Assembly: GCA_044425705.1 (NCBI GenBank) | Contig: JAWXVD010000006.1 | Coordinates: forward strand, 134-64,133 | DNA from: Eubacteriales bacterium | Lineage (GTDB): Bacteria > Bacillota > Clostridia > Lachnospirales > Lachnospiraceae | Direction: 5' to 3' | Length of the DNA: 64,000 nucleotides | Part shown: positions 1-64,000 of the stretch, piece after piece | Layout: every line of letters starts with the position of its first letter | How positions within the stretch are numbered: the stretch's first letter is position 1 | The notes under the pieces: generated by a model | The model's input: only the letters and a program-made list of their open reading frames with translations | What the model was told of the DNA's origin: nothing | Database searches by the model: none | Position numbers and translations under genes: made by a program

Positions 1-84
1 ATGGTGGACATTTTCACTGATGTATCAGTGTGGGTTAGTATTAAGAGTATAATTGATACTATTAATACAAATGTAGCAGCTTAA
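1..84 (+). CDS. 3' end of an unidentified upstream gene (partial)
   Basis: Frame 1 is open from the window edge to TAA at 82-84 and is followed by a strong terminator; too short to name a product. Confidence 0.3.
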   Translation: MVDIFTDVSVWVSIKSIIDTINTNVAA

Positions 85-90
85 AAAATA

Positions 91-139
91 AGGTAACAAT
101 TTTTATTTCTTCAAAAAAGTAAAAATTGTTACCTTTTTA
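91..139 (+). terminator. Rho-independent terminator
   Basis: 14-bp perfect stem AGGTAACAATTTTT / AAAAATTGTTACCT followed by a T-run. Confidence 0.7.
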
Positions 140-260
140 ATAAAAAAATTAAATTGAGTAAAATGCAATACTCTATTATACTTACTTTATCAAATAAATA
201 ACGCATGCGAAAAAAGTTAATACTAGTATAAAATGATACGATAAAGGGAGAATAAAGAGA

Positions 261-1592
261 ATGAAAAACAATTTAGTAAAAAGATTATGTGCCGTTGCTT
301 TAGCAGCAACTATGGTTCTAGGTATGGTAGGGTGTGGTTCTAGTGCAAGTACAACTACAGAATCAACAACAGAAGAAAATACCGAAACAGACGGAAGTGA
401 AGAAGTGGTATTAAATGTTTGGCATCAATGGGCAAATGATACAAATGAATTAAAAGGGATTTATGATGCAGCAGTTGCAGCATATATGGAAGAACATCCA
501 AATGTAACAATCAATACTGAAACATTAGATACAGAAGCATACAAAACAAAAATTTCTGCTGAATTTGCAGGAGATGCATCAGGAATCGACGTATTTTACT
601 ACTGGGGTGCTGGTACAGCTAAAAAATTAGTGGATGCTGGAAAATTATTATCACTAGATGATTACATTACAGAAGAAGTAGCAGCAAAAATTTTACCAGG
701 TTCAACAAGTGCATTTGAATATGATGGAAGTACTTATTCACTACCTTCCTTTTCATGGTACATGGCATTATTCTGTAACACAGCATTATTTGAAGAAGCA
801 GGTGTAGAGCTTCCAACAACTTATGATGAATTACTTGCAGCAGTGGAAGCCTTAACAGAAATCGGTGTAACACCTATCGCCTCTGGTGCGAAAGATGGTT
901 GGAATGCAGCATTTGTTTACCAAGCATTAGCCATGAGAGAAATCGGAGCTGATACAATCAATTCTATGTTAAGTGGAGAAACAGCATTTGCAGGAGATGA
1001 TGGATACCGTGCAGCGGCAGAAAAAATGTCTGAATTATATGAATTAGGTGCTTTTGGAGCAAACCCATTAGAAGGTGGAAATGATGATGCAAATGCTTCT
1101 TTTATCGCAGGAAACTCAGCAATGAGAATTATGGGTAGCTGGTTTGCAAATCAAGTATATTCAGATGAAACTGTAACAATTAATCCAGAAGATGTAGTGG
1201 CAATTAATATTCCAATGATCAATGAAGATGGTGACGCAAGTGATTACTGTGGTGGATTTATTGAATCATTCTGGGTAAACAATAGTACGGCGAATCCTGA
1301 TGTAGCAGCAGATTTTGCAATTTACATCAATGAAAAAATGGGTGCAGCTGCTTATGAAACAGGAACAGGATTTAGTGGATGGGATGTAGAAATGGACGAC
1401 AGTAACTTAAATCCATTATTCATTCAAATCAAAGAATTATTGGCAGAAAGTGAAACTGGTGTATTGGCTTGGGATACTTCTTTAGACTCTTACCCAGCAA
1501 CCATTCACAATGAAATGGTGCAAACATTATTTGCTCCAAATGCTGATATTGATGCATTTATTGAAGAACATGAAATGGCCATCAACGAATAA
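261..1592 (+). CDS. Sugar ABC transporter substrate-binding lipoprotein
   Basis: Signal peptide with lipobox (LGMVGC-GSS), Thr/Glu-rich linker, SBP-like length, followed by MalF/MalG-type permease genes; SD AAGGGAG upstream. Confidence 0.85.
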   Translation: MKNNLVKRLCAVALAATMVLGMVGCGSSASTTTESTTEENTETDGSEEVVLNVWHQWANDTNELKGIYDAAVAAYMEEHPNVTINTETLDTEAYKTKISAEFAGDASGIDVFYYWGAGTAKKLVDAGKLLSLDDYITEEVAAKILPGSTSAFEYDGSTYSLPSFSWYMALFCNTALFEEAGVELPTTYDELLAAVEALTEIGVTPIASGAKDGWNAAFVYQALAMREIGADTINSMLSGETAFAGDDGYRAAAEKMSELYELGAFGANPLEGGNDDANASFIAGNSAMRIMGSWFANQVYSDETVTINPEDVVAINIPMINEDGDASDYCGGFIESFWVNNSTANPDVAADFAIYINEKMGAAAYETGTGFSGWDVEMDDSNLNPLFIQIKELLAESETGVLAWDTSLDSYPATIHNEMVQTLFAPNADIDAFIEEHEMAINE

Positions 1593-1618
1593 AATTAGAA
1601 GTTAGTATTTTAAAAGCT

Positions 1619-1666
1619 GGAGGCTATCACAAAATATCATAATAATTTGTGGTAGTCTCCTTTTTG
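1619..1666 (+). terminator. Intra-operon hairpin (partial terminator/attenuator) after SBP gene
   Basis: 15-nt arms GGAGGCTATCACAAA / TTTGTGGTAGTCTCC (two non-Watson-Crick positions) followed by TTTTTG, between the SBP and permease genes. Confidence 0.45.
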
Positions 1667-1699
1667 TTGCAAAAAAAGTAGGAAAAGGATGGATATAGT

Positions 1700-2593
1700 A
1701 TGGATAAGATGCTAGGGAAAAAACGATATGTGGCAGTTTTTGTATTACCAGCAATGATTATGTTTGTGTGTTTTGTATTATTACCTCTTATTATGACAGG
1801 TGTATATGGATTTTTTGAATATGACGGAATAGGTTCCATGACATTTATAGGATTAGAAAATTATATTGACATGTTTACTACGGATCGATATTTTCCGCAG
1901 GCAATTGTCAATTCATTTATATTAGTAGCAGCTTCTTTATTTATTCAATTACCGATTTCATTGATATTGGCATTGATTTTAGCAAAAGGAGTAAAAGGCG
2001 AAAAGTTTTTTAGAACAGTTTATTTTATTCCAGTTGTTATTTCCAGTATGGTAATAGGTCAACTGTGGATGAAAATTTTCCACAGTGAATACGGACTGTT
2101 AAATTTATTGATTCAAGCAACGATAGATTCTGACTTTACATATTCTTGGTTATCCAATGCGCAAACAGCATTTGGTGCAACAGTTGTGCCAGCTGTGTGG
2201 CAATACATAGGATACCATATGTTGATTTTTTATGCAGGTATCAAATCTATTTCAACAGATTATTATGAAGCAGCACAAATTGACGGTGCAAAGAATTTCC
2301 AGGTGATTCGTAAGATTACCCTTCCATTGTTAGCACCAATTATTAAAACTTGTGTGATCTTTTCAATAACAGGTTCTCTAAGAGCTTTCGATTTGATTTA
2401 TGTTATGACAGGTGGTGGTCCGAATCATGCTAGTGAAGTGCCAGCCACTTTAATGTATAACAATCTATTTAGAAAAGGTTTATATGGATATGGAAGTGCA
2501 CAAGCTTTCTTTATTGTAGTAGAATGTTTGGTTTTAGCAGTAGTTATTAATCGTATTTTCAAAAAAGCGGAAGAGAACGCAACTATTGTGTAA
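1700..2593 (+). CDS. Carbohydrate ABC transporter permease (MalF/UgpA-like)
   Basis: Six hydrophobic segments and EAA-type loop (YEAAQIDGAKNFQVIRKITLPLL) typical of CUT1 permeases. Confidence 0.85.
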   Translation: MDKMLGKKRYVAVFVLPAMIMFVCFVLLPLIMTGVYGFFEYDGIGSMTFIGLENYIDMFTTDRYFPQAIVNSFILVAASLFIQLPISLILALILAKGVKGEKFFRTVYFIPVVISSMVIGQLWMKIFHSEYGLLNLLIQATIDSDFTYSWLSNAQTAFGATVVPAVWQYIGYHMLIFYAGIKSISTDYYEAAQIDGAKNFQVIRKITLPLLAPIIKTCVIFSITGSLRAFDLIYVMTGGGPNHASEVPATLMYNNLFRKGLYGYGSAQAFFIVVECLVLAVVINRIFKKAEENATIV

Positions 2594-2666
2594 GAAGCAA
2601 TGAGTGAAATACGCATCATTGTAACGATAATACAATAAGGAAAAGTGGGAGAAAGGATGAACCATT

Positions 2667-3509
2667 ATGAGAACAAATAAGAAAAAATTAGAAATAGGAA
2701 AAAAATTAGGCTATGTTGCTTTGATATTTATTGCAGTTGCACAATTATTTCCATTATATTGGCTGATTACCTTTTCTTTAAAAACAAATATCGAAATTTT
2801 TGGAGAAAACGTATTAGGTTTACCACAGGAATGGCGTTTTGTAAATTATCAAACAGCATTAACAGATGGAGGTATTTTAAGATACTTTTTAAATTCAGTA
2901 TTTTATTCTGGAGCAACAGTTGTTATAGTGGGTATCATTACAGCTATGGCGGCATATGCGATTGCTAGAATGAAATGGAAATTGAGTGGAGTTGCTTTTT
3001 CAATCTTTACTATGGGAATTATGATTCCGGGGCAGGCGACACTATTACCATTATTTCAAATTATGAATAAAACGGGGTTAAAAGGTGGTTATTTAGGATT
3101 ATTGATTCCCTATATTGCATGTTCTATCGCTATGAGTGTTATGATCTTAACTGGATTTTACAGAAATATTCCAAAAGAAATGGAAGAAGCAGCATATATT
3201 GATGGTTGCGGAATTTTTAGATGTTTTAGAACCATTATGTTACCAATGGTAAAACCAGCATTAGCCACAGCTTCCATATTTACATTTTTAGGAACATGGA
3301 ATGAATTAATGTTTGCCAATACATTAGTAGACAAAGCGGAATACAGAACCTTACCAGTTGGAATTATGTCATTCTCAGGTCAGTATTCAACAGATTGGGG
3401 ACTGATTGGTGCAGGTATGGTAATTGCTACATTGCCAACAATCTTAATATATATTCTTTTGAGTAATCAAGTACAAGACAGTTTGGTAGCAGGTGCTGTA
3501 AAGGGGTAA
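2667..3509 (+). CDS. Carbohydrate ABC transporter permease (MalG/UgpE-like)
   Basis: EAA loop (EEAAYIDGCGIFRCFRTIMLPMVKPAL), C-terminal LVAGAVKG typical of CUT1 second permease. Confidence 0.85.
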   Translation: MRTNKKKLEIGKKLGYVALIFIAVAQLFPLYWLITFSLKTNIEIFGENVLGLPQEWRFVNYQTALTDGGILRYFLNSVFYSGATVVIVGIITAMAAYAIARMKWKLSGVAFSIFTMGIMIPGQATLLPLFQIMNKTGLKGGYLGLLIPYIACSIAMSVMILTGFYRNIPKEMEEAAYIDGCGIFRCFRTIMLPMVKPALATASIFTFLGTWNELMFANTLVDKAEYRTLPVGIMSFSGQYSTDWGLIGAGMVIATLPTILIYILLSNQVQDSLVAGAVKG

Positions 3510-3627
3510 TGTATTAGCATGAAACAGGGCAGTGCCAAATTGCTTCTTTTTAGCGATTTGTGTGCATAAAATGGTAACTTTCAGCCTATGGCTGAATAGT
3601 TACCAATAAAATGACAGGAGACAGAAG

Positions 3628-6600
3628 ATGTTTGACAATAAAAATAGATTTGTAATAGAAAACTTTAATAAAAATTCCACTTTTTCTAGTTTTTTACCTG
3701 GGATTAGTGGAGAATATGGAATTCCCATGTGGTGCTTTTATGTAAATAGAGGACAAGCGGTAACTAGCTTTGGTATCGAGAATAAAAATCACTCTATTAT
3801 GGAATTTTATCCAGCCCATCAAGCATATCAAATCACTAAGAATATGGGATTCCGTACTTTTCTTAAAATTGATGGAAAATTTTACGAACCATTTCGCAGC
3901 GATGAAGCAAATACGAAGATGTATATTGGTATGAATGAATTGGAAATTGAAGAATGTAATGAAGAATTAGGATTTCAAATCAATGTTCGTTACTTTACCT
4001 TACCAAATGAGAACTTGGGTGGATTAACAAGAATTATTACAATTAAAAATACAACAAATGAGTCACACAGATTTGAAGTAATGGATGGAATGCCAGCAAT
4101 CATTCCTTACGGTATGGAACTTGATAATTTAAAAGAAATGGCACAAACCATGAAAGCATGGATGCAGGTAGAAGATGTTGAAACCAAGGTGCCATATTAT
4201 CGTGTTAGATTCAGTACAAAAGATAGTGCCCAAGTTTCAAAAATTGATGGTGGTAATTTTATGATATCTGTATCAGACGATGGAACCAAATTGCCAATTA
4301 TCGGTGATGCAGAATTAGTATTCGATTATGACACAGCCTTTGAAAAACCAGTTAGATTTATTGATACAGATGTAAATGACCTATGTTTAGAAAAACAAAT
4401 CGTGCAAAATCAAGTACCTTCTGGATTTGCCTGTGTAGCAAAAACAATTTCTAGTGATGAAACAGCCCAAATATATACAGTGATTGGGCAAGGTGCAAAT
4501 AAAGAATTAGTGAAGAATTTTGCTGATAAACAACTGGGAAAAGATTTTTTTGAGAAAAAATATGAAGAAGCATTATGTTTGACAACAGAATTAGGAGAAA
4601 TGATTGAAACAAAATCTAATAATCCTGTGTTTGACGCATATTGTAAACAAACATATTTAGACAATGTATTACGTGGTGGTTTTCCAACACCAGTAGGAAA
4701 AGATAAAATATTCTATTTATATTCTAGAAAACATGGTGATATCGAAAGGGATTATAATTTCTTTTCGATGTTACCTGAATATTTCTCACAAGGAAATGGC
4801 AATTTTAGAGATGTAAACCAAAATAGAAGAAGTGATGTGCTATTTACACCATTTGTAAAAGATTATAACATCAAAGTGTTCTATAATTTGATTCAATTAG
4901 ATGGTTATAACCCGTTATCGGTAAAACAAGTTAGCTATGTTGCAGAAAATAAGGAAGTGATTTTAGAGCAAGTTATAGGAGATAGAAGTGGATTAGAAAA
5001 ATTCCTAGAGCGTGAATTTTCACCAGGCAAATTATTTTACTATTTATCAGAAAATAAAATCACCTTGAAATGTGGTCAAGAAGAGTTTTTGGAACTTGTT
5101 ATGAACCATAGTAAAGAACAATTAAATGCTGATTTCTCAGAAGGGTATTGGACAGATCATTGGACTTATAATTTAGATCTAGTAGAGACATTTATTTCAA
5201 TTTATCCTGAGCTAGAGAAAAAATTGTTGTTTGAGGATGAGAGCTATACTTATTTTGAATCGAAAGCGGTTGTGAATCCTAGAATCAAGCGTTATGTAAA
5301 AACCGAGCAAGGGATGAGACAATATCATGCAGTGAATGAAGAATTAAAAGAAAATGTTGCCCATACAGAAGCCAGAACAAAATATGGGAAAGGTGAGGTA
5401 TATTATACTAACTTAATGACAAAATTACTTGTTCTTGCAGCCAATAAATTCACGGCTGTTGATATGCAAGGTATGGGAATTGAAATGGAAGGTGGAAAAC
5501 CAGGCTGGTATGATGCATTAAATGGTCTTCCGGGAATTTTTGGTTCTAGTATGTCAGAAACTTATGAAGTACAAAGAATGCTCCGATTTATCATAAAAGC
5601 ATTTGAAAAATATCAAGTGGAAACGAAGGTATCAAAAGAATTATATCAATTCCTTGAGACTATTGGCAATACTATGGAAAGTTACAATCAAGATAATTTA
5701 TATGTATGGAATCATTTGAACATGGCTAAGGAAATGTATCGTGAAGAAACAACTTGGGGAGTTGATGGAGAAGAAATCATTGTAAAACCAGAAAAAATCT
5801 TACCAATTTTAACACAGTGTAGCGATTACTTAGCAGATGGTATTAAAAAAGCATGTAAGATGAAAAATGGGATTGCTCCTACTTATTTTTCTTATAGTTT
5901 TTCAGATTTTGATGTTGTTGGCAGTCAGATTGTACCAAAGGACTTACAAATCGTTGAATTGCCACTATTCTTAGAAGGACCAGTGAGATACTATAAATTA
6001 TTAGAAACACAAGAAGAGAAGAAAGCTTTATATACAGCCGTAAAAGAAAGTGATTTATATGATGATAAATTGCATATGTATAAAGTGAATGCTTCTTTAG
6101 AAGATGCACCATATGAAGTAGGTAGAGCAAAAGCATTCTCACCAGGTTGGTTAGAAAATGAATCTATTTGGTTACATATGGAGTATAAATACTTATTAGA
6201 ATTATTAAAAAGTGATTTATATGAAGAGTTTTTTGAAGCCTTTGAAAAAGCTGCAGTTCCATTCTTAGATGAAAAAGTGTATGGAAGAAGTTCCTTGGAA
6301 AATTCATCATTTATTGTAAGCAGTGCTAATAGCAATAAGAAATTACATGGAAAAGGATTTGTTGCTAGATTAAGTGGATCAACCGCAGAGTTTTTACAAA
6401 TTTGGCATATGATGATGTTTGGAAAACAAATGTTTAGCATGGAAAACAATGAACTAGTTGTTTCATTTAATCCTGCCATTCCTAAAAATTTGTTGACAAG
6501 CGAAAATCAAATCACATGTACTTTGTTTGGAAATACAGAAGTTACTTATCATGTAAAAAATAGAACAAATGTGATTCCCAATGAAATAGTAATTGATAAA

Positions 6601-6720
6601 ATTTTGATGCAAATGAATGATGGTGAAAAAATCATGGTAGAAAGTGCAAAATTGAAAGGAAAAATTGCAGAAGAATTAAGAGAAGGCAGTATTAAAACAG
6701 TTGAAGTATGGATGGAATAA
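3628..6720 (+). CDS. Large (1030 aa) uncharacterised glycoside hydrolase/phosphorylase-like protein
   Basis: Long uninterrupted ORF with good SD (ACAGGAGACAGAAG), last gene of a sugar ABC operon, no signal peptide. The family assignment (cellobiose-phosphorylase-like superfamily) is only an impression from size and context. Confidence 0.55.
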   Translation: MFDNKNRFVIENFNKNSTFSSFLPGISGEYGIPMWCFYVNRGQAVTSFGIENKNHSIMEFYPAHQAYQITKNMGFRTFLKIDGKFYEPFRSDEANTKMYIGMNELEIEECNEELGFQINVRYFTLPNENLGGLTRIITIKNTTNESHRFEVMDGMPAIIPYGMELDNLKEMAQTMKAWMQVEDVETKVPYYRVRFSTKDSAQVSKIDGGNFMISVSDDGTKLPIIGDAELVFDYDTAFEKPVRFIDTDVNDLCLEKQIVQNQVPSGFACVAKTISSDETAQIYTVIGQGANKELVKNFADKQLGKDFFEKKYEEALCLTTELGEMIETKSNNPVFDAYCKQTYLDNVLRGGFPTPVGKDKIFYLYSRKHGDIERDYNFFSMLPEYFSQGNGNFRDVNQNRRSDVLFTPFVKDYNIKVFYNLIQLDGYNPLSVKQVSYVAENKEVILEQVIGDRSGLEKFLEREFSPGKLFYYLSENKITLKCGQEEFLELVMNHSKEQLNADFSEGYWTDHWTYNLDLVETFISIYPELEKKLLFEDESYTYFESKAVVNPRIKRYVKTEQGMRQYHAVNEELKENVAHTEARTKYGKGEVYYTNLMTKLLVLAANKFTAVDMQGMGIEMEGGKPGWYDALNGLPGIFGSSMSETYEVQRMLRFIIKAFEKYQVETKVSKELYQFLETIGNTMESYNQDNLYVWNHLNMAKEMYREETTWGVDGEEIIVKPEKILPILTQCSDYLADGIKKACKMKNGIAPTYFSYSFSDFDVVGSQIVPKDLQIVELPLFLEGPVRYYKLLETQEEKKALYTAVKESDLYDDKLHMYKVNASLEDAPYEVGRAKAFSPGWLENESIWLHMEYKYLLELLKSDLYEEFFEAFEKAAVPFLDEKVYGRSSLENSSFIVSSANSNKKLHGKGFVARLSGSTAEFLQIWHMMMFGKQMFSMENNELVVSFNPAIPKNLLTSENQITCTLFGNTEVTYHVKNRTNVIPNEIVIDKILMQMNDGEKIMVESAKLKGKIAEELREGSIKTVEVWME

Positions 6721-6918
6721 AGAAAATGAGCTATTTGTGATATTTATTTCATATAAATAAAATTAGAATAAATCTATGAGAAAGAATGGACAGTTATGAT
6801 GAAGTATTGTATACTATATGAAGTGGTAATAAGGTACAGATTATAGTGTATGATAATTTAAAAATCTTGATTATATGCTATTAAAATTCTTGGGAACATG
6901 AAAGGTAGAGAACGGATT

Positions 6919-7752
6919 ATGGTTAAGATTATTACAGATTCATCTTCATTATATACTGGGGAAGAAGCAGAACAATTAGGATTTCAAGCAGTACCATTGT
7001 GTATAAGCATTGATGATTGGCATGGACGTGATTTATTAATGGATATGGATAAATTTTATGGACAGATTGAAAAAGGCTATGTACCAAGTTCTTCGCAACC
7101 ACCAATCGGTGATGTGATTGAAGCATACGAAAATAATCCAGAGGTAGAATCTATTAATATTGCAATGGCTGATGGATTATCAGGAACTTATACTACTGCA
7201 TGCAGCGCAAAAGAAATGGTAGAGCATAGTGATAAAATCACAGTGTTAAATTCTAGAACATTATGCGGACCACATCGTTATCTTGTAGATAAAGCTGTAG
7301 AAATGGCACGTGAAGGAAAAGAAAAGCTGGAAATTCTTAACTGGTTAAAGGGAGCAATAGAAAAAACAGATTCTTTCTTAATGCCACAAGATTTCGCCTT
7401 TCTAAAGAGAGGTGGCAGATTAACACCTTTAGCAGGAACAATTGGCGGATTATTAAAATTAAAACCAATCCTTAGAATTACACCTGATGGAAAAAGATTA
7501 GATAAATTTGCAGTGAAGAGAACAGTAACCTCTGCTACTGCAAGTATCGTAAAACATTTTGAGAAATTACATATAGATGAACGTCATATTGTCTATATTT
7601 CTCATGCAAATGTGTTAGAAGATGCTAAAAAGGTAAAAGAAATAATCTTAGAAGCTTTTCCAAAGGTGGAAGTACAAATGTTTAAATTAAGCCCAGCATT
7701 TGTAACACAAGGTGGTCCAGGTTGTATCGCTATTCAATATATTGAAAAATAA
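6919..7752 (+). CDS. DegV family fatty-acid-binding protein
   Basis: N-terminal MVKIITDSSS.. signature and length typical of DegV; ATG at 6919 preferred over the upstream ORF start at 6898. Confidence 0.85.
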   Translation: MVKIITDSSSLYTGEEAEQLGFQAVPLCISIDDWHGRDLLMDMDKFYGQIEKGYVPSSSQPPIGDVIEAYENNPEVESINIAMADGLSGTYTTACSAKEMVEHSDKITVLNSRTLCGPHRYLVDKAVEMAREGKEKLEILNWLKGAIEKTDSFLMPQDFAFLKRGGRLTPLAGTIGGLLKLKPILRITPDGKRLDKFAVKRTVTSATASIVKHFEKLHIDERHIVYISHANVLEDAKKVKEIILEAFPKVEVQMFKLSPAFVTQGGPGCIAIQYIEK

Positions 7753-7942
7753 AGAAGATTACGTGCAACCACCCTATTTCGGTGATAGGTACAGCCTACT
7801 ATTTTAGTTTCTAAAAAATAAATCATTTTGCAAATTTATTTTATACAGATATCCCTCAAATTATCACACAAATATCTTTTCTAAAAATAGGGTTTGAAAT
7901 CAATTTTTAGAATGTAAAAGTGTTGTTTGGTTTGAGGGATTT

Positions 7943-8869
7943 TTAATGGACATATGATTTACCTTGCCATATATCTTTTTCTTTAAAATAGTTTGTTATA
8001 CAATTCAAGACATGTCTTTTGTTGCTACTCCAGAGAGGTGCAATTAACAAACTTTTAGGGCCATCTCCTGTGATTCTATGGACGGTAATATCAGGTCTAA
8101 GTGTACAAATGCATTTTCCAAGTAGATCTAAATATTCATCTAAGGTAGGAACAAAAAAAGGATTCGTTTCATAAATAGTGGCTAAATCGGTACCCGTTAA
8201 AACATGTAATAATTGTAATTTAATCCCTTGAATATCCTGTGTATTTAAATATTTGATGGTTTCCAAAATACCATCTCTTTCTTCTGAAGGCAAACCTATT
8301 ATAGTATGAACGATGACTGTGATATTTCTTTTCCGCAGGTTGGTAACTGCTGTTTCAAAAACACAAAGGGGATATCCTCGTCGAATAAAAGCAGCACTTT
8401 TTTCATTGGAAGTCTGCAATCCTAATTCAATCCAAACAGGTTTGATTTGGTTCAATTCATCTAGTAGATTTAACACATCATCATTTAAACAATCAGGTCT
8501 AGTGGCAATCGATAGTATTTTTACTTGAGAATCTGAAAGTGCTTCATGATATATTTTCCTTAAATAGTCGATTTTTCCATAAGTATTGGTATAAGCTTGG
8601 AAATATGCGATATAAGAAGAGGCAACAGTTTTCTTTGTTAATAAGTCTTTTCCTTTTTCTAATTGTCGTGTAATGGAATCTCTAGCATTTCCAGCAAAAT
8701 CACCAGATCCATTTTCACTACAGAAGATACAGCCTCTTGTATCTATGGTCCCATCTCTGTTAGGGCAAGTAAGTCCTGCATCTAGTGAAATTTTATATAA
8801 TTTTTCTCCAAAAGTTTCTCTTGCATAATGATTTAAAGAATAATAACGATCATTTTTCCAAGGTTCCAT
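7943..8869 (-). CDS. TIGR01212-family radical SAM protein (YtqA/YhcC-like)
   Basis: CPNRDGTIDTRGCIFCS cluster motif, ~308 aa, characteristic of TIGR01212. Confidence 0.85.
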   Translation of the reverse strand: MEPWKNDRYYSLNHYARETFGEKLYKISLDAGLTCPNRDGTIDTRGCIFCSENGSGDFAGNARDSITRQLEKGKDLLTKKTVASSYIAYFQAYTNTYGKIDYLRKIYHEALSDSQVKILSIATRPDCLNDDVLNLLDELNQIKPVWIELGLQTSNEKSAAFIRRGYPLCVFETAVTNLRKRNITVIVHTIIGLPSEERDGILETIKYLNTQDIQGIKLQLLHVLTGTDLATIYETNPFFVPTLDEYLDLLGKCICTLRPDITVHRITGDGPKSLLIAPLWSSNKRHVLNCITNYFKEKDIWQGKSYVH

Positions 8870-9000
8870 TATGTCCCCTTTCTATATAAATACTTGATAT
8901 TGGTAGAATTTCTGTTCCTTTTTGTGGCGTAGCAGTGAAAAGTAATCGAATTTCTATTGTTATAGTTTAAAGGTTTGTGAAAGATATTACAAGGGATATA

Positions 9001-9112
9001 AAAATGTGTAAAATAAGAAAAAATTATAGCGAAAAACGTGTAAATATCTATAAAAATATTGCGATAAAACGTGTAAAAAATATATTATATATATGGTTAA
9101 AATGTGTAAAAT
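9001..9112 (+). repeat. Four iteron-like direct repeats AAAAYGTGTAAAA spaced 31-33 bp apart
   Basis: Copies at 9001, 9032, 9065 and 9098 in the divergent intergenic region between the radical SAM and DUF4143 ATPase genes. Confidence 0.6.
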
Positions 9113-9263
9113 ATTTGAATTTGGTAAGAGTATAGTGTATACTTGTAAAAAGGGTATAGACCAAATTATTTTATTTATATTTGAATTTTAAAATGAAGTA
9201 TTAATAATCTTATATTAGAATCGGATACGCAAATCAGATTTTTCAGCAAAAGGTCGCTTCGAA

Positions 9264-10574
9264 ATGGAGGAAAGCATGAAAAGAAATATCATGTACGAAT
9301 TGATAAAATGGAAAAAAAGTGATGACAGAAAACCTTTGATTATTAGAGGTGCTAGGCAAGTTGGAAAAACTTGGATAATGAAAGAGTTTGGTCATTCATA
9401 TTACAATAATTATGTTTATTTTAATTTCGATGAAGAACAAGAATTATCATCTATTTTTGATACCAACAAAAATCCTCATAGGATTATAGAATTATTAGGA
9501 TTACTATGGGGAGAGAAAATTGAGCCAGAACACACATTGATTATTTTTGATGAAATACAGGAATGTTCGTCTGCATTAAATGCACTAAAATATTTCAAAG
9601 AAAAAGCAAATGAATATCATGTTATAGCTGCTGGAAGTCTATTAGGAACGTTATTAGCGCAACCAAAATCTTACCCTGTTGGTATGGTAAACCTACTTAC
9701 TATGTATCCCTTGAAATATGATGAATTTTTAGCGGCTACAGATTCTTCATTATATCAATATTATTTACAAATAGAAAAGAATAGTGTAATAGAAGAGATA
9801 TTTCATATAAAATTACTTGAAATATATCAGTATTACTTAATTATAGGTGGTATGCCCGAGTGTGTTGATAATTGGATTAAATACAAAGATCCTTTAAAAA
9901 TCCAGCAAATTCAAAAAGAATTAATTAGTATTTATGAAAATGATTTTGCAAAACATAATGGTAGAGTAAATAGTGGAAGAATTCTGATGGTATTTCGAAG
10001 TATTGTTTCACAATTAGCAAAAGAAAATGGTAAGTTTGTCTATGGACTTATAAGAGAAGGTGCTAGAGCAAGAGAGTATGAAGAGGCAATCGAATGGCTT
10101 GTTACAGCTGGGATTATTAATAGGGTATATAATGTATCGAAACCAGAACATCCATTGGCAGCACATGATAAGCTGAATTTTTTTAAATTATATTTATTTG
10201 ATACAGGATTATTAAAGCAAATGGCAGGTGTTGACAATGCGGCTATTCTAATTAAATCAGATTTTCAATTCAAAGGACCGCTAACAGAAAACTTTGTACT
10301 ACAGCAATTAAAAGGTAAATATGATTCGGAAGTACATTATTATGCAAATAACCAAAATGAAATAGATTATTTAATTCAAGATGGATTAGATATCATACCA
10401 CTTGAGGTGAAGGCTGGTGAAAATAAATCAGCAAATAGTTTTAAAAATTATATAAAATACTATCAACCGCGAGAAGCAATTAGATTTTCAAAAATGAATT
10501 ATAAAAGAGACGGTGAATTTATGAATATACCATTATACTTATCTGCTAAAGTAGAGATTTTTTTACAAAAATAG
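9264..10574 (+). CDS. AAA-family ATPase with DUF4143-type C-terminal region
   Basis: Walker A GARQVGKT, Walker B LIIFDEIQ, typical AAA_14/DUF4143 architecture; the start may instead be ATG 9276 (SD GGAGGA). Confidence 0.8.
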   Translation: MEESMKRNIMYELIKWKKSDDRKPLIIRGARQVGKTWIMKEFGHSYYNNYVYFNFDEEQELSSIFDTNKNPHRIIELLGLLWGEKIEPEHTLIIFDEIQECSSALNALKYFKEKANEYHVIAAGSLLGTLLAQPKSYPVGMVNLLTMYPLKYDEFLAATDSSLYQYYLQIEKNSVIEEIFHIKLLEIYQYYLIIGGMPECVDNWIKYKDPLKIQQIQKELISIYENDFAKHNGRVNSGRILMVFRSIVSQLAKENGKFVYGLIREGARAREYEEAIEWLVTAGIINRVYNVSKPEHPLAAHDKLNFFKLYLFDTGLLKQMAGVDNAAILIKSDFQFKGPLTENFVLQQLKGKYDSEVHYYANNQNEIDYLIQDGLDIIPLEVKAGENKSANSFKNYIKYYQPREAIRFSKMNYKRDGEFMNIPLYLSAKVEIFLQK

Positions 10575-10584
10575 GAGAATGCAT

Positions 10585-11472
10585 ATGTACGAATTGATAC
10601 AAGTAGGGAAAAGAACATATTATATTAATTGTCCAGCTAAAATTGGAATTTATAAGATAAACGATACAGAGGTATGCTTGATTGACAGTGGAAATGATAA
10701 GGAAGCGGGAAAGAAAATACTGAAAATTCTAGCAGCTAATCAATGGACATTAAAGATGATAATTAACACTCATTCTCATGCAGACCATATTGGAGGGAAT
10801 TGCCTATTACAGCAAAGAACTCATTGTGAAATTTATACAGTAGGTATTGAATCAGCCTTTACTAGCTTTCCTATCTTGGAATCTTCCTTTTTATATGGTG
10901 GTTATCCATGTAAGGAATTGAGAAACAAATTTCTCTGCGCACAGCCAAGTAATGTAAAGATTTTAACAAAAGAGGTGTTGCCGGAAGGGATGGAAACGAT
11001 TGAAATAAAGGGACACTCCTTGGATATGATAGGACTTAAAACAGAAGATAGTATATGGTTCTTAGCAGATGCATTAACAAGTGAAGCAACTATTGAAAAA
11101 TACCATGTACCATTTCTTTACGATGTAGAATCATATATTGAAACATTACATATGATTGAAAATTTAGAAGGTGACCTTTTCATACCCTCACATGCAGAAC
11201 CTGTGGAAGATATTTCAGCTCTAGTTAGAATTAATTTAGAACAAGTACAACAACTGGTTGGGCTTTTATTGGAAATTTGTAAAAATGAGATAGCATTTGA
11301 TGATATTTTGCAAACAGTTTTTGGACATTATCAATTAAAGATGGACTTTAGTCAACATGTGCTTGTAGGAAGCACCATAAGTTCCTATCTAGCTTATATG
11401 CATGAACAAAAAATGCTAGATGTAGTATTTATAGATGAAAAGCTTTGCTGGAAAACAAATTTCTTCGATTAG
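10585..11472 (+). CDS. MBL-fold metallo-hydrolase
   Basis: HSHADHIGGN metal-binding motif; ATG 10585 has better SD spacing than 10579. Confidence 0.8.
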   Translation: MYELIQVGKRTYYINCPAKIGIYKINDTEVCLIDSGNDKEAGKKILKILAANQWTLKMIINTHSHADHIGGNCLLQQRTHCEIYTVGIESAFTSFPILESSFLYGGYPCKELRNKFLCAQPSNVKILTKEVLPEGMETIEIKGHSLDMIGLKTEDSIWFLADALTSEATIEKYHVPFLYDVESYIETLHMIENLEGDLFIPSHAEPVEDISALVRINLEQVQQLVGLLLEICKNEIAFDDILQTVFGHYQLKMDFSQHVLVGSTISSYLAYMHEQKMLDVVFIDEKLCWKTNFFD

Positions 11473-11539
11473 AAATTTGTCTCTATCGATAAAATCCTTT
11501 CATAAATGAAAGGGCTGCAAGTTGTAAGATTAAGAGAAA

Positions 11540-13333
11540 GTGACGGTTATGATGAGAGAGAAGTACATAAAATTACAGTATAAAATCATGTTGTTTTTTA
11601 CAATTGGTGTCATTATTCCTATGTTTTTAATTACCATAGCAACAGGGTATATTTATAAATTGAATTTAGAGAATTCTACCAATGAAAATTCAAGACTTTT
11701 GTCAGCACAAATTGAATCCAATATAGATACCTATTTAGATAATATTAGTCAAATTTCTATTACCCCATATTATGATTCTTGGATACAAGATCAAATCAGT
11801 AGTATTACCATTGGCGGGAATGAATTTTATCAAAATGATACAGAAACAAATAAAATGATGAGTGATTTCTTATTTAACATGATGATACAAAATAAAGCCA
11901 TTTGTTCTATTTTTGTAACTGATTTAGAGGGGAATATTATTTATGCTAAATCTAATGGTGGAGCAATGCAGAGCCAAGTTGATTTCTTTAGCCCTTATAT
12001 TCAAAACATGGAAAAAGAATATACAGTGATTCCTAGTCATCAACAGTCATATTTGAAACGATCAAATCAGGAAGTGTTTAGTTATGTAAGAGTTTTGAAG
12101 GAAGTGACAACAAATACGCCAATTGGCTATATTGTATTAGACATGAAATCAAGTGCAATCAGTAATTTGATTAATAATATGGATAATAGTAGTGAAGATT
12201 ATATTGCTATCTATTTAGAAGATAATAGTATTCTAAAAACAAATATTATGGATGATGAATTGGAAGAGAAAATTAGTGAACTTTACTTTCAACAGAACAA
12301 TGATTCCGCAACAAATAGTATAATTGTAGATAATAATGAATATTTAATGAGTTATGCAGGAGTTAGTGACTATGGATTGACAGCAGTTATTTTTAGAGAT
12401 AAAGAAAATGTTTTCAGTGTCATTAATAAAGTTGTTAGCATGACGCAACTTTTGATTGGTGTGATATTATTTTTTGTATTAATAAATACTGTTTTGTTAT
12501 CAAGAAAATTGACACATCCATTTAGTAGATTAACAAGCGCTATGAGTAAAGTAGAAAAAGGTGATTTCTCTGTTAGAGTAGAAAAAGGTAGTCCTGATGA
12601 GATCGGACAATTAATTGATTGCTTTAATACTATGTTGCTGCGTATTGATGATTTGATTGTGAGAGAGTATAAAATGGAATTGGAAGAAAAGCAGACAGAA
12701 ATCAAAGCTTTACAAAATCAAATCAATCCTCATTTTTTATATAACACATTAGAGAGTATTACTATGATGGCAGAAATTAACGAGGATTTAGAAGTGTCTC
12801 AAATGGTTGCAGATCTTGGTTCTTTCTTTCGATTTGTTATTTCTAAAAAGGGTGCACAAGTCACTTTGATGGAAGAGTTAGAATATGTGAAAACTTATAT
12901 AAGAATTCAAAATGTTAGATATAGTGAAAGAATACACTTGACCATAGATTGTCCCAAAGAGTTAGAAAATATCAAAATTATGAAATTATGTATACAGCCA
13001 CTAATAGAGAATTGTATACTCCATGGATATTTGCATGGAGAAGAGATGTTAATTGAAGTTTCAGTAAAAAAAGAAGAAAATCTTATGATTACAGTTCGCG
13101 ATTATGGAGTTGGAGTGGATGAAGAAAAACTGCAAGAATTAATAGACCACATTGATGAAGCGGAAGAAAAAGAAAATAGTATAGGATTAAAAAATGTTCA
13201 TAAAAGGTTAGTGTTAATGTATGGAGAGTACTCTGGTTTGCAATTTTCAAGTGTAAAAGGTAATGGAATGAAGATTTGGTTTTCCATACCAGCTTTATTG
13301 GAGGATAGAGGAATAGAAACCCATATAAATTAG
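11540..13333 (+). CDS. Sensor histidine kinase (YesM-like, HAMP + His_kinase/HATPase)
   Basis: Two TM segments flanking a sensor domain, HAMP, H-box QINPHFLYNTL, HATPase G-boxes; paired with an AraC-type response regulator. Confidence 0.85.
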   Translation: MTVMMREKYIKLQYKIMLFFTIGVIIPMFLITIATGYIYKLNLENSTNENSRLLSAQIESNIDTYLDNISQISITPYYDSWIQDQISSITIGGNEFYQNDTETNKMMSDFLFNMMIQNKAICSIFVTDLEGNIIYAKSNGGAMQSQVDFFSPYIQNMEKEYTVIPSHQQSYLKRSNQEVFSYVRVLKEVTTNTPIGYIVLDMKSSAISNLINNMDNSSEDYIAIYLEDNSILKTNIMDDELEEKISELYFQQNNDSATNSIIVDNNEYLMSYAGVSDYGLTAVIFRDKENVFSVINKVVSMTQLLIGVILFFVLINTVLLSRKLTHPFSRLTSAMSKVEKGDFSVRVEKGSPDEIGQLIDCFNTMLLRIDDLIVREYKMELEEKQTEIKALQNQINPHFLYNTLESITMMAEINEDLEVSQMVADLGSFFRFVISKKGAQVTLMEELEYVKTYIRIQNVRYSERIHLTIDCPKELENIKIMKLCIQPLIENCILHGYLHGEEMLIEVSVKKEENLMITVRDYGVGVDEEKLQELIDHIDEAEEKENSIGLKNVHKRLVLMYGEYSGLQFSSVKGNGMKIWFSIPALLEDRGIETHIN

Positions 13334-13401
13334 AAACAGTAGAGTTTTTGCAAAACACGATAGAGTGTTAAATGATATTGCATAGGAAGAAGGGCTGTTA
13401 A

Positions 13402-14925
13402 ATGATTTCTTTAATGATAGTAGATGATGAGCAACTGATATTACGTGGTATAAGAAGTATTTTAAAAAGGGAAAATCATGGTTATATTTTAGTTGGAGAA
13501 GCAGAAAATGGTGAGCAGGCCATCGAATTAGCAAAACAGCTAGGGCCTGAAGTAATTATTACAGATATTTGTATGCCAGGCATGGATGGACTAGCAATGA
13601 TTCAAGAAATTAAGAAATTCCTACCCAATACTAAATTTATTGTGTTAAGTGGGTATGGTGAATTTGCGTATGCACAAGAAGCCGTAAGACTTGAGGTGAG
13701 TGATTATTTATTAAAACCCATTAATAGTAAAGGCTTATATGAAGTATTAGATAAAATAAGCAAAGCACAATTGCAAGAGGGAAATAAAAAAAATCTTGAA
13801 AAAAATATGCGGATACATCAATGGCTAGGACGCTATCTTCTCCATAATGAAGAGGTTGCCTTACAAAATTTACAGGAATTGTTGGGAATAAAGGAACATT
13901 TTATGTTTGAAATTTTGACTATAGAAGAAAAAAATTTATTAGATAGACAATCTTCTAGAGTGCAAGAATGGGTAGAAAATTTTATTGTGAAGGAGAATTA
14001 TGGTTTTGCCATTAATAGTAAAAACAGTATGATTTTGTTACTTTATGAAAAACAAGATTTTACGGTGAATCATACGAATCAGATTATATTGGAGAGGATT
14101 AAGGAAATATTTGATTGTGATGCTTATATTGATATGGCACTGACGAGAGATGTTATCACGCAACTTGCGGCAATGTACGATCAAGCAAATACATCGTTAA
14201 CCATGAGATTCTATGAGGTGGAAAATAAACAAGTAAGGATTTGGGATGGTAACAATCTATGTGATTTATCCATTGAAATGATTCAAGAAGACTATATGAA
14301 AGAATTGCTTTCAGGCTTAGAGCTAGGACAAAAAGAGTCATTTATGGAATCCATCAAACGTTTTATTCAACAATCGGAGAAAGTGCATGTAAACCCACAT
14401 GATTTGACTAGATATTTGCATGGAATTGTTAGGATTTGTATTGTACAGTTGCAAACGAAAGGATATTTTCAAGCGGTGAATCAAGAAATCCTAGATGAAC
14501 ATATTGATTGTATAAATTTTTGTAAAAATAAAAATGATTTTTTGCAAAATGCAGAATATATCTTTGACGAAATACTAGAACTAGCAAATAACAATAACAG
14601 TTCTACAGGTTCTAGAACCATAGTAGAGGTGAAAAAATATATTTTATCAAATTATAACAAGGATATTGGTTTAAATGAGGTTGCTGAGATTGTATATCTA
14701 AACCCTAAATATTTAAGTGAATTATTCAAAAAGGAAACGGGACAGACGTTTATAGCTTATTTAACTGTAATCAGAATGGAAAATGCTAAGAAATTATTGC
14801 AAAAGTTAGATTATAAAATTTATGAAGTAGCAGAAAATGTAGGTTATCAAAATCCTAAAACATTTGTGAAGGTATTTAAAAAATATACAGGTGTTACGCC
14901 ACTTGAATTTAGAAATAGCAAATAA
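13402..14925 (+). CDS. Response regulator, AraC-family HTH output (YesN-like)
   Basis: REC domain (MIVDDE...ITDICMPGMDG...K), C-terminal AraC HTH (YQNPKTFVKVFKKYTGVTPLEFR). Confidence 0.9.
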   Translation: MISLMIVDDEQLILRGIRSILKRENHGYILVGEAENGEQAIELAKQLGPEVIITDICMPGMDGLAMIQEIKKFLPNTKFIVLSGYGEFAYAQEAVRLEVSDYLLKPINSKGLYEVLDKISKAQLQEGNKKNLEKNMRIHQWLGRYLLHNEEVALQNLQELLGIKEHFMFEILTIEEKNLLDRQSSRVQEWVENFIVKENYGFAINSKNSMILLLYEKQDFTVNHTNQIILERIKEIFDCDAYIDMALTRDVITQLAAMYDQANTSLTMRFYEVENKQVRIWDGNNLCDLSIEMIQEDYMKELLSGLELGQKESFMESIKRFIQQSEKVHVNPHDLTRYLHGIVRICIVQLQTKGYFQAVNQEILDEHIDCINFCKNKNDFLQNAEYIFDEILELANNNNSSTGSRTIVEVKKYILSNYNKDIGLNEVAEIVYLNPKYLSELFKKETGQTFIAYLTVIRMENAKKLLQKLDYKIYEVAENVGYQNPKTFVKVFKKYTGVTPLEFRNSK

Positions 14926-15040
14926 AATGGAAAAAGGTTACTAAATATGGAAATAGATACCTTGTTGTAAAAAAGTCTTTTTTTTATAATGTATTTATAA
15001 CTTATTCATAAAGAATTAGAGAGAAAGGGAAGGTATTATA

Positions 15041-16372
15041 ATGAAAAGACGTTTTTTAAGTGTTTTATTAGCAGCAACAATGGTAGCAAGTTTATTTTCA
15101 GGATGTGGAATTACAACTACAGATTCTACAACTGAGGTAGCAGAAGAGGTAGTAGAAGAAGCAGTAGTGGAAGAAGTGGCAGAAGAAGCAGTGGAAGAAG
15201 CTTCTGAAGGAGAACAAATTACACTTACATACATGGGTTGGTTAGATAATAATGAAGATGCACTTCGTGCAGTAGCTGATTTATATGAAGCAGCAAATCC
15301 TAATGTAACTATTGAAATTGAATTATTAGAATCAGATCAATACGAAACAGTATACATGGCTCGTATGGCTTCTGGAGAAGCAGCAGACTTAATGTCTATT
15401 CGTTATCAAGCAGCAGATAAAGAAAATTATGCAGCTGGTGATTATGTAGTAGATTTAAGTGGAGAAGTTGCTTGTTCTTACATGAATGAAGGTTTAGATC
15501 AAATCAATGCTTATGAAGGTGTGATTCAAGGTCTTCCAGTAGCGGCTGACTGTTGGGGTGTTTGGTATAACGAAGATATCTTGGCTGAATTAGGATTAGA
15601 AATTCCTTCTACAATCGGTGAATTTATGGATGCTTGTCAAGCTGCTAAAGATGCAGGTTATACACCAATTGCTAACGGTTTACAAGATGGATGGACAGCT
15701 TGGATGACATTATGGACATTATGGGGCAAAGCTGGTGAAGAAGATATTACATTATTCGAAAACTTCCAAGTTGGCGATGCTACACTTTCTGATGTAGAAG
15801 CAGTAGCTTGGGCTTATGAACAAGCGAAAGAATATTATGACTTAGGATACTATCCTGACAATGTACTTGGTACATCACAAGACAGTGCAGTAGAAATGTG
15901 GTATAACGGAGAAGCTCTTTTCTGTCCTAACGGAACATTCTTCTTACCAGAAGTTGAAGCAGCAAATCCAGATTTCTCATATGGATTCATGAAACAACCA
16001 TACAATGAAGAAGAACAAGATGATATCTGTGCACAAGGTGGATTTACATTCTCTATCGCAGCATATAAAGGTGGAGCAAATGAAGAAGCAGCAGTTGACT
16101 TTATCAATTTCTTCTTTACACCAGAAAACTATCAAGTATATGTTGACGTATCAGAAACAATTGGAACTACTGTACAAGGAACATCAGGTGGTGATTCAGA
16201 TGCAGCCTTAGATATCAATGCAGCAATCACATCTATGAATGCTAACTTACATCCAGGTGATGCACAACAAGTTGCATTAGACGGATTAGCAGCAGTATTC
16301 GCAGGCGTTATGACTCCAGAAGAAGTAGTAGCAGAAATGGATCAAGAATTATTGAATTCTTTAACAAAATAA
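15041..16372 (+). CDS. Sugar ABC transporter substrate-binding lipoprotein
   Basis: Lipobox LFSGC, acidic (EEAVV)n linker, SBP family 1 length; followed by two permeases and xylosidases. Confidence 0.85.
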   Translation: MKRRFLSVLLAATMVASLFSGCGITTTDSTTEVAEEVVEEAVVEEVAEEAVEEASEGEQITLTYMGWLDNNEDALRAVADLYEAANPNVTIEIELLESDQYETVYMARMASGEAADLMSIRYQAADKENYAAGDYVVDLSGEVACSYMNEGLDQINAYEGVIQGLPVAADCWGVWYNEDILAELGLEIPSTIGEFMDACQAAKDAGYTPIANGLQDGWTAWMTLWTLWGKAGEEDITLFENFQVGDATLSDVEAVAWAYEQAKEYYDLGYYPDNVLGTSQDSAVEMWYNGEALFCPNGTFFLPEVEAANPDFSYGFMKQPYNEEEQDDICAQGGFTFSIAAYKGGANEEAAVDFINFFFTPENYQVYVDVSETIGTTVQGTSGGDSDAALDINAAITSMNANLHPGDAQQVALDGLAAVFAGVMTPEEVVAEMDQELLNSLTK

Positions 16373-16388
16373 TTTAGATTTGAAAAAA

Positions 16389-16416
16389 GGGAAATCCAAT
16401 CCTTGGATTTCCCTTT
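16389..16416 (+). terminator. Intra-operon hairpin after SBP gene
   Basis: 11-bp perfect stem GGGAAATCCAA / TTGGATTTCCC with a 3-nt loop and a short T tract. Confidence 0.4.
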
Positions 16417-16438
16417 AAAAAATTGAGAAGAAGGATAG

Positions 16439-17326
16439 GTGAAAATGATGCGAAAAAAAAATACTTTCTCATATAAACCGTACCTTATGTTAGCTCCAGG
16501 GAGTATCTTGTTTTTTATCTTTTTTATTATCCCAGTAGTGACAACATTTGTATATGGATTTACGGATTATGATGGGTTTCAACAAAATTTGAATTTTGTT
16601 GGTTTTAGAAACTATGTTTATTTATTTACCACAGACAAATATTTTTGGCAGTCAATTAAAAATAATATGATTTTAACATTATGTTACAATATATTTGGTC
16701 TGCTTATTTCTTTGTCTCTCGCCTTATTATTAAATAATATTAAAGGAAAAAATATCTTCCGTACATTCTTTTTTGTACCAGTAGTAATGAGTACTGTTGC
16801 AGTAGGATATATGTGGAAATATATGTACGCACCTTCAAACGGTGTCATTAGCAATATACTTTCATTATTTGGTGCAGATGCTATTGATTTTCTTGGAAAT
16901 TACAAGATTGCATTATTTTCAGTTATATTTGTAGACATCTGGAAGGGTCAAGGAAATAATATGATTCTTCTCTTAGCAGGTTTACAGACAATTTCCAATG
17001 AATTGTATGAAGCAGCAAATATTGATGGTGCAAATTTATGGCAAAAAATAAGATATATTACATTGCCGTTGTTATCACCACAAATTTCTTTGGTAGTATT
17101 ACTTACCACAATCGGTTGTATCAAATCATTCGATTTAACTTACGTAATGACCCAAGGTGGACCGTTCCATACAACGGAATTGATGACAATTAGAATTTTT
17201 GATGAAGCATTTGGAAGTTCCTCACATTACTATGGTTATGCTTCCGCAGAGGCCACGGTATTGTTTATCTTTGTATTGATTATTTCATTGATACAGTTGA
17301 AAATGAATAAGAAGGGAGAAGAATAG
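16439..17326 (+). CDS. Carbohydrate ABC transporter permease
   Basis: EAA loop YEAANIDGANLWQKIRYITLPLL and a multi-TM profile. Confidence 0.85.
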   Translation: MKMMRKKNTFSYKPYLMLAPGSILFFIFFIIPVVTTFVYGFTDYDGFQQNLNFVGFRNYVYLFTTDKYFWQSIKNNMILTLCYNIFGLLISLSLALLLNNIKGKNIFRTFFFVPVVMSTVAVGYMWKYMYAPSNGVISNILSLFGADAIDFLGNYKIALFSVIFVDIWKGQGNNMILLLAGLQTISNELYEAANIDGANLWQKIRYITLPLLSPQISLVVLLTTIGCIKSFDLTYVMTQGGPFHTTELMTIRIFDEAFGSSSHYYGYASAEATVLFIFVLIISLIQLKMNKKGEE

Positions 17327-18159
17327 TGACGAAAAAACATAAAAAAATATTGCTTGTCATTGGTTATTGTGTACTAGCGATCATTGCGTTTTTGTACGTA
17401 TTTCCAATCATTATTGTATTATTAAATTCATTTAAAACTTCTTCTGAAATTAGAACATCAGGCTTGGGATTTCCAGAAAACATCTATCTAGGAAACTATA
17501 TCACAGCTTGGGAAGCTGGCAATTTTGGTAAGGCTATGATTAATAGTATTGTTATCACAGGATTGAGTTTAGTATTTATATACTTTTTAAATGTTCTTTC
17601 AGCATATCCATTTGCAAGAATGAAATTTACAGGAAAAGGGGCTTTATACATGATATTTTTGAGTGGAATCATGTTTCCTATTCAAATGGCCATTATTCCC
17701 TTGTTTAAAATCATTACAAATCTTGGATTGGTAAATAATCCTCTAGGGTTAGTGTTTGTATATACAGCATTTTCTATGCCAATGGGAATCTTGATTATTT
17801 CTAATTTCATTAGGGCGATGCCTATTGAATTGGAAGAAGCGGCAAGTATAGATGGTTGCGGTACGGTAAGATTGTTATATCAAATTATTTTGCCAATCGT
17901 AAAGCCAGCGGTAGCCACAGTGCTTATTATCAATGCCATAAGTATTTGGAATGATTTATTATTGCCAATTATTGTATTAACAACGAAAGACGCTAAGACT
18001 ATGCCAGCAGGATTAATGTATTTTTCGGGACAATATTCTACCCAATGGGAATATGTAACAGCTGCTGTTATGATCATTAGTGCACCAATGGTTATTTTCT
18101 ATCTGTTTATGCAGAAACATATCGTCAATGGTTTGGCGGCAGGTGCAGTGAAGAGTTAG
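17326..18159 (+). CDS. Carbohydrate ABC transporter permease
   Basis: EAA loop EEAASIDGCGTVRLLYQIILPIVKPA, C-terminal LAAGAVKS. Confidence 0.85.
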   Translation: MTKKHKKILLVIGYCVLAIIAFLYVFPIIIVLLNSFKTSSEIRTSGLGFPENIYLGNYITAWEAGNFGKAMINSIVITGLSLVFIYFLNVLSAYPFARMKFTGKGALYMIFLSGIMFPIQMAIIPLFKIITNLGLVNNPLGLVFVYTAFSMPMGILIISNFIRAMPIELEEAASIDGCGTVRLLYQIILPIVKPAVATVLIINAISIWNDLLLPIIVLTTKDAKTMPAGLMYFSGQYSTQWEYVTAAVMIISAPMVIFYLFMQKHIVNGLAAGAVKS

Positions 18160-18239
18160 TTAAAAAAATATTTGTAATCCTACATAAAATCAAGGGTGTT
18201 TTGTGTAGGATTATATTAATGATAGGAGAAGAGGAAAAT

Positions 18240-19832
18240 ATGGACGTTAGAACAATTGATGTAAAACAGGAAGGTACTGCATTCCAACATGTATGGAGCA
18301 AATGTATCAGTGGTGGAAGAGCCAACGAAGGTTTGAGAAAAGATTGGCAAGATCAATTACAAATGGCGGTTGATGAATGTGGTTTTGAATATATTAGATT
18401 TCATGGTCTTCTATGTGATGATATGGGTGTTTATCATAGACAAAATGGTAAAGAATGGTATTGTTTTACGTATATCGATCAATTATTTGACAGATTATTA
18501 GAGATAGGTATTCGTCCTGTTGTTGAATTTGGATTTACACCTGATGATATGGCTCGAGGAGATGAGCGTCAATTTTGGTGGAAGGGTAATGTTTCATTAC
18601 CAGAAAACATGCAGTTGTGGGAAGCTTTAGTAGAGGCATTGGTGAATCATTGGATTGAACGATATGGTAAGGAAGAAGTGTTGAAATGGTATTTTGAAGT
18701 TTGGAATGAACCTAATCTTAGACCATTTTTTCATGGCACGAAAAGTGAATATTTTGAATTATATAAAACAACGGTCAATGCCATTAAGAAAATTAATGAA
18801 AATCTTCCTGTAGGAGGACCAGCTACTAGTAATTTTGTACCTGATGAAAGATTCGCAGGAGAAATTGAAGATGTAAGCTGTCATGCAACACATAAAGTAG
18901 AAGATATTGATACGTTAGAATGGAAAGGTGTTTGGATAGAAGACTTTTTAGCATACTGTGAGGCAGAAAAATTGCCTGTTGATTTTGTATCTACACATCC
19001 ATATCCAACGGATTTTGCATTAGATGGCCATGGAGACAGTTTAGAAGGTGCAGAAATGAAAGGTAGATCTCGTCATGCTACCTCTACCTGCGAAGATTTA
19101 ACATGGTTAAATAACGCATTAGAAAAAAGCATTTATGCGGGTGCAGAAATTATCTTGACAGAATGGAGCTCAAGTCCGACTTCGAGAGATTACAGTCATG
19201 ATTATTTACCTGTTGCTTCATATATTGTCAAAAATAATGTAGAATGTATTGGATTAACAGATGCATTATCATACTGGGTATTTACAGATATTTTTGAAGA
19301 AGCAGGACCAGGCCCAGAATTGTTTCATGGTGGATTTGGATTATTAAACATGAAAGGAATGAAAAAACCTGCATATCATGCGTATCGTATGTTACATACT
19401 TTAGGAAATCAATTAATAGAAAAAAATGACAATATGATTATGACAAAAGATGAGAATGGTAAATTATGTGGTTTGATTTGGCATTATCCAGAAGAATGTG
19501 TACAGGCAGTTCCAATTTCAGAATATCCTGATTATACAAAGGCAGAACAAATTCAAGCATTAGGAAGCAATAAGAATATCGTATGTCGATACAGCGGATT
19601 CCAACCAAACGAAGTAGTCAATTTAGAAATATTGGACAAAACCCATGGCAACGTGACGACTTGTTGGAAAGAGATGTCATATCCTAAGAATCCAACAAGA
19701 AAGCAAGAAGAAGCATTGCATATGTATGCCAATGGATTCAAATATGAAAAAGTAATGGCAGATGAAAATGGGCAGTTAGAATTAGAATTAAGCATAGAGC
19801 CTTGGACAGTGATTAGAGTATATACTGATTAG
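18240..19832 (+). CDS. GH39-family beta-xylosidase-like glycoside hydrolase
   Basis: YFEVWNEPN (acid/base Glu motif) and IILTEWSS (nucleophile motif) typical of GH39; ATG 18240 preceded by AGGAGAAGAGGA. Confidence 0.8.
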   Translation: MDVRTIDVKQEGTAFQHVWSKCISGGRANEGLRKDWQDQLQMAVDECGFEYIRFHGLLCDDMGVYHRQNGKEWYCFTYIDQLFDRLLEIGIRPVVEFGFTPDDMARGDERQFWWKGNVSLPENMQLWEALVEALVNHWIERYGKEEVLKWYFEVWNEPNLRPFFHGTKSEYFELYKTTVNAIKKINENLPVGGPATSNFVPDERFAGEIEDVSCHATHKVEDIDTLEWKGVWIEDFLAYCEAEKLPVDFVSTHPYPTDFALDGHGDSLEGAEMKGRSRHATSTCEDLTWLNNALEKSIYAGAEIILTEWSSSPTSRDYSHDYLPVASYIVKNNVECIGLTDALSYWVFTDIFEEAGPGPELFHGGFGLLNMKGMKKPAYHAYRMLHTLGNQLIEKNDNMIMTKDENGKLCGLIWHYPEECVQAVPISEYPDYTKAEQIQALGSNKNIVCRYSGFQPNEVVNLEILDKTHGNVTTCWKEMSYPKNPTRKQEEALHMYANGFKYEKVMADENGQLELELSIEPWTVIRVYTD

Positions 19833-19862
19833 ATAAAATTAAAGTATGGAGGTAAGTTGAAA

Positions 19863-21452
19863 ATGAAAATTAGTAATCCAATATTAAAAGGGTTTAATCC
19901 TGATCCATCTATTTGTAAAGATGGAGATGATTATTATATTACAACATCTACCTTTGAATGGTTTCCAGGAGTGCAGATTCATCATTCAAAAGATTTAGCA
20001 AATTGGACACTTGTAAAAAGACCATTAGAGCGTCTGAGTCAAATTAATATGTTGGGAAATAGAGATTCGGGTGGTGTATGGGCACCATGTTTAACAAAAG
20101 AAGATGGAAAGTTTTGGCTGATTTATAGTGATGTAAAACAATTTGGAGGTGGATATCAAGATGTTCATAATTATTTGGTAACTGCTGATAGGATTACAGG
20201 AGAATGGAGTGATCCTATTTTCTTAAATAGTTCTGGTTTTGATCCATCGTTATTTCATGATGAAGATGGCAGAAAGTATGTTGTGAACATGATTTGGGAT
20301 CACCGTAGTGGAAATAATTTTTTTTATGGAATTCAAATGCAGGAATATTCTGTAGAGAAAGAGAAGTTGGTTGGAGCTAAAAATATAATTTTCAAGGGTA
20401 CTAATCTTGCTTTTACAGAAGGACCACATATTTATAAAAAAGGTGACTATTACTATTTAATGACAGCAGAAGGTGGTACGGGATATGAGCATGCCGTTAC
20501 TGTGGCACGTGCTAAAGAATTATGGGGACCATATGAAGTACATCCTGAAAATCCGATTTTAACGTCTTGGAACAATCCTGAATTGATGTTACAAAAAGCA
20601 GGTCATGCTTCCATGATACCTATAACAGACGAGCTCTGGGCATTGGTTCATCTATGTAGTCGTCCGTTAGAAACAAGGGGGGATTGCCCTCTCGGTCGTG
20701 AAACGGCATTACAAGCAGTAGTGTGGAAGGAAGATTGGCCATATTTAAAAGGTGGTGTTTTACCGAAAGATATTGTTTCAGATTTTGATTTACCAGAGGT
20801 CATGATAGATTCTAAGATAGTGGGGCATGATGATTTTGAGGAAAAAACTATGAATATTCATTTCCAATCATTGCGTGTACCTATTGCAGAAAATGCATCT
20901 TTGTCAGAAAGAGAAAGTCATTTGCGTTTGTATGGTAGAGAAAGTTTATGTTCTGAATTTATACAGGCGCACCTTGCTAGAAGATGGCAAAGTTTTTATT
21001 TTACAGCTCAAACAAAAGTAGAATTTCATCCAGAATCATTTCAACAATCAGCAGGATTGACAATGTATTATAACACAGCCAATTGGTTCTTTTTATCGAT
21101 TACAGGTGATGAAGAAATGGGTAGAATTATACAGCTTTCTCATTTGACGGGTGGTAAAGACTATAAAGATTATTTGAGTCAAGATAAAATTGCTGTTCCA
21201 GCTGATGTAGATTATGTTTATTTGAAAGCAGACGTAAAATCAGATAAGATGATGTTTTCTTATTCTTTTGATGGTTCAAATTATAGTGAAATCCAACAAG
21301 AATTTTACACGGGACAATTATCTGATGATTATATGAATAAAATAAATGCACCAAATGGTTTTATAGGTGCTTTTGTAGGTATGGCATGTATTGATGCTAG
21401 TGGTGAAAGAATACCTGCTGATTTCGATTTCTTTGAATATATAGAGTTATAA
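19863..21452 (+). CDS. GH43-family beta-xylosidase/alpha-L-arabinofuranosidase
   Basis: N-terminal NPILKGFNPDPSI...DDYYITTSTFEWFPGV signature, two-domain ~530 aa architecture. Confidence 0.85.
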   Translation: MKISNPILKGFNPDPSICKDGDDYYITTSTFEWFPGVQIHHSKDLANWTLVKRPLERLSQINMLGNRDSGGVWAPCLTKEDGKFWLIYSDVKQFGGGYQDVHNYLVTADRITGEWSDPIFLNSSGFDPSLFHDEDGRKYVVNMIWDHRSGNNFFYGIQMQEYSVEKEKLVGAKNIIFKGTNLAFTEGPHIYKKGDYYYLMTAEGGTGYEHAVTVARAKELWGPYEVHPENPILTSWNNPELMLQKAGHASMIPITDELWALVHLCSRPLETRGDCPLGRETALQAVVWKEDWPYLKGGVLPKDIVSDFDLPEVMIDSKIVGHDDFEEKTMNIHFQSLRVPIAENASLSERESHLRLYGRESLCSEFIQAHLARRWQSFYFTAQTKVEFHPESFQQSAGLTMYYNTANWFFLSITGDEEMGRIIQLSHLTGGKDYKDYLSQDKIAVPADVDYVYLKADVKSDKMMFSYSFDGSNYSEIQQEFYTGQLSDDYMNKINAPNGFIGAFVGMACIDASGERIPADFDFFEYIEL

Positions 21453-21604
21453 AAACGAATTCATTATTTTAAATTCCCTTTGATTGAAATTATGTATTAT
21501 GAAATAGATAACTAAAAGCTAAGTCATAATTAATATTATCAATATAGGGGGATTTTTATTACGAGTAAATAATTATAATTAAGCAGTTATTGGTTTGATT
21601 TATA

Positions 21605-22885
21605 CTAATTAATAAATAATTTTTCTAAATCTTGATAAAAATTAGGATAGCTAATTGTTACACAATCAAAACCTGTAATTTCGGTTTCTCCATCTGCCTG
21701 TAATCCAGCAATGGCAAAGCTCATGGCAATACGATGGTCTAGTTTAGAATCAATCACTGCTCCATGAAGAGGCACATCACCATTGATAATCATTCCATCA
21801 TCGGTACCTGTAATATCTCCACCCATAGCAGACAAATTATCCACCATCACGTCAATTCGGTTACTTTCTTTTACCTTTAATTCAGCAGCATCTTTAATAA
21901 TAGTTTGACCTTTGGCAAAAGCAGCCATAATTGCTATAATTGGTAGCTCATCAATTAAAGTTGGAATGATGTCTCCTTCTATTGTAATTCCATGAAGTGA
22001 ACTTGAACGAATCAATAAATCAGCAGTAGGTTCACCTTGATCTCTAGATTCATTTAATAAGGAAATATCCCCGCCCATAGCTTTCGCTACACGTATGATA
22101 CCATCTCTAGTAGGATTGATTCCCACATTTGTCAATACTATTTCAGAATTTGGTACGATAAGTCCAGCAGCGATAAAATAAGCAGCCGATGAAATATCTC
22201 CTGGTACAGCTAGCTTTCGACCTTCTAAATATGGATTAGGTGTGATAGTGGCTGTTGTGCCTACAGTTGTTACGTTGGCACCAAAAAAGTTTAACATAAT
22301 TTCAGAGTGATTTCGGCTAATTGCAGGTTCTGTTACAGAAGTATCACCATCAGCATAAAGACCAGCCAATAAGATAGCAGATTTTACCTGAGCAGAAGCA
22401 ACTTTTGATACATGGTGAATACTTTGTAAAGGACCACCGACAATACGAAGTGGTGCACATCCATTTCCGTGAATACTCTCTATAGAAGCGCCCATGCTTG
22501 AAAGAGGATCTATGATTCGCTTCATAGGTCTAGTTTGAATAGACTCATCACCAGTTAAAGTAGTTGTAAATGGTTGGGCTACTAAAATACCAGAAATTAA
22601 TCTTGTAGTTGTTCCGCTATTGCCAGCATCTAACATAGAGCTTGGAGCTTGCAATCCATGTAAACCTAAACCATGAATGGATACATTTGTTCCCTTATGT
22701 TCTATTTGAATACCTAATTTGCGAAAACAATTAATCGTAGAGATGCAATCGGCACCAGGTAGAAAATTTGTTACTTCTGTAAGTCCTTTTGACAAAGCGC
22801 CAAACATGATGGAACGATGGGAAATTGATTTGTCACCTGGTATAGAAACGGTACCAGACAGACCGTTAATTTTATTAAATTTCAT
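21605..22885 (-). CDS. aroA: 3-phosphoshikimate 1-carboxyvinyltransferase (EPSP synthase)
   Basis: GTVSIPGDKSISHRS, NSGTTTRL and other class II EPSPS motifs; start at MKFNK (CAT 22883-22885) with GGAGG SD. The longer ORF extension runs into a repeat element. Confidence 0.9.
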   Translation of the reverse strand: MKFNKINGLSGTVSIPGDKSISHRSIMFGALSKGLTEVTNFLPGADCISTINCFRKLGIQIEHKGTNVSIHGLGLHGLQAPSSMLDAGNSGTTTRLISGILVAQPFTTTLTGDESIQTRPMKRIIDPLSSMGASIESIHGNGCAPLRIVGGPLQSIHHVSKVASAQVKSAILLAGLYADGDTSVTEPAISRNHSEIMLNFFGANVTTVGTTATITPNPYLEGRKLAVPGDISSAAYFIAAGLIVPNSEIVLTNVGINPTRDGIIRVAKAMGGDISLLNESRDQGEPTADLLIRSSSLHGITIEGDIIPTLIDELPIIAIMAAFAKGQTIIKDAAELKVKESNRIDVMVDNLSAMGGDITGTDDGMIINGDVPLHGAVIDSKLDHRIAMSFAIAGLQADGETEITGFDCVTISYPNFYQDLEKLFIN

Positions 22886-22915
22886 AGATTCCTCCAATTT
22901 TAAAGCGTTTACATT

Positions 22916-22987
22916 TTTAAGTCCAGTGATTTCACTTGCTTGCAAGGGTGAAATCACAGACGCTGAGGGTGAAAATTTATTTGCACC
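22916..22987 (-). repeat. Double-hairpin interspersed repeat, type 1, copy A
   Basis: The reverse complement matches the copies at 30602, 54207 and 54457: GTGMAAATAAATTTTCAC...GTGATTTCACCCTTGCAAGCAAGTGAAATCACTGGACTTAAA. Confidence 0.8.
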
Positions 22988-23275
22988 TTTTCAACTTTCT
23001 TATTATAGAAATATAACATTGTGGTGTATGAAAGTCAATTCTGCAAAATAAGCCTAGCTAGTTACTTTTACGGCATAGCACCTCCACACTACGTGCGTGT
23101 GTAAAAAGTAACGGAAAAGTAAATGTATATAAAAATACTTGTACAAAATGTAGGAAAATGCTTGTAAAACTATTTGAAATTTAGTAATATAGACACATGG
23201 TATATTTGTAAAGAAAAAATAAAAATTATGAAAAATACATTTTACCTAATAAACATGAAAATTGGAGGAAACTAT

Positions 23276-25366
23276 ATGAACATTTACACAACAGACAAGA
23301 TACGTAATGTCGTTTTGCTTGGACATGGTGGTGCAGGAAAGACTAGTTTAGTGGAAGCGATGGCTTATTTATCAGGAATTACTTCGAGGATGGGTAAAGT
23401 TTCTGATGGAAATACACTAAGTGATTTTGGTAAGGAAGAACTTAAACGTCATATTTCTATTACAACATCAGTTGTTCCAATCGAATGGGAAGGATGTAAG
23501 ATTAATATTTTAGATTCACCTGGATTTTTTGATTTTGTAGGTGAAGTAGAAGAAGCTGTAAGTGCTGCAGATGCTGCGATTATCGTAGTTTCAGGTAAAT
23601 CAGGGGTAGAAGTTGGTACTACGAAAGCATGGGATTTATGTGAGAAGTATAATTTACCACGCATGATATTTGTTACAGAAATGGATATCGATAATGCTTC
23701 CTTCCGTCAAGTTGTGCAAGATATGAAAGATTTGTACGGCAAGAAAATCGCACCATTCCATTTACCAATTCGTGAGAATGAAAAATTTGTAGGATATGTA
23801 AATATTATTTCTGAAACGGGAAATAGATGGCATGGTAAAGATGTAGTTCCATGTGACATTCCTGAATATAATAAACCAAATCTTGAGCTTTATAGAGAAG
23901 CATTAATGGAAGCTGTTGCTGAAACTAGTGAAGAATTTATGGATCGTTATTTTGGTGGAGAAACTTTCTCAGAAGCTGAAATTAGAATGGCTCTTAGAAC
24001 GAATATTGATGATGGTACAGTGGTTCCTATGTCTATGGGTTCTAATATACTTTGCCAAGGTGTCTATACCTTATTAGATGATATTGTGAAATATATGCCA
24101 AGTCCTGAAAATAGAGAGATTTCAGGTACTTCATTGAAAACAGGTGATATTTTTGAAGCTAATTTTAATTTTTCCAAAGCAAAATCAGCATATATTTGGA
24201 AAACAATTGTAGATCCATTTATCGGAAAATATTCATTGGTAAAGGTTAATTCAGGTGTTTTAAAAGCTGATGATGTAATTTATAATGCAGATAAAGATAT
24301 TGAAGAAAAAGTTGGAAAACTCTATGTGATGCAAGGAAGTAAACCTCTCGAAGTGGGCGAACTTCATGCCGGTGATATTGGAGCTATTGCAAAATTAACT
24401 GATGCAGCAACAGGGAATACTTTGTCAACAAAAGCCAATCCAATTCAATACGATAAAGTGGCACTACCAACGCCTTATACATACAAGAGATATCAACCGA
24501 TCAATAAAGGCGATATTGATAAAATTTCTCAATCATTACAAAAGATGATGAATGAAGATTTAACCATTAAAGTTGTTAACGATGCTGAAAATAGACAAAG
24601 CTTAATTTATGGTATGGGCGATCAGCATTTAGATGTTATCGTTAGTAAATTATTAAATGAATACAAAGTGGAAGTATCTCTATCACAGCCAAAAGTGGCA
24701 TTTAGAGAGACAATTAAGAAAAAATCAGATGTAGAATATAAATATAAAAAACAATCAGGTGGACATGGACAATATGGTCACGTTAAGATGACATTTGAAC
24801 CAGCAGACAATATTGAATCAGCTTATATCTTTGAACAAACAGTAGTAGGTGGAGCTGTACCTAAAAACTATTACCCAGCAGTAGACAAAGGCTTACAAGA
24901 TTCAGTTGTAAAAGGTCCATTAGCTGCCTATCCAGTTGTTGGTGTAAAAGCAACATTATACGATGGTTCTTATCATCCAGTAGACTCTTCGGAAATGGCA
25001 TTCAAAATGGCGGCTGTGCAAGCATTCAAAAAGGGATTTATGGATGCAAAACCAGTATTGTTAGAGCCAATCGCAACTATGACTGTTACTGTGCCAGATC
25101 AATATACTGGTGATGTTATGAGCGATTTAAATAAGAGACGTGGTAGAGTACTTGGAATGCAACCACAACATGGTGGTATTCAAATTATTGAAGCCGATGT
25201 ACCTATGATTTGTTTGTATGGATATTGTACTGACCTTAGATCCATGACTGGTGGACGAGGTGATTATGCATATGAATTCTCACGTTACGAACAAGCACCA
25301 AGTGATGTACAAGATAAAGAAGTTGCTGCAAGAGCAGATAAACTTAATAATAATGGTGATGAATAA
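23276..25366 (+). CDS. Elongation factor G family GTPase (EF-G paralog)
   Basis: G1 GHGGAGKTS, DSPGFFDF G3, full five-domain EF-G length; ATG 23276 with GGAGG SD. Confidence 0.85.
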   Translation: MNIYTTDKIRNVVLLGHGGAGKTSLVEAMAYLSGITSRMGKVSDGNTLSDFGKEELKRHISITTSVVPIEWEGCKINILDSPGFFDFVGEVEEAVSAADAAIIVVSGKSGVEVGTTKAWDLCEKYNLPRMIFVTEMDIDNASFRQVVQDMKDLYGKKIAPFHLPIRENEKFVGYVNIISETGNRWHGKDVVPCDIPEYNKPNLELYREALMEAVAETSEEFMDRYFGGETFSEAEIRMALRTNIDDGTVVPMSMGSNILCQGVYTLLDDIVKYMPSPENREISGTSLKTGDIFEANFNFSKAKSAYIWKTIVDPFIGKYSLVKVNSGVLKADDVIYNADKDIEEKVGKLYVMQGSKPLEVGELHAGDIGAIAKLTDAATGNTLSTKANPIQYDKVALPTPYTYKRYQPINKGDIDKISQSLQKMMNEDLTIKVVNDAENRQSLIYGMGDQHLDVIVSKLLNEYKVEVSLSQPKVAFRETIKKKSDVEYKYKKQSGGHGQYGHVKMTFEPADNIESAYIFEQTVVGGAVPKNYYPAVDKGLQDSVVKGPLAAYPVVGVKATLYDGSYHPVDSSEMAFKMAAVQAFKKGFMDAKPVLLEPIATMTVTVPDQYTGDVMSDLNKRRGRVLGMQPQHGGIQIIEADVPMICLYGYCTDLRSMTGGRGDYAYEFSRYEQAPSDVQDKEVAARADKLNNNGDE

Positions 25367-25384
25367 TTAATAAATGATAATAAA

Positions 25385-25427
25385 ATGAGCTGCTGCATTA
25401 AGTAATTAATGTGGCAGCTCATTTTTG
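25385..25427 (+). terminator. Rho-independent terminator
   Basis: ATGAGCTGC / GCAGCTCAT stem followed by TTTTT. Confidence 0.7.
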
Positions 25428-25508
25428 TATGATTTATAATCAATTCCACAACACAGTTGCATTGACGATAAATATATATATGTTATAATGAAAAAAAGGA
25501 GGTAACCT

Positions 25509-25835
25509 ATGGAACAAAAAATATTAAATGAATTAGTTAATGGTATATTGAGAATTATGCAACCTTCTGTAATGCAAATTATTCTTTACGGTTCTGTTGC
25601 AAGAGGTACTAATACAGATGCCTCAGATGTTGATATTGCTCTCATGGTTACAAACGCTCTTGATAAAAGCACAGAGGATTTATTATCTGATTTTGTTGTA
25701 GATATGAATCTCAAATACGATAAAGTGTTTTCTGTAATTGACATTGATTATGACAATTTCCGAAAATGGGAAGGTGTTACTCCATTTTATCAAAATGTAA
25801 CAAAGGAGGGAATCGTCCTATGGAAGGCAGTATAA
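25509..25835 (+). CDS. Nucleotidyltransferase-domain protein (MNT-type antitoxin), module 1
   Basis: LYGSVARGTNTDASDVDIA minimal nucleotidyltransferase motif; 3' end overlaps a HEPN-like reading frame. Confidence 0.8.
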   Translation: MEQKILNELVNGILRIMQPSVMQIILYGSVARGTNTDASDVDIALMVTNALDKSTEDLLSDFVVDMNLKYDKVFSVIDIDYDNFRKWEGVTPFYQNVTKEGIVLWKAV

Positions 25836-26330
25836 AAAATTTGTCACAATATAGATTTACTTGTGCTCAAGAAAACTTAGAATCAGCAAAGGTATTGATC
25901 TATGATACAAATATAGATGAAAATAAGCAAGAAAAAATGTGTCGCAAAGAACCACACATGGGTGGCAGTATATTTAGTTGTAAAATAAATTAAAATGTCG
26001 CAGATGAGGTAACCTGTAAGTTATTAATTTGTCGGCTAACACCTAATTAGACAGTTACCGCATTTTATGAATAATAAATAACAGTGATTGAGATAAAGAA
26101 AGGGATTTGTTACAATAGAATTAGTAATAGAGGTTGTTCGAGAAGAAGCGGTAGAGATATGTGCAAAAATAGATAAAAAGTTTTCAAAATATTTAAGCCA
26201 GGCATTTCAAATAAGAAATAATACTGATTATGCTGATTTTTTTATAGTGTCTAGCCAAGATGCTAAAAAATAATATGAGCGCGCTGCTGAATTTTTGAAA
26301 ATGATAGAAAAGTATTTAAGAGAAGTATAG
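25820..26330 (+). pseudogene. HEPN-domain toxin gene remnant (module 1)
   Basis: The N-terminal 30 codons (MEGSIKNLSQYRFTCAQENLESAKVL) parallel the intact HEPN at 26670 and then diverge. The C-terminal part (SKYLSQAFQIRNNTDYADFFIVSSQDAKK*YERAAEFLKMIEKYL) lies at about 26110-26330 with an in-frame TAA. Confidence 0.65.
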
Positions 26331-26347
26331 GGGATAGAGGAGAAGTA

Positions 26348-26680
26348 ATGAATAATAGAGAACAATTACTTAAAGATTTTACAAAAGAAGTGCAATTAGC
26401 AATGGGGGATGTGATTAATAAAATTATTTTGTATGGTTCTTATGCAAGAGGGGATTTTCATGTAAATTCAGATATTGATATTATGATTCTCACCTCGCTA
26501 ACTGAAGATAAGATAAAAAATATAGAAGATCAGGTATATGACATAGCATTTGAATATCAAATGTCGGATGCAATTACGATTAGTGTGAATATCAAAAATA
26601 CAGAACAGTATTATTATTGGTTGGGAGCATTGCCTTATTATGATAATATTGAAAGGGAGGGAATTGTACTTGCAGGATGA
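26348..26680 (+). CDS. Nucleotidyltransferase-domain protein (MNT-type antitoxin), module 2
   Basis: LYGSYARGDFHVNSDIDIM motif; overlaps the downstream HEPN gene. Confidence 0.85.
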   Translation: MNNREQLLKDFTKEVQLAMGDVINKIILYGSYARGDFHVNSDIDIMILTSLTEDKIKNIEDQVYDIAFEYQMSDAITISVNIKNTEQYYYWLGALPYYDNIEREGIVLAG

Positions 26681-27065
26681 GAGAAAAAAGACATTGTGCC
26701 AATATCGTTTAAATAATGCAGAAGAAACATATACTGTTGCTCAGGATTGTTTTAAGGGAATGCATTTTAAGGACTGTGTAAATCGTTCTTATTATGCTGT
26801 GTTTTATGCGTTAAAAGCAGTATTAGCCCTAGAGGGAGTAGATTTTAAACGTCACAAAGATGTAGTTGCATATTTTAATCGACATTATGTTGCAGCTGAT
26901 GTATTTAAAAGAGATTATGGTAGAAAAATAGCTAAATTGCAACAGATACGCGAAAAAAGTGATTACGATGATTTTTATATCACGTCCAGTGAAGAAGCAG
27001 AAATGCAATTAGAAAATACTAGAGAAATTATAGATGCTATAACAATATATTTAAATCTTTTATAG
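26670..27065 (+). CDS. HEPN-domain protein (toxin partner of MNT), module 2
   Basis: HEPN-like helices with ...IREKSDYDD motif; probable TTG start at 26670, 9 nt after AGGGAGG, overlapping the MNT stop. Confidence 0.8.
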   Translation: MQDERKKTLCQYRLNNAEETYTVAQDCFKGMHFKDCVNRSYYAVFYALKAVLALEGVDFKRHKDVVAYFNRHYVAADVFKRDYGRKIAKLQQIREKSDYDDFYITSSEEAEMQLENTREIIDAITIYLNLL

Positions 27066-27123
27066 CAATAGTTAAACACTAATTTTTACCCAAATAGCAT
27101 TAACACAATCACTAAAACAATAG

Positions 27124-27163
27124 ACAGCCCTTCTGGTGTAATGATACTAGGAGGGCTGTTTTA
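27124..27163 (+). terminator. Rho-independent terminator
   Basis: ACAGCCCTTC...GAGGGCTGT stem followed by TTTT. Confidence 0.6.
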
Positions 27164-27372
27164 GCATATCAAATATGGTTAACTAAGTTAGCATATTTTC
27201 ATAAGTGGCATAAACACACTTATGAAAGTGTTTATTTGTTTACACAATATAAAAATCATGATATGATTTTAGAGAAAATTTATGTTATAAAAGATAAGGT
27301 TTTATATTATATTTTTGTCGAATAATTTATATGTTTTTATGTTGATGATAATAGAAAGTAGTGGTTATTGGT

Positions 27373-28095
27373 ATGAATAAAATGTACACAATGGAGGATT
27401 TTTTAAATATTATAGAAACATTACGAAGTGAAGGTGGATGCCCTTGGGATAGAGAGCAGACTCATGATACATTGCGACCTTGTATGGTGGAAGAAGCTTA
27501 TGAATTAGTAAGTGCCATTGGAATCTATGAGAAGAGCAGCTCATATGAAAATATGCGAGAAGAATTAGGTGATGTTTTATTACAAGTTGTTATGCATAGC
27601 CAAATTGCAAAGGAAGAAGGATTATTCTCTTTTGAGGATGTGGTTCAAGAAGTAGCTGCTAAAATGGTACATCGACACCCACATGTATTTGGGCAAGTAG
27701 AAGTATCAAATAGTAATGAAGTAATTCAAAATTGGGAAGAATTAAAGAAGCAAGAGAAAGAAGGAAAAGCATGGATTGCATCACCTTTGCAAGAGGTGCC
27801 TAAGGAATTGCCAGCCCTTATTCGAAGTAGCAAAGTACATAAAAAAATAAGGCAGGTATATCATGTAGAAGAAAATGAAATAGCTGCTGTAAATACAATG
27901 CAAGAATTAACGAGTCAATTAGGAAAAATCTTGCAAACTGATGAAACGGAATCAGATAAAGAAACTCTAACAAATATATTAGGTGATTTATTAATGGAAA
28001 TTACCACAGTAGCAAGTATTGAAAAGATTAATGTAGAACAAATTTTGGCAGATAAAATTGATGATTTAATTGATCGGGTAGAAAATAATCAGTGA
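27373..28095 (+). CDS. mazG: MazG-family nucleoside triphosphate pyrophosphohydrolase
   Basis: CPWDREQTH...EEAYEL...ELGDVLLQV motifs. Confidence 0.85.
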   Translation: MNKMYTMEDFLNIIETLRSEGGCPWDREQTHDTLRPCMVEEAYELVSAIGIYEKSSSYENMREELGDVLLQVVMHSQIAKEEGLFSFEDVVQEVAAKMVHRHPHVFGQVEVSNSNEVIQNWEELKKQEKEGKAWIASPLQEVPKELPALIRSSKVHKKIRQVYHVEENEIAAVNTMQELTSQLGKILQTDETESDKETLTNILGDLLMEITTVASIEKINVEQILADKIDDLIDRVENNQ

Positions 28096-28183
28096 TGGAT
28101 TTTGTTTGGTGAGAAGTATAGGGTTAGAATAAGCTATTTTACTAATTGAGACGAAAAGTCTGGAAGAAGAGGTGGGTACTAAG

Positions 28184-28699
28184 ATGGTTCATATATATTG
28201 TGGAGATGGAAAAGGAAAAACAACCGCATCAGTAGGATTAGCCATTAGAATGGCAGGTACTGGTGGAAAAGTGGTCTACGCTCAATTTATGAAAGGGAAT
28301 GACAGCGGAGAACATAAAAGCCTTGCGCAGTTTTCCAATATTACCTTGTTAAAAAATGAAAAAAATCTTGGCTTCACTTTTCAGATGAATGAGGAACAAA
28401 GAAGAGAATTAACAGATATGCATAATGGGAAGCTAGCTGAAATTCAAAAAATATTAGAAGATGGAAAATGTGATTTATTAGTGATGGATGAATTAACTTA
28501 TCCTTATCGAGATCACCATTTGAATCGTCAACTGGTTGATCAAATCATAACACAATATGGGAAAAAAATTGAAATTTGTATTACAGGTCGTTCTCCTGAC
28601 GAAAGATTGGTAGAAAAAGCTGATTATATGACAGAAATGAAAATGATCAAACATCCTTTTACAAGTGGGGTAGGTGCAAGAAAAGGGGTTGAATTCTAA
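28184..28699 (+). CDS. cobO: Cob(I)yrinic acid a,c-diamide adenosyltransferase (CobA/CobO/BtuR type)
   Basis: GDGKGKTTASVGLAIRMAGTGGKVVYAQFMKG P-loop signature of CobA-type corrinoid adenosyltransferases. Confidence 0.8.
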   Translation: MVHIYCGDGKGKTTASVGLAIRMAGTGGKVVYAQFMKGNDSGEHKSLAQFSNITLLKNEKNLGFTFQMNEEQRRELTDMHNGKLAEIQKILEDGKCDLLVMDELTYPYRDHHLNRQLVDQIITQYGKKIEICITGRSPDERLVEKADYMTEMKMIKHPFTSGVGARKGVEF

Positions 28700-29979
28700 T
28701 GACTACAAAAACAAATGCTAGGGTTGAAGTTTATGTGAATAAAAATCAGAAAAAAATGCGTTGTGGCATGACTACTGGCAGCTGCTGTAGCATTGCAGCA
28801 AAGGCGGCAACGAAAAAATTATTGTTAGGAATTGATGTTACACAAGAGACTATTATGACACCAAAGGGAATCAGTATTTCAGTACCAGTAAATCTTGTAG
28901 AGATTGCGCAGGAGGAAGTGATTGCCCAAGTGTTTAAAGATAGTGGAGATGATCCAGATGTGACAAATGGAATGGAAGTGTTAGTTGCTGTTAGTTATTT
29001 GAATGATGAAGATGAATCTAATGTGTCAGCAATGGATTTGAATGAATCAATAGATTCTAAAGGGTTAGAGCAATCTGAGACTAGTAAAAATAAGTTATAT
29101 TTTGCAGATTCAGAATTTCCAAATATTTACCTAGATGGTGGTATTGGTGTGGGTAGAATTACAAAAGAAGGACTGGAGCAAAAGATTGGATTTGCTGCAA
29201 TTAACAAAGTACCCAGAAGAATGATTATGTCTCATGTCAAAGAAATTATGGATATAGCAGACATATCCAAGCCGATACTTGTGACTATTATTTTTCCAGA
29301 GGGTGCCAAGTTAGCGAAAAGAACATTTAATCCTCAACTTGGAATTGTAGATGGAATTTCTGTATTAGGAACAAGCGGTATTGTGGAACCTATGAGTGAG
29401 AAAGCTTTGATAGATACTATTGAGGTAGAAATCAAGCAAAAACAAGCTGAAGGAATGAAAAATATTATTCTGATGCCTGGAAATTATGGACAGACTTATG
29501 TGCAAGAGGAGTTACAATTATCGCTACAGAAAAGCGTAAAGTGTAGTAATTATGTAGGGGAATCTATCGATTTGTGCATCAGCTATGGCATGGAACATGT
29601 ACTATTAGTTGGAAATATGGGGAAATTCGTAAAGTTAGCAGCAGGAATTATGAATACACATTCTAAAGTGGCTGATGGAAGAATGGAAATTTTAGCATTG
29701 CATACATATTTGTGTGGTGGTACAAAAGAAGATGTGGACTTTATTTTACAATCTATTAACACGGAAGGTGTTGTGGCATATTTAAAAGACCATGATTTGT
29801 TAACAGTTGTGATGGATAGTATTTGTCAAAAAATAGAACAACATGTTAAGAGAAGAGCTGGTGATTGTTTGAAAATTGGAGTTTATGTTTTTTCTGAAAA
29901 TCATCACTTAATTGGTAAAACTAGTGATGCCGATACAATTAAAGATTTAATAATCGGGGAAGATAAGATGAGGTTATGA
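28699..29979 (+). CDS. cbiD: Cobalt-precorrin-5B (C1)-methyltransferase
   Basis: MRCGMTTGSCC N-terminal signature, GGIGVGRITKEGL, ILGTSGIVEPMS motifs; contains an acidic/Ser-rich segment around residues 100-135. Confidence 0.85.
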   Translation: MTTKTNARVEVYVNKNQKKMRCGMTTGSCCSIAAKAATKKLLLGIDVTQETIMTPKGISISVPVNLVEIAQEEVIAQVFKDSGDDPDVTNGMEVLVAVSYLNDEDESNVSAMDLNESIDSKGLEQSETSKNKLYFADSEFPNIYLDGGIGVGRITKEGLEQKIGFAAINKVPRRMIMSHVKEIMDIADISKPILVTIIFPEGAKLAKRTFNPQLGIVDGISVLGTSGIVEPMSEKALIDTIEVEIKQKQAEGMKNIILMPGNYGQTYVQEELQLSLQKSVKCSNYVGESIDLCISYGMEHVLLVGNMGKFVKLAAGIMNTHSKVADGRMEILALHTYLCGGTKEDVDFILQSINTEGVVAYLKDHDLLTVVMDSICQKIEQHVKRRAGDCLKIGVYVFSENHHLIGKTSDADTIKDLIIGEDKMRL

Positions 29980-31136
29980 TAATGAAAGCAATCATGTTTG
30001 CCTTTAGCAAGTATGGCTATGAATTGAGTCATAAAATTGAAAAGGAATTATCAAAGGAGCCTGTTACTTTAATCAAAGCGGTAAAGGGAATATGGGTAGA
30101 TGATATCGTAATAAGCGAAAATCTTGTTTCTTTGAACAAGCGAGATACAAAAGAATTTTTAAAGGAAGAAATAAAAGATACATCTGTGATTATTTTTATC
30201 GGAGCCTGTGGTATTGCAGTGCGATTGATGGCACCTTTTTTAATCAGTAAGAAAATTGACCCAGCTGTATTGGTTTTAGATGATGAAGGGAATTTTTGTA
30301 TTTCTCTTGTTTCAGGACATTTAGGTGGTGCTAATGAATGGACAAACAAGATTGCGGCTATGGTAGATGCGATACCTGTGATCACTACATCAACAGATAT
30401 TCATGAAGTGTTTGCAGTAGATGTCTTTGCGAAAAAGAATCATTTATATATAGAAGATATGACATTGGCAAAGGAAATTTCGGCAACACTATTACAGGGT
30501 AATTCAGTGGGAATTTATTCAGATATTTCTATTAAAGATGAAATCGATAAGAAATTAACCATAGTTGGTGATAAAGAATGTCAAAAACAAGGTGAGGTAA
30601 AGAGTGAAAATAAATTTTCACCTTCAGCGCCTGAGATTTCACCCATGCAAGCACGTGAAATCACTGGACTTAAATATGGGATTGTGATTGGCAGAGATAA
30701 AAAAAGTATTTTTCCAAAATCACTTTATTTATATCCGAAATCATTTGTACTAGGAATTGGCTGTAGAAAAGGTACTAGTGAAGTACAAATTGAAGAGGGA
30801 ATTTTTACTTTTTTAAAAAATAAAAATATTAGTATCCAAGAAATTGGGAAGCTAGGTAGTATTGATTTGAAAAAGGAAGAAGAAGGAATTCTTTCCTTTT
30901 CAAAAAAATATGAAATACCCTTTTCTGTATTTTCTAAGGAAGAATTAGAACAAGCAGATGGTGATTTTATAGAGTCTTCCTTTGTAAGTGGAGTAACAGG
31001 TGTTGGAAATGTGTGTGAAAGAAGTGCAAGCTTACTGGGGAATGGTAAGATTATTCATAAAAAAGAGATTGTAAATGGAATTACATTGTCCGTTGGGGAA
31101 ATGGATTGTGAAATTTGGTTTGAAAGAAATGATTAA
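29976..31136 (+). CDS. cbiG: Cobalt-precorrin-5A hydrolase
   Basis: CbiG N domain (IFIGACGIAVRLMAP...VSGHLGGAN) and C domain (LGIGCRKG...IDLKKEE); the ORF is continuous through a repeat element at 30602-30676. Confidence 0.8.
   Translation: MIMKAIMFAFSKYGYELSHKIEKELSKEPVTLIKAVKGIWVDDIVISENLVSLNKRDTKEFLKEEIKDTSVIIFIGACGIAVRLMAPFLISKKIDPAVLVLDDEGNFCISLVSGHLGGANEWTNKIAAMVDAIPVITTSTDIHEVFAVDVFAKKNHLYIEDMTLAKEISATLLQGNSVGIYSDISIKDEIDKKLTIVGDKECQKQGEVKSENKFSPSAPEISPMQAREITGLKYGIVIGRDKKSIFPKSLYLYPKSFVLGIGCRKGTSEVQIEEGIFTFLKNKNISIQEIGKLGSIDLKKEEEGILSFSKKYEIPFSVFSKEELEQADGDFIESSFVSGVTGVGNVCERSASLLGNGKIIHKKEIVNGITLSVGEMDCEIWFERND
30602..30676 (+). repeat. Double-hairpin interspersed repeat, type 1, copy B (inside cbiG, in-frame)
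   Basis: GAGTGAAAATAAATTTTCACCTTCAGCGCCTGAGATTTCACCCATGCAAGCACGTGAAATCACTGGACTTAAATAT aligns with copies A, C and D. Confidence 0.8.
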
Positions 31137-31197
31137 AATAAAAATTTAAGTGAAAGTCTGTTTATAGTGGTATGTTGACAGATTCTTTGATGATTTT

Positions 31198-31773
31198 ATG
31201 AAAAGGATGAATAGGAAAATGATTCTCATAACAGGTGGAAGTGCTAGTGGAAAATCAGAATATGGGGAATCCTTGATTTTAGATAGTGAATATAGGAATA
31301 GAATTTACATTGCAACAATGGAACCTTTTGGTAAGGAAGCAAAAGAAAGAATAATCAAACATCAAGAAATGAGAAAAGAGAAAAATTTCTCTACCATAGA
31401 ATGTTATGGTATGTTGACAGATGAAGTAGTTCTATGGCAAATAGAGCAGGAAACATTATCTGAAAGTTGTATTCTTTTCGAATGTATTTCCAATTATTTA
31501 TCTAATAATATGTTTAAAAGCTGTGAGAAGGCTAACAATATAGAAGAATTGATCGTTCTTATGATAGAAGAATTAAAAAAATTAGATCAAGCATGTGGTG
31601 AATTAGTAATTATCTCTAATGAAATTTTTTCTGATGGAATACGTTATGATAAAGAAACCCAGGATTATATTGACTTTTTAGGGCGAATCAATCAAGAACT
31701 GGCAAAGTTATCCCACACAGTAATAGAAGTAGTATGTGGTATTCCAGTAGAACATAAAAGCTTATTAAATTAA
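31198..31773 (+). CDS. cobU: Adenosylcobinamide kinase/adenosylcobinamide-phosphate guanylyltransferase
   Basis: P-loop ILITGGSASGKS and overall CobU length; the C-terminal NEIFSDG replaces the usual NEVGMG. Start codon uncertain (31198/31207/31219). Confidence 0.75.
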   Translation: MKRMNRKMILITGGSASGKSEYGESLILDSEYRNRIYIATMEPFGKEAKERIIKHQEMRKEKNFSTIECYGMLTDEVVLWQIEQETLSESCILFECISNYLSNNMFKSCEKANNIEELIVLMIEELKKLDQACGELVIISNEIFSDGIRYDKETQDYIDFLGRINQELAKLSHTVIEVVCGIPVEHKSLLN

Positions 31774-31868
31774 GTGACGTGAATCATAGAGATGATTATT
31801 TTGTACTATTATTGATCACATTCTAAATGTAGAAGGGAGCGTATGGTGTCAATACATCATACAAGTAA

Positions 31869-32273
31869 ATGATGGAATTATATATTGGAGGCTGTTATCA
31901 AGGGAAATTAGCCTATGTATTAGAAAAAAAGAAATGGAACGGCATTGAGATACTAAGTGGTGAGTATATTAGTTGGGAAAAATTAGAAAGCTGCCAGGTA
32001 TGTGATCATTTTCATGATTTTTTAAGAAAAGAATTGAATTATTATACTTCAGAAAAAGAAGCACAGATAGAAGTAATCAAGCGACTAGAAGATGTTTTTA
32101 AAAAAAATCCATCGCTCCTTGTGATTTGTGATGAAGTGGGTATGGGTGTAGTTCCTATGGAGAGACAAGAACGTGATTATCGGGAATTAGTAGGAAGAGT
32201 ATGTGTGTACTTAGCAAAAAATGCAAGTCATGTAGAACGTATTGTAGCAGGAATGGGTCAAATACTAAAATAG
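31869..32273 (+). CDS. CobU-like protein with degenerate P-loop (short paralog)
   Basis: C-terminal VICDEVGMGVVP...YRELVGRV..LA is canonical CobU; the N-terminal GGCYQGKL lacks the Ser/Thr of Walker A; 134 aa. Confidence 0.6.
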   Translation: MMELYIGGCYQGKLAYVLEKKKWNGIEILSGEYISWEKLESCQVCDHFHDFLRKELNYYTSEKEAQIEVIKRLEDVFKKNPSLLVICDEVGMGVVPMERQERDYRELVGRVCVYLAKNASHVERIVAGMGQILK

Positions 32274-32347
32274 AGAATTATCAAAAATAGATTGAATGTT
32301 ATCTTGAAATTAAGGTACTAAAACTGAACATCAGAAAAGGAATTCAT

Positions 32348-32980
32348 ATGAAAATATATTTAATTAGGCATGGGCAGACAGAAGGAAATAAAGATAAACG
32401 ATATTTAGGCATTACAGATGAAGCACTTTGCGTAGAAGGAAAAGCAGAGATTTTGAATAGGGTAGAAGGGGGATGTTATCCAGCAAGTGATTTTTTATTC
32501 GTCAGCCCTATGAAACGTTGTTTAGAAACTGCATCTATTATTTTTCCAGAAGTGCAGCAAGTAGTAGTGTCAGATTTACGAGAATGTGATTTTGGCAGTT
32601 TTGAATATAGGAATCATGCTGAAATGGATGGAGAGAAAGCATATCAGGAATGGATAGATTCTAATGGTTTATTACCTTTTCCTGGTGGAGAAAGTTTGCT
32701 TTCCTTTCAAAAAAGATGTGCAGCAGCATTTCTAGAAACCATACAAGGATTAGAAAAAATAATGCAAGAAGATAAAAATAATATTACAAGTCAAAATAAT
32801 GGAAAAGATACAAAAGATAAAAAGGTATCGTTTGTGATACATGGAGGAACCATTATGGCGATTATGTCAGCATTTTCCAATGATCCTACGAAATATTTTA
32901 ATTATTTATGCGACAATGGAAGAGGGTATATTTTAGATTGGGAGGACGGAACATGTATCAATATTCAATCGTTGCAATAG
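32348..32980 (+). CDS. cobC: Alpha-ribazole phosphatase (histidine phosphatase family)
   Basis: IYLIRHGQTEGN catalytic motif, location within the cob cluster. Confidence 0.75.
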   Translation: MKIYLIRHGQTEGNKDKRYLGITDEALCVEGKAEILNRVEGGCYPASDFLFVSPMKRCLETASIIFPEVQQVVVSDLRECDFGSFEYRNHAEMDGEKAYQEWIDSNGLLPFPGGESLLSFQKRCAAAFLETIQGLEKIMQEDKNNITSQNNGKDTKDKKVSFVIHGGTIMAIMSAFSNDPTKYFNYLCDNGRGYILDWEDGTCINIQSLQ

Positions 32981-33912
32981 GAATAGGTTTCTGTCTTGAT
33001 TTGGTATTTGGGGATCCTTATTTTATGCCACATCCCATTCGCTATATTGGAAATTTGATTTCTTTCTTAGATAAAAAGTTAAGACCTGCTTGTAAAAATA
33101 ATAAAAAGAAGGAACGGATAGCAGGTATTTTATTGGTGATTTTTGTGACGGGTATTACAGTGCTTGTGACAGGAAGCTGTATTTATTTGGCATATAAAAT
33201 ACATCCCATAGCAGGATTTATTTTAGAAACTTTCTGGTGTTATCAGCTGTTGGCTGGAAAATGTTTACAGACAGAAAGTAAAAAAGTGATGGATGCATTA
33301 GAAGATGGAACACTGGAGGAAGCTAGATATGCGGTATCTATGATCGTCGGAAGAGATACTAAGGAGTTAGACAAAATTGGTGTCACAAAGGCTACTGTAG
33401 AAACAGTAGCGGAAAATACAGCAGATGGTGTAGTTGCTCCTTTACTATTTATGATGCTTGGTGGAGCAGTAGGTGGATTCTTTTACAAAGCTGTCAATAC
33501 CATGGATTCTATGGTGGGATATAAAAATGAAAAATACCAATATTTTGGTACCGCAGCTGCAAAATTAGATGATGTATGTAATTATTTACCTGCTAGAATC
33601 TGTGCGATTTTCATGATTTTCACTGCTTACATATGTAAGTTGGATGGAAAAAATGCATATCGAATCTGGAAACGAGATAGAAGAAATCATAAAAGTCCCA
33701 ATTCCGCACAGATGGAATCTGTATGCGCTGGAGCATTAGGGATTCAATTAGCAGGAGATGCTTCATATTTTGGAACGCTACATAAAAAACCATATATAGG
33801 TGATGCTACCAGAGAGATAGAACCAACAGATATTAAAAGGTCTTGGATTTTATTATATGGCGCTGGTGTTATGACTACAATTTTGATACTCATAATAGGT
33901 ATTGTAGCCTGA
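32953..33912 (+). CDS. cbiB: Adenosylcobinamide-phosphate synthase
   Basis: DLVFGDPYFMPHPIRYIG, SPNSAQMES, GAL.IQLAG motifs; ATG 32953 with GGAGG SD, overlapping the cobC end. Confidence 0.85.
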   Translation: MYQYSIVAIGIGFCLDLVFGDPYFMPHPIRYIGNLISFLDKKLRPACKNNKKKERIAGILLVIFVTGITVLVTGSCIYLAYKIHPIAGFILETFWCYQLLAGKCLQTESKKVMDALEDGTLEEARYAVSMIVGRDTKELDKIGVTKATVETVAENTADGVVAPLLFMMLGGAVGGFFYKAVNTMDSMVGYKNEKYQYFGTAAAKLDDVCNYLPARICAIFMIFTAYICKLDGKNAYRIWKRDRRNHKSPNSAQMESVCAGALGIQLAGDASYFGTLHKKPYIGDATREIEPTDIKRSWILLYGAGVMTTILILIIGIVA

Positions 33913-34068
33913 AAAGTAGACTTTACAGCTAGTAATTTATATCTTAGGAACCTAGTTTGCTTGGCGTTCAGTAGATAATGATTCAGTGGTGTTTTTAATG
34001 TTTGACGAAGACTAGATAGTGTAGTATCGTATAAGAGGATAGAAATTGAGAAATGGGAGACATTAACG

Positions 34069-34743
34069 ATGGAAAATACGAAATTTGCAAAAGACACTAG
34101 TGAACGCTCTAAATTAGAATGGGCACAGGGTTTGTTAGTATTATTTATAGGGCTATGTATTGCACACTTGGGAGTTACCTTGTTTGTATTAGCAAATTTG
34201 GGGACAGATACCTTTACAGTGTTGATTCAAGGAATTGCAAATACCTTTGGGTTAACTATTGGCACATGGCATGTGATTGCATGTATTACAATTATGGTAC
34301 TTTTGTTGATGACTACAGAAGGCTATGTGAAGCCTGGTACAGTGGTTTGTGCTTTTTGTGGTGGTTGGATTATTGACTTTTTTAGCTGGGCATTAAGCCC
34401 GTTTATCAATGATCAAACATCTATTATTGTAAGGGTTGTTGTTTTAGTGTTAGGTGTTGTGATTTTAGGAGTTGGAATGTCTGTAGTGATAAAGAGTAAT
34501 TCAGGCACAGGTCCTAACGATTTGGTTGCTATTGTTTTATCAGATAAAGTGGGAAGTAAATTCAAATTACAGTTTCGTACAGTCAGGATTATATGTGATA
34601 TTGTCTTTGTTGTACTGGGATTTATATTAGGTGGTGTTGTAGGAATTGGAACCATTATCGCTGTTGTGATTACAGGTCCTATCGTACAATTCTTTTTGCC
34701 GAAAAGTGAAGCAGTGATACATAAAATTTTCCCTAGTATTTAA
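34069..34743 (+). CDS. YczE/YitT-like integral membrane protein
   Basis: Six predicted TM segments, GTDTFTV and GTGPNDL motifs reminiscent of the YczE/YyaS family. Confidence 0.55.
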   Translation: MENTKFAKDTSERSKLEWAQGLLVLFIGLCIAHLGVTLFVLANLGTDTFTVLIQGIANTFGLTIGTWHVIACITIMVLLLMTTEGYVKPGTVVCAFCGGWIIDFFSWALSPFINDQTSIIVRVVVLVLGVVILGVGMSVVIKSNSGTGPNDLVAIVLSDKVGSKFKLQFRTVRIICDIVFVVLGFILGGVVGIGTIIAVVITGPIVQFFLPKSEAVIHKIFPSI

Positions 34744-34790
34744 GGATATTTTTGGGAACGATGTCAGCTAGTAGGTTAATTTGTATTTTA

Positions 34791-34822
34791 CGGTGCAAAG
34801 TTACCAAGCTGAGAGAAAGGTG
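34791..34822 (+). repeat. Partial copy of type 2 repeat 3' module
   Basis: CGGTGCAAAGTTACCAAGCTGAGAGAAAGGTG matches the 3' part of the element at 57001-57070 and the motif at 63777-63803. Confidence 0.4.
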
Positions 34823-34833
34823 TGGTTATTAAA

Positions 34834-36456
34834 ATGAAAAAATCGGTAGGAATACTTATTAGTTTGGTGGTTATTAGTTTAGTTGCATTTGTATATTATT
34901 ATATTACACTGCCTGCAATTAACATTCATTCAAGTGGGTTTTGGTTTTTTATTATGTTTTTACTTATTGTAGCAATGCTACTTGTTGTTTTGATGAAAAA
35001 GCCGTTAGAAGTGCCAGTTGAATCTATAGGAAGTTTCATTGGTCAAATCAAATTGGTGAAATTTTTAGGTGCTATATTAATCTTAGTATTTGTAGTTTAT
35101 ATTGGTGGAAGCATTCTTTCATCACCAATTGTCAGTGCAGATTTATATCAAAAATTATTGACTGTTGAAGAAGGGAATTTTGCAGATGACATGGAAGAAG
35201 CTGACTATCAGACAATCCCTTTGTTAGACAAAGATTCTGCTACCATTCTAGGAGATAGAAAAATGGGAAGTCTTGTAGAGATGGTATCGCAATTTGAAGT
35301 GGGTTCAGATTATACACAAATTAATTATAATGATATTCCAGTTCGTGTAACCCCTCTTGTGTATGCAAGTGGTATTAAATGGTTTACCAATCAGAGCGAT
35401 GGAATACCAGCATATATTATGATTGATATGGCCACACAAGATACAGAGTGTGTCATCTTAGATGAAGGAATCAAGTATTCAAAATCAGAATATTTTAACA
35501 GAAATATCTACAGACATTTACGATTTAACTTCCCTACTTATATCTTTGATAGTCAGATTTTCTTTGAAATTGACGATGAAGGTGTTCCTTATTGGGTTGC
35601 ACCTGTAAAGAAATTTAATATTGGATTATTTGGTGGGCAAACAGTAGGTAGAGTTGTTATTTGTAATGCACAAACAGGCGAATGTACAGATTATGCAGTA
35701 GAAGATGTACCACAATGGGTGGATAAAGTATATTCAGCAGAATTATTGACACAATTATATGATTACCATGGACTATATAAAAATGGATTCTTCAATACCT
35801 TATTGAGTCAAAGAGATTGTTTGACTACTACAAATGGATATAATTATATTGCACTAGAAGACGATGTATGGGTATATACTGGTGTCACATCGGTAAGTGG
35901 CGATCAATCTAATGTAGGATTTGTATTGATGAACCAAAGAACTATGGAAACAAAGTATTATACGGTTGAAGGTGCTATTGAAGATTCGGCAATGTCTTCG
36001 GCAGAGGGGCAGGTACAGAATTTAGGATATGATGCAACCTTCCCATTATTATTAAACATTGCAGGAGAGCCAACTTATTTTATGGCATTAAAAGATGCAG
36101 CTGGTTTGGTAAAGCAGTATGCCATGGTAAATGTTCAAAAATATCAATGGGTAGCAACAGGTGATACCATGCAGGCTTGTGAGAAAAACTATACAGAGCT
36201 TTTAGATACCAATGGAATCGTTAGTGAAGATAGTGATACGTATAAAACCGCAAAAGGGATAATAGAATCTATTTCACCAGTAGTATTAAGCGGAACAACA
36301 CATTACTATATTTGTATGGAAGGAAATAATGATATTTTTGATATTGACATTTCAGATGAAACATTAATTCCGATTATTAGATTTGCAGTAGGAGATTCTG
36401 TCACGCTCACCTATATGGAAGGATATGGGCTTCATGGAGTAAGAAGTATACAGTAA
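34834..36456 (+). CDS. Membrane-anchored protein of unknown function (3 N-terminal TM segments + large extracytoplasmic domain)
   Basis: Long ORF with hydrophobic N-terminus; no recognisable catalytic motif; the start may be GTG 34822. Confidence 0.6.
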   Translation: MKKSVGILISLVVISLVAFVYYYITLPAINIHSSGFWFFIMFLLIVAMLLVVLMKKPLEVPVESIGSFIGQIKLVKFLGAILILVFVVYIGGSILSSPIVSADLYQKLLTVEEGNFADDMEEADYQTIPLLDKDSATILGDRKMGSLVEMVSQFEVGSDYTQINYNDIPVRVTPLVYASGIKWFTNQSDGIPAYIMIDMATQDTECVILDEGIKYSKSEYFNRNIYRHLRFNFPTYIFDSQIFFEIDDEGVPYWVAPVKKFNIGLFGGQTVGRVVICNAQTGECTDYAVEDVPQWVDKVYSAELLTQLYDYHGLYKNGFFNTLLSQRDCLTTTNGYNYIALEDDVWVYTGVTSVSGDQSNVGFVLMNQRTMETKYYTVEGAIEDSAMSSAEGQVQNLGYDATFPLLLNIAGEPTYFMALKDAAGLVKQYAMVNVQKYQWVATGDTMQACEKNYTELLDTNGIVSEDSDTYKTAKGIIESISPVVLSGTTHYYICMEGNNDIFDIDISDETLIPIIRFAVGDSVTLTYMEGYGLHGVRSIQ

Positions 36457-36544
36457 ATAGTAGGTTACTGTTCGCACAGCACTATACATTTATTGCATAG
36501 GACGTATGAAAATGTTGTTAAAATAATAAAGGTAGGTGTTACCG

Positions 36545-37486
36545 ATGATTAAATATTTAAAGACAGAAGAAGGTATCATACATGAAATAAATGAAATAGA
36601 AGAAGGCAGTTGGGTTCGTATGATTAATCCAACAGCAGAAGAATGTGAACGTATCGCAAAATGTGTCAATATTGATGTAGAAGATATTATGGCACCACTG
36701 GACAGTGAAGAAAGTGCCAGATTAGAAATTCAAAAAGCACATACGCTGATTATTGTGGATATTCCGACCATCGAGATGGAGCAGGATAAACCTATGTATA
36801 CAACGGTACCTTTGGGAATTATATTGACGGCACAGCAAATTATTACTGTTTGTAATACAGATATTCTCATTTTACAAAATTTTGTAAATAATCAAGTTCG
36901 AGAATTTAGTACGAAGAAGAAATTACGATTTGTTTATCAGATATTAAATACCATTGCCCTGCATTATCAAGAAAAGCTCCGTATCATTGATAGACGTAGA
37001 ATGGAAATCGAGCAAAGAGTTGAAAAAACTACGGAAGATGCAGATTTAATCAACCTACACAAGCTAGAATCCATGCTTGTATATTTTGCAACTTCATTGC
37101 ATGCCAATGAAGTTGTATTGAATCGATTGATTCGATATAAACGCTTAGAACAATATCCAGAAGACGAAGAACTATTAGATGATGTGATGATTGAAACAAA
37201 ACAGGCCATTGAAATGACCACAATCTATAGAGATATTATCAGTGGTACAAGAGAGCTGATGGCTACCATTATTAGCAATCGATTAAACAATGTGATGAAA
37301 CGCTTAACAGCAATTACCATTATTATGGCAATTCCTACCGTGATATCTGGATTTTACGGCATGAATGTGAATGAAGCAGGAATGCCATTTTCTGATTCTG
37401 TATATGGATTTATGATTATTGGTGGGTTGACAGCATTGACAGGATCAATTACTTGGTTGGCGTTAAAGAGGAAAGATATGCTTTAA
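36545..37486 (+). CDS. corA: CorA-family magnesium/cobalt transporter
   Basis: GFYGMNV (GMN) motif between two C-terminal TM helices. Confidence 0.85.
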   Translation: MIKYLKTEEGIIHEINEIEEGSWVRMINPTAEECERIAKCVNIDVEDIMAPLDSEESARLEIQKAHTLIIVDIPTIEMEQDKPMYTTVPLGIILTAQQIITVCNTDILILQNFVNNQVREFSTKKKLRFVYQILNTIALHYQEKLRIIDRRRMEIEQRVEKTTEDADLINLHKLESMLVYFATSLHANEVVLNRLIRYKRLEQYPEDEELLDDVMIETKQAIEMTTIYRDIISGTRELMATIISNRLNNVMKRLTAITIIMAIPTVISGFYGMNVNEAGMPFSDSVYGFMIIGGLTALTGSITWLALKRKDML

Positions 37487-37647
37487 GTTCATCTCCTCTA
37501 TAAGGAAAAATAGTCACTTTCGTGACGGATCTGAAGAGATAAATGGAAGGTTAAATAGAAAATAATAATTAAGTCAGGATACATTTATTGTTAGTTTTGG
37601 AGAGTATCCAATTTCTTCGAGATCAAGAAACAATTACAGTTTTCCAC

Positions 37648-37682
37648 TATATGAAAAGTGGAACTATTTTTGTACGCAAATG
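37648..37682 (+). terminator. Possible terminator after corA
   Basis: TTCCAC/GTGGAA stem followed by TATTTTT; weak. Confidence 0.35.
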
Positions 37683-37810
37683 CGGTGTCTTGATAGGCAT
37701 CGTTTTTTTTTTATGAGATAAAACATGTTAAATTTGAATTAAAAAATACATTCATATCTTTGATACAAAGATACTGAAAGTATAACAAAAGAAAAGGAGG
37801 AGAGGAGTTT

Positions 37811-38571
37811 TTGTTAAAAGCAGTTGGTCGTATCTTTTTGGTATTAATTGGAATTAGTTTTATTAGTTTTTTATTGATTTATATGTCACCAGGTGATCCT
37901 GTTCGCGCTATGTTTGCGGTTAGTGGAAATATTCCAGCTGAAGAGGTATTAGAGGAAATGAGGGAAGAGTTGGGGTTGAATCGCCCGTTTCTCGTACAAT
38001 ATGGTGATTGGTTATTGTCTTGTTTTTGTTTAGACTTTGGAACATCCTATTCTACTGGAGAACCAGTCCTTGCTTTATTAATTGCAAGACTTTGGCCTAC
38101 CCTAAAGATTACAGGACTATCGCTGCTGTTTATGACTATCTTAGCGATACCGTTAGGCTTGGCATCAGCCCTACATCCTAATTCATGGCTGGAAAATATG
38201 CAAGGCAGATACGTGGGTTGGTGTTAGAAGAGTTAACACAGGATTATTTGATTGGTGCTAGGGCAAGAGGAATCAGGGAAAGAACTATCATTTGGAAACA
38301 TGTGATTCCCAATGCAGTATTACCGTTAATTACTATGTTTGGTTTATCCATAGGTTCTTTACTTGGTGGAACGGCAGTAGTAGAAATCATTTTTTCTTAC
38401 CCAGCATTAGGATCCTTGGCATTGAGTGCTATTACAGCAATGGACTATCCATTGATTCAAGGATATGTGCTGTGGGTTGCACTGATTTATATGGTGGTCA
38501 ATTTAACTGTGGATGCCTCCTATAAAAGGTTGGATCCTAGAATTGCAAAAGGAGTAGAGGGCAATGAATAA
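37811..38571 (+). pseudogene. OppB/DppB-type peptide/nickel ABC permease remnant (internal deletion + frameshift)
   Basis: N-terminal 125 residues (MLKAVGRIFLVLIGISFISFLLIYMSPGDPV...) and a C-terminal ~100 residues (..LEELTQDYLIGARARGIRERTIIWKHVIPNAVLP..YKRLDPRI) lie in different frames, with the middle of the protein missing. Confidence 0.7.
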
Positions 38572-39018
38572 AGTAATGAGAAGATTTTATATATCTTGCT
38601 TCTTTGTGATATTATGGTTTCCTTTCCAGGAATGGCATTAGCAATTGCCGTATGCGGGATGTTGGGAGCAGGTATTATGAATGCAGTCATTGCAATCACT
38701 GCTGTAAGTTTTACAAAATATGCAAGATTATCAAGAAGTTCACAAGGAGAAGTGCCAAGTGCCACAAACCTACCCAAAGGATGCCCGTTTGCGTCTAGGT
38801 GTAGTGAGTGCATTGAAATTTGTAAAAATGAAATACCTAAAATGAAAGAGGTAGCTGAAAGACATCAAGTGGCTTGTCATTTGTTTTCTGGAGCAAATCA
38901 AATCTATGCTGAAGCAGGAGCAAATCCTCGTGACGCTGCAGAAAACACGGAAACTAGTAGAGGGTTTAGTGTGAAAATGGCAAAAGAAATGCTAAAGGAT
39001 GCAGAGTGGGAAGTATAA
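38564..39018 (+). pseudogene. Chimeric remnant of oppC, an opp ATPase C-terminus and an SBP fragment
   Basis: OppC-like start MNKVMRRFY, OppC core fragment GMALAIAVCGMLGAG..FTKYARLSRS, ATPase C-terminal fragment PKGCPFASRC..C..E.P....HQVACHLF and SBP5-like MAKEMLKDAEWE, all within 450 nt. Confidence 0.6.
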
Positions 39019-39066
39019 TTAGCATATAGCATTATTCATGTATTTCGGCTAGTAACATAGTATTCG

Positions 39067-39393
39067 TTACGACATGCCCCATATAGCGAGAGATTGTAAA
39101 GTTGGCATCAGCTCTTTAGATTTTTCAGTGACAAAGTATTCTACTCGGATAGGCATTTCATTATATTGTACCCTTGTAATTAAGCCATCTTTTTCTAGCT
39201 CTTTTAATGAAGATGCTAACATGGTATTTGTTATGCCTTGTACTTTTTTCATCAGTTCGCTATATCGAATCCCTTCTTCGCAGGAAAGTACACAGAGAAT
39301 AGGTATTTTCCATTTGCCACCGATACGCTTTAAAGCAATTTGTAATGGACAGGCTTCTCCACAGGGACAATGATCAGCTTTACAGTTACTCAT
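39067..39393 (-). CDS. HxlR-family transcriptional regulator
   Basis: CPLQIALKRIGGKWKIPIL...RYSEL..., ~108 aa. Confidence 0.85.
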   Translation of the reverse strand: MSNCKADHCPCGEACPLQIALKRIGGKWKIPILCVLSCEEGIRYSELMKKVQGITNTMLASSLKELEKDGLITRVQYNEMPIRVEYFVTEKSKELMPTLQSLAIWGMS

Positions 39394-39517
39394 ATTTTTC
39401 TTACCTCCTCAGATTTAATTGGGTTATTGACTATCAATTTTTGGTGTGATACTATCATATCAACTAATAAAAACAAAGTCAATCAGAAAAACTGAGAATA
39501 GGAAGGGTGAGGTAATT

Positions 39518-39928
39518 ATGAAAGCAAAAGTAGTTTATTACACAAAATCTGGAAATACAAAGAAAATAGCAGATGCTATTGCAACTGAAGTTGGATGTGT
39601 TGCTGTAGATATGGATCAAACAATCACAGAAGAGCTTGATGTACTGTTTTTAGGAGCATCAGTATATAAGTTTGGAATAGATAAGAAAGTAGTTGAATTT
39701 ATTGATAGTTTAGATTCTAAAAAATTTGGGAATGTTGTTATTTTTTCAACATCTGCTATGTCTGATAGTGGATATCCTAAATTGGTTGATATTTTAACAA
39801 AAAGAGGATTTCAGGTATCCAACCAACATTTTTATTGCAAAGGACAATTTATGTTTGCTAATAAAAATAGACCGAACCAAGATGATGTAAACAGTGCAAA
39901 ACAATTTGCTAAATCTATTATTAAATAA
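39518..39928 (+). CDS. Flavodoxin-like protein
   Basis: MKAKVVYYTKSGNTKKIADAIA FMN-binding loop; ATG 39518 with SD GGTGAGG; divergent from hxlR. Confidence 0.8.
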   Translation: MKAKVVYYTKSGNTKKIADAIATEVGCVAVDMDQTITEELDVLFLGASVYKFGIDKKVVEFIDSLDSKKFGNVVIFSTSAMSDSGYPKLVDILTKRGFQVSNQHFYCKGQFMFANKNRPNQDDVNSAKQFAKSIIK

Positions 39929-39943
39929 TAAGGACGACCTACG

Positions 39944-40426
39944 ATGAAACGTTTAAAAGTAATTGCTTGTGAAGTTGCATTTCGAGAACTTTGTTATTGT
40001 GCTAGTCAGTGTAGAGCGATGATTGATTTTACCTTTATGACCCAAGGTTTGCATGATAAAGGTGCAACACCTATGAAGCAAATGTTACAAGACGAGATTG
40101 ATAAGGTGGATATTCATAAATATGATGCTATTGTATTAGCATATGGTCTTTGTAGCAATGGAGTAGTGGGGCTACAATCAAAGCTACCGATGATTATACC
40201 GAAAGCTCATGATTGTATTACTTTTTTTCTGGGTTCTAAAGAAAGATATGCAGAATTTTTTGATAAAAACAGAGGTACCTATGTTTATACATCTGGCTGG
40301 ATAGAACGTGGGATGAATTCATTCCACCTGCTCATAGAATTGTTGCAACCAATGATTGTAATATTATTGGATTCCATGCACAGTAGGGAAAGAGGTAATT
40401 TTTTATGGCTTAGCCGTGAAATATAA
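39944..40426 (+). CDS. DUF1638-like protein (C-terminus possibly aberrant)
   Basis: The N-terminal MKRLKVIACEVAFREL pattern resembles DUF1638; the last ~35 residues look atypical. Confidence 0.5.
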   Translation: MKRLKVIACEVAFRELCYCASQCRAMIDFTFMTQGLHDKGATPMKQMLQDEIDKVDIHKYDAIVLAYGLCSNGVVGLQSKLPMIIPKAHDCITFFLGSKERYAEFFDKNRGTYVYTSGWIERGMNSFHLLIELLQPMIVILLDSMHSRERGNFLWLSREI

Positions 40427-40456
40427 AAAGAGTATCGTTTGGATACTCTTTTTTTG
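40426..40456 (+). terminator. Rho-independent terminator
   Basis: AAAAGAGTATC / GATACTCTTTT stem followed by a T-run. Confidence 0.7.
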
Positions 40457-40535
40457 TGCTTTTCTTGAAATGCAATATAGATTTTGCTATGATGAATATA
40501 TAGTTTTTTACATGAGAACTTTAGGGGTGAAGCGC

Positions 40536-41012
40536 ATGAAAAATAAGAGGACAATTCTTTTTTATGGAGTCGTTGGAGCTGTTGTATTTTGTGTTTTATT
40601 AGGAAAAATTGTGCTATGGGGAATCGTAGTTGGATTTGTGTCAGGGATGTGTCTTGATATTTTAATGGCAAAAATACAGAGTGTAGGTGGTAGAGTTTTT
40701 TTGGAGAAGTGGTTTTTAAAATATTATCTACTATTGTTAAAAGACATGTTTGTTTCTGCAATAAAGGTATGTAGGTCAGTGTTTTGTAAAAATCAACCAG
40801 AAATCATGATTGTGAGATTAAAAACACATACAGGAAATAAGGGGAAAGTTCTGGTATCTAATAGTATTTCTTTGACCCCAGGAACGATAACCTTAGAGCA
40901 AGAAGCAGACAGTTATCATATTTTGTATATGGATTTAACTGATAAGAAAGAGGATATGTTGCAAACAGCCAAGGTGTTTGAGAAAAGAATGGAGGAGAAG
41001 GTTGATTCTTAA
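40536..41012 (+). CDS. mnhE: Mrp/Mnh antiporter subunit E (MbhA-like)
   Basis: ..LVSNSISLTPGTITLE.. motif typical of MnhE; ATG 40536 with SD AGGGGTGA. Confidence 0.75.
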   Translation: MKNKRTILFYGVVGAVVFCVLLGKIVLWGIVVGFVSGMCLDILMAKIQSVGGRVFLEKWFLKYYLLLLKDMFVSAIKVCRSVFCKNQPEIMIVRLKTHTGNKGKVLVSNSISLTPGTITLEQEADSYHILYMDLTDKKEDMLQTAKVFEKRMEEKVDS

Positions 41013-41259
41013 AGTAGCTATGTATTTAGTAATTCTTTTTACTATAGTCAGTGTGATTTTATTAATAAGAAGCAAGGAAAACTTTTCTAAGATTTTATAT
41101 TTAGGGCTCCTTTCATCCTTGGTTGTGGTAGCAATTGTATTATATGCTATTACCACAGGACAGAGCATGTATCTTGATGTTGCTATTACGATAGCAATTT
41201 TAGGATTTATGGATGTACAATTTTATGCAGTATATTTGAGTAGAAAGGGGAGCATATAA
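41002..41259 (+). CDS. mnhF: Mrp/Mnh antiporter subunit F
   Basis: Small 3-TM protein following mnhE; probable TTG start after GGAGGAG, overlapping the mnhE stop. Confidence 0.65.
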   Translation: MILKVAMYLVILFTIVSVILLIRSKENFSKILYLGLLSSLVVVAIVLYAITTGQSMYLDVAITIAILGFMDVQFYAVYLSRKGSI

Positions 41260-41561
41260 TGGTGATATTATCGAATATTATGATTGTGTTTTCTATGATT
41301 ATGATGTCTTGCGGGATGATTGGTTTAATTCGCTCAAAAAGTTTTTATCGTAGGTTAGTAAACATTGCATTAGTAGATACAATTGGTGTATTAAGTTTAT
41401 TACTAGGTTTGATTATTCGTCAAAGCAGTTGGCAGATAGCAGGGAAACTGTTATTTTTAGGACTGATTATTTTTTTGATTGCACCTGTGATTTCTCATAA
41501 ATTGGGTCGAAGTGCATATATTTCCCTACATAGAGGAGGTGTGAAAGAAATTCATGAATGA
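41259..41561 (+). CDS. mnhG: Mrp/Mnh antiporter subunit G
   Basis: 100-aa 3-TM protein, position after subunit F, ATGA-type overlap. Confidence 0.7.
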   Translation: MVILSNIMIVFSMIMMSCGMIGLIRSKSFYRRLVNIALVDTIGVLSLLLGLIIRQSSWQIAGKLLFLGLIIFLIAPVISHKLGRSAYISLHRGGVKEIHE

Positions 41562-42066
41562 TATAATTTTACAGATTGTTTTATTAATGATGGTCATTAT
41601 GGCAATTTTGACAGTTGTCTCTAGTCGGTTATTCATTGCTATTATTTTTTCAGGCATCCTTTCTTTATTTTGTGCATTTCTATATGTATTATTAGGTGCA
41701 CCAGACGTGGCATTGGCCGAAGCGGTAATCGGTTCCACCATCGTAACAGTTATTTTTCTTGTGACATTGAAAAAATATCGTATCTTTAATATTTATATTA
41801 CTGGGAATCATCAAGATACTGTTTTTGCAGGAATGATTAAAAAGGTTTCTAAAATATTGCAAAAAAGTAATATGGAAGTACATATTTTATATTCTAATCA
41901 AACAGCAGAAGAGTTAGTAAGTCATCATAATTGTGATTTGGTTGTGGAAGGATTGGAAGAAGGAATGATTCTTCATGGGGAGAAGGGAAATCAATATATG
42001 ATCAATATTTCCAAATGTTTACAGAATGAGATAAAGGAAGGTATTGTGACGATCAAAGAGGAATAG
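41554..42066 (+). CDS. DUF4040/MbhD-like membrane subunit with extra C-terminal soluble domain
   Basis: The N-terminal 3-TM region (LGAPDVALAEAVIG) matches the MrpA C-terminal/MbhD-type DUF4040; about 90 additional hydrophilic residues. Confidence 0.6.
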   Translation: MNDIILQIVLLMMVIMAILTVVSSRLFIAIIFSGILSLFCAFLYVLLGAPDVALAEAVIGSTIVTVIFLVTLKKYRIFNIYITGNHQDTVFAGMIKKVSKILQKSNMEVHILYSNQTAEELVSHHNCDLVVEGLEEGMILHGEKGNQYMINISKCLQNEIKEGIVTIKEE

Positions 42067-42130
42067 TTCCGTTGCAAATCTAAATAGTAAGGTGTTTTAG
42101 TCTACAATAAAAAAAGGAGAGGTATTACAG

Positions 42131-42856
42131 ATGAAGTATCGCAAAAAGAAAAATTATAAACTATTAGATATCAAATATACAGGTTTGATTTTTGTGATTA
42201 TTGTAGCATTTGCATTATTTGGTGCATATTTTCAAAGTGGTGAAGCAGGACAATCTCTTCTTTTTGATGAAATTTATTTGAGAGGACTAGCTGAGACTAC
42301 AGCAAAAAATCTTGTGGCAGGTATTTATCTTGATTATCGATTATTTGATACATTGCTAGAGGCTTTATTATTGTTGGTATCTGTGATTGGAGTGATGCAG
42401 TTTTCACATCTATCTACTGCAGAAAAACAGTTTCCTAATCAAAATAAAAAAATTACTACCATTGAATCATCACACGTGGTGAGAGAATCCTTATTACCCG
42501 TATATATTTTAATAGCCTTATTCGGTCTCTATATTATTCTTACGGGAATGGATGGGCCAGGTGGAGGTTTTCAAGGTGGTGCTATTTTAGTTGCTATTTT
42601 TATCAGTGCACATTTTGCACAAGGTATTACAATATTAAATGTGAATGTTGCGACTAAAATAGAAAAAATCACATATATGTTAATCTTGATAGTAGGTATG
42701 TTTTTTATTGCATACGGAGCAAATTTCACCTATCTAGGACATCGTATTTATTTGATTATAATTAATATTCTAATTGGAATTAAAGTGTGTAGTGGGTTGA
42801 ATCTAATTTATATGTCGTTTATGTTCAGTGAGATGGAGGAAGATAGTGGACTTTAA
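42131..42856 (+). CDS. mnhB: MnhB/MbhE-like antiporter subunit
   Basis: GGGFQGGAIL motif typical of the MnhB domain, multi-TM. Confidence 0.7.
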   Translation: MKYRKKKNYKLLDIKYTGLIFVIIVAFALFGAYFQSGEAGQSLLFDEIYLRGLAETTAKNLVAGIYLDYRLFDTLLEALLLLVSVIGVMQFSHLSTAEKQFPNQNKKITTIESSHVVRESLLPVYILIALFGLYIILTGMDGPGGGFQGGAILVAIFISAHFAQGITILNVNVATKIEKITYMLILIVGMFFIAYGANFTYLGHRIYLIIINILIGIKVCSGLNLIYMSFMFSEMEEDSGL

Positions 42857-43205
42857 TTATGTAGAAATCGTCGGTTTACTTTTATTTTTAATAGGTATCT
42901 ATGGTGTGATTGCTCGTAGAAATATTATGAAGACGGTATTATCTCTTTCCATTATCGATATCGGTGTGATTACTTTTTTCTTGGGAATCCGCAATGAAGT
43001 AGGGGCCAATCCACCCATAGGAGATGGTGTGCCACAAGAATTAATGGCAGATCCAGTGCCACAGGCATTGATGATTACAGCAATTGTAATTGGTGTAGCT
43101 GTAACAGCAGTAGCGTTGATGATGTTTTCAGGACTATATCATAGATATGGTTCTACCAATTGGATGAAAGTTTTTAAGATAAGAAGAGAGGAGCAGAAAA
43201 AATAA
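42846..43205 (+). CDS. mnhC: Mrp/Mnh antiporter subunit C (NuoK-like)
   Basis: 3-TM, PQALMITAIVIGVAVTAV motif; GTG 42846 after GGAGGAAG. Confidence 0.75.
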   Translation: MDFNYVEIVGLLLFLIGIYGVIARRNIMKTVLSLSIIDIGVITFFLGIRNEVGANPPIGDGVPQELMADPVPQALMITAIVIGVAVTAVALMMFSGLYHRYGSTNWMKVFKIRREEQKK

Positions 43206-44800
43206 TGGAATTATATGTTATGATTATATTGCCAATCCTTGCTTCTTTACTTCTATATGTAATGCCTGGAAAGATAACGACCATATTATCAACCTTTGTA
43301 TATGTAGTGGTATTTGGATGCTCGGTGGTGCTATTTTATCAAGCTAGATTTCTAGGAGAAATCATTACTACAAAAACAGATGTAGATTTTTTAGGAATCA
43401 CCTTGTATTGTGATTTATACGCTAGTGTATTCTTGGTCTTGGTTTCCTTTTTATTTTTGTGTATGTTTTTGTTTACAACGGGAAGAGAAAGAACGGATAA
43501 ATTATTTGCATTCTTGTTTGCAGTATTACAAAGTTTAGTGATGCTCATCTTTCTATCTAGAGATTTGTTCAATATCTATGTTGCAATAGAGGTGTCTTCT
43601 ATTGTTTGTGGAATTTTAATTATGTTTAAGAGGGAAAGTCGATCTATCTATGACGGATTGGTATATTTGCTCGTTAATATGTTAGGTATGTTATTTTTTT
43701 TGTTAGGAATAGGCATGGTATACCGTCAGTTTGGGATTCTTGATTTTGATAGCTTAATACAAGTTATTGGAACAAGAGACCCTAGTGAATTGGTGCTAGC
43801 GTATTCTTGTTTGATGACAGGTGTATTATTGAAATGTGCAATCTTTCCCATGCATTTTTGGTTGCCGTTGGCACATGGAACACCAGGAGCACCTACAGCA
43901 GTATCGGCCATTCTTTCAGGAATTTATGTGAAAAGTGGTGTGTATCTATTTATGCGTTTGGAGGAAATTTTTTCTGTTAGCATTGATTTATCTTCTTTTT
44001 TCTTCTGGATTGGTGTGATTAGTTCCCTTGCGGGAATTATCATGGCTATTTGTCAGAGTGATATCAAATTGATTTTGGCCTACCATACAGTATCGCAAAT
44101 AGGTTTAATTATAGCGGGGCTATCTGCTCCTAATGAAAAAGTACAGGCTGGTGCTTTCCTACACATTATCAATCATGCCATGTTCAAATCCTTGCTATTT
44201 TTAGCGGCTGGGATGTTGATCAGTCGATATGGAACACGGAATATTTATAAAATACGAGGTGTTATGCGAAGCATGCCATTGGCAGGAATTGCTATAGTAG
44301 CTGGCATTTTAGGGATTACAGGTGCGCCCTTCTTTAATGGTAGTATTTCTAAATATTTTCTTGCACAAACGGATACGATGATTTCCACCATCTTTTTTAC
44401 CATCATTAATTTTGGAACAATATTATCTTTTGTGAAATTTGGTAAGGTGTTATTTGGAGAAAAACAGGATGTTCATTTTAAATATGATTTTTTCTCCACT
44501 GCAGTAATTATAACCTTAAGTGGATTATGCTTATTGACAGGAGTGTTTGCAGAACCTATGGTGCAATTGGTGTTAGGAATGGAACTTAAAATCGGTATAT
44601 CAGGATATATGAACAAGATAATCATTTGGGCAGTTAGTTTTATTTTAGCAGAATTGGTATACAAATATATCATCAGTAAAAGTAAAAGGATCAAATCAGG
44701 CATTGATTTTACCATTAGTTTTAACGGGATAGCATTATGTTTATGTAGTAGCTTCGTGATTTTAACGGTAATTATGATGTATTGGGTTTGTTGGGTATAG
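43205..44800 (+). CDS. mnhD: Mrp/Mnh antiporter subunit D (NuoN/NuoL-type proton-conducting subunit)
   Basis: About 14 TM segments, FPMHFWLPLAHGTPGAPTAVSA and HAMFKSLLFL motifs of complex I antiporter-like subunits. Confidence 0.8.
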   Translation: MELYVMIILPILASLLLYVMPGKITTILSTFVYVVVFGCSVVLFYQARFLGEIITTKTDVDFLGITLYCDLYASVFLVLVSFLFLCMFLFTTGRERTDKLFAFLFAVLQSLVMLIFLSRDLFNIYVAIEVSSIVCGILIMFKRESRSIYDGLVYLLVNMLGMLFFLLGIGMVYRQFGILDFDSLIQVIGTRDPSELVLAYSCLMTGVLLKCAIFPMHFWLPLAHGTPGAPTAVSAILSGIYVKSGVYLFMRLEEIFSVSIDLSSFFFWIGVISSLAGIIMAICQSDIKLILAYHTVSQIGLIIAGLSAPNEKVQAGAFLHIINHAMFKSLLFLAAGMLISRYGTRNIYKIRGVMRSMPLAGIAIVAGILGITGAPFFNGSISKYFLAQTDTMISTIFFTIINFGTILSFVKFGKVLFGEKQDVHFKYDFFSTAVIITLSGLCLLTGVFAEPMVQLVLGMELKIGISGYMNKIIIWAVSFILAELVYKYIISKSKRIKSGIDFTISFNGIALCLCSSFVILTVIMMYWVCWV

Positions 44801-44863
44801 AGAGGCATAGAGAAATCTCTCTGATTACATTTTATGGTGTAATTATAAAAATAACGCCTCCCC

Positions 44864-44892
44864 TTGACAACATTTTTTTTACAGTATAAAAT
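44864..44892 (+). promoter_or_regulatory. Putative sigma-A promoter of leuS
   Basis: TTGACA, 17 nt spacer, TAAAAT. Confidence 0.45.
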
Positions 44893-44939
44893 AAACAGGG
44901 TGAAAGACCGTGAAGAGAATTATTAGGCACGAAATATTA

Positions 44940-44980
44940 GCCCTTTCGTCTCTAGATATGGAGAGAAAAGGGCTTTTTTT
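44940..44980 (+). terminator. Leader terminator/attenuator upstream of leuS
   Basis: GCCCTTTCGTCTC...GAGAGAAAAGGGC hairpin followed by seven T, located between the promoter and the leuS SD. Confidence 0.65.
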
Positions 44981-45004
44981 ATGATAAACGAGGAGGAAAG
45001 TAAA

Positions 45005-47419
45005 ATGGCAGTACCTTATAATCACAGAGAGATTGAAGAGAAATGGACTAAAATTTGGGATGCAAACCCAGTCAATGTAAATGATGGAAAGAAACCTAAA
45101 TATTATTGCTTAGATATGTTTCCATATCCATCAGGAAACGGACTTCATGTAGGACACTGGAGAGGTTATGTAATTTCAGATGTTTGGAGTCGTTATAAAA
45201 TGTTAAATGGTGGACATTACATCATTCATCCAATGGGATGGGATGCTTTTGGACTTCCAGCAGAAAACTATGCTATTAAAATGGGTGTACATCCAGCTAT
45301 TTCAACTGCAGAAAATGTATCTAATATTAAAAGACAAATTAATCAAATTGCAGCTCTTTATGATTGGGATATGGAAGTGAATACAACAGATCCTGAATTC
45401 TATAAATGGACACAATGGATTTTTGTAAAAATGTTCAAAGCTGGTCTTGCATACCAAAGAGAAATGCCAATTAACTGGTGTCCTTCTTGTAAGACAGGTC
45501 TAGCCAATGAAGAAGTTGTAAATGGAAAATGCGAACGTTGTGGTTCGGATGTAACAAAGAAAAACTTGAACCAATGGATGCTTAAAATTACAGAATATGC
45601 AGATCGTTTACTTTCAGATCTTGATAAATTAGATTGGCCAGAAAAAGTAAAGAAAATGCAAGCTGATTGGATTGGTAAATCTTACGGAGCTGAAGTAGAT
45701 TTTAAAGTGGAAGGCAGCGAGAAAGCAATTACTGTTTACACGACGAGACCAGATACGCTTTATGGAGCAACCTTTATGGTACTTGCACCAGAACATGAAA
45801 TGGCGGCAAGTCTTGCGACAGAAGAAACAAAAGAAGAAGTAGAAAAATACATTTTCGATGCTTCTATGAAATCCAATGTTGATAGATTACAAGACAAAGA
45901 AAAAACAGGTGTATTTACTGGTACTTATGCAATTAATCCGATCAATGGAGCAAAAGTTCCAATTTGGCTGTCTGATTATGTATTAGCAGATTATGGAACT
46001 GGTGCTATTATGTGTGTACCAGCTCATGATGATAGAGACTTTGAATTTGCGACAAAATTCAATATTCCAATTATTCAAGTAATAGCGAAAGATGGTGTGG
46101 AAATTGAAAACATGGAAGTTGCTTATACAGATGCTGTGGGAACTATGATTAATTCTGGTGAATGGAATGGTCAAGAATCAGCAGTATTGAAAAAAGAAGC
46201 ACCTGCTATGATTGAAGCACGTGGAATCGGTAAAAAGACTACGAACTATAAACTTCGTGACTGGGTATTCTCACGTCAACGTTATTGGGGCGAACCTATT
46301 CCAATTGTACATTGCCCTCACTGTGGATGCGTTCCAGTTCCGGAAGAACAACTTCCATTATTATTACCAGAAGTAGAAACTTACCAACCAACAGGAACAG
46401 GCGAATCACCACTTGCAGATATTGATGAATGGGTAAACACAACATGTCCTACTTGTGGAGCTGCTGCAAAAAGAGAAACAAATACAATGCCTCAATGGGC
46501 AGGATCTTCTTGGTACTTCCTACGTTACGTGGATAGCAAAAATACAGAAGAATTAGTAAGCAAAGAAAAAGCAGAAACATACTTGCCAGTAGATATGTAT
46601 ATTGGTGGTGTAGAACATGCAGTGCTTCACTTATTATATTCTAGATTCTATACAAAATTCTTAAATGATATCGGCGTGGTAGATTTTGATGAACCATTCA
46701 CAAAATTATTTAACCAAGGTATGATCAATGGTAAAAATGGTATTAAAATGTCAAAATCAAAAGGAAATGTAGTATCTCCTGACGATCTTGTAAGAGATTA
46801 TGGTTGTGATTCTTTAAGAATGTACGAATTGTTTGTAGGACCACCAGAACTTGATTCAGAATGGGATGACAGAGGAATTGATGGTGTATATCGTTTTATT
46901 ACACGTTTCTGGAATCTTGTTATGGACAATAAAGATAAAGATGTAGTAGCAACAAAAGAAATGATTAAAGTACGCAATAAAATGGTATATGATATCAGTG
47001 GACGTCTTGAAAACTTTAGCTTAAATACAGTTGTGTCAGGATTTATGGAATATAACAATAAAATGATTGACATGGCTAAAAAAGGCGGAATCGATAAAGA
47101 AACTTTAAAAACAGCAGTGACGTTATTAGCACCATTTGCACCTCACTTATCAGAAGAACTTTGGGCTGAGCTTGGAGAAACTGGTTCCGTATTCCATACA
47201 GTATGGCCTGTAGCAGATGAGGCAGCTATGGTAGATGATGAAAAAGAAGTGGCAGTACAATTAAACGGTAAAACGAAAATTGTAATCAAAGTACCAGCTG
47301 ATATTTCTAAAGAGGATGCTATTGTAGCTGGGAAAGAAGCATTAGCTGATAAATTAGAAGGTAATATTATCAAAGAAATTTATGTACCTGGAAGAATTAT
47401 AAATATTGTAGCAAAATAG
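45005..47419 (+). CDS. leuS: Leucine--tRNA ligase
   Basis: HVGH (HIGH) and KMSKS motifs, CP1 editing domain, ~804 aa; ATG 45005 after AGGAGGAAAG. Confidence 0.95.
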   Translation: MAVPYNHREIEEKWTKIWDANPVNVNDGKKPKYYCLDMFPYPSGNGLHVGHWRGYVISDVWSRYKMLNGGHYIIHPMGWDAFGLPAENYAIKMGVHPAISTAENVSNIKRQINQIAALYDWDMEVNTTDPEFYKWTQWIFVKMFKAGLAYQREMPINWCPSCKTGLANEEVVNGKCERCGSDVTKKNLNQWMLKITEYADRLLSDLDKLDWPEKVKKMQADWIGKSYGAEVDFKVEGSEKAITVYTTRPDTLYGATFMVLAPEHEMAASLATEETKEEVEKYIFDASMKSNVDRLQDKEKTGVFTGTYAINPINGAKVPIWLSDYVLADYGTGAIMCVPAHDDRDFEFATKFNIPIIQVIAKDGVEIENMEVAYTDAVGTMINSGEWNGQESAVLKKEAPAMIEARGIGKKTTNYKLRDWVFSRQRYWGEPIPIVHCPHCGCVPVPEEQLPLLLPEVETYQPTGTGESPLADIDEWVNTTCPTCGAAAKRETNTMPQWAGSSWYFLRYVDSKNTEELVSKEKAETYLPVDMYIGGVEHAVLHLLYSRFYTKFLNDIGVVDFDEPFTKLFNQGMINGKNGIKMSKSKGNVVSPDDLVRDYGCDSLRMYELFVGPPELDSEWDDRGIDGVYRFITRFWNLVMDNKDKDVVATKEMIKVRNKMVYDISGRLENFSLNTVVSGFMEYNNKMIDMAKKGGIDKETLKTAVTLLAPFAPHLSEELWAELGETGSVFHTVWPVADEAAMVDDEKEVAVQLNGKTKIVIKVPADISKEDAIVAGKEALADKLEGNIIKEIYVPGRIINIVAK

Positions 47420-47462
47420 TGATAAGGTCAAAACATAGACCAAAGGCAAAACAATGACAAAG

Positions 47463-47539
47463 GCAAAACAGTAACTATTATTCCTTTATAGGGACGCTCT
47501 CGCCACGCCCTATAGAAGGAAAAATAGTTACTGTTTTGC
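47463..47539. repeat. Long near-perfect inverted repeat (~31-bp arms) downstream of leuS
   Basis: GCAAAACAGTAACTATTATTCCTTTATAGGG / CCCTATAGAAGGAAAAATAGTTACTGTTTTGC around a 14-nt GC-rich loop; preceded by a direct repeat AAAGGCAAAACA x2. Confidence 0.6.
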
Positions 47540-47563
47540 TATTTAGGTTATGTGATGATAAAA

Positions 47564-47615
47564 ATGCATTAATTGATGCATTAATATTGAAAATTGGAAT
47601 ATAATAAGGTATAAT
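47564..47615 (+). promoter_or_regulatory. Candidate operator (ATGCATTAAT x2) and promoter of the toxin-antitoxin pair
   Basis: Direct repeat ATGCATTAAT-TG-ATGCATTAAT directly upstream of TTGAAA, 17 nt spacer, TATAAT. Confidence 0.45.
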
Positions 47616-47637
47616 CGTATTCTAAAGAGGTGATACG

Positions 47638-48048
47638 ATGAATTTACATTATAATCAAAATTATACAAAAGAAGAGATTGATGTAATTCTAGAGAAAATT
47701 AAAAGTTGTATTGGTAACAACAAGTTTACAATAGCATTAAATGAAAATAGACAAGAAAACATAGATTTTATAAACGAATACAACATTCGTAGCAACAAAC
47801 AAAAAAGTATTTTATTGCAAGTGAATACTGAAGATTTTTGTCATACGTTACAAAATAAGAAAATGGGATATGAATACGAAGTTTTGTATGTTTTTGTTCC
47901 GCAAATAGAATTATTTAATGTGGATGGCAAAAAAGAACTTGTTGATATTTACACAAAATTTAATGTTATTGATATGCCTAATGGAAGTAGAACTGTAGTA
48001 GTATCTTTTCATAAGCGGAATAAACCGATAGAATATCTATTTAGATAA
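47638..48048 (+). CDS. MqsR-like toxin (putative ribosome-independent mRNA interferase)
   Basis: Pattern ...EDFCHTL...YEVLYVF...IYTKFNVI....TVVVSFHKRNK parallels E. coli MqsR (..SDFYKSM..QDVYRP..VYLKITVI..LIVSFKEK); toxin-first order, with an MqsA-like gene immediately downstream. Confidence 0.55.
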   Translation: MNLHYNQNYTKEEIDVILEKIKSCIGNNKFTIALNENRQENIDFINEYNIRSNKQKSILLQVNTEDFCHTLQNKKMGYEYEVLYVFVPQIELFNVDGKKELVDIYTKFNVIDMPNGSRTVVVSFHKRNKPIEYLFR

Positions 48049-48074
48049 GGTGTATTTTTAAAGGAGGTATTGTT

Positions 48075-49070
48075 GTGAATGAGCGAAAAATATTCTGTGA
48101 AGAATGTAGAAACGATGTATCTTATAGTATTACAGAGGATTACATGGAAGGAACTATAAGAGGTGAAAAATATACTTATTTAGGTAAAATTGCATATTGT
48201 ATTGATTGCAATTCTGAAATTTATTCACCAGAAATAAATGATTATAATTTGAAGGTGTTGTACGATGAGTATAGGAAAAAACATGGTCTTATTTCTTTAG
48301 ATACCATTTTGAAAATATCTGAAAAGTACGCAATAGGAAAGAGACCTTTATCGTTGTTATTAGGATGGGGTGAACAAACATTTTCACGCTACTGTGATGG
48401 TGATGTTCCAACGAAGCAGTATGCTGAAATACTTCAAAAAATATATGATGAACCTAAATATTATAAACAAATTTTAGAAAAAAATAGAGAAAACCTTAAA
48501 ACTGAAGCATCATATGAAAAAAGTAAAAAGGCAGTTGATGCACTTCTTAGTTATGAAATATATGAAAATTCTAAAATTGATTTAGCAATTAAATATTTAT
48601 TAAATCAGTGTGAAGATATTACACCATTGGCACTCCAAAAAGCATTATACTATATTCAGGGATTTTATTTTGCTTTTTATAATATATTTTTATTTTCAGA
48701 GGATTGTCAGGCCTGGGTTCATGGACCTGTTTATCGAGATGTATATTTTAGGTATCGAGATTATAAATTTGACCCCATTGATAGTAATGGGAGTTTTGAT
48801 GATACAATATTGTCATCATCTGAAAAAGCAGTTTTTGAAAGTGTAACTAGACATGTTTGTTGTTATAGTGGAAAAGTGTTAGAAAAATTCACACATTCTG
48901 AAGCACCATGGTTATTAGCAAGAGGAGAGCTACTGGAGATGGAGCTATCAGATAGGGTGATAAATAAGCATGATATAGGGGAATATTTTAATAGAGTTAA
49001 AAGAAAATACAATATGATTAATCCTAATGATATTAAAGTATATACGCGGACTATGTTTGAACAAATATAG
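48075..49070 (+). CDS. Antitoxin: MqsA-like zinc ribbon + XRE HTH fused to a Panacea (DUF4065/SocA-GepA) domain
   Basis: CEEC...CIDC zinc ribbon, LLLGWGEQTFSRYCDGDVP HTH as in MqsA, then ITPLALQKALYYIQGFYFAF...WVHGPVYRDVY typical of DUF4065. Confidence 0.65.
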   Translation: MNERKIFCEECRNDVSYSITEDYMEGTIRGEKYTYLGKIAYCIDCNSEIYSPEINDYNLKVLYDEYRKKHGLISLDTILKISEKYAIGKRPLSLLLGWGEQTFSRYCDGDVPTKQYAEILQKIYDEPKYYKQILEKNRENLKTEASYEKSKKAVDALLSYEIYENSKIDLAIKYLLNQCEDITPLALQKALYYIQGFYFAFYNIFLFSEDCQAWVHGPVYRDVYFRYRDYKFDPIDSNGSFDDTILSSSEKAVFESVTRHVCCYSGKVLEKFTHSEAPWLLARGELLEMELSDRVINKHDIGEYFNRVKRKYNMINPNDIKVYTRTMFEQI

Positions 49071-49125
49071 GTGAAGAGCATCTAACTGGAGTGTTGGGTG
49101 CTTTTATTTATAAAAAAATATAACA

Positions 49126-49145
49126 ACGTCATATAATGACGTCAT
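49126..49145. promoter_or_regulatory. Overlapping palindromes around a TATAAT box
   Basis: ACGTCAT-ATA-ATGACGT, and ATGACGTCAT; TATAAT at 49132-49137. Confidence 0.4.
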
Positions 49146-50006
49146 TGCATGATATACGATTATATTTAAGCGAATTGTTCTGTAATGAAGAACTAATTTA
49201 TGATAGACAAGAAAATATTTATTATCTTTCGGGTGCGGAGAGAAAAACACTGGAAACCATGGAGTATCTATTAATTGAACGAGTGTTATTAGATACGGGT
49301 GTACTTCGCACTGATGAGATGGATGGGTTGCTTACCCATTTAGCATCAAATGTTAAAGATGCAAGTAAAATGAAATTTAGAGAAAAACAATATATCGGAC
49401 AATATCAGGAACCGCTTCATAAAAAAGCAATTCTTAAAATGCATGGTGATTTGATAATTATGATAACAAATCAGTTTGTTATTAAAATGAATATACTAAA
49501 ATGGATGGAGAGATAGTTGAAAGAGAAGTTGTTCCATGTATCATTAAATACGATTTAGGTTATCTGTATTTGGTAGCTTTTTTACATCCAAGTGATAAAC
49601 CATATCTGGCATATTTTCGATTGGATAGAATCTATTCATTTTCTGTGATTAGAAAGCAGAAAATTGAGGAAATTAATGTGTTGCAGATTATGTCAAGAGT
49701 GGTGCAAAGGGGATTGTTCAGATGTATAGTGGTAGATTTATAGATGTCCTCCTTTCTTGTAAAAAGGAGTTTTATCCATATGTATATGATAAGTTTAGAA
49801 ACTTAGATATTTTGCAAGATGAAGGGGATATTGTAAAGATAAAGGTGCATGTATTTGAAGATGGTTTTATCAAGTGGATGATGAGTCAACCAGTTGAATT
49901 GATACATATTATAGAACCAAAAAGTTTACAAGCGAAAATGGTAAAAGAAGCAAATGAATTATTAAAAGCTTATATGGAGGTACAAAAGAATGGCAAAGAA
50001 GATTAG
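49136..50006 (+). pseudogene. WYL-domain transcriptional regulator, 5'-truncated and frameshifted twice
   Basis: Three consecutive ORFs in different frames together give linker + WYL domain (REVVPCIIKYDLGYLYLVAF...YFRLDRI) + C-terminal domain. The N-terminal wHTH is missing. Frame changes occur near 49484-49492 and 49676-49690. Confidence 0.65.
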
Positions 50007-51109
50007 ATTTTCATTGGAAATGGAGCATGGTGTAGAAGTACGAACATTAGAAGAGTTAAGGAATAATATTGTTTTATTTATCAAATGGCAAGTTGGTTAC
50101 ATGGCTTAGAGATCGATATGAAGATGAAATAGCAGATAAGATTACAGAATTAGATAGTGAAGATAGTGCATTGGCAGAAAAGATATGTGAAATTCTAGGA
50201 GTGGAATATAATGAAGAAGTAATTGCTAATTTGGAAAAAATAGAAGAACGAAATAAAAAATTGAGTATTCTTAAGGAATATACTGAAGAACAGCAATTTT
50301 TAGATGTGGTAGATCAAGTAGCATTTACCCAAGATGATATATATGATTTGTTAGATGAAGGGGAAACAATAATCTATCTTTGCGGTGAAAAATTTTCTGT
50401 TCCACTTAGCAAAAAGGGGATGACTTATATAGGTGTGAATCAACCAACTGTTGTCATTGATTCAAAGAAAATTATTGATTGGGATGAAAAAGACATCAGG
50501 TTTGTTGATGTGAAGTTTGATAAGGTATATCAGAAAATAGTGGAAGATGTGAAACAGGATAGCGAGAGAGTAGATAATAGAACTAGTTATGGTTCTTATA
50601 AAGAGACCTATCTAAAGTCTATGCTTTCGGAAGATGATAAGGTGATTGCAAATCATTGTTATGAGAAATTAATAAGTGAAATTATTGAATTTAACTTTGA
50701 TATAGAAGAGAAAAATGTGAAGTTTGTAGCAATTGTAGATTATGTGAATGTTTTTTTCATTGATGTCATGTCATTAAAGAAAATTTTTAGGTATAGGTCA
50801 ATCATAGATGGGAGTAAAGTCAGGGATACAGAGGAAATTATGACGAATACTGGTTTAGCGATGATTTTTGATTATGAAAAGTTGAATGACTATGGAAAGG
50901 AAATTATGAAATATAGTCATTTACATATGGAAGCTAGGAGCCTTAAGGAAGATTTTTGGTTTCGAGTTTATCCTAATATGAATGATTTTAAAAATAAAGA
51001 ATATAAAATTCAAGCAGCAAAATTGCTAAAAAATCTTTGTAAACAAGAAGAAAATTCTCAAACAGCACATAAGTTTCTTTTATGGACGATATGGAAAATT
51101 ATGATATAG
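49990..51109 (+). pseudogene. Unknown-function gene coupled to the WYL gene, frameshifted near codon 27
   Basis: MAKKIRFSLEMEHGVEVRTLEELRNN (ATG 49990, overlapping the WYL stop) continues in the +1 frame as ..FYLSNGKLVTWLRDRYEDE.. (ORF 50069-51109); the shift maps to GTTTTATTTA. Confidence 0.5.
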
Positions 51110-51242
51110 AAAATCACCATGAATTGTCATTTTCAAAAATAAAATGGTATTATTATGAAATGTTTAGAAAATTATAATAAAATTCATAGTAGTAGGTTGG
51201 TTGTAGTTATTTTGTTAGTGAATAGAGAACAAGGAGCAATAT

Positions 51243-51772
51243 ATGGAAAATAAAACATTAAAATCAAAATTAGTGAGATACATGGATGCAGGGTTTCCTG
51301 TTATCTACATTAACACCTTTGAAGAGGATAAAGTGGATACAATTATAAATGAAATCCATGGTGGTAAGGAAGTTTACGAATGGAATGAAACTAATGGATA
51401 CATAGATTTTGAAACAAAGACACCGATGATTGAGGATTGTACATTGGAGATGATGCTTGACCAATTTAAAATGCAGGAAATGCTCGATAGAAAGATTATT
51501 CTTTTAAAGGACATCAATGTTTATTTAGATGATGCTAGGATTGTTTCTAAGCTGAAAGGTTTGGCTAAAATGATTAGTCAAGGAGCAGATGCGATAGTTA
51601 TTATTGTTTCAAATATTTTGATTATTCCAAAAGAATTAGAAAAATTTATTACTATCTTAGAAATGGATTATTTAAATAGTGAGGAGATTCAGGAAATTGT
51701 CTTAAACTTTATTCAAGATACTAGAGCGGATGTAATAGGGGTTAATTTGGTAGAGGAATTGGCGGTTGCGAA
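51243..51772 (+). pseudogene. Ycf46-like AAA+ ATPase, N-terminal domain only (ATPase core deleted)
   Basis: KLVRYMDAGFPVIYINTFEEDKV resembles the N-domain of Ycf46-type AAA+ proteins. The sensible sequence ends near 51770, before any Walker A motif. Confidence 0.45.
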
Positions 51773-51781
51773 GATGGAATT

Positions 51782-52477
51782 ATGCCTAGTATGGATTATA
51801 GCCATTATCAGACAAAGGATTTGGCCATGTCTATTGGGAAAAATGCAGCTGCTATGGGACTGCAAACAGCAGCTGTCACAACAGGGTTACATATAGCAAA
51901 GAAAATTTTTGAAGGGGAACAAGTAGATGCGGATGAATTGGTGGAAGTGGCAATTAAGACAGGAGCGGACACTTCGATAAAAGTAGTGACAGCAGGAACT
52001 CTTCAAGTTGCTATTAGAAAAGGTATTATCAGTATGATACCAAAAGTCACTCCAGCGGGAGTCATTGCAAATATTGCTTGTGTAGGTATTGAAAATGTAA
52101 AAATTTTAGGAAAAATAGCATCTGGAGAATTATCTATCACAAAAGGTTTAGATCATATGGGAAGAACCACAACCTCTATGGTAGGTGGTTTAGTTGGTAT
52201 GGGAAAGGGAGCTGTTTTAGGAGCAAAATTAACAGCATGGATTCCTGTAATAGGAGCCCCACTAGCTGTAGCAACAGGACTTGTTGGAGGAATGGTTGGC
52301 TACTTTGGTGGTTCTAAAATTGGTGAAACAATTTATAACGCAGGAAAGAAAGTAGCTAGTGTAGCAAAGACAGTAGCGAAAACTGCTGTAAATGGATTGA
52401 AAGAGGTAGGTAGAGCAGTAGTAAGTGGAGTAACAAATTTTGTAAGTGCTATAGCTAGTTTGTTTGGATTTTGCTGA
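51782..52477 (+). CDS. Glycine-zipper-rich membrane protein, function unknown (5' end uncertain)
   Basis: GGLVGMGKGAVLGAKL...GLVGGMVGYFGGSKIG glycine-zipper segments; the frame is open upstream to 51746, so the N-terminus may be truncated. Confidence 0.45.
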   Translation: MPSMDYSHYQTKDLAMSIGKNAAAMGLQTAAVTTGLHIAKKIFEGEQVDADELVEVAIKTGADTSIKVVTAGTLQVAIRKGIISMIPKVTPAGVIANIACVGIENVKILGKIASGELSITKGLDHMGRTTTSMVGGLVGMGKGAVLGAKLTAWIPVIGAPLAVATGLVGGMVGYFGGSKIGETIYNAGKKVASVAKTVAKTAVNGLKEVGRAVVSGVTNFVSAIASLFGFC

Positions 52478-52556
52478 TTCGTCCACTGCTATTTTGAATC
52501 AGCTGAAATGTCGAAAGTTCACAAGGATACTTTGTAATTAGCTTATCAAGGGCCAC

Positions 52557-54170
52557 TTACTTACATCTCTCAAACAAGCTGTGCCATATCACTGGAGCAG
52601 CCCAGAAGAGAATGAGGTAATAGCGTACTAGTACGATAGGACCTAGTAGGTTTGTGACACAGAACAGTATGATGAGTCCTAGCATAACAACGTTGTGATA
52701 ACGTTTCGTTAGTATGGCGTAGGCAAAGGCAAAGAGTAGAAGCCACATATAGGCACCGATAGAAAATAAGTATTTCACAAGTAACATATCTTGAAATAAG
52801 CCATTTCTAGAAACATTCCAGAAAAAGGATGTAATTGCAGGAATGTTATTATCTGCAAAGAGAGGTGCTTCCACATCACAGGAGAAATAACAAGTTGGTG
52901 TAGTATATCGTCCTACTACACCACAATATCCATCGATTAAGGCATTCGGATACCAGGCTTCAAAGGTGTTTTCTATGGTTGCCTCGATATAGATAAGTGG
53001 CGCTTTTAGTCCCACTTTAATCCATAATTTCACAAAGTCTACAGCTGAGGCAGAGTTGCTCTTGATTTCTTGTTTTACAGGATCGGCAATTTTACCATCA
53101 TAGGCATCTATTCCAACTTTATCAATAAAATTATATAATGATTCTAGTTCTTCTGGTTCTAAAAAATCTTCCCCTTTTTCGCTGACGGTTCTTGCTAGTT
53201 GTTGTGCAGGAACAGATAACATTTCGGCAGTACTGATGTTATCAGCTGACAAGATTTGAATGAGTGCCACATTTATCATAAAAACAGCAAGAATGATGCC
53301 AATAAACGCAGAACATATTTTGATGGATTTTTTCCTGAATATGATTATAATAAACGGGATTGCGGCCATATATGCATATATCATGTTATTGCGTAGAAGT
53401 CCTGCAAGTATGCCAGTTATAATAAAACCAATCATATCTGACCCTATAGTTTCTGTATTCTCGTTGCCAATTGCTATAGATTTTTTTAGATAAATTAAAT
53501 TACAGACAAAGAAGGCTGTAAATAAACTATCCTTTGTGGTACAAAGTAAAAACATAATATTAGTTGGTAGGAGTCCGTAAAAAGCAGTAGAGATGATAAC
53601 AGATTTTGTAGACATACCCATTTCATATAAATTTTTTAATACCCATATAAAACAACTTGTAATAATTAACATTTGCAAGAAACAATAACAGAAGCCACCA
53701 AAGTTATAAGAACCAGATGCTTCGCCTATGGTAGTGATGATTTTACCCATAAAAAGAGTGTGGAGTAAAGGGTGATGGGCTGTGTAGACTCCAGTTTGTA
53801 CTTGATTTATTTGTTCATTAAAATCATAACATGCAAAGCCTGGATAGACGCCATACAATACAATTAATCCTACTATATTGAGAAAACTATAGAGGAGTAT
53901 CCAATGTATTTTTTTCAGCTGATAGGATTTTATAGATACAGGGGTGCCGTTTGTCCTGTTTAATAATAATTTGAATAATGAATATATGATAATAAAGAAT
54001 AATATAGAAGAAGTAATAATTTTTACGTATGTTTCAGAGTTATAAAAAAGAATGTGATTGTAGGTATTAATATCTTCACCTAGTACATGAGCAAAAGTGT
54101 ATATGATTGCTAATAGAGCAGAGAGAAAAATTTGTTTTCGATTGGTGTTTTTATTTTTTGTGTTTATCAT
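52557..54170 (-). CDS. Polytopic membrane protein (DUF6020-like, GT-C-type glycosyltransferase-like topology)
   Basis: More than 10 TM segments with one extracytoplasmic loop domain; the family assignment is from recollection only. Confidence 0.55.
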   Translation of the reverse strand: MINTKNKNTNRKQIFLSALLAIIYTFAHVLGEDINTYNHILFYNSETYVKIITSSILFFIIIYSLFKLLLNRTNGTPVSIKSYQLKKIHWILLYSFLNIVGLIVLYGVYPGFACYDFNEQINQVQTGVYTAHHPLLHTLFMGKIITTIGEASGSYNFGGFCYCFLQMLIITSCFIWVLKNLYEMGMSTKSVIISTAFYGLLPTNIMFLLCTTKDSLFTAFFVCNLIYLKKSIAIGNENTETIGSDMIGFIITGILAGLLRNNMIYAYMAAIPFIIIIFRKKSIKICSAFIGIILAVFMINVALIQILSADNISTAEMLSVPAQQLARTVSEKGEDFLEPEELESLYNFIDKVGIDAYDGKIADPVKQEIKSNSASAVDFVKLWIKVGLKAPLIYIEATIENTFEAWYPNALIDGYCGVVGRYTTPTCYFSCDVEAPLFADNNIPAITSFFWNVSRNGLFQDMLLVKYLFSIGAYMWLLLFAFAYAILTKRYHNVVMLGLIILFCVTNLLGPIVLVRYYLILFWAAPVIWHSLFERCK

Positions 54171-54206
54171 AAGTGTGTAATCCTTTTTCTTGTGTATTGT
54201 AATTCA

Positions 54207-54293
54207 AGGGTGAAAATAAATTTTCACTTTCGGCGTTTGTGATTTCACCCTTGCAAGCAAGTGAAATCACTGGATTTAAATATAAAAATAGTA
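54207..54293 (+). repeat. Double-hairpin interspersed repeat, type 1, copy C
   Basis: AGGGTGAAAATAAATTTTCACTTTCGGCGTTTGTGATTTCACCCTTGCAAGCAAGTGAAATCACTGGATTTAAATAT. Confidence 0.8.
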
Positions 54294-54456
54294 TAACAAA
54301 TAATAGTGTTATATTTCAATATAAATAGATTTATATTTTTAAAAATAAGGGTATTGATGTTACATTTCACGTATGAACTTGTAACTTTATGTGGATTTCA
54401 TGAATTGTAAATAGTATAATGAGTAAGAAGTTTTTGAAAATAAGGATTTTTAAATA

Positions 54457-54533
54457 AGGATGAAAATAAATTTTCATCCTCAGCGTCAGTGATTTCACCT
54501 TTGCAAGCAAGTGAAATCACTGGACTTAAATAT
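54457..54533 (+). repeat. Double-hairpin interspersed repeat, type 1, copy D
   Basis: AGGATGAAAATAAATTTTCATCCTCAGCGTCAGTGATTTCACCTTTGCAAGCAAGTGAAATCACTGGACTTAAATAT. Confidence 0.8.
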
Positions 54534-54567
54534 ATGTGTAGATAGTAAACGCGAAGGAGAATCGACA

Positions 54568-55794
54568 ATGACAGTAGCTGAAAGATTTTTAAATTATGTA
54601 GCAATTCATACAAAGAGTGATGATGATAGTACAACTGTTCCAACAACAGGGAGACAATTTGATTTAGCAAATCAATTGGTGGAGGAATTACGAGAATTAG
54701 GAGTAGAAAATGCTGTAGTGGACGAGAAGTGTTATGTATACGCATCTATTCCAGCAGCAGAAGGATTAGAGGAGCAAACCGCCATCGGTTTTATCGCGCA
54801 TATGGATACGGCACCTGATTACTCGGGTGATAAGGTAATGCCTCAAATCATTGAGCATTATGATGGAATGGATGTAAAATTAGGTGATTCGGGAAGAGTA
54901 TTGAGTAGTCAGAAATTTCCTCATTTAAAGAGATGTGTTGGGAGAACATTGATTACTACAGATGGGACTACCTTGTTAGGGGCAGACGATAAGGCTGGTA
55001 TTGCAGAGATTATGGCTTTGGTAGAAGGTATTATGACAGAAGAAATTCCTCATGGAAAAATTTGCATTGGATTCACACCAGATGAAGAAGTGGGACGAGG
55101 TGCAAATCATTTTGATGTAGAGAAGTTTGGTGCAGAACTTGCTTATACTTGTGATGGTGACGAAGAAGGATATGTGGAATTTGATAATTTTAATGCTTCC
55201 AGTGCAACAGTAGAAGTAAAAGGATTTAATGTACACCCTGGAACAGCGAAAAATACTATGGTGAATGCACTTTTAGTAGCTATGGAATTTAATCAGATGT
55301 TGCCATCAGCACAGACACCTAGAGATACAAAGGGATACGAAGGATTTTATCATCTTTGTGAAATGTCGGGTGAAATTGCAAGTGCTACAATGGAGTATAT
55401 TGTTCGTGATCATAGTGCTACAGCTTTTCAAGTGAAATTAGATACGATGAAACATATAGAAGATATTTTAAATCAAAAATATGGTGAAGGTACAGTTACC
55501 CTTACAATAGAAGAGCAATACCGCAATATGCGTGAAAAAATCGAACCACATATGCATTTGATTGAGGTTGCAAAAGAAGCCATTACAATGGCTGGAATTA
55601 CACCTAAAGAACAAGCCATTCGTGGTGGTACTGATGGCGCAAGACTATCATTTATGGGATTGCCTTGTCCAAATCTGGGAACTGGTGGTCATGCATTCCA
55701 CGGTCCATATGAACACATCACAGTAGAAGGCATGGAAAAAGCAGTGGAAATTTTAAAAAATATAGTTTTACTATATGGAAAGAAAGAAAACTAA
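54568..55794 (+). CDS. pepT: Peptidase T (tripeptide aminopeptidase)
   Basis: ERFLNYVAIHTKSDD.., HMDT, GADDKAG, TPDEE, HGPYE M20B motifs; ATG 54568 after AAGGAGA. Confidence 0.9.
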   Translation: MTVAERFLNYVAIHTKSDDDSTTVPTTGRQFDLANQLVEELRELGVENAVVDEKCYVYASIPAAEGLEEQTAIGFIAHMDTAPDYSGDKVMPQIIEHYDGMDVKLGDSGRVLSSQKFPHLKRCVGRTLITTDGTTLLGADDKAGIAEIMALVEGIMTEEIPHGKICIGFTPDEEVGRGANHFDVEKFGAELAYTCDGDEEGYVEFDNFNASSATVEVKGFNVHPGTAKNTMVNALLVAMEFNQMLPSAQTPRDTKGYEGFYHLCEMSGEIASATMEYIVRDHSATAFQVKLDTMKHIEDILNQKYGEGTVTLTIEEQYRNMREKIEPHMHLIEVAKEAITMAGITPKEQAIRGGTDGARLSFMGLPCPNLGTGGHAFHGPYEHITVEGMEKAVEILKNIVLLYGKKEN

Positions 55795-56896
55795 GACAGG
55801 TGGCAGTGTTTTGTTTTCTTATGCGAAAGGTAAGGGAGATAGTAAACAAGCGAAAGACACATTTGGTACAACATGTACCATGTTATTGATTTTTGGTGTT
55901 TTATTATTGCTCGGGTTACAATGTTACAAAGAACTTTTAGTTTTACTTGGTGCTAGTGGAGAAGTATATATAGAAGCCGAAAAATACAGTAAAATTATTG
56001 TGCGAGGGTGTATTATACAGATTATCGGAACAGGAATTTTACCTATTTTAAGGAATATGGGAATGGCACTGGCGGGTATGTGTTGTATGATTACTGGTTT
56101 GGTAGTCAATATTAGTGTGAATTATTATTTAATGATGGTAGTTGGCTTAGGTATCCAAGGAGCAGCCTATGGTACTGTCATTGCCCAAAGTATTGTCATT
56201 ATCATTGGTCTCATGTTGTTGTGGAGGAAAGGTGATTATAAGATTTGTTTTGGAAAAAATATAAAAATAGCATCTCATATTTTACAGTCGGGAGTGACAC
56301 CCTTTGGTATCTATTTGGCACCTTCTATTACATTGATTTTTACTAATTGGCAATGTATCGCTTATGGTGGAGATGCTGTGGTTGCCTGTTATGCCGTGAT
56401 TTCATATATTGCATTTCCTGTTATGGCAATGTTATCAGGAGTGGGAGATGGAACCCAACCTTTAATTAGCTTTTACTATGGAGCGGGTCGATTGGATGAA
56501 GTGGCACAGGTGAAAAAAATCTCTTACATACTGATTACAGTAATCGGTGGAATTTCTACTATACTTACTGTGATCTTATCTGCTAAAGTTGGTATCTGGT
56601 TTGGTCTTTCTTTAGATGCAATTAGTTTTCTAATGGTAGGTTTAAGTATTACAGCTATTTCATTTCTCATAGCAGGGTATTCAAAATTTAATATTTCATT
56701 TTTAAATGCTACTATGAGGGCTAAGCAAGCAGTTTCATTGACGTATTTAGAAAGTCTCTTTGTAAATCCGGTCTTGTTGTTTTTGTTGCCATTGGTTATG
56801 AATGTAATTGGTATTTGGATTGCGACTATTGTAACAGCAATTATTATGTTGGGTATTTATATGTTGATTACCAGGAAAAGTAGATTTACAAGTTAG
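55775..56896 (+). pseudogene. MATE-family efflux transporter lacking the first ~70 codons
   Basis: The sequence from GGSVLFSYAKGKGDSKQAKDTF onward matches MATE from the end of TM2. The reading frame begins inside the pepT 3' end, with no promoter/SD region of its own. Confidence 0.6.
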
Positions 56897-57000
56897 ATTT
56901 TTTTGATTTATAATAAATGGTTTATTGTTGAAAAACTGGGTGTAGCAGATGATTTTTCGTATAGAATATATAGTGTTGGTAATTCTAATGAGTATACTAT

Positions 57001-57070
57001 GGTGAAAATAAAATTTTCCCCACGGCAATTTGTCTCTTTCGAGCCAAAGTTGCTAGGCTGAGAGAAAGTG
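57001..57070 (+). repeat. Double-hairpin interspersed repeat, type 2 (chimeric variant)
   Basis: Shares the first hairpin GGTGAAAATAAAATTTTCC with type 1 but carries a different second hairpin TCTCTTTCGAGCC-AAAGTTGCTA-GGCTGAGAGAAAG. Confidence 0.6.
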
Positions 57071-57139
57071 ATGATTATTAGTATAAGTATGACTAGAGTG
57101 CAATAGTTATCAGTAAAATATATGAAATGGAGAAATGCT

Positions 57140-57307
57140 ATGAAACCGAGAGAGTTAGACAAATCAATTAGAACAACGCCAAAAGGAGTTTATGAAGGTG
57201 GAGTCATTACCGAAGAGAAGAAACAGAAAACAGCGACAATGGAAGAAATGATTCGAGATGCACAAGACAACGGGTATGTAGTGCCAAAAAGAAAAAAATC
57301 AAAATGA
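57140..57307 (+). CDS. Small basic protein, unknown function
   Basis: 55-codon ORF with SD GGAGA 6 nt upstream and a terminator downstream. Confidence 0.4.
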   Translation: MKPRELDKSIRTTPKGVYEGGVITEEKKQKTATMEEMIRDAQDNGYVVPKRKKSK

Positions 57308-57317
57308 TTTTCAGTTG

Positions 57318-57355
57318 AAAGTAATGGTTTCGTTTATGGAATCATTACTTTTTCG
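57318..57355 (+). terminator. Rho-independent terminator
   Basis: AAAGTAATG / CATTACTTT stem extended by 3 further pairs, T-rich tail. Confidence 0.55.
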
Positions 57356-57384
57356 GTATGAGTGATTTGCTTAAAATAATTTAG

Positions 57385-57413
57385 TTGACTAAAGTGATGT
57401 GAAGTTGTAGAAT
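57385..57413 (+). promoter_or_regulatory. Putative sigma-A promoter of serC-serA
   Basis: TTGACT, 17 nt spacer, TAGAAT. Confidence 0.45.
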
Positions 57414-57435
57414 ATGACTTGTGTAACAATAAAAT

Positions 57436-57462
57436 TTTTCACATAAATTAATTATGTGAAAA
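57436..57462. promoter_or_regulatory. Perfect 11-bp-arm palindrome in the serC 5' UTR
   Basis: TTTTCACATAA-ATTAA-TTATGTGAAAA between the promoter and the SD. Confidence 0.4.
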
Positions 57463-57480
57463 AACAAGGAGGAATGGAAA

Positions 57481-58563
57481 GTGTCTAGAGTGTATAATTT
57501 TTCGGCAGGTCCAGCTGTATTGCCTGAAGAAGTATTAAGAGAAGCAGCAGAAGAAATGTTAGATTATAAGGGAACTGGAATGTCGGTTATGGAGATGAGC
57601 CATCGCTCCAAGGCTTTTGAAGAAATTATTCAAGGTGCTGAAAGTGACTTAAGAGAATTAATGGAAATACCAGATAATTATAAAGTATTATTTTTACAAG
57701 GTGGAGCAAGTCAACAATTTGCCATGATTCCTATGAATTTAATGAAGAATAAGGTGGCTGATTTCATTGTTACAGGACAATGGGCGAAGAAAGCATATCA
57801 AGAAGCATCTATTTATGGAACAGCTAATAAAATTGCTAGCTCGGAAGATGAAACTTTTTCTGACATACCAGATTGTTCGGATTTACCTATTTCTGAAGAT
57901 GCTGACTACGTATATATCTGTGAAAACAATACAATTTATGGAACAAAATATAAAACGTTACCTAATACAAAAGGGAAAATTCTTGTATCGGATGTATCAT
58001 CTTGTTTCTTATCGGAACCAGTAGATGTATCAAAATACGGCATTATCTATGGTGGGGTACAAAAGAATATTGGTCCAGCAGGAATGGTTATCGTTATAAT
58101 TAGAGAGGATTTAATTACGGAAGATACCTTGGCAGGAACACCTACTATGTTAAAATATAAAACTCATGCAGACAATGATTCCTTATATAATACGCCTCCA
58201 GCATATGGTATCTATGTATGTGGTAAAGTGTTCAAATGGTTAAAAGCTATGGGTGGTCTTTCTGTTATGAAAGAAAGAAATGAAGCAAAAGCTAAAATTT
58301 TATACGACTATTTAGATGAAAGTAATATGTTTAAAGGTACGGTACGATTAGAGGATCGTTCTCTTATGAATGTGCCATTTGTAACGGGCAATGCTGATTT
58401 AGATGCTAAATTTGTAAAAGAAGCAAAGGCAGCAGGATTCGAAAATTTAAAAGGTCATAGAAGTGTAGGCGGTATGCGCGCCAGTATCTATAATGCTATG
58501 CCACAAGCTGGCGTAGAAGCATTAGTTGCATTTATGAAAAAGTTTGAGGAAGAAAATTGTTAA
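57481..58563 (+). CDS. serC: Phosphoserine aminotransferase
   Basis: YNFSAGPAVLPEEVL N-terminus, KNIGPAG PLP-lysine motif; GTG start after AAGGAGG. Confidence 0.9.
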   Translation: MSRVYNFSAGPAVLPEEVLREAAEEMLDYKGTGMSVMEMSHRSKAFEEIIQGAESDLRELMEIPDNYKVLFLQGGASQQFAMIPMNLMKNKVADFIVTGQWAKKAYQEASIYGTANKIASSEDETFSDIPDCSDLPISEDADYVYICENNTIYGTKYKTLPNTKGKILVSDVSSCFLSEPVDVSKYGIIYGGVQKNIGPAGMVIVIIREDLITEDTLAGTPTMLKYKTHADNDSLYNTPPAYGIYVCGKVFKWLKAMGGLSVMKERNEAKAKILYDYLDESNMFKGTVRLEDRSLMNVPFVTGNADLDAKFVKEAKAAGFENLKGHRSVGGMRASIYNAMPQAGVEALVAFMKKFEEENC

Positions 58564-58685
58564 AAATAATATAAATTAGATGAATCATATATAACTTATG
58601 TTTATATAGGAATAAGGATTATAGGTCACGCGTGATCTGTAACGAATAACAGTGATAAAGATTTGTTTTATGGAGGGTAGAAGTT

Positions 58686-59849
58686 ATGTTTCAATATAAA
58701 TGTCTTAATCCAATTGCAAAAGTAGGATTAGATGGATTTGGAAAAGAGTATACACAAACTGATGCAATAGAGGAAGCAGATGGATTGTTAGTTCGTAGTG
58801 CAGTCATGCACGAAATGGACTTACCTAATAATGTGGTAGCAATAGCTAGAGCAGGTGCAGGTGTAAATAATATTCCGTTGGAAAAATATGCAGAGCAAGG
58901 TGTTGTAGTTTTTAATACACCAGGGGCAAACGCTAATGGTGTGAAAGAATTAGTACTAGCAGGGATGTTATTAGCTGCAAGAGATATTGTGGGTGGTGTG
59001 AATTGGGTAGCCGACAATGCTGACGATGAAAATATTGCAAAAGCTGCAGAAAAAGAAAAGAAAAATTTTGCAGGAAATGAATTGCAAGGTAAAAAGCTAG
59101 GTGTCATTGGATTGGGCGCTATAGGCGTTAGAGTGGCCAATACAGCTAGACATTTAGGGATGGAAGTATATGGATATGACCCATTCGTATCAGTCAATGC
59201 GGCATGGAATTTAAGCAGAGCTATCAATCATGCAATGAATGTGGATGAAATTTATGAAAAATGTGATTACATAACGATTCATGTTCCTTTATTACCAGAT
59301 ACAAAAGGTATGTTAAATAAAGAAGCTATTGAAAAAATGAAAGATGGTGTTGTTTTGTTAAACTTTGCCAGAGATTTATTGGCTAATGAAGTTGATATTA
59401 TCGAAGGATTAGAAAGTGGTAAAATTAAACGATATGTAACAGATTTTCCAAACACCACAACAGCAGGCGTAAATGGATGTATCGTTATTCCACATTTAGG
59501 TGCTTCCACAGAAGAATCAGAAGATAATTGTGCAGTAATGGCAGTTGATGAATTAAAGAATTATTTAGAAAATGGTAATATTACCAATAGTGTGAACTAT
59601 CCTAATTGTGATATGGGTATCTGTCAACAAGTGGGAAGAGTTGGGATTTTCCATAAGAATATTACTAAGATGATTTCAAAATTTTCTACTGTTTTTGGTG
59701 ATTATGGATTTAATATTACCGATATGGTGAATAAATCAAAAGGGGAATATGCTTATACCATGCTTGATTTAGAATCACAGGTGACTGAAGAAATCGTAAA
59801 AGAATTAGAAGAGATTACAGGCGTATTACGTGTCAGAGTAATTAAATAA
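58686..59849 (+). CDS. serA: D-3-phosphoglycerate dehydrogenase (short form with C-terminal ACT domain)
   Basis: GVIGLGAIG NAD-binding motif, 2-hydroxyacid dehydrogenase catalytic region, ACT-like tail, adjacent to serC. Confidence 0.85.
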   Translation: MFQYKCLNPIAKVGLDGFGKEYTQTDAIEEADGLLVRSAVMHEMDLPNNVVAIARAGAGVNNIPLEKYAEQGVVVFNTPGANANGVKELVLAGMLLAARDIVGGVNWVADNADDENIAKAAEKEKKNFAGNELQGKKLGVIGLGAIGVRVANTARHLGMEVYGYDPFVSVNAAWNLSRAINHAMNVDEIYEKCDYITIHVPLLPDTKGMLNKEAIEKMKDGVVLLNFARDLLANEVDIIEGLESGKIKRYVTDFPNTTTAGVNGCIVIPHLGASTEESEDNCAVMAVDELKNYLENGNITNSVNYPNCDMGICQQVGRVGIFHKNITKMISKFSTVFGDYGFNITDMVNKSKGEYAYTMLDLESQVTEEIVKELEEITGVLRVRVIK

Positions 59850-59861
59850 AAAATACAAAAG

Positions 59862-59894
59862 AAAACCATAGGCGATAAAAAGCTTATGGTTTTT
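59862..59894. terminator. Bidirectional terminator between convergent genes
   Basis: AAAACCATAGGC...GCTTATGGTTTT with A-run/T-run flanks. Confidence 0.6.
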
Positions 59895-59901
59895 GTGAAA
59901 G

Positions 59902-60177
59902 CTATCTTAAATTTTCTTGATTTGCAGCTTTGAAAATATCACCGAATTCAGCATTGATCTTGTTAGAGTTTTCAAGGGAAAATTCAGTTGCTAAATCCAT
60001 ATATTTGATAAATACATCTTCTAATGGCATTTTGTGAACCATAGCAAGTTCTTGTAAAACTGGACGTAATTTTTGTAATTGTTCAGAAATACGTACTTTT
60101 CTAGGGTCAATATCTGGCATTACCTTTTCAGCATATTCATTGATTTGGTTGAGAAATTCTCTATCTTCTTGTGTCAT
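59902..60177 (-). CDS. Conserved-looking small hypothetical protein (91 aa)
   Basis: ORF with helical, charged composition bounded by a terminator; no recognisable motif. Confidence 0.5.
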   Translation of the reverse strand: MTQEDREFLNQINEYAEKVMPDIDPRKVRISEQLQKLRPVLQELAMVHKMPLEDVFIKYMDLATEFSLENSNKINAEFGDIFKAANQENLR

Positions 60178-60359
60178 GTATTGATACCTCGTGGTTACAG
60201 TTTCACTATGAACTGTAATTTTCTTTCATTTTATATTTTTATAACACTAATATAACACTTGCTTATTCACTTGTCAAAATGTAGAATAGAGATAAGAAAA
60301 AGATGGTTAAAGTTTAAAGATGCTGAGAGTATGTTTTTGAGGAAGGGAAGGTAATTATT

Positions 60360-62852
60360 ATGAGAAACAAACTTTACAAACTAATGAACTGGCCAGCAAT
60401 TGAGGCTATTATTTACTCTGAAGAAGAAAAACCACACAATATTTTAGGGCCTCATGTTTTTGGTAGCAACTGCTTGATTCAAACATTTCAGCCAGAAGCA
60501 AAATCTGTTACACTACGTTTTTGGAAAAAGGAAAAAGAAGCAGAAGAAGAAATGATTATGATGGAAGAAGGTTTTTTTGCTATTTTAATTTCTAAGCGTA
60601 AATTTGATAAGTACGAATTTGTAGTAGCTTATGAAGAAGAAATGAAGGTGGTGCAAGATCCATATCAGTTTAAACCGATAATCACACAGAAAGATGTCGA
60701 TAAATTTGAAGCAGGTATTCATTACAATATATATGATAAATTAGGCGCACATGTAATGGAGCTGAACGGAATGAAAGGTGTTCACTTTGCAGTATGGGCA
60801 CCAAATGCTATACGTGTCAGTGTTGTAGGTGATTTTAATCAATGGGATGGTAGAATTCATCAAATGTCTCGCTTGTGGGAATCAGGAATTTTTGAGATTT
60901 TTATTCCGGGAGAGTATGTTGGAAGTAATTACAAATTCGAACTGAAATTAAAAAACGGTTTGACTTATTTAAAAGCCGATCCATATGCTTTTGGGCAACA
61001 ATTAAGACCAGATACTGCTTCTGTAGTATGTGATATAGCTACATTTGCATGGGGTGATACTTCGTGGTTACAGGAACGGAGTAAAGTAAAATGGAATAAA
61101 CAACCAATTAGTGTGTATGAAATGTACTTAGGTTCTTTTAGAAGAAAAGAAGATGGTAGCTATTATACCTATCAGGAACTAGCACCATTGGTAGTTTCTT
61201 ATGTGAAAGAAATGGGGTATACTCATGTTGAGTTAATGCCAGTTATGGAACATCCTTTTGATGCTTCTTGGGGATATCAAGTCATTGGATATTATGCACC
61301 TACTGCAAGATATGGTTCACCAGAAGAGTTTATGTTTTTTGTTGACGAATTGCATAATGCAAGCATCGGCATTATTTTAGATTGGGTACCAGCTCATTTT
61401 CCAAAAGATGACCACGGTCTTGCAAATTTTGATGGCACTTGTCTATATGAACATAAAGATCCAAGACAGGGACAACATCCTCACTGGGGGACTCTAATCT
61501 ATAATTATGGACGACCACAAGTAAGCAATTATCTACTTGCTAATGCATTGTATTGGGTAGAAAAGTATCATATTGATGGTATTCGTGTGGATGCAGTGGC
61601 ATCTATGCTTTACTTAGATTATGGAAAAAATGATGGAGAATGGGTTGCAAATATTTACGGCGGCAATGAAAATTTAGAAGCAATTGAATTCTTCAAACAT
61701 TTGAATAGCATTCTTCATAAAAGAAATAAAGGCGTTTTATCTATTGCAGAAGAATCTACTGCATGGCCTATGATTACTGGTTCTTTAAATGAGAATGGTT
61801 TGGGCTTTGATTATAAATGGAATATGGGATGGATGAACGATAATCTAGAATACATGAAATATGATCCATATTTTAGATCACATCACCATGGAGAATTAAC
61901 TTTTTCCATGATTTATGCCTATAGTGAAAAATTTATGTTAGCGTTATCTCATGATGAGGTAGTACATGGAAAAGCCACACTGCTTGGTAAAATGCCAGGA
62001 AATGATGCAGAGAAATTTGCTAATTTAAAATTATTATATACCTATATGTTTACGCATCCAGGTAAAAAATTACTATTTATGGGACAGGATATAGGAGAAT
62101 ATGATGAGTGGAATGAAATGCGTAGTGTGCAATGGGAATTAGCGGAATATGAACTTCATCAAGGAATCAATCAGTTGGTGAAAAAGTTGAATATACACTA
62201 TCAAAAATTACCAGCACTTTACGAATTAGATGAAACAGCAGATGGTTTTGAATGGATTAATTGTATTAATCATGATGAATGCACCTTAAGTTTTCTTAGA
62301 AAATCTGCATCAAAAGACGAAACATTGCTTATGGTATTTAATTTTGCTAACATGGAGAGAGATAATTATAAAGTAGGAGTACCTTTTGCAGGTAAATATA
62401 AAGAAATTCTTGCCACAGACGGAAAAGAATTTGGTGGCTCAGGAATTAAAAATATACGTGTAAAACATAGCGTAGAGGAAGAACATGATGGACGCAAAGA
62501 ATCTATTAAAATAAAATTAGCGCCATTAAGTGCTACTATATTCTCATATACTCCATTTACACCAGAAGAATTAAAGAAAATCGCTGAAAAGAAACAAGCT
62601 ACGAAAAAGAAAGTGACAACAAAAGCGAAAAAAGTTTCATTAAAAGACCAGTTGGAAGAAAAAATAAATGAGGCGGATGCAAAAATTTCGCAAGGTAGTG
62701 AAAAGAAAACCTTGTCAGAAAAGAAAATAGCACTAGAAAAGAAAACAGCACCAGAAAAGAAAACAGCACCCAAAAAGAAAACAGCACCAGAAAAGAAAAC
62801 AGCATCAAAAAAGAAGGCCGTCTCAGAGAAGAAGATAGTTGAAAAAAAGTAG
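60360..62852 (+). CDS. glgB: 1,4-alpha-glucan branching enzyme with Lys-rich repetitive C-terminal tail
   Basis: GH13_9 motifs (DWVPAHF, GIRVDAVASM, AEESTAWP, LSHDEVVHGK); ~100 extra C-terminal residues. Confidence 0.9.
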   Translation: MRNKLYKLMNWPAIEAIIYSEEEKPHNILGPHVFGSNCLIQTFQPEAKSVTLRFWKKEKEAEEEMIMMEEGFFAILISKRKFDKYEFVVAYEEEMKVVQDPYQFKPIITQKDVDKFEAGIHYNIYDKLGAHVMELNGMKGVHFAVWAPNAIRVSVVGDFNQWDGRIHQMSRLWESGIFEIFIPGEYVGSNYKFELKLKNGLTYLKADPYAFGQQLRPDTASVVCDIATFAWGDTSWLQERSKVKWNKQPISVYEMYLGSFRRKEDGSYYTYQELAPLVVSYVKEMGYTHVELMPVMEHPFDASWGYQVIGYYAPTARYGSPEEFMFFVDELHNASIGIILDWVPAHFPKDDHGLANFDGTCLYEHKDPRQGQHPHWGTLIYNYGRPQVSNYLLANALYWVEKYHIDGIRVDAVASMLYLDYGKNDGEWVANIYGGNENLEAIEFFKHLNSILHKRNKGVLSIAEESTAWPMITGSLNENGLGFDYKWNMGWMNDNLEYMKYDPYFRSHHHGELTFSMIYAYSEKFMLALSHDEVVHGKATLLGKMPGNDAEKFANLKLLYTYMFTHPGKKLLFMGQDIGEYDEWNEMRSVQWELAEYELHQGINQLVKKLNIHYQKLPALYELDETADGFEWINCINHDECTLSFLRKSASKDETLLMVFNFANMERDNYKVGVPFAGKYKEILATDGKEFGGSGIKNIRVKHSVEEEHDGRKESIKIKLAPLSATIFSYTPFTPEELKKIAEKKQATKKKVTTKAKKVSLKDQLEEKINEADAKISQGSEKKTLSEKKIALEKKTAPEKKTAPKKKTAPEKKTASKKKAVSEKKIVEKK
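62699..62842 (+). repeat. Eight tandem 18-bp coding repeats (EKKTAP-like hexapeptides)
   Basis: GAAAAGAAAACAGCACCA-type units head to tail at the 3' end of glgB. Confidence 0.8.
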
Positions 62853-62886
62853 TATTAGAAAAGTTAGCATTGAAAGGAAAAGTTAG

Positions 62887-63774
62887 ATGATATACAGTAA
62901 AGCACCAATCATCACAACAGTATTAGATGAGACCATGGAAGTAGTAGATATCAATGTAATTAGTCAATTTTTAAGCGATTTGCCAGAATTGGCATTCCAA
63001 TTAGGGACCAGAGTTGTTTTAGCAGTGATTGCATTTATAATAGGCGTACAATTGATAAAATTTGTTCGTAAATTGTTAAAAAAGTCACTAGAAAGAAGTA
63101 CAGTAGATACTGGGGTAATCCAGTTCCTAGATTCTCTAGTAAAGGCTTTATTATATTTAGTGCTAATCTTTATGATAGGGACTAGTTTTGGATTAGATGC
63201 GGCAAGTGTCATAGCAATTTTAGGTTCTGCTGGTGTTGCCATCGGTCTTGCCATTCAAGGTAGCCTTTCAAATTTTGCAGGTGGAGTATTGATTTTATTA
63301 CAAAAACCATTTGTAGTGGGAGATTATATTAAAGAAAGTGGCCATGGACATGAAGGAACAGTCACAGAAATTCAATTATTTTTTACGAAATTAACCACTG
63401 TGAATAATGAAATCATCGTATTACCTAATGGAAATTTAGCTAATTGCAGCTTGATGAATGTAACAGAAATGCCAAATCGTAGATGTGATTTAAAGGTAGG
63501 AATTGCTTATAATCAAGATATTCGTACTGCGAAAGCTGTGTTAGAAGGTGTTTTAATGAAGGATGAATTTGTCATCAAAGATAAAGAAATGATTGTCTTT
63601 GTAGATGAATTAGGAGACAGTGCAGTTGTTCTAGGTATCCGTTGTTGGTTTGCAAAAGCAGATTTTTGGCCAGGTAAGTGGCGTTTAAATGAGGCAGTAA
63701 AATATGCCTTAGATGATGCTAATATTTCCATTCCATTTCCACAGATGGATGTACATATTAGTCAGGAATCTTAG
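62887..63774 (+). CDS. Small-conductance mechanosensitive channel (MscS family)
   Basis: Three TM segments followed by GSLSNFAGGVLILLQKPFVVGDYI pore/beta-domain signature. Confidence 0.85.
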   Translation: MIYSKAPIITTVLDETMEVVDINVISQFLSDLPELAFQLGTRVVLAVIAFIIGVQLIKFVRKLLKKSLERSTVDTGVIQFLDSLVKALLYLVLIFMIGTSFGLDAASVIAILGSAGVAIGLAIQGSLSNFAGGVLILLQKPFVVGDYIKESGHGHEGTVTEIQLFFTKLTTVNNEIIVLPNGNLANCSLMNVTEMPNRRCDLKVGIAYNQDIRTAKAVLEGVLMKDEFVIKDKEMIVFVDELGDSAVVLGIRCWFAKADFWPGKWRLNEAVKYALDDANISIPFPQMDVHISQES

Positions 63775-63776
63775 AT

Positions 63777-63803
63777 GTAAAGTTCCAGACTGAGAGAAAG
63801 TGG
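63777..63803 (+). repeat. Partial copy of type 2 repeat 3' module
   Basis: GTAAAGTTCCAGACTGAGAGAAAGTGG matches 57045-57070 and 34796-34822. Confidence 0.35.
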
Positions 63804-63816
63804 AAGATAAAAGAAG

Positions 63817-63871
63817 CGACTTTATAACCGTTAAATCTAAAAAGCTAACGGTTATAAGGTCGGTTTTTTTT
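63817..63871. terminator. Strong bidirectional terminator
   Basis: 17-bp stem CGACTTTATAACCGTTA / TAACGGTTATAAGGTCG followed by eight T. Confidence 0.75.
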
Positions 63872-63894
63872 GTGAAAATTTCATTGACAGATAT

Positions 63895-64000
63895 CTATGA
63901 TAACACAAATTCTAAAATATCATGCCATACTTGATCTTTAGAACGATCTAAAATAATTTCATGTCTTACATTGGGATATAGCGTTAAAGTACTTTTTGTA
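63895..64000 (-). CDS. 3' end of a convergent gene (alpha/beta-hydrolase-like C-terminus), partial
   Basis: The reverse frame reads ..TLTLYPNVRHEIILDRSKDQVWHDILEFVLS*, resembling the C-terminal His-motif region of lysophospholipase-type hydrolases. Confidence 0.35.
   Translation of the reverse strand, partial: TKSTLTLYPNVRHEIILDRSKDQVWHDILEFVLS

Follow-up and report, generated by a model that had tools for sequence, protein, structure and literature searches.

A short two-hairpin repeat of Lachnospiraceae, probably a mobile DNA element, with one copy in frame within cbiG

Several classes of small, structured sequence are relevant to the repeat described here. IS200/IS605 insertion sequences, and their gene-less PATE-type derivatives, are moved by Y1 HUH transposases; they carry hairpins at both ends, insert precisely, in a fixed orientation and without target duplication beside a short specific sequence, and retain that target, so that tandem re-insertion is possible. 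TnpA proteins of the IS200 type are strongly represented in Clostridia, for which TnpA-REP classes have not been reported (PMC6006769). The latter enzymes (RAYTs), each a single domesticated protein, are presumed to mobilize in trans the REP/BIME and REPIN sequences of proteobacteria, which are short, structured, multi-copy extragenic palindromes, sometimes arrayed, that are co-transcribed with neighbouring genes. BOX, RUP and SPRITE of Streptococcus pneumoniae, ERIC and classical MITEs are likewise small structured repeats of intergenic operon spacers, and repeats of this type are occasionally situated within genes as in-frame fusions (PMC10969869). Rickettsia palindromic elements (RPEs), which measure about 100–150 bp, can sit in frame in protein-coding genes, where the peptide they add occupies a site that tolerates it, probably on the surface or in a linker, and a large share of their copies lies inside ORFs (PMC10969869).

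The window, i.e. the whole stretch of 64,000 nt that was analysed, contains four copies (A to D) of a two-hairpin element, with mutual identities of about 86–91% over 78–83 nt (Table 1). The element proper is 72 nt long in all four, and AAAWATR stands directly 3′ of each. The hairpin-2 pattern gave 4 matches in the window, against 0.00 expected (100 shuffles), and the hairpin-1 pattern of the window copies led to the identical four sites. These results, with the shared identity, bear out the four-copy interspersed palindromic repeat proposed in the initial annotation, the coordinates of which were accurate to within a few bases. A weak model match at 16352–16433 was considered as a further copy and rejected as an ordinary terminator-like hairpin.

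In each copy hairpin 1, which is specific to the lineage, is joined by a short linker to a nearly invariant hairpin 2 (GTGATTTCAC-CCTTGCAAGCAA-GTGAAATCAC). Written out, hairpin 2 is GTGATTTCAC-CC-TTG-CAAG-CAA-GTGAAATCAC, and it is situated inside a covarying closing stem of 4–5 bp. The ends of the element (AAGRGTGAAA... and ...CACTGGACTT) do not form an inverted repeat; the palindromes are internal. Both hairpins originally described are real, including the GTGAAAA/TTTTCAC form of hairpin 1, but they are less uniform than was claimed: copy D has a compensatory A-T pair (ATGAAAA/TTTTCAT), hairpin 1 of copy A has one mismatch, and the 10-bp arms of hairpin 2, said to be perfect, are imperfect in copy B (GAGATTTCAC/GTGAAATCAC). 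The strongest fold among the window copies is that of copy D (−28.7 kcal/mol, z −5.6) and the weakest that of copy B (z −1.67). Copy D ends 41 nt upstream of the ATG of the M20 peptidase gene, and the aroA ATG (22888) is 31 nt downstream of the last base of copy A (22919).

Table 1. Coordinates of the repeat copies and associated features in the window
Feature	Position	Strand	Description
aroA (EPSP synthase), downstream of copy A	21605–22888	−	Pfam EPSP_synthase, E 8e–123
Target motif of copy A, AAAAATG	22912–22918	−	
Copy A	22919–22990	−	72-nt element, 5′ leader of aroA; R1 score 83.5 bits
cbiG (cobalt-precorrin-5A hydrolase), hosts copy B	29976–31136	+	Intact 386-aa ORF; Pfam CbiG_N, CbiG_mid, CbiG_C
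Copy B	30600–30671	+	72-nt element inside cbiG, codons 209–232 (KSENKFSPSAPEISPMQAREITGL); R1 score 75 bits
Hairpin 1 of copy B	30600–30624	+	
Degraded hairpin 2 of copy B	30633–30664	+	
Target motif AAATATG kept 3′ of copy B	30672–30678	+	Flank logo and CbiG alignment
Copy C	54206–54277	+	Intergenic 72-nt element; R1 score 84.8 bits
AAATATA after copy C	54278–54284	+	
Copy D	54456–54527	+	72-nt element; R1 score 88.9 bits
AAATATA after copy D	54528–54534	+	
M20-family peptidase gene (pepT-like), downstream of copies C and D	54568–55794	+	Pfam Peptidase_M20, M20_dimer

The ORF that contains copy B is uninterrupted, as had been stated, and matches CbiG_N (E 1e–31), CbiG_mid (2e–9) and CbiG_C (2e–30); the CbiG_mid match is stretched, with 109 residues on an 88-position profile. 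The first base of copy B is the first base of codon 209. When the protein was aligned with 19 homologs (among the best 120 of 5146 matches), 15 element-encoded residues faced gaps in 19/19, and the insert peptide was absent from every one. At the DNA level copy B is 87–89% identical, over ~79 nt, to the three non-coding window copies. PDB 3eeq aligns to CbiG on both sides of the insert. In the AlphaFold model (mean pLDDT 86), confidence is below 50 at residues 204–219 and about 60 at 221–230, and the linker that carries the insert, between the middle and C-terminal domains, is length-variable and probably disordered. Since extra residues are not unusual in a linker of this kind, the segment might be considered native to CbiG, its resemblance to intergenic repeats being coincidental or reversed in direction. 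That reading has next to no probability: it is refuted by the DNA-level identity, the peptide is missing from the aligned homologs, and the element is found in the non-coding DNA of dozens of other genomes. The alignments identify copy B as a true in-frame insertion, as first proposed, that is predicted to add 24 aa while leaving the ORF unbroken.

The peptide of 25 residues originally assigned to the insert takes in the K-Y of KYGIVI, encoded by AAATATG. In the nearest homolog (P0002) the Y of this motif falls opposite QYGI, and from the alignment we conclude that K-Y are native residues of CbiG. The boundary of copy B was drawn from empty/filled comparisons at other loci (an IME promoter and a BlaR1 gene, described below). 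Same-species empty alleles for CbiG and BlaR1 were not present in the collections searched, the nearest relatives being 56% and about 45% identical, respectively; with a closest CbiG relative at only 56%, the empty site of cbiG is inferred by analogy. Among 41 copies, columns 41/71 and 53/62 are non-pairs in copy B alone, and three family-invariant hairpin-2 bases have been lost in it and in no other copy. Copy B is therefore either old or released from constraint.

The family extends across the Lachnospiraceae, with at least 14 copies in Anaeromicropila herbilytica and others in Blautia, Roseburia, Lacrimispora and many MAGs. Hairpin 2 was found at 39 loci in genomes and at 39 true loci in metagenomes, and positions left unconstrained in the search patterns were nonetheless invariant. 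Its identity is 0.89–0.98 everywhere, whereas hairpin 1 and the linker are 0.77–0.90 identical within a genome and 0.42–0.63 between genomes. The homogeneity of hairpin 1 within genomes points to recent amplification, not to an old regulon. The length of the element is 71 nt in the Blautia subfamily, 72 nt in the window genome and 75 nt in the BlaR1 case, and is thus not always a multiple of three.

Searches of other collections are consistent with a family that is apparently undescribed in Rfam or the literature searched. No Rfam family matched at gathering score in the window and five related loci, and a scan of 54150–54600 at E≤10 returned chance-level matches only. The consensus had no BLAST match among PLSDB plasmids or INPHARED phages, and the hairpin was not among the supplementary files (first 200/408) of a human-microbiome structured-RNA catalogue. 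Four hits in IMG/VR were rejected as one recurring chance match, within a coding region and lacking the 5′ arm; metagenome locus L070 was rejected as the same match. A metagenome scan with the window-type hairpin-1 pattern gave 0 hits, so that no close relative of the subfamily of this MAG was recovered.

Empty and filled sites reveal how the element inserts. At the IME promoter, the comparison shows a precise 71-nt insertion, without target duplication, next to a TATAATG that is native to the site. A metagenomic BlaR1 gene carries an insertion of 25 aa (75 nt), in the same reading frame as in cbiG and again without target duplication; when exactly 25 aa are removed, BlaR1 aligns without gaps to 14 homologs. 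The BlaR1 insert sits in a conserved cytoplasmic region of this BlaR1-type sensor. Over 39 distinct sites the 3′ flank has the logo A35 A35 W W A29 T29 R. It is apparent that insertion is precise, that its orientation is constant and that it falls directly 5′ of AAWWATR, a −10-box-like and A/T-rich motif that is left intact. An AAATATG 'tail' as part of the element was rejected by the two empty-site reconstructions. In cbiG, copy B would have landed between codons V208 and K209. Repeated use of one target would be expected to produce head-to-tail arrays with a period equal to the element length, and an array at L051 has a period of 71 nt.

Insertion that is precise, duplication-free and target-specific points to a mobile element of a kind other than the RPEs. 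Neither the terminal inverted repeats nor the target duplications (e.g. TA) of classical MITEs are present. Taken together, these data make it quite probable that the repeat is a non-autonomous mobile DNA element of 71–75 nt, widespread in Lachnospiraceae and related Clostridia.

Most copies are intergenic, in sense orientation and close upstream of start codons; only 2 of ~50 distinct sites (cbiG and BlaR1, ~4%) are coding. The initial annotation had taken stop-free, in-frame residence within genes as a hallmark of an RPE-like element, and this did not hold, given the scarcity of coding sites, the stops in 11/39 copies, the lengths of 71, 72 and 75 nt and the usual home of the element. The frame read in cbiG is open in all four window copies, as had been reported, and in 28/39 distinct copies overall; the reverse frame said to be open in copies A and D alone is in fact stop-free in every one of the four across the aligned core. 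TGA within the GTGA arms closes the other two sense frames, so the pattern of open frames follows from the sequence itself and the open frame is, on sequence grounds, a by-product.

A selfish element adapted to life inside genes, in which selection maintains the length and one open frame, would nevertheless account for two independent in-frame insertions into unrelated proteins of unrelated organisms, both read in the same frame (..ISPLQASEI..), and the lengths of the two subfamilies with coding copies (72 and 75 nt) are multiples of three. Such an adaptation is improbable, because selection would purge frame-breaking insertions, so that surviving coding copies must be in frame, and because the Blautia subfamily is 71 nt long, in addition to the frame and site counts given above. 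The 72-nt length, the single stop-free sense frame and the length-variable linker would account for tolerance of the cbiG insertion. Compared with RPEs, the element is about half as large, has a far smaller share of its copies in ORFs, has an open frame that is incidental and belongs to another host lineage; it is not of the Rickettsia type.

The structural alignment, in which 91% of cells are paired, was fitted to its own model, which inflates pairing counts. The covariation score was 0.236, compared with 0.103 in shuffles (0/500 reached 0.236) and ≤0.064 with slid partners. Double changes were observed at 7/10 hairpin-1 pairs, and the closing-stem pairs were GC 23, CG 10 and AU 2.

It is possible, though rather unlikely, that the element works chiefly as a transcribed RNA module (a 5′-leader or intercistronic stabilizer, or a site for a conserved RNA-binding protein), with mobility secondary. 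Sense orientation is dominant (18/23 copies between co-directional genes, plus both coding copies), although this is indistinguishable from leading-strand gene bias, and about half of the copies have a start codon at a distance of roughly 50 nt or less; both the sense bias and the proximity to genes may equally arise from a target motif that is oriented and −10-like. Copy A begins about 10–15 nt past a strong promoter-like site (23038→23010), at the 5′ end of the aroA leader. On the sense strand there are 44 G.T pairs against 20 A.C pairs, related array units have a UUCG-type loop, and in hairpin 2 conservation extends from the pairing to the loop sequence. Against these points, the downstream genes (recO, ddl, luxS, rplM, trx and others) have no common function, so that a common regulon was rejected, no Rfam family matches, and the within-genome homogeneity of hairpin 1 indicates recent amplification. 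A promoter inside the element was also rejected: TTGCAA in the loop and the −10-like flank are separated by 19–21 nt, too far for a promoter, and the promoter scanner made no convincing call. Hairpin 2 could be invariant because it serves the host at the RNA level instead of being recognized by a transposase.

For the mobile element favoured here, we infer, tentatively, that hairpin 2 is the probable recognition site of a trans-acting enzyme, the likeliest candidate being a single-strand transposase of the HUH/Y1, IS200/IS605-like type. The element resembles IS200/IS605 ends and PATEs in its hairpins at both ends and in the insertion properties outlined at the outset, its fixed orientation being seen at the 39 AAWWATR sites. 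It differs from them in being much smaller, in having two hairpins that are unlike each other, with feet 0 and 7 nt from the ends instead of 10–19 nt, and in a conserved flank of 6–7 nt on the 3′ side in gene-sense orientation. A cognate IS or tnpA was not found: tblastn of an approximate IS200 TnpA probe against 671 kb around 80+ copies gave no match (best E 0.067), and a Pfam scan of ten small window ORFs (of 67 ORFs of at least 100 aa) detected no Y1 transposase. No gene, RAYT-like or other, was flanked by inverted copies in 90 sources, the window included. The element shares with REP/RAYT systems a short, structured, multi-copy and sometimes arrayed character, but has no GTAG head, has two different hairpins in fixed order and lies mostly 5′ of genes, not 3′.

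Another enzyme class was suggested by genomes with a single match, in which a large serine recombinase gene lies about 500–650 nt downstream of the copy. This placement recurs in two different element families, one represented by L045, a circular mobilizable element of 11.6 kb, and hairpin 2 could accordingly be an attachment or recombination site of these enzymes, with the dispersed copies as their targets. This is very unlikely and is largely refuted by recombinase homologs (69–78% identity, with the same small upstream ORF) that have no copy, and by filled loci that represent a clean 71-nt insertion into the region upstream of the recombinase. Homology breakpoints between related loci do not fall at the hairpin, and the copies in multi-copy genomes are not near recombinases.

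The insertion mode could account for the location of most copies in A/T-rich spacers, a short way ahead of genes and sense-oriented. In a joint reading, hairpin 2 would be the feature recognized by the enzyme, which would place the element against the upstream edge of a −10-like AAWWAT, perhaps in DNA melted by RNA polymerase; the transcribed hairpins would then act on mRNA stability or translation, and small integrative mobilizable elements would carry the element between genera. That this whole chain holds is unlikely, but promoter-edge insertion, if true, would explain why copies are sense-oriented and stand directly in front of genes.

Lachnospiraceae rank with the most abundant bacteria of human and animal guts, and in them the element would mark a mobilization system that is active or recently active, whose enzyme is directly testable because the putative recognition hairpin is very well defined and the target motif clear. 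On occasion, proteins are remodelled by elements of this sort (CbiG by 24 added residues, the BlaR1-type sensor by 25), and BlaR1 is a clean natural example of peptide gain via mobile DNA outside Rickettsia. The element is also a source of annotation errors, i.e. false N-terminal extensions and spurious ORFs across arrays, and could serve as a marker in strain typing.

The window represents one replichore, in which copies B, C and D are on one strand and copy A on the other, a misfit with a strict lagging-strand rule. The geometry of IS608 also differs from that of the element, in which the hairpins are dissimilar and the conserved flank is 3′ in gene-sense orientation.

Alignment of the repeats in the window revealed a single element present four times (copies A to D, listed in the table), with pairwise identities of 87-91% across 78-83 nt. 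With as many as three mismatches allowed, the hairpin-2 pattern matched exactly these four sites, versus 0.00 expected from 100 dinucleotide-preserving shuffles, and the hairpin-1 pattern recovered the same four and one unrelated partial match at 57001. The four-copy interspersed repeat proposed in the initial annotation is thus borne out. Both of its hairpins are present, but the perfect hairpin-2 arm ascribed to them does not hold for copy B, in which GAGATTTCAC and GTGAAATCAC are imperfect complements; hairpin 1 contains one mismatch in copy A and a compensatory pair in copy D. When folded as RNA, copies A, C and D were clearly better than shuffled sequences (z -3.4, -2.7 and -5.6, respectively), whereas copy B was not clearly above them (z -1.7) and hairpin 2 was absent from its best fold.

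Coordinates of the repeat copies and of other features in the window and in loci outside it (L numbers)
Feature	Location	Position (strand)	Remarks
Copy A	window	22919-22990 (-)	31 nt upstream of aroA start
Copy B	window	30600-30671 (+)	72 nt, 24 codons; CbiG residues 209-232
Copy C	window	54206-54277 (+)	250 nt upstream of copy D
Copy D	window	54456-54527 (+)	41 nt upstream of M20 peptidase gene
cbiG ORF	window	29976-31136	386 aa
Hairpin resembling hairpin 1	window	57001-57020	no hairpin 2; ahead of second direct-repeat copy
54-nt direct repeat	window	34778-34831, 57027-57080 (+)	76% identical; CUGAGAGAAAG box
Nucleotidyltransferase ORF	window	25509-25835 (+)	Polbeta/NTP_transf_2
HEPN-domain ORF	window	26640-27065 (+)	
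Oligopeptide ABC transporter pieces	window	37811-39018 (+)	three consecutive short ORFs (BPD_transp_1_N, BPD_transp_1, oligo_HPY)
830-aa ORF	window	60360-62852	
18-nt tandem repeat	window	62586-62843 (+)	GAAAAGAAAACAGCACCA, 6-7 units, at 3′ end of 830-aa ORF
Head-to-tail array	L025	1321-1560	
Head-to-tail array	L006	3191-3341	
Head-to-tail array	L051	~870-1090	period 71 nt
Conserved non-coding DNA	L027	~3985-4320	3′ of class-2 hairpin
Conserved non-coding DNA	L001	~2260-2600	3′ of class-2 hairpin
Element-spanning open frame	L038	6164-6949	oriented coordinates
Circular contig	L045	1-11761	exact 123-nt terminal overlap

The limits of the element were obtained from two comparisons of filled and empty sites. 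A 595-aa BlaR1/M56 gene contains a metagenomic copy (L079) in the sense orientation and in the frame used in cbiG (..ISPLQASEI..). Among 14 BlaR1 homologs the insert is a unique block within an otherwise ungapped conserved region, and deletion of exactly 25 residues (75 nt, AGG...GTT) gives a gapless alignment, the restored junction reading EWLQEH-KI-KRKIQIR versus xWLxEH-PL-RRxVQIR. At Blautia-type loci a lone copy is found upstream of a large serine recombinase gene, and recombinase homologs 69-78% identical share this upstream region but lack the element; empty loci read GGCAACAT/AATAATGATACTC and filled loci GGTAACAT/71 nt/TATAATGACACTC. Hairpin 2 was considered as the recombinase's own site and rejected, as these homologs lack the element and the copy is a clean 71-nt insertion. 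Both pairs reveal precise insertion with no target duplication. In both, the element ends 7 nt past hairpin 2, so the A/T-rich 'tail' is target DNA and not part of the element. The 3′ flank of 39 distinct sites reads A35 A35 W W A29 T29 G23/A13, with next to no signal in the 5′ flank. Since the target survives insertion it is reusable, which accounts for head-to-tail arrays with a period as long as the element itself, as in L051.

With these boundaries carried over to the window, the copies are 72 nt long, and copy B falls between V208 and the native K-Y-G-I of CbiG, whose Y is aligned to that of QYGI in the nearest homolog. The protein contains the Pfam domains CbiG_N, CbiG_mid and CbiG_C, with 109 residues of CbiG_mid spanning an 88-position profile; the closest non-identical homolog among the matches listed was merely 56% identical. 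Fifteen element-encoded residues face gaps in all 19 aligned homologs, in a region that is length-variable within the family, and the solved CbiG structure 3eeq could be aligned on either side of the segment, not through it. The coding stretch is 87-89% identical to the three non-coding stretches, so copy B derives from the same repeat. This DNA-level identity is a stronger argument for insertion than the protein alignment, and together they uphold the in-frame insertion claimed for cbiG.

Copy B is the sole copy, of 41 distinct copies aligned, with non-pairs at two positions (T-A in the other 40); the apical stem of its hairpin 2 is also altered, and its three substitutions change V to E, L to M and S to R. 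In the BlaR1 copy, by contrast, hairpin 2 is intact. An AlphaFold2 model of the window CbiG (20-sequence alignment) had a mean pLDDT of 86, with values below 50 at residues 204-219, about 60 at 221-230 and recovery from 231; because of this low confidence, the insert is situated in a probably flexible linker between folded domains. Copy B looks like an old, tolerated insertion, freed from the constraint under which hairpin 2 is maintained in other copies.

Stop-free, in-frame residence had been regarded as a hallmark shared with Rickettsia palindromic elements (RPEs). That view was not sustained: only 2 of ~50 distinct sites are coding, the cbiG frame is closed in 11 of 39 distinct copies (open in 28), and the three subfamilies, of 71, 72 and 75 nt, include one of 71 nt. 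TGA within the GTGA arms closes the two remaining sense frames in almost every copy, and one antisense frame is open in 21 of the 39. An open frame and a length of 3n characterise some subfamilies and allow an insertion to survive now and then; they are not an adaptation. According to a review of prokaryotic MITEs, in-frame fusions through intragenic repeats are 'not unusual' (BOX, ERIC, QMITE1, Anabaena MITEs), and RPEs are set apart by the exceptional frequency of such fusions (PMC10969869).

When one genome per species was scanned with an exact pattern, hairpin 2 turned up at 39 places, 14 of them in the complete genome of Anaeromicropila herbilytica and the remainder in Blautia caecimuris, Lacrimispora, Anaerobium, Lachnotalea, Roseburia and many Lachnospiraceae MAGs. 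In a metagenome scan the 5′-arm bases GATTT were left free, and GATTT was present in 36 of 39 true sites; positions unconstrained in the first search pattern were likewise invariant. The search itself therefore does not account for the conservation of hairpin 2 and its loop. Lineages differ in hairpin 1, the linker and the flanking stem of hairpin 2, yet these are homogeneous inside a genome. Identity for hairpin 1 plus linker was 0.77-0.90 within and 0.42-0.63 between genomes; for hairpin 2 it was 0.94-0.98 and 0.89-0.95. As hairpin 1 and the linker are alike within genomes and divergent between them, these values bear the mark of amplification within individual genomes, with one module held under strong constraint. 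Taken together, the data demonstrate that the element has amplified within genomes, inserts precisely and without duplication at an oriented target motif, has re-used that target in tandem, and has twice been inserted in frame into a protein.

A looser 'class 2' has hairpin 2 in common and a different 5′ hairpin, at times in tandem arrays. Head-to-tail arrays of related units have periods of 63, 68 and 71 nt; that in L025 has three units with a variant hairpin, GATTCGCC-CTTC-CGGCGAATC, in which nothing but the GATT/AATC base of hairpin 2 is retained, whereas its final unit has a canonical hairpin. The ~380 nt of conserved non-coding DNA in L027 and L001 is common to loci with and without a serine recombinase, begins with a LexA-box-like AAACAAATGTTC and had no match in Rfam; it may represent an unannotated RNA or regulatory region. 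Open frames spanning elements in L038 and in the L025 and L004 arrays give spurious N-terminal extensions or false ORFs (e.g. MRLAISLACKGEIAERI... preceding a response-regulator gene), an annotation hazard wherever the family is present.

A covariance model was built from 28 copies with a structure specified by the analyst, and 42 copies were realigned to it. Paired cells amounted to 91%, a value inflated by this fitting. The covariation score, from the same fitted alignment, was 0.236 versus 0.103 in column shuffles (0 of 500 reached it) and ≤0.064 with partners slid 1-3 columns. Both-sided changes occur in 7 of 10 hairpin-1 pairs, and the closing stem around hairpin 2 alternates among G-C, C-G and A-U. 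These results demonstrate a conserved fold of the repeat family; the excess of G.T over A.C pairs (44 versus 20) on the gene-sense strand weakly favours folding of that strand.

Between co-directional genes, 18 copies are sense and 5 antisense. For about half of the copies the start codon of the downstream gene is no more than ~50 nt away, and often the copy directly follows the stop of the gene upstream; a strong promoter-like site ends ~19 nt upstream of copy A. The downstream genes are unrelated (recO, ddl, luxS, rplM, thioredoxin, phosphoglycerate mutase, transporters, regulators), and a riboswitch-like regulon was rejected for want of a common function. An Rfam scan of the whole window (1-64000) at the gathering score gave zero matches, even to a cobalamin riboswitch near the cbi/cob cluster.

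Hairpin 2 is probably recognised by a trans-acting enzyme, and the features observed resemble single-strand transposition by a Y1 HUH transposase. Such enzymes recognise subterminal hairpins and pick a short target through base pairing (PMC3201880, PMC5934647), and they are strongly represented in Clostridia (PMC6006769). Counting against this mechanism, no Y1 gene was found near copies by Pfam among ten small window ORFs or by tblastn across 671 kb around 80+ copies with an approximate IS200 TnpA query; the hairpin geometry is unlike that of IS608; and copy A is on the strand opposite to B, C and D, all within one replichore (GC skew +0.18 to +0.29 across the window). The data are also open to transcription-linked insertion or an RNA-level role, with which the -10-like target and the sense bias are consistent.

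The circular metagenomic contig L045, of ~11.64 kb, encodes a 674-aa large serine recombinase, a primase-like protein and a Mob relaxase-like protein, and from this gene content is a small integrative/mobilisable element or plasmid. One 71-nt copy is its passenger, upstream of the recombinase operon, so mobilisable elements of this type could carry the repeat between genera.

The element matched no Rfam family and nothing among plasmid, phage or viral sequences, and the literature searched contained no description of it. As a class, structured repeats have precedents in Clostridia, since an earlier survey detected stem-loop repeat families in Clostridium perfringens and C. tetani (PMC2267715), and the element belongs among small non-autonomous structured repeats, an already known kind. 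Its feature set is unusual: one hairpin is invariant and the other variable, inverted termini and duplication are both lacking, and the target is a 3′ AAWWATR.

Other features were observed in the window. Each copy of a second, unrelated direct repeat, of 54 nt and without an Rfam match, lies just 5′ of a gene start, as a 5′ leader common to both or a riboswitch-like motif would. The oligopeptide transporter pieces look like a frameshifted or decayed opp-type operon. The nucleotidyltransferase and HEPN-domain ORFs are near each other, as in MNT-HEPN toxin-antitoxin pairs, and the 18-nt tandem repeat encodes a lysine-rich EKKTAP-type peptide repeat.

Follow-up and report, generated by a model that had tools for sequence, protein, structure and literature searches.

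Among the known toxin domains encoded next to the Panacea antitoxins (PanA), the MqsR-like one is the most frequent, and many unrelated toxins are neutralised directly by the Panacea domain (PMC8832971). Dataset S1 of Kurata et al. (2022) contains, as WP_027399265.1 of Anaerovorax odorimutans, a PanA with an HTH that is paired with a toxin of group T2 across a gap of 26 nt, and the T2 orthologue toxin was clustered there with annotated MqsR family toxins (PMC8832971). A system with the same ZBD(MqsA)-HTH-Panacea antitoxin and an MqsR-like toxin, MqsR_D2:PanA of Bacillus fungorum (toxin WP_099686063.1, antitoxin WP_099686064.1), was dissected by Ernits et al. (2023). Its zinc-binding domain (ZBD), alone or as ZBD-HTH, neutralises the toxin, while Panacea by itself and HTH-Panacea do not; Panacea is dispensable, and the authors favour a sensor role for it (PMC10440598). 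Toxicity and neutralisation of this system and of MqsR_D2:PanA from Lactobacillus rossiae were validated in E. coli (PMC10440598). E. coli MqsA itself requires no more than its HTH domain to bind DNA, and it contacts the toxin through its zinc domain (PMC2791442).

The pairing of MqsR with an MqsA-Panacea fusion is thus already published, and since the three-domain antitoxin design appeared in a catalogue of 2022 and was taken apart by experiment in 2023, we regard the cassette described here as a real but ordinary member of its family. It lies in a window of 64,000 nt, the whole stretch of DNA that was analysed, from an uncultured Eubacteriales MAG (GCA_044425705.1, contig JAWXVD010000006.1, positions 134-64,133). 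As a discovery it carries little weight: its architecture, its toxin pairing and the question of what a Panacea domain does on an MqsA are in the literature with experiments. The presence of two potential neutralisation modules in one antitoxin, raised with implied novelty by a first-pass annotation of the locus, had already been addressed by the B. fungorum truncations (PMC10440598), and a 69% identical orthologue had been listed (PMC8832971). What the locus adds is an intact gut-type Bacillota example of a large subfamily so far catalogued only.

The gene pair and its three-domain antitoxin

Both genes lie on the plus strand as intact ORFs, as first annotated. The toxin gene (47638..48048, ATG start) encodes a 136-aa divergent MqsR-like (RelE-superfamily) putative endoribonuclease and the antitoxin gene (48075..49070, GTG start) a 331-aa MqsA-Panacea fusion. 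They are separated by an intergenic gap of 26 nt and each is preceded by a Shine–Dalgarno sequence that can be read off the DNA: AGAGGTGA at 47626..47633 for the toxin, with AGAGGTG kept in most related loci, and AAGGAGG at 48061..48067 for the antitoxin, with the GTG 7 nt downstream. The toxin-first order, pointed out from the start, recurs in relatives: about 62 of 80 genomic loci have a toxin homologue as the gene directly upstream of the antitoxin. The toxin is often lost or truncated in related loci, and full-length antitoxins frequently persist after its loss.

The surroundings are less well preserved. Downstream, a WYL-domain gene is broken up into three ORFs that overlap (49136-50006) and a further gene into two (51243-52477); on the upstream side the leuS-like gene remains whole (812 aa), so that the description of the neighbours as damaged holds for the downstream side but not for the upstream one. 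Broken downstream genes and the frequent decay of the toxin in related loci would suit a cassette that is itself a decaying remnant without current function, like its frameshifted neighbours. This we consider most improbable, as both ORFs are full length with every family-invariant residue present, and the promoter, the operator candidate and both ribosome-binding sites fit the family consensus.

The domain composition of the 331-aa protein supports its description as an MqsA (zinc ribbon plus HTH) fused to a Panacea domain. An MqsA-type zinc-binding domain, which we take to be the part that would neutralise the toxin, occupies residues 1-68 (48075..48278) with Cys8, Cys11, Cys42 and Cys45. 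All four are kept without exception in 34-35 homologues, the most distant of which has 34% identity. It is followed by an XRE-type HTH (residues 69-135, 48279..48479; GKRPLSLLLGWGEQTFSRY), presumably the dimerisation and operator-binding domain, in which Arg105 and Tyr106 are nearly invariant. A helical linker (residues 136-170, 48480..48584) is the least conserved segment, with a mean pairwise identity of 0.39 as compared with 0.48 for the zinc ribbon, 0.60 for the HTH and 0.55-0.60 for Panacea. The Panacea (DUF4065/SocA-like) domain makes up residues 171-331 and the stop codon (48585..49070).

The MqsA-type CxxC...CxxC pattern, the FSRY-containing HTH and the C-terminal DUF4065/Panacea domain had all been recognised in the first-pass annotation, and all three were borne out. 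The protein reaches 64.5 bits against TIGR03830 of the MqsA family (cut-off 61.8; residues 8-133, model positions 1-126 of 127), and phmmer aligns residues 11-127 with E. coli MqsA (PDB 3GN5_A, E 1.6e-3) such that the FSRY motifs coincide. PF13274 Panacea is matched at residues 187-279 (48633-48911) with E 6.5e-16 and 59.7 bits against a gathering score of 25.7, over model positions 1-112 of 113. Of the other two Pfam profiles proposed for checking, PF15731 MqsA_antitoxin gives 22.5 bits, short of the gathering score of 30, and MqsR_toxin is not matched by the single toxin protein. A precomputed PF15731 match is present in many close antitoxin homologues. An AlphaFold2 (AF2) model of the antitoxin built from a shallow alignment has a pLDDT of 76, with a beta-rich zinc domain (pLDDT 87-91), helices at 144-158 and 167-178, and a poorly modelled HTH part of low pLDDT. 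Searched against the PDB with Foldseek, it gives 3GN5_A MqsA as its sole significant match (E 9.4e-4, 134 columns).

We also considered a SocA-type (type VI) assignment of the antitoxin and rejected it, the score of 38.8 bits against NCBIfam SocA_antitoxin (NF047745) being far under the cut-off of 190. The Panacea/DUF4065 domain is what the cassette has in common with SocA/SocB (type VI) of Caulobacter crescentus. SocA works on a replication toxin, for which it is the ClpXP adaptor, and to our knowledge it is devoid of an MqsA module.

The fusion is widespread, with 2679 matching database proteins, the best 120 of which are all full length. Together with a Panacea domain that is as conserved as the HTH, this makes the suggestion that the protein might be an evolutionary intermediate unlikely. 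Close relatives are the Anaerovorax odorimutans pair (WP_027399265.1/WP_027399266.1, T2), whose antitoxin has 69% identity to the window protein across 100% of the latter and which shares both the toxin-first order and the 26-nt gap, and a Lagierella massiliensis pair (WP_055078734.1/WP_055078733.1, T2), also toxin first, with 65% identity for the antitoxin and 60% for the toxin. Both T2 examples are predictions ('notest') in PMC8832971, where the N-terminus is labelled only 'HTH'. The window pair belongs to the same subfamily as PanAT toxin group T2 / NetFlax node D2. The B. fungorum antitoxin, of similar length (349 aa against 331 aa here), and the L. rossiae system, of the same bicistronic type II kind, are likened to it by their architecture; unlike these two validated systems, the window cassette is known from its genes.

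Relation of the 136-aa protein to MqsR

Taken singly, the 136-aa protein has no match to PF15723 in Pfam up to an E value of 1 and none that is meaningful in NCBIfam, PADLOC or the PDB sequences. The sole match from single-sequence searches is phrog_34059, to which no function is assigned, and tblastn against 50,697 phage records gave no match. The picture at the level of the family, defined here as 429 representatives after clustering at 50%, is a different one. PF15723 MqsR_toxin is matched by 28 of 79 diverse toxin homologues (best E 3.5e-6), the next family by three. Aligned by hhalign with a profile of 38 MqsR sequences, the toxin family profile gives a probability of 94.4% and E 8.8e-8 over 89 columns corresponding to MqsR 10-100; with the single E. 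coli MqsR sequence the value is 79%. An hmmsearch of the PDB sequences with the family profile did not reach MqsR (3HI2). The first-pass claim of an MqsR-like protein thus stands for the family, but not for single-sequence Pfam searches or for Foldseek.

The motifs on which this claim was founded do have counterparts in E. coli MqsR when the profiles are aligned: DFCH pairs with DFYK, IYTKF with VYLKI and VSFH with VSFK. Arg38, Asn41, Phe86, Tyr105, Lys107, Ser123 and His125 are conserved in the toxin family. Three of these, Tyr105 (at least 90% conserved), Lys107 (invariant) and Ser123, align with Tyr81, Lys83 and Ser94 of MqsR, positions that are invariant or nearly so in both families. His125, nearly invariant at 90% conservation or more, aligns with Lys96, which it replaces here. 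The four residues important for toxicity in E. coli are Lys56, Gln68, Tyr81 and Lys96, and two of them are not conserved in the toxin family: Lys56 aligns with a variable column (His69 here) and Gln68 falls into an unaligned insert.

MqsR is built of a six-stranded sheet and three helices in the order b1-a1-b2-a2-a3-b3-b4-b5-b6 (PMC2791442). In the AF2 model of the toxin (pLDDT 96), helix 11-26 is followed by strand 30-32, helices 39-47 and 52-60 and strands 67-72, 82-86, 89-93, 99-113 and 116-126. The order of elements is consistent with MqsR, yet Foldseek found no significant match for the model in the PDB; the best (E 0.09) was to an NTF2-like/CaMKII hub, and 3HI2 was absent from the top 50. 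Because MqsR was not recovered in this way, the MqsR fold of the toxin stays putative. In BFVD the model has one match (E 7.8e-5), a phage protein of 124 aa that bears the wrong name 'HTH-type transcriptional regulator'.

Might the protein then be some other small alpha/beta protein, a different toxin or a non-toxic partner or co-regulator, whose likeness to MqsR is a convergence of motifs? The silence of MqsR models on the sequence alone and the weak, NTF2-like matches in Foldseek would fit such a possibility, as would the 38 residues by which it exceeds E. coli MqsR (98 aa) and the loss of the Lys56 and Gln68 equivalents. We nevertheless judge it very unlikely: more than a third of diverse family members match Pfam MqsR_toxin independently, the profile-profile match spans nearly all of MqsR at 94%, and the conserved residues coincide at Tyr81/Lys83/Ser94. 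Moreover, Kurata et al. group the T2 toxin with annotated MqsR family toxins, and the partner possesses a zinc ribbon of the MqsA type, the kind of domain to which MqsR binds. These comparisons support the view that the family represents a divergent MqsR branch, apparently recognisable by profiles only, and we infer from this kinship that the 136-aa protein is a toxin with RNase activity.

Neutralisation and the possible role of the Panacea domain

The locus is likely to be a type II MqsR:PanA cassette, a toxin-first operon composed of an RNase toxin and an antitoxin with a zinc-ribbon neutraliser, an HTH autorepressor and an accessory Panacea domain. A single sigma-70 promoter would drive the bicistron, and the 136-aa protein, as a divergent MqsR-like endoribonuclease of the RelE superfamily, would arrest growth via mRNA cleavage. 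The N-terminal zinc ribbon would bind and neutralise the toxin, in line with the B. fungorum truncation experiments. The XRE HTH would dimerise, bind TGCATTAATTGATGCA upstream of the -35 and autorepress the operon, as the conserved palindrome and the behaviour of E. coli MqsA suggest. The C-terminal Panacea would not be the neutraliser here but an accessory module with a probable role in sensing or regulation, kept by strong purifying selection. The likeness to E. coli MqsR/MqsA (3HI2, 3GN5) includes the toxin gene in first position, a four-Cys zinc domain, which in E. coli binds the toxin, and on its C-terminal side an XRE HTH with FSRY; the window antitoxin differs from E. coli MqsA by its additional Panacea domain of 160 residues.

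The assignment could also be reversed, with Panacea as the neutraliser, as in the canonical single-domain PanA, and the MqsA-like N-terminus confined to DNA binding and autoregulation. Panacea does neutralise many unrelated toxins directly (PMC8832971) and is conserved here like the HTH and above the zinc ribbon (0.55-0.60 versus 0.48). However, if the ZBD surface contacts the toxin and evolves jointly with it, its lower conservation is what one would expect. In the B. fungorum antitoxin of the same architecture the ZBD alone neutralises whereas Panacea and HTH-Panacea do not (PMC10440598), and in E. coli the HTH suffices for DNA, the toxin being bound by the zinc domain (PMC2791442). Panacea as the neutraliser is therefore unlikely in our opinion, and we infer by analogy with these systems that neutralisation resides in the zinc ribbon.

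The invariant features of Panacea are TPLxLQKxLY, C211, AW, GP, H274, E276, PW and R283, and a cluster of invariant polar residues (Gln188, Lys189, Gln195, Cys211, Trp214, His274, Glu276, Trp279 and Arg283) might form a binding site. This cluster and the survival of antitoxins after toxin loss are compatible with a function beyond neutralisation rather than a demonstration of one. It is conceivable, if doubtful, that in this subfamily Panacea senses a trigger, either a protein from a phage or a small ligand, and releases the MqsR-like RNase allosterically from the zinc ribbon, in which case the cassette would be an abortive-infection defence module.

Operator candidate and limits of the cassette

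The best promoter-like site between 47380 and 49250 is of the sigma-70 type (47587..47615, plus strand), with 11 of 12 matches: a -35 TTGAAA (47587-47592) and a -10 TATAAT (47610-47615) separated by a 17-nt spacer. Related loci keep an equivalent promoter, TTGACA-17-TATCAT/TATAAT. The new observations made here are a conserved 16-bp palindrome upstream of the -35, with the family consensus TGYAYYAATTRRTRCA, and the limits of the 1.5-kb cassette. In the window the palindrome reads TGCATTAATTGATGCA (47565..47580) and the -35 begins 6 bp downstream; of 39 related loci, 38 have it 5-9 bp upstream of their -35, and the sequence farther upstream is unrelated among loci. In the family alignment, columns G-5, A-3 and C+8 are identical in 38/38 and T+6 in 37/38, with flanks at about 0 bits. 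We propose that the palindrome is an operator-like element to which the antitoxin may bind, comparable with the palindrome that E. coli MqsA binds in its own promoter, although the motif is not the same (TGYAYYAATTRRTRCA here versus AACCT(N)3AGGTT for E. coli MqsA; PMC4894380). Its position upstream of the -35 and not over the core promoter is a less obvious placement for simple repression.

The first-pass annotation had placed the candidate operator in a direct repeat at this position. The repeat is real and immediately adjoins the promoter: two copies of ATGCATTAAT (47564-47573 and 47576-47585, together 47564..47585, plus strand) are 100% identical with a period of 12 nt (repeat family D3). 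There is indeed a conserved operator-like element, but its conserved form is the inverted repeat. The last 5 nt of the direct repeat, at the 3′ end of the second copy, fall into the weakly conserved alignment columns +10 to +14, and the repeat owes its existence to the ATGCAT half-site being a palindrome in its own right. As conservation is restricted to the palindromic core, we rejected the direct repeat as a functional unit.

The consensus TGYAYYAATTRRTRCA has a single exact match within the 64-kb window, the operator candidate itself. Two operator-like sites with one mismatch, at 10586 and 42211, were rejected as further regulatory targets as both are within coding sequence, in ordinary genes for a metallo-beta-lactamase-fold protein and an MnhB-like antiporter subunit.

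The palindrome is also where DNA homology to other loci sets in. Its left limit falls at 47555-47566 and its right limit at 49066-49075 (about 47558-49070), and the two-gene unit is thus a self-contained cassette of 1.5 kb to which homology is limited. The operator consensus and these exact boundaries are usable for annotation of the module and for binding or trigger experiments on the role of Panacea. A terminator-like hairpin with a U-tract (49076..49112, plus strand; a stem, then UUUUAUUUAU) is located 3′ of the antitoxin stop codon and outside the conserved cassette; the RNA of 49060-49125 folds with -20.3 kcal/mol (z = -5.99).

The gene pair and the relation of its toxin to MqsR

The two ORFs proposed in the first-pass annotation are both present on the forward strand: a toxin gene of 136 aa with an ATG start (47638..48048), followed after 26 nt by an antitoxin gene of 331 aa with a GTG start (48075..49070). 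Their Shine-Dalgarno sequences, on the same strand, are AGAGGTGA (47626-47633) for the toxin and AAGGAGG (48061-48067) for the antitoxin. The forward-strand promoter TTGAAA-17 nt-TATAAT (47587-47615), with 11/12 matches, is the top promoter-like site of the region. The best-supported reading of the locus is a type II toxin-antitoxin module. The antitoxin would use its MqsA-type zinc ribbon to neutralise an MqsR-like RNase and its HTH, as a dimer, to bind a palindrome and thereby provide autoregulation; the Panacea domain would be an accessory module.

A protein identical to the toxin, from an uncultured Eubacteriales bacterium, is annotated as hypothetical. By itself the 136-aa toxin matched nothing in the curated sets (Pfam, NCBIfam, PADLOC, PDB sequences), its single match being a PHROG of unknown function. 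The proposed identity as an MqsR found no Pfam match for the protein alone but was supported at the level of the family. This family is a large one (1307 clusters when grouped at 90% identity, 429 representatives at 50%). When 79 diverse, full-length members were scanned singly, 28 matched Pfam MqsR_toxin (best E 3.5e-6), and every other family was matched by at most 3 of the 79. The family profile aligned to a profile of 38 bona fide MqsR proteins with 94.4% probability (E 8.8e-8; 89 columns, spanning MqsR 10-100), and to the lone E. coli MqsR sequence, checked against 3HI2_B, with 79%.

Among the 79 members Phe86 and Lys107 are invariant, while Arg38, Asn41, Tyr105, Ser123 and His125 are kept in at least 90%. 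In the profile-profile alignment Tyr105, Lys107 and Ser123 correspond to MqsR Tyr81, Lys83 and Ser94, invariant in both families, and His125 to MqsR Lys96. Of the four residues important for toxicity of E. coli MqsR, Lys56, Gln68, Tyr81 and Lys96 (PMC2791442), only Tyr81 is kept as such in the toxin studied here. In the confident AlphaFold2 model (pLDDT 96) three helices precede a series of strands whose order is that of MqsR, and there is one additional hairpin; a Foldseek search of the PDB with this model gave no significant match, and MqsR was absent from the top 50. Taken together, the profile matches, the model and the negative Foldseek result mean that sequence profiles give good support to homology with MqsR, while the predicted fold is only consistent with that of MqsR and is unconfirmed.

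Antitoxin domains and the probable site of neutralisation

The layout proposed for the antitoxin, an MqsA-type zinc ribbon and HTH followed by Panacea, is upheld by several matches. Residues 8-133 match the MqsA family TIGR03830 (NCBIfam, 64.5 bits, slightly over the cut-off of 61.8) and residues 187-279 the Panacea domain, DUF4065 (Pfam PF13274, E 6.5e-16, 59.7 bits versus a gathering score of 25.7); Pfam MqsA_antitoxin, by contrast, remained sub-threshold (22.5 versus 30). E. coli MqsA (PDB 3GN5) aligns to the N-terminal 127 residues (E 1.6e-3) with the second CxxC and the FSRY motif in register, and Cys8, Cys11, Cys42 and Cys45 are invariant in 34-35 homologues with identities down to 34%. 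The AlphaFold2 model (pLDDT 76, weak in the HTH region) has 3GN5_A as its sole significant PDB match (E 9.4e-4, 134 columns), its Panacea part matching no solved structure. The SocA equivalog model scored 38.8, far below its cut-off of 190.

The main rival explanation is that Panacea itself is the neutraliser. This is contradicted by truncation experiments on the B. fungorum MqsR_D2:PanA antitoxin, a different protein of 349 aa with Panacea, ZBD(MqsA) and HTH domains, in which ZBD or ZBD-HTH neutralises and Panacea or HTH-Panacea does not (Ernits et al. 2023, PMC10440598). By analogy with that system we would assign neutralisation to the zinc ribbon here. In the same study substitution of Tyr97 abolished toxicity, and a sensory role was proposed for Panacea (PMC10440598). 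The domain is no decaying appendage, since its conservation (mean pairwise identity 0.55-0.60) is similar to that of the HTH (0.60) and higher than that of the zinc ribbon (0.48).

According to Kurata et al. 2022 (PMC8832971), who also note that DUF4065 was predicted in 2013 to be an alternative antitoxin for MqsR, MqsR-like is the commonest recognisable toxin domain next to Panacea antitoxins (n = 90). Their Dataset S1 lists, as a predicted entry, the Anaerovorax odorimutans pair WP_027399265.1 and WP_027399266.1 as PanA (HTH) with toxin group T2, toxin first and with a gap of 26; T2 includes annotated MqsR family toxins. WP_027399265.1 is 69% identical to our antitoxin over its full length. 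The Lagierella massiliensis pair (L022 among our related loci) is also listed (PMC8832971). The locus therefore belongs to a subfamily already catalogued, with an architecture already dissected (PMC10440598), and the novelty implied by the first-pass annotation does not stand, though its identification of both proteins was right. What is added here is an operator consensus, the limits of the cassette and a list of conserved toxin residues.

A conserved palindrome as candidate operator

A direct repeat, ATGCATTAAT, had been put forward as the operator, and its two copies (47564-47573 and 47576-47585) do lie directly 5′ of the promoter on the forward strand. The conserved element, however, is a 16-bp palindrome, T-G-Y-A-Y-Y-A-A-T-T-R-R-T-R-C-A, the sole one before the -35 in 38 of the 39 loci having sufficient upstream sequence; G-5, A-3 and C+8 occur in 38/38 and T+6 in 37/38. 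The copy in the window, TGCATTAATTGATGCA (47565-47580), is the single exact consensus match in the 64 kb. The repeat owes its existence to the half-site, ATGCAT, being a palindrome in its own right; the final five bases of the repeat fall in poorly conserved columns, and upstream of the palindrome the alignment holds essentially zero information. The site is of the same kind as the E. coli MqsA palindrome AACCT(N)3AGGTT (PMC4894380) but unlike it in sequence. Two one-mismatch matches (0.21 expected in all), at 10586-10601 in codons 3-8 of a metallo-beta-lactamase-fold gene and at 42211-42226 inside an MnhB-like antiporter gene, are probably due to chance.

The sole locus without the TGYAYYAATTRRTRCA box, L053 (2870-3000) of an Abditibacteriota MAG whose antitoxin is 52% identical, carries a different repeat around its promoter, TCAGTGATTTT ... 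TCGGTGACTTT, which suggests operator turnover. In two Veillonella loci (L045 and L052) the palindrome is nearer the toxin start codon, with no TTGACA at the usual distance after it and a second CAATTGAT-like half site ~20 nt downstream; their promoter-operator layout seems to differ.

Cassette limits and flanking DNA

A scan of species-representative genomes found antitoxin relatives at 80 loci, in many Bacillota and also in Fusobacterium, Veillonella, Gemella and others, and in about 62 of them a toxin homologue ends ~25-30 nt 5′ of the antitoxin start. The left edge of DNA similarity to these loci is abrupt, at 47555-47566, and the right edge falls at 49066-49075. What is conserved is thus a 1.5-kb cassette, made up of the operator, the promoter and both genes, that sits in unrelated contexts. 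Here its neighbours are a leuS-like gene on one side and a broken WYL regulator gene on the other. A full-length antitoxin occurs with no toxin homologue beside it in L021, L025, L030, L049, L055 and L077 and with a truncated toxin in L024, L027, L038, L039, L043 and L068; in L076 (2761-2970) an in-frame internal deletion leaves a 69-aa toxin remnant. Such toxin loss is the usual pattern of toxin-antitoxin decay; an antitoxin with a role of its own would also fit it. Distant relatives of the fusion, full length and about 25% identical, are encoded in a few phage records, e.g. Lactococcus phage bIL311, and phrog_10390 spans antitoxin residues 26-312.

Between the leuS-like stop codon and the cassette lies a long, highly stable hairpin (47462-47541; arms of 24 nt with 96% complementarity, extended inwards; RNA fold -46.5 kcal/mol, z = -7.75), flanked by a direct repeat containing GCAAAAYA (47411-47435 / 47446-47470). 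Its arm sequence has no further copy in the window. The hairpin could serve as the leuS terminator, or it may be a scar left where the cassette inserted. On the other side the WYL-domain regulator gene (49136-50006) is broken up: three ORFs overlap one another in different frames, and the last two of these match consecutive stretches (positions 41-92 and 97-162) of one PADLOC WYL model. Within 50069-52477, neither a 346-aa ORF, searched against Pfam, NCBIfam and PADLOC, nor the split gene 3′ of it (overlapping ORFs 51243-51896 and 51782-52477) had a match; these genes and the WYL fragment may together represent the degraded remains of a defence or mobile island beside the cassette.
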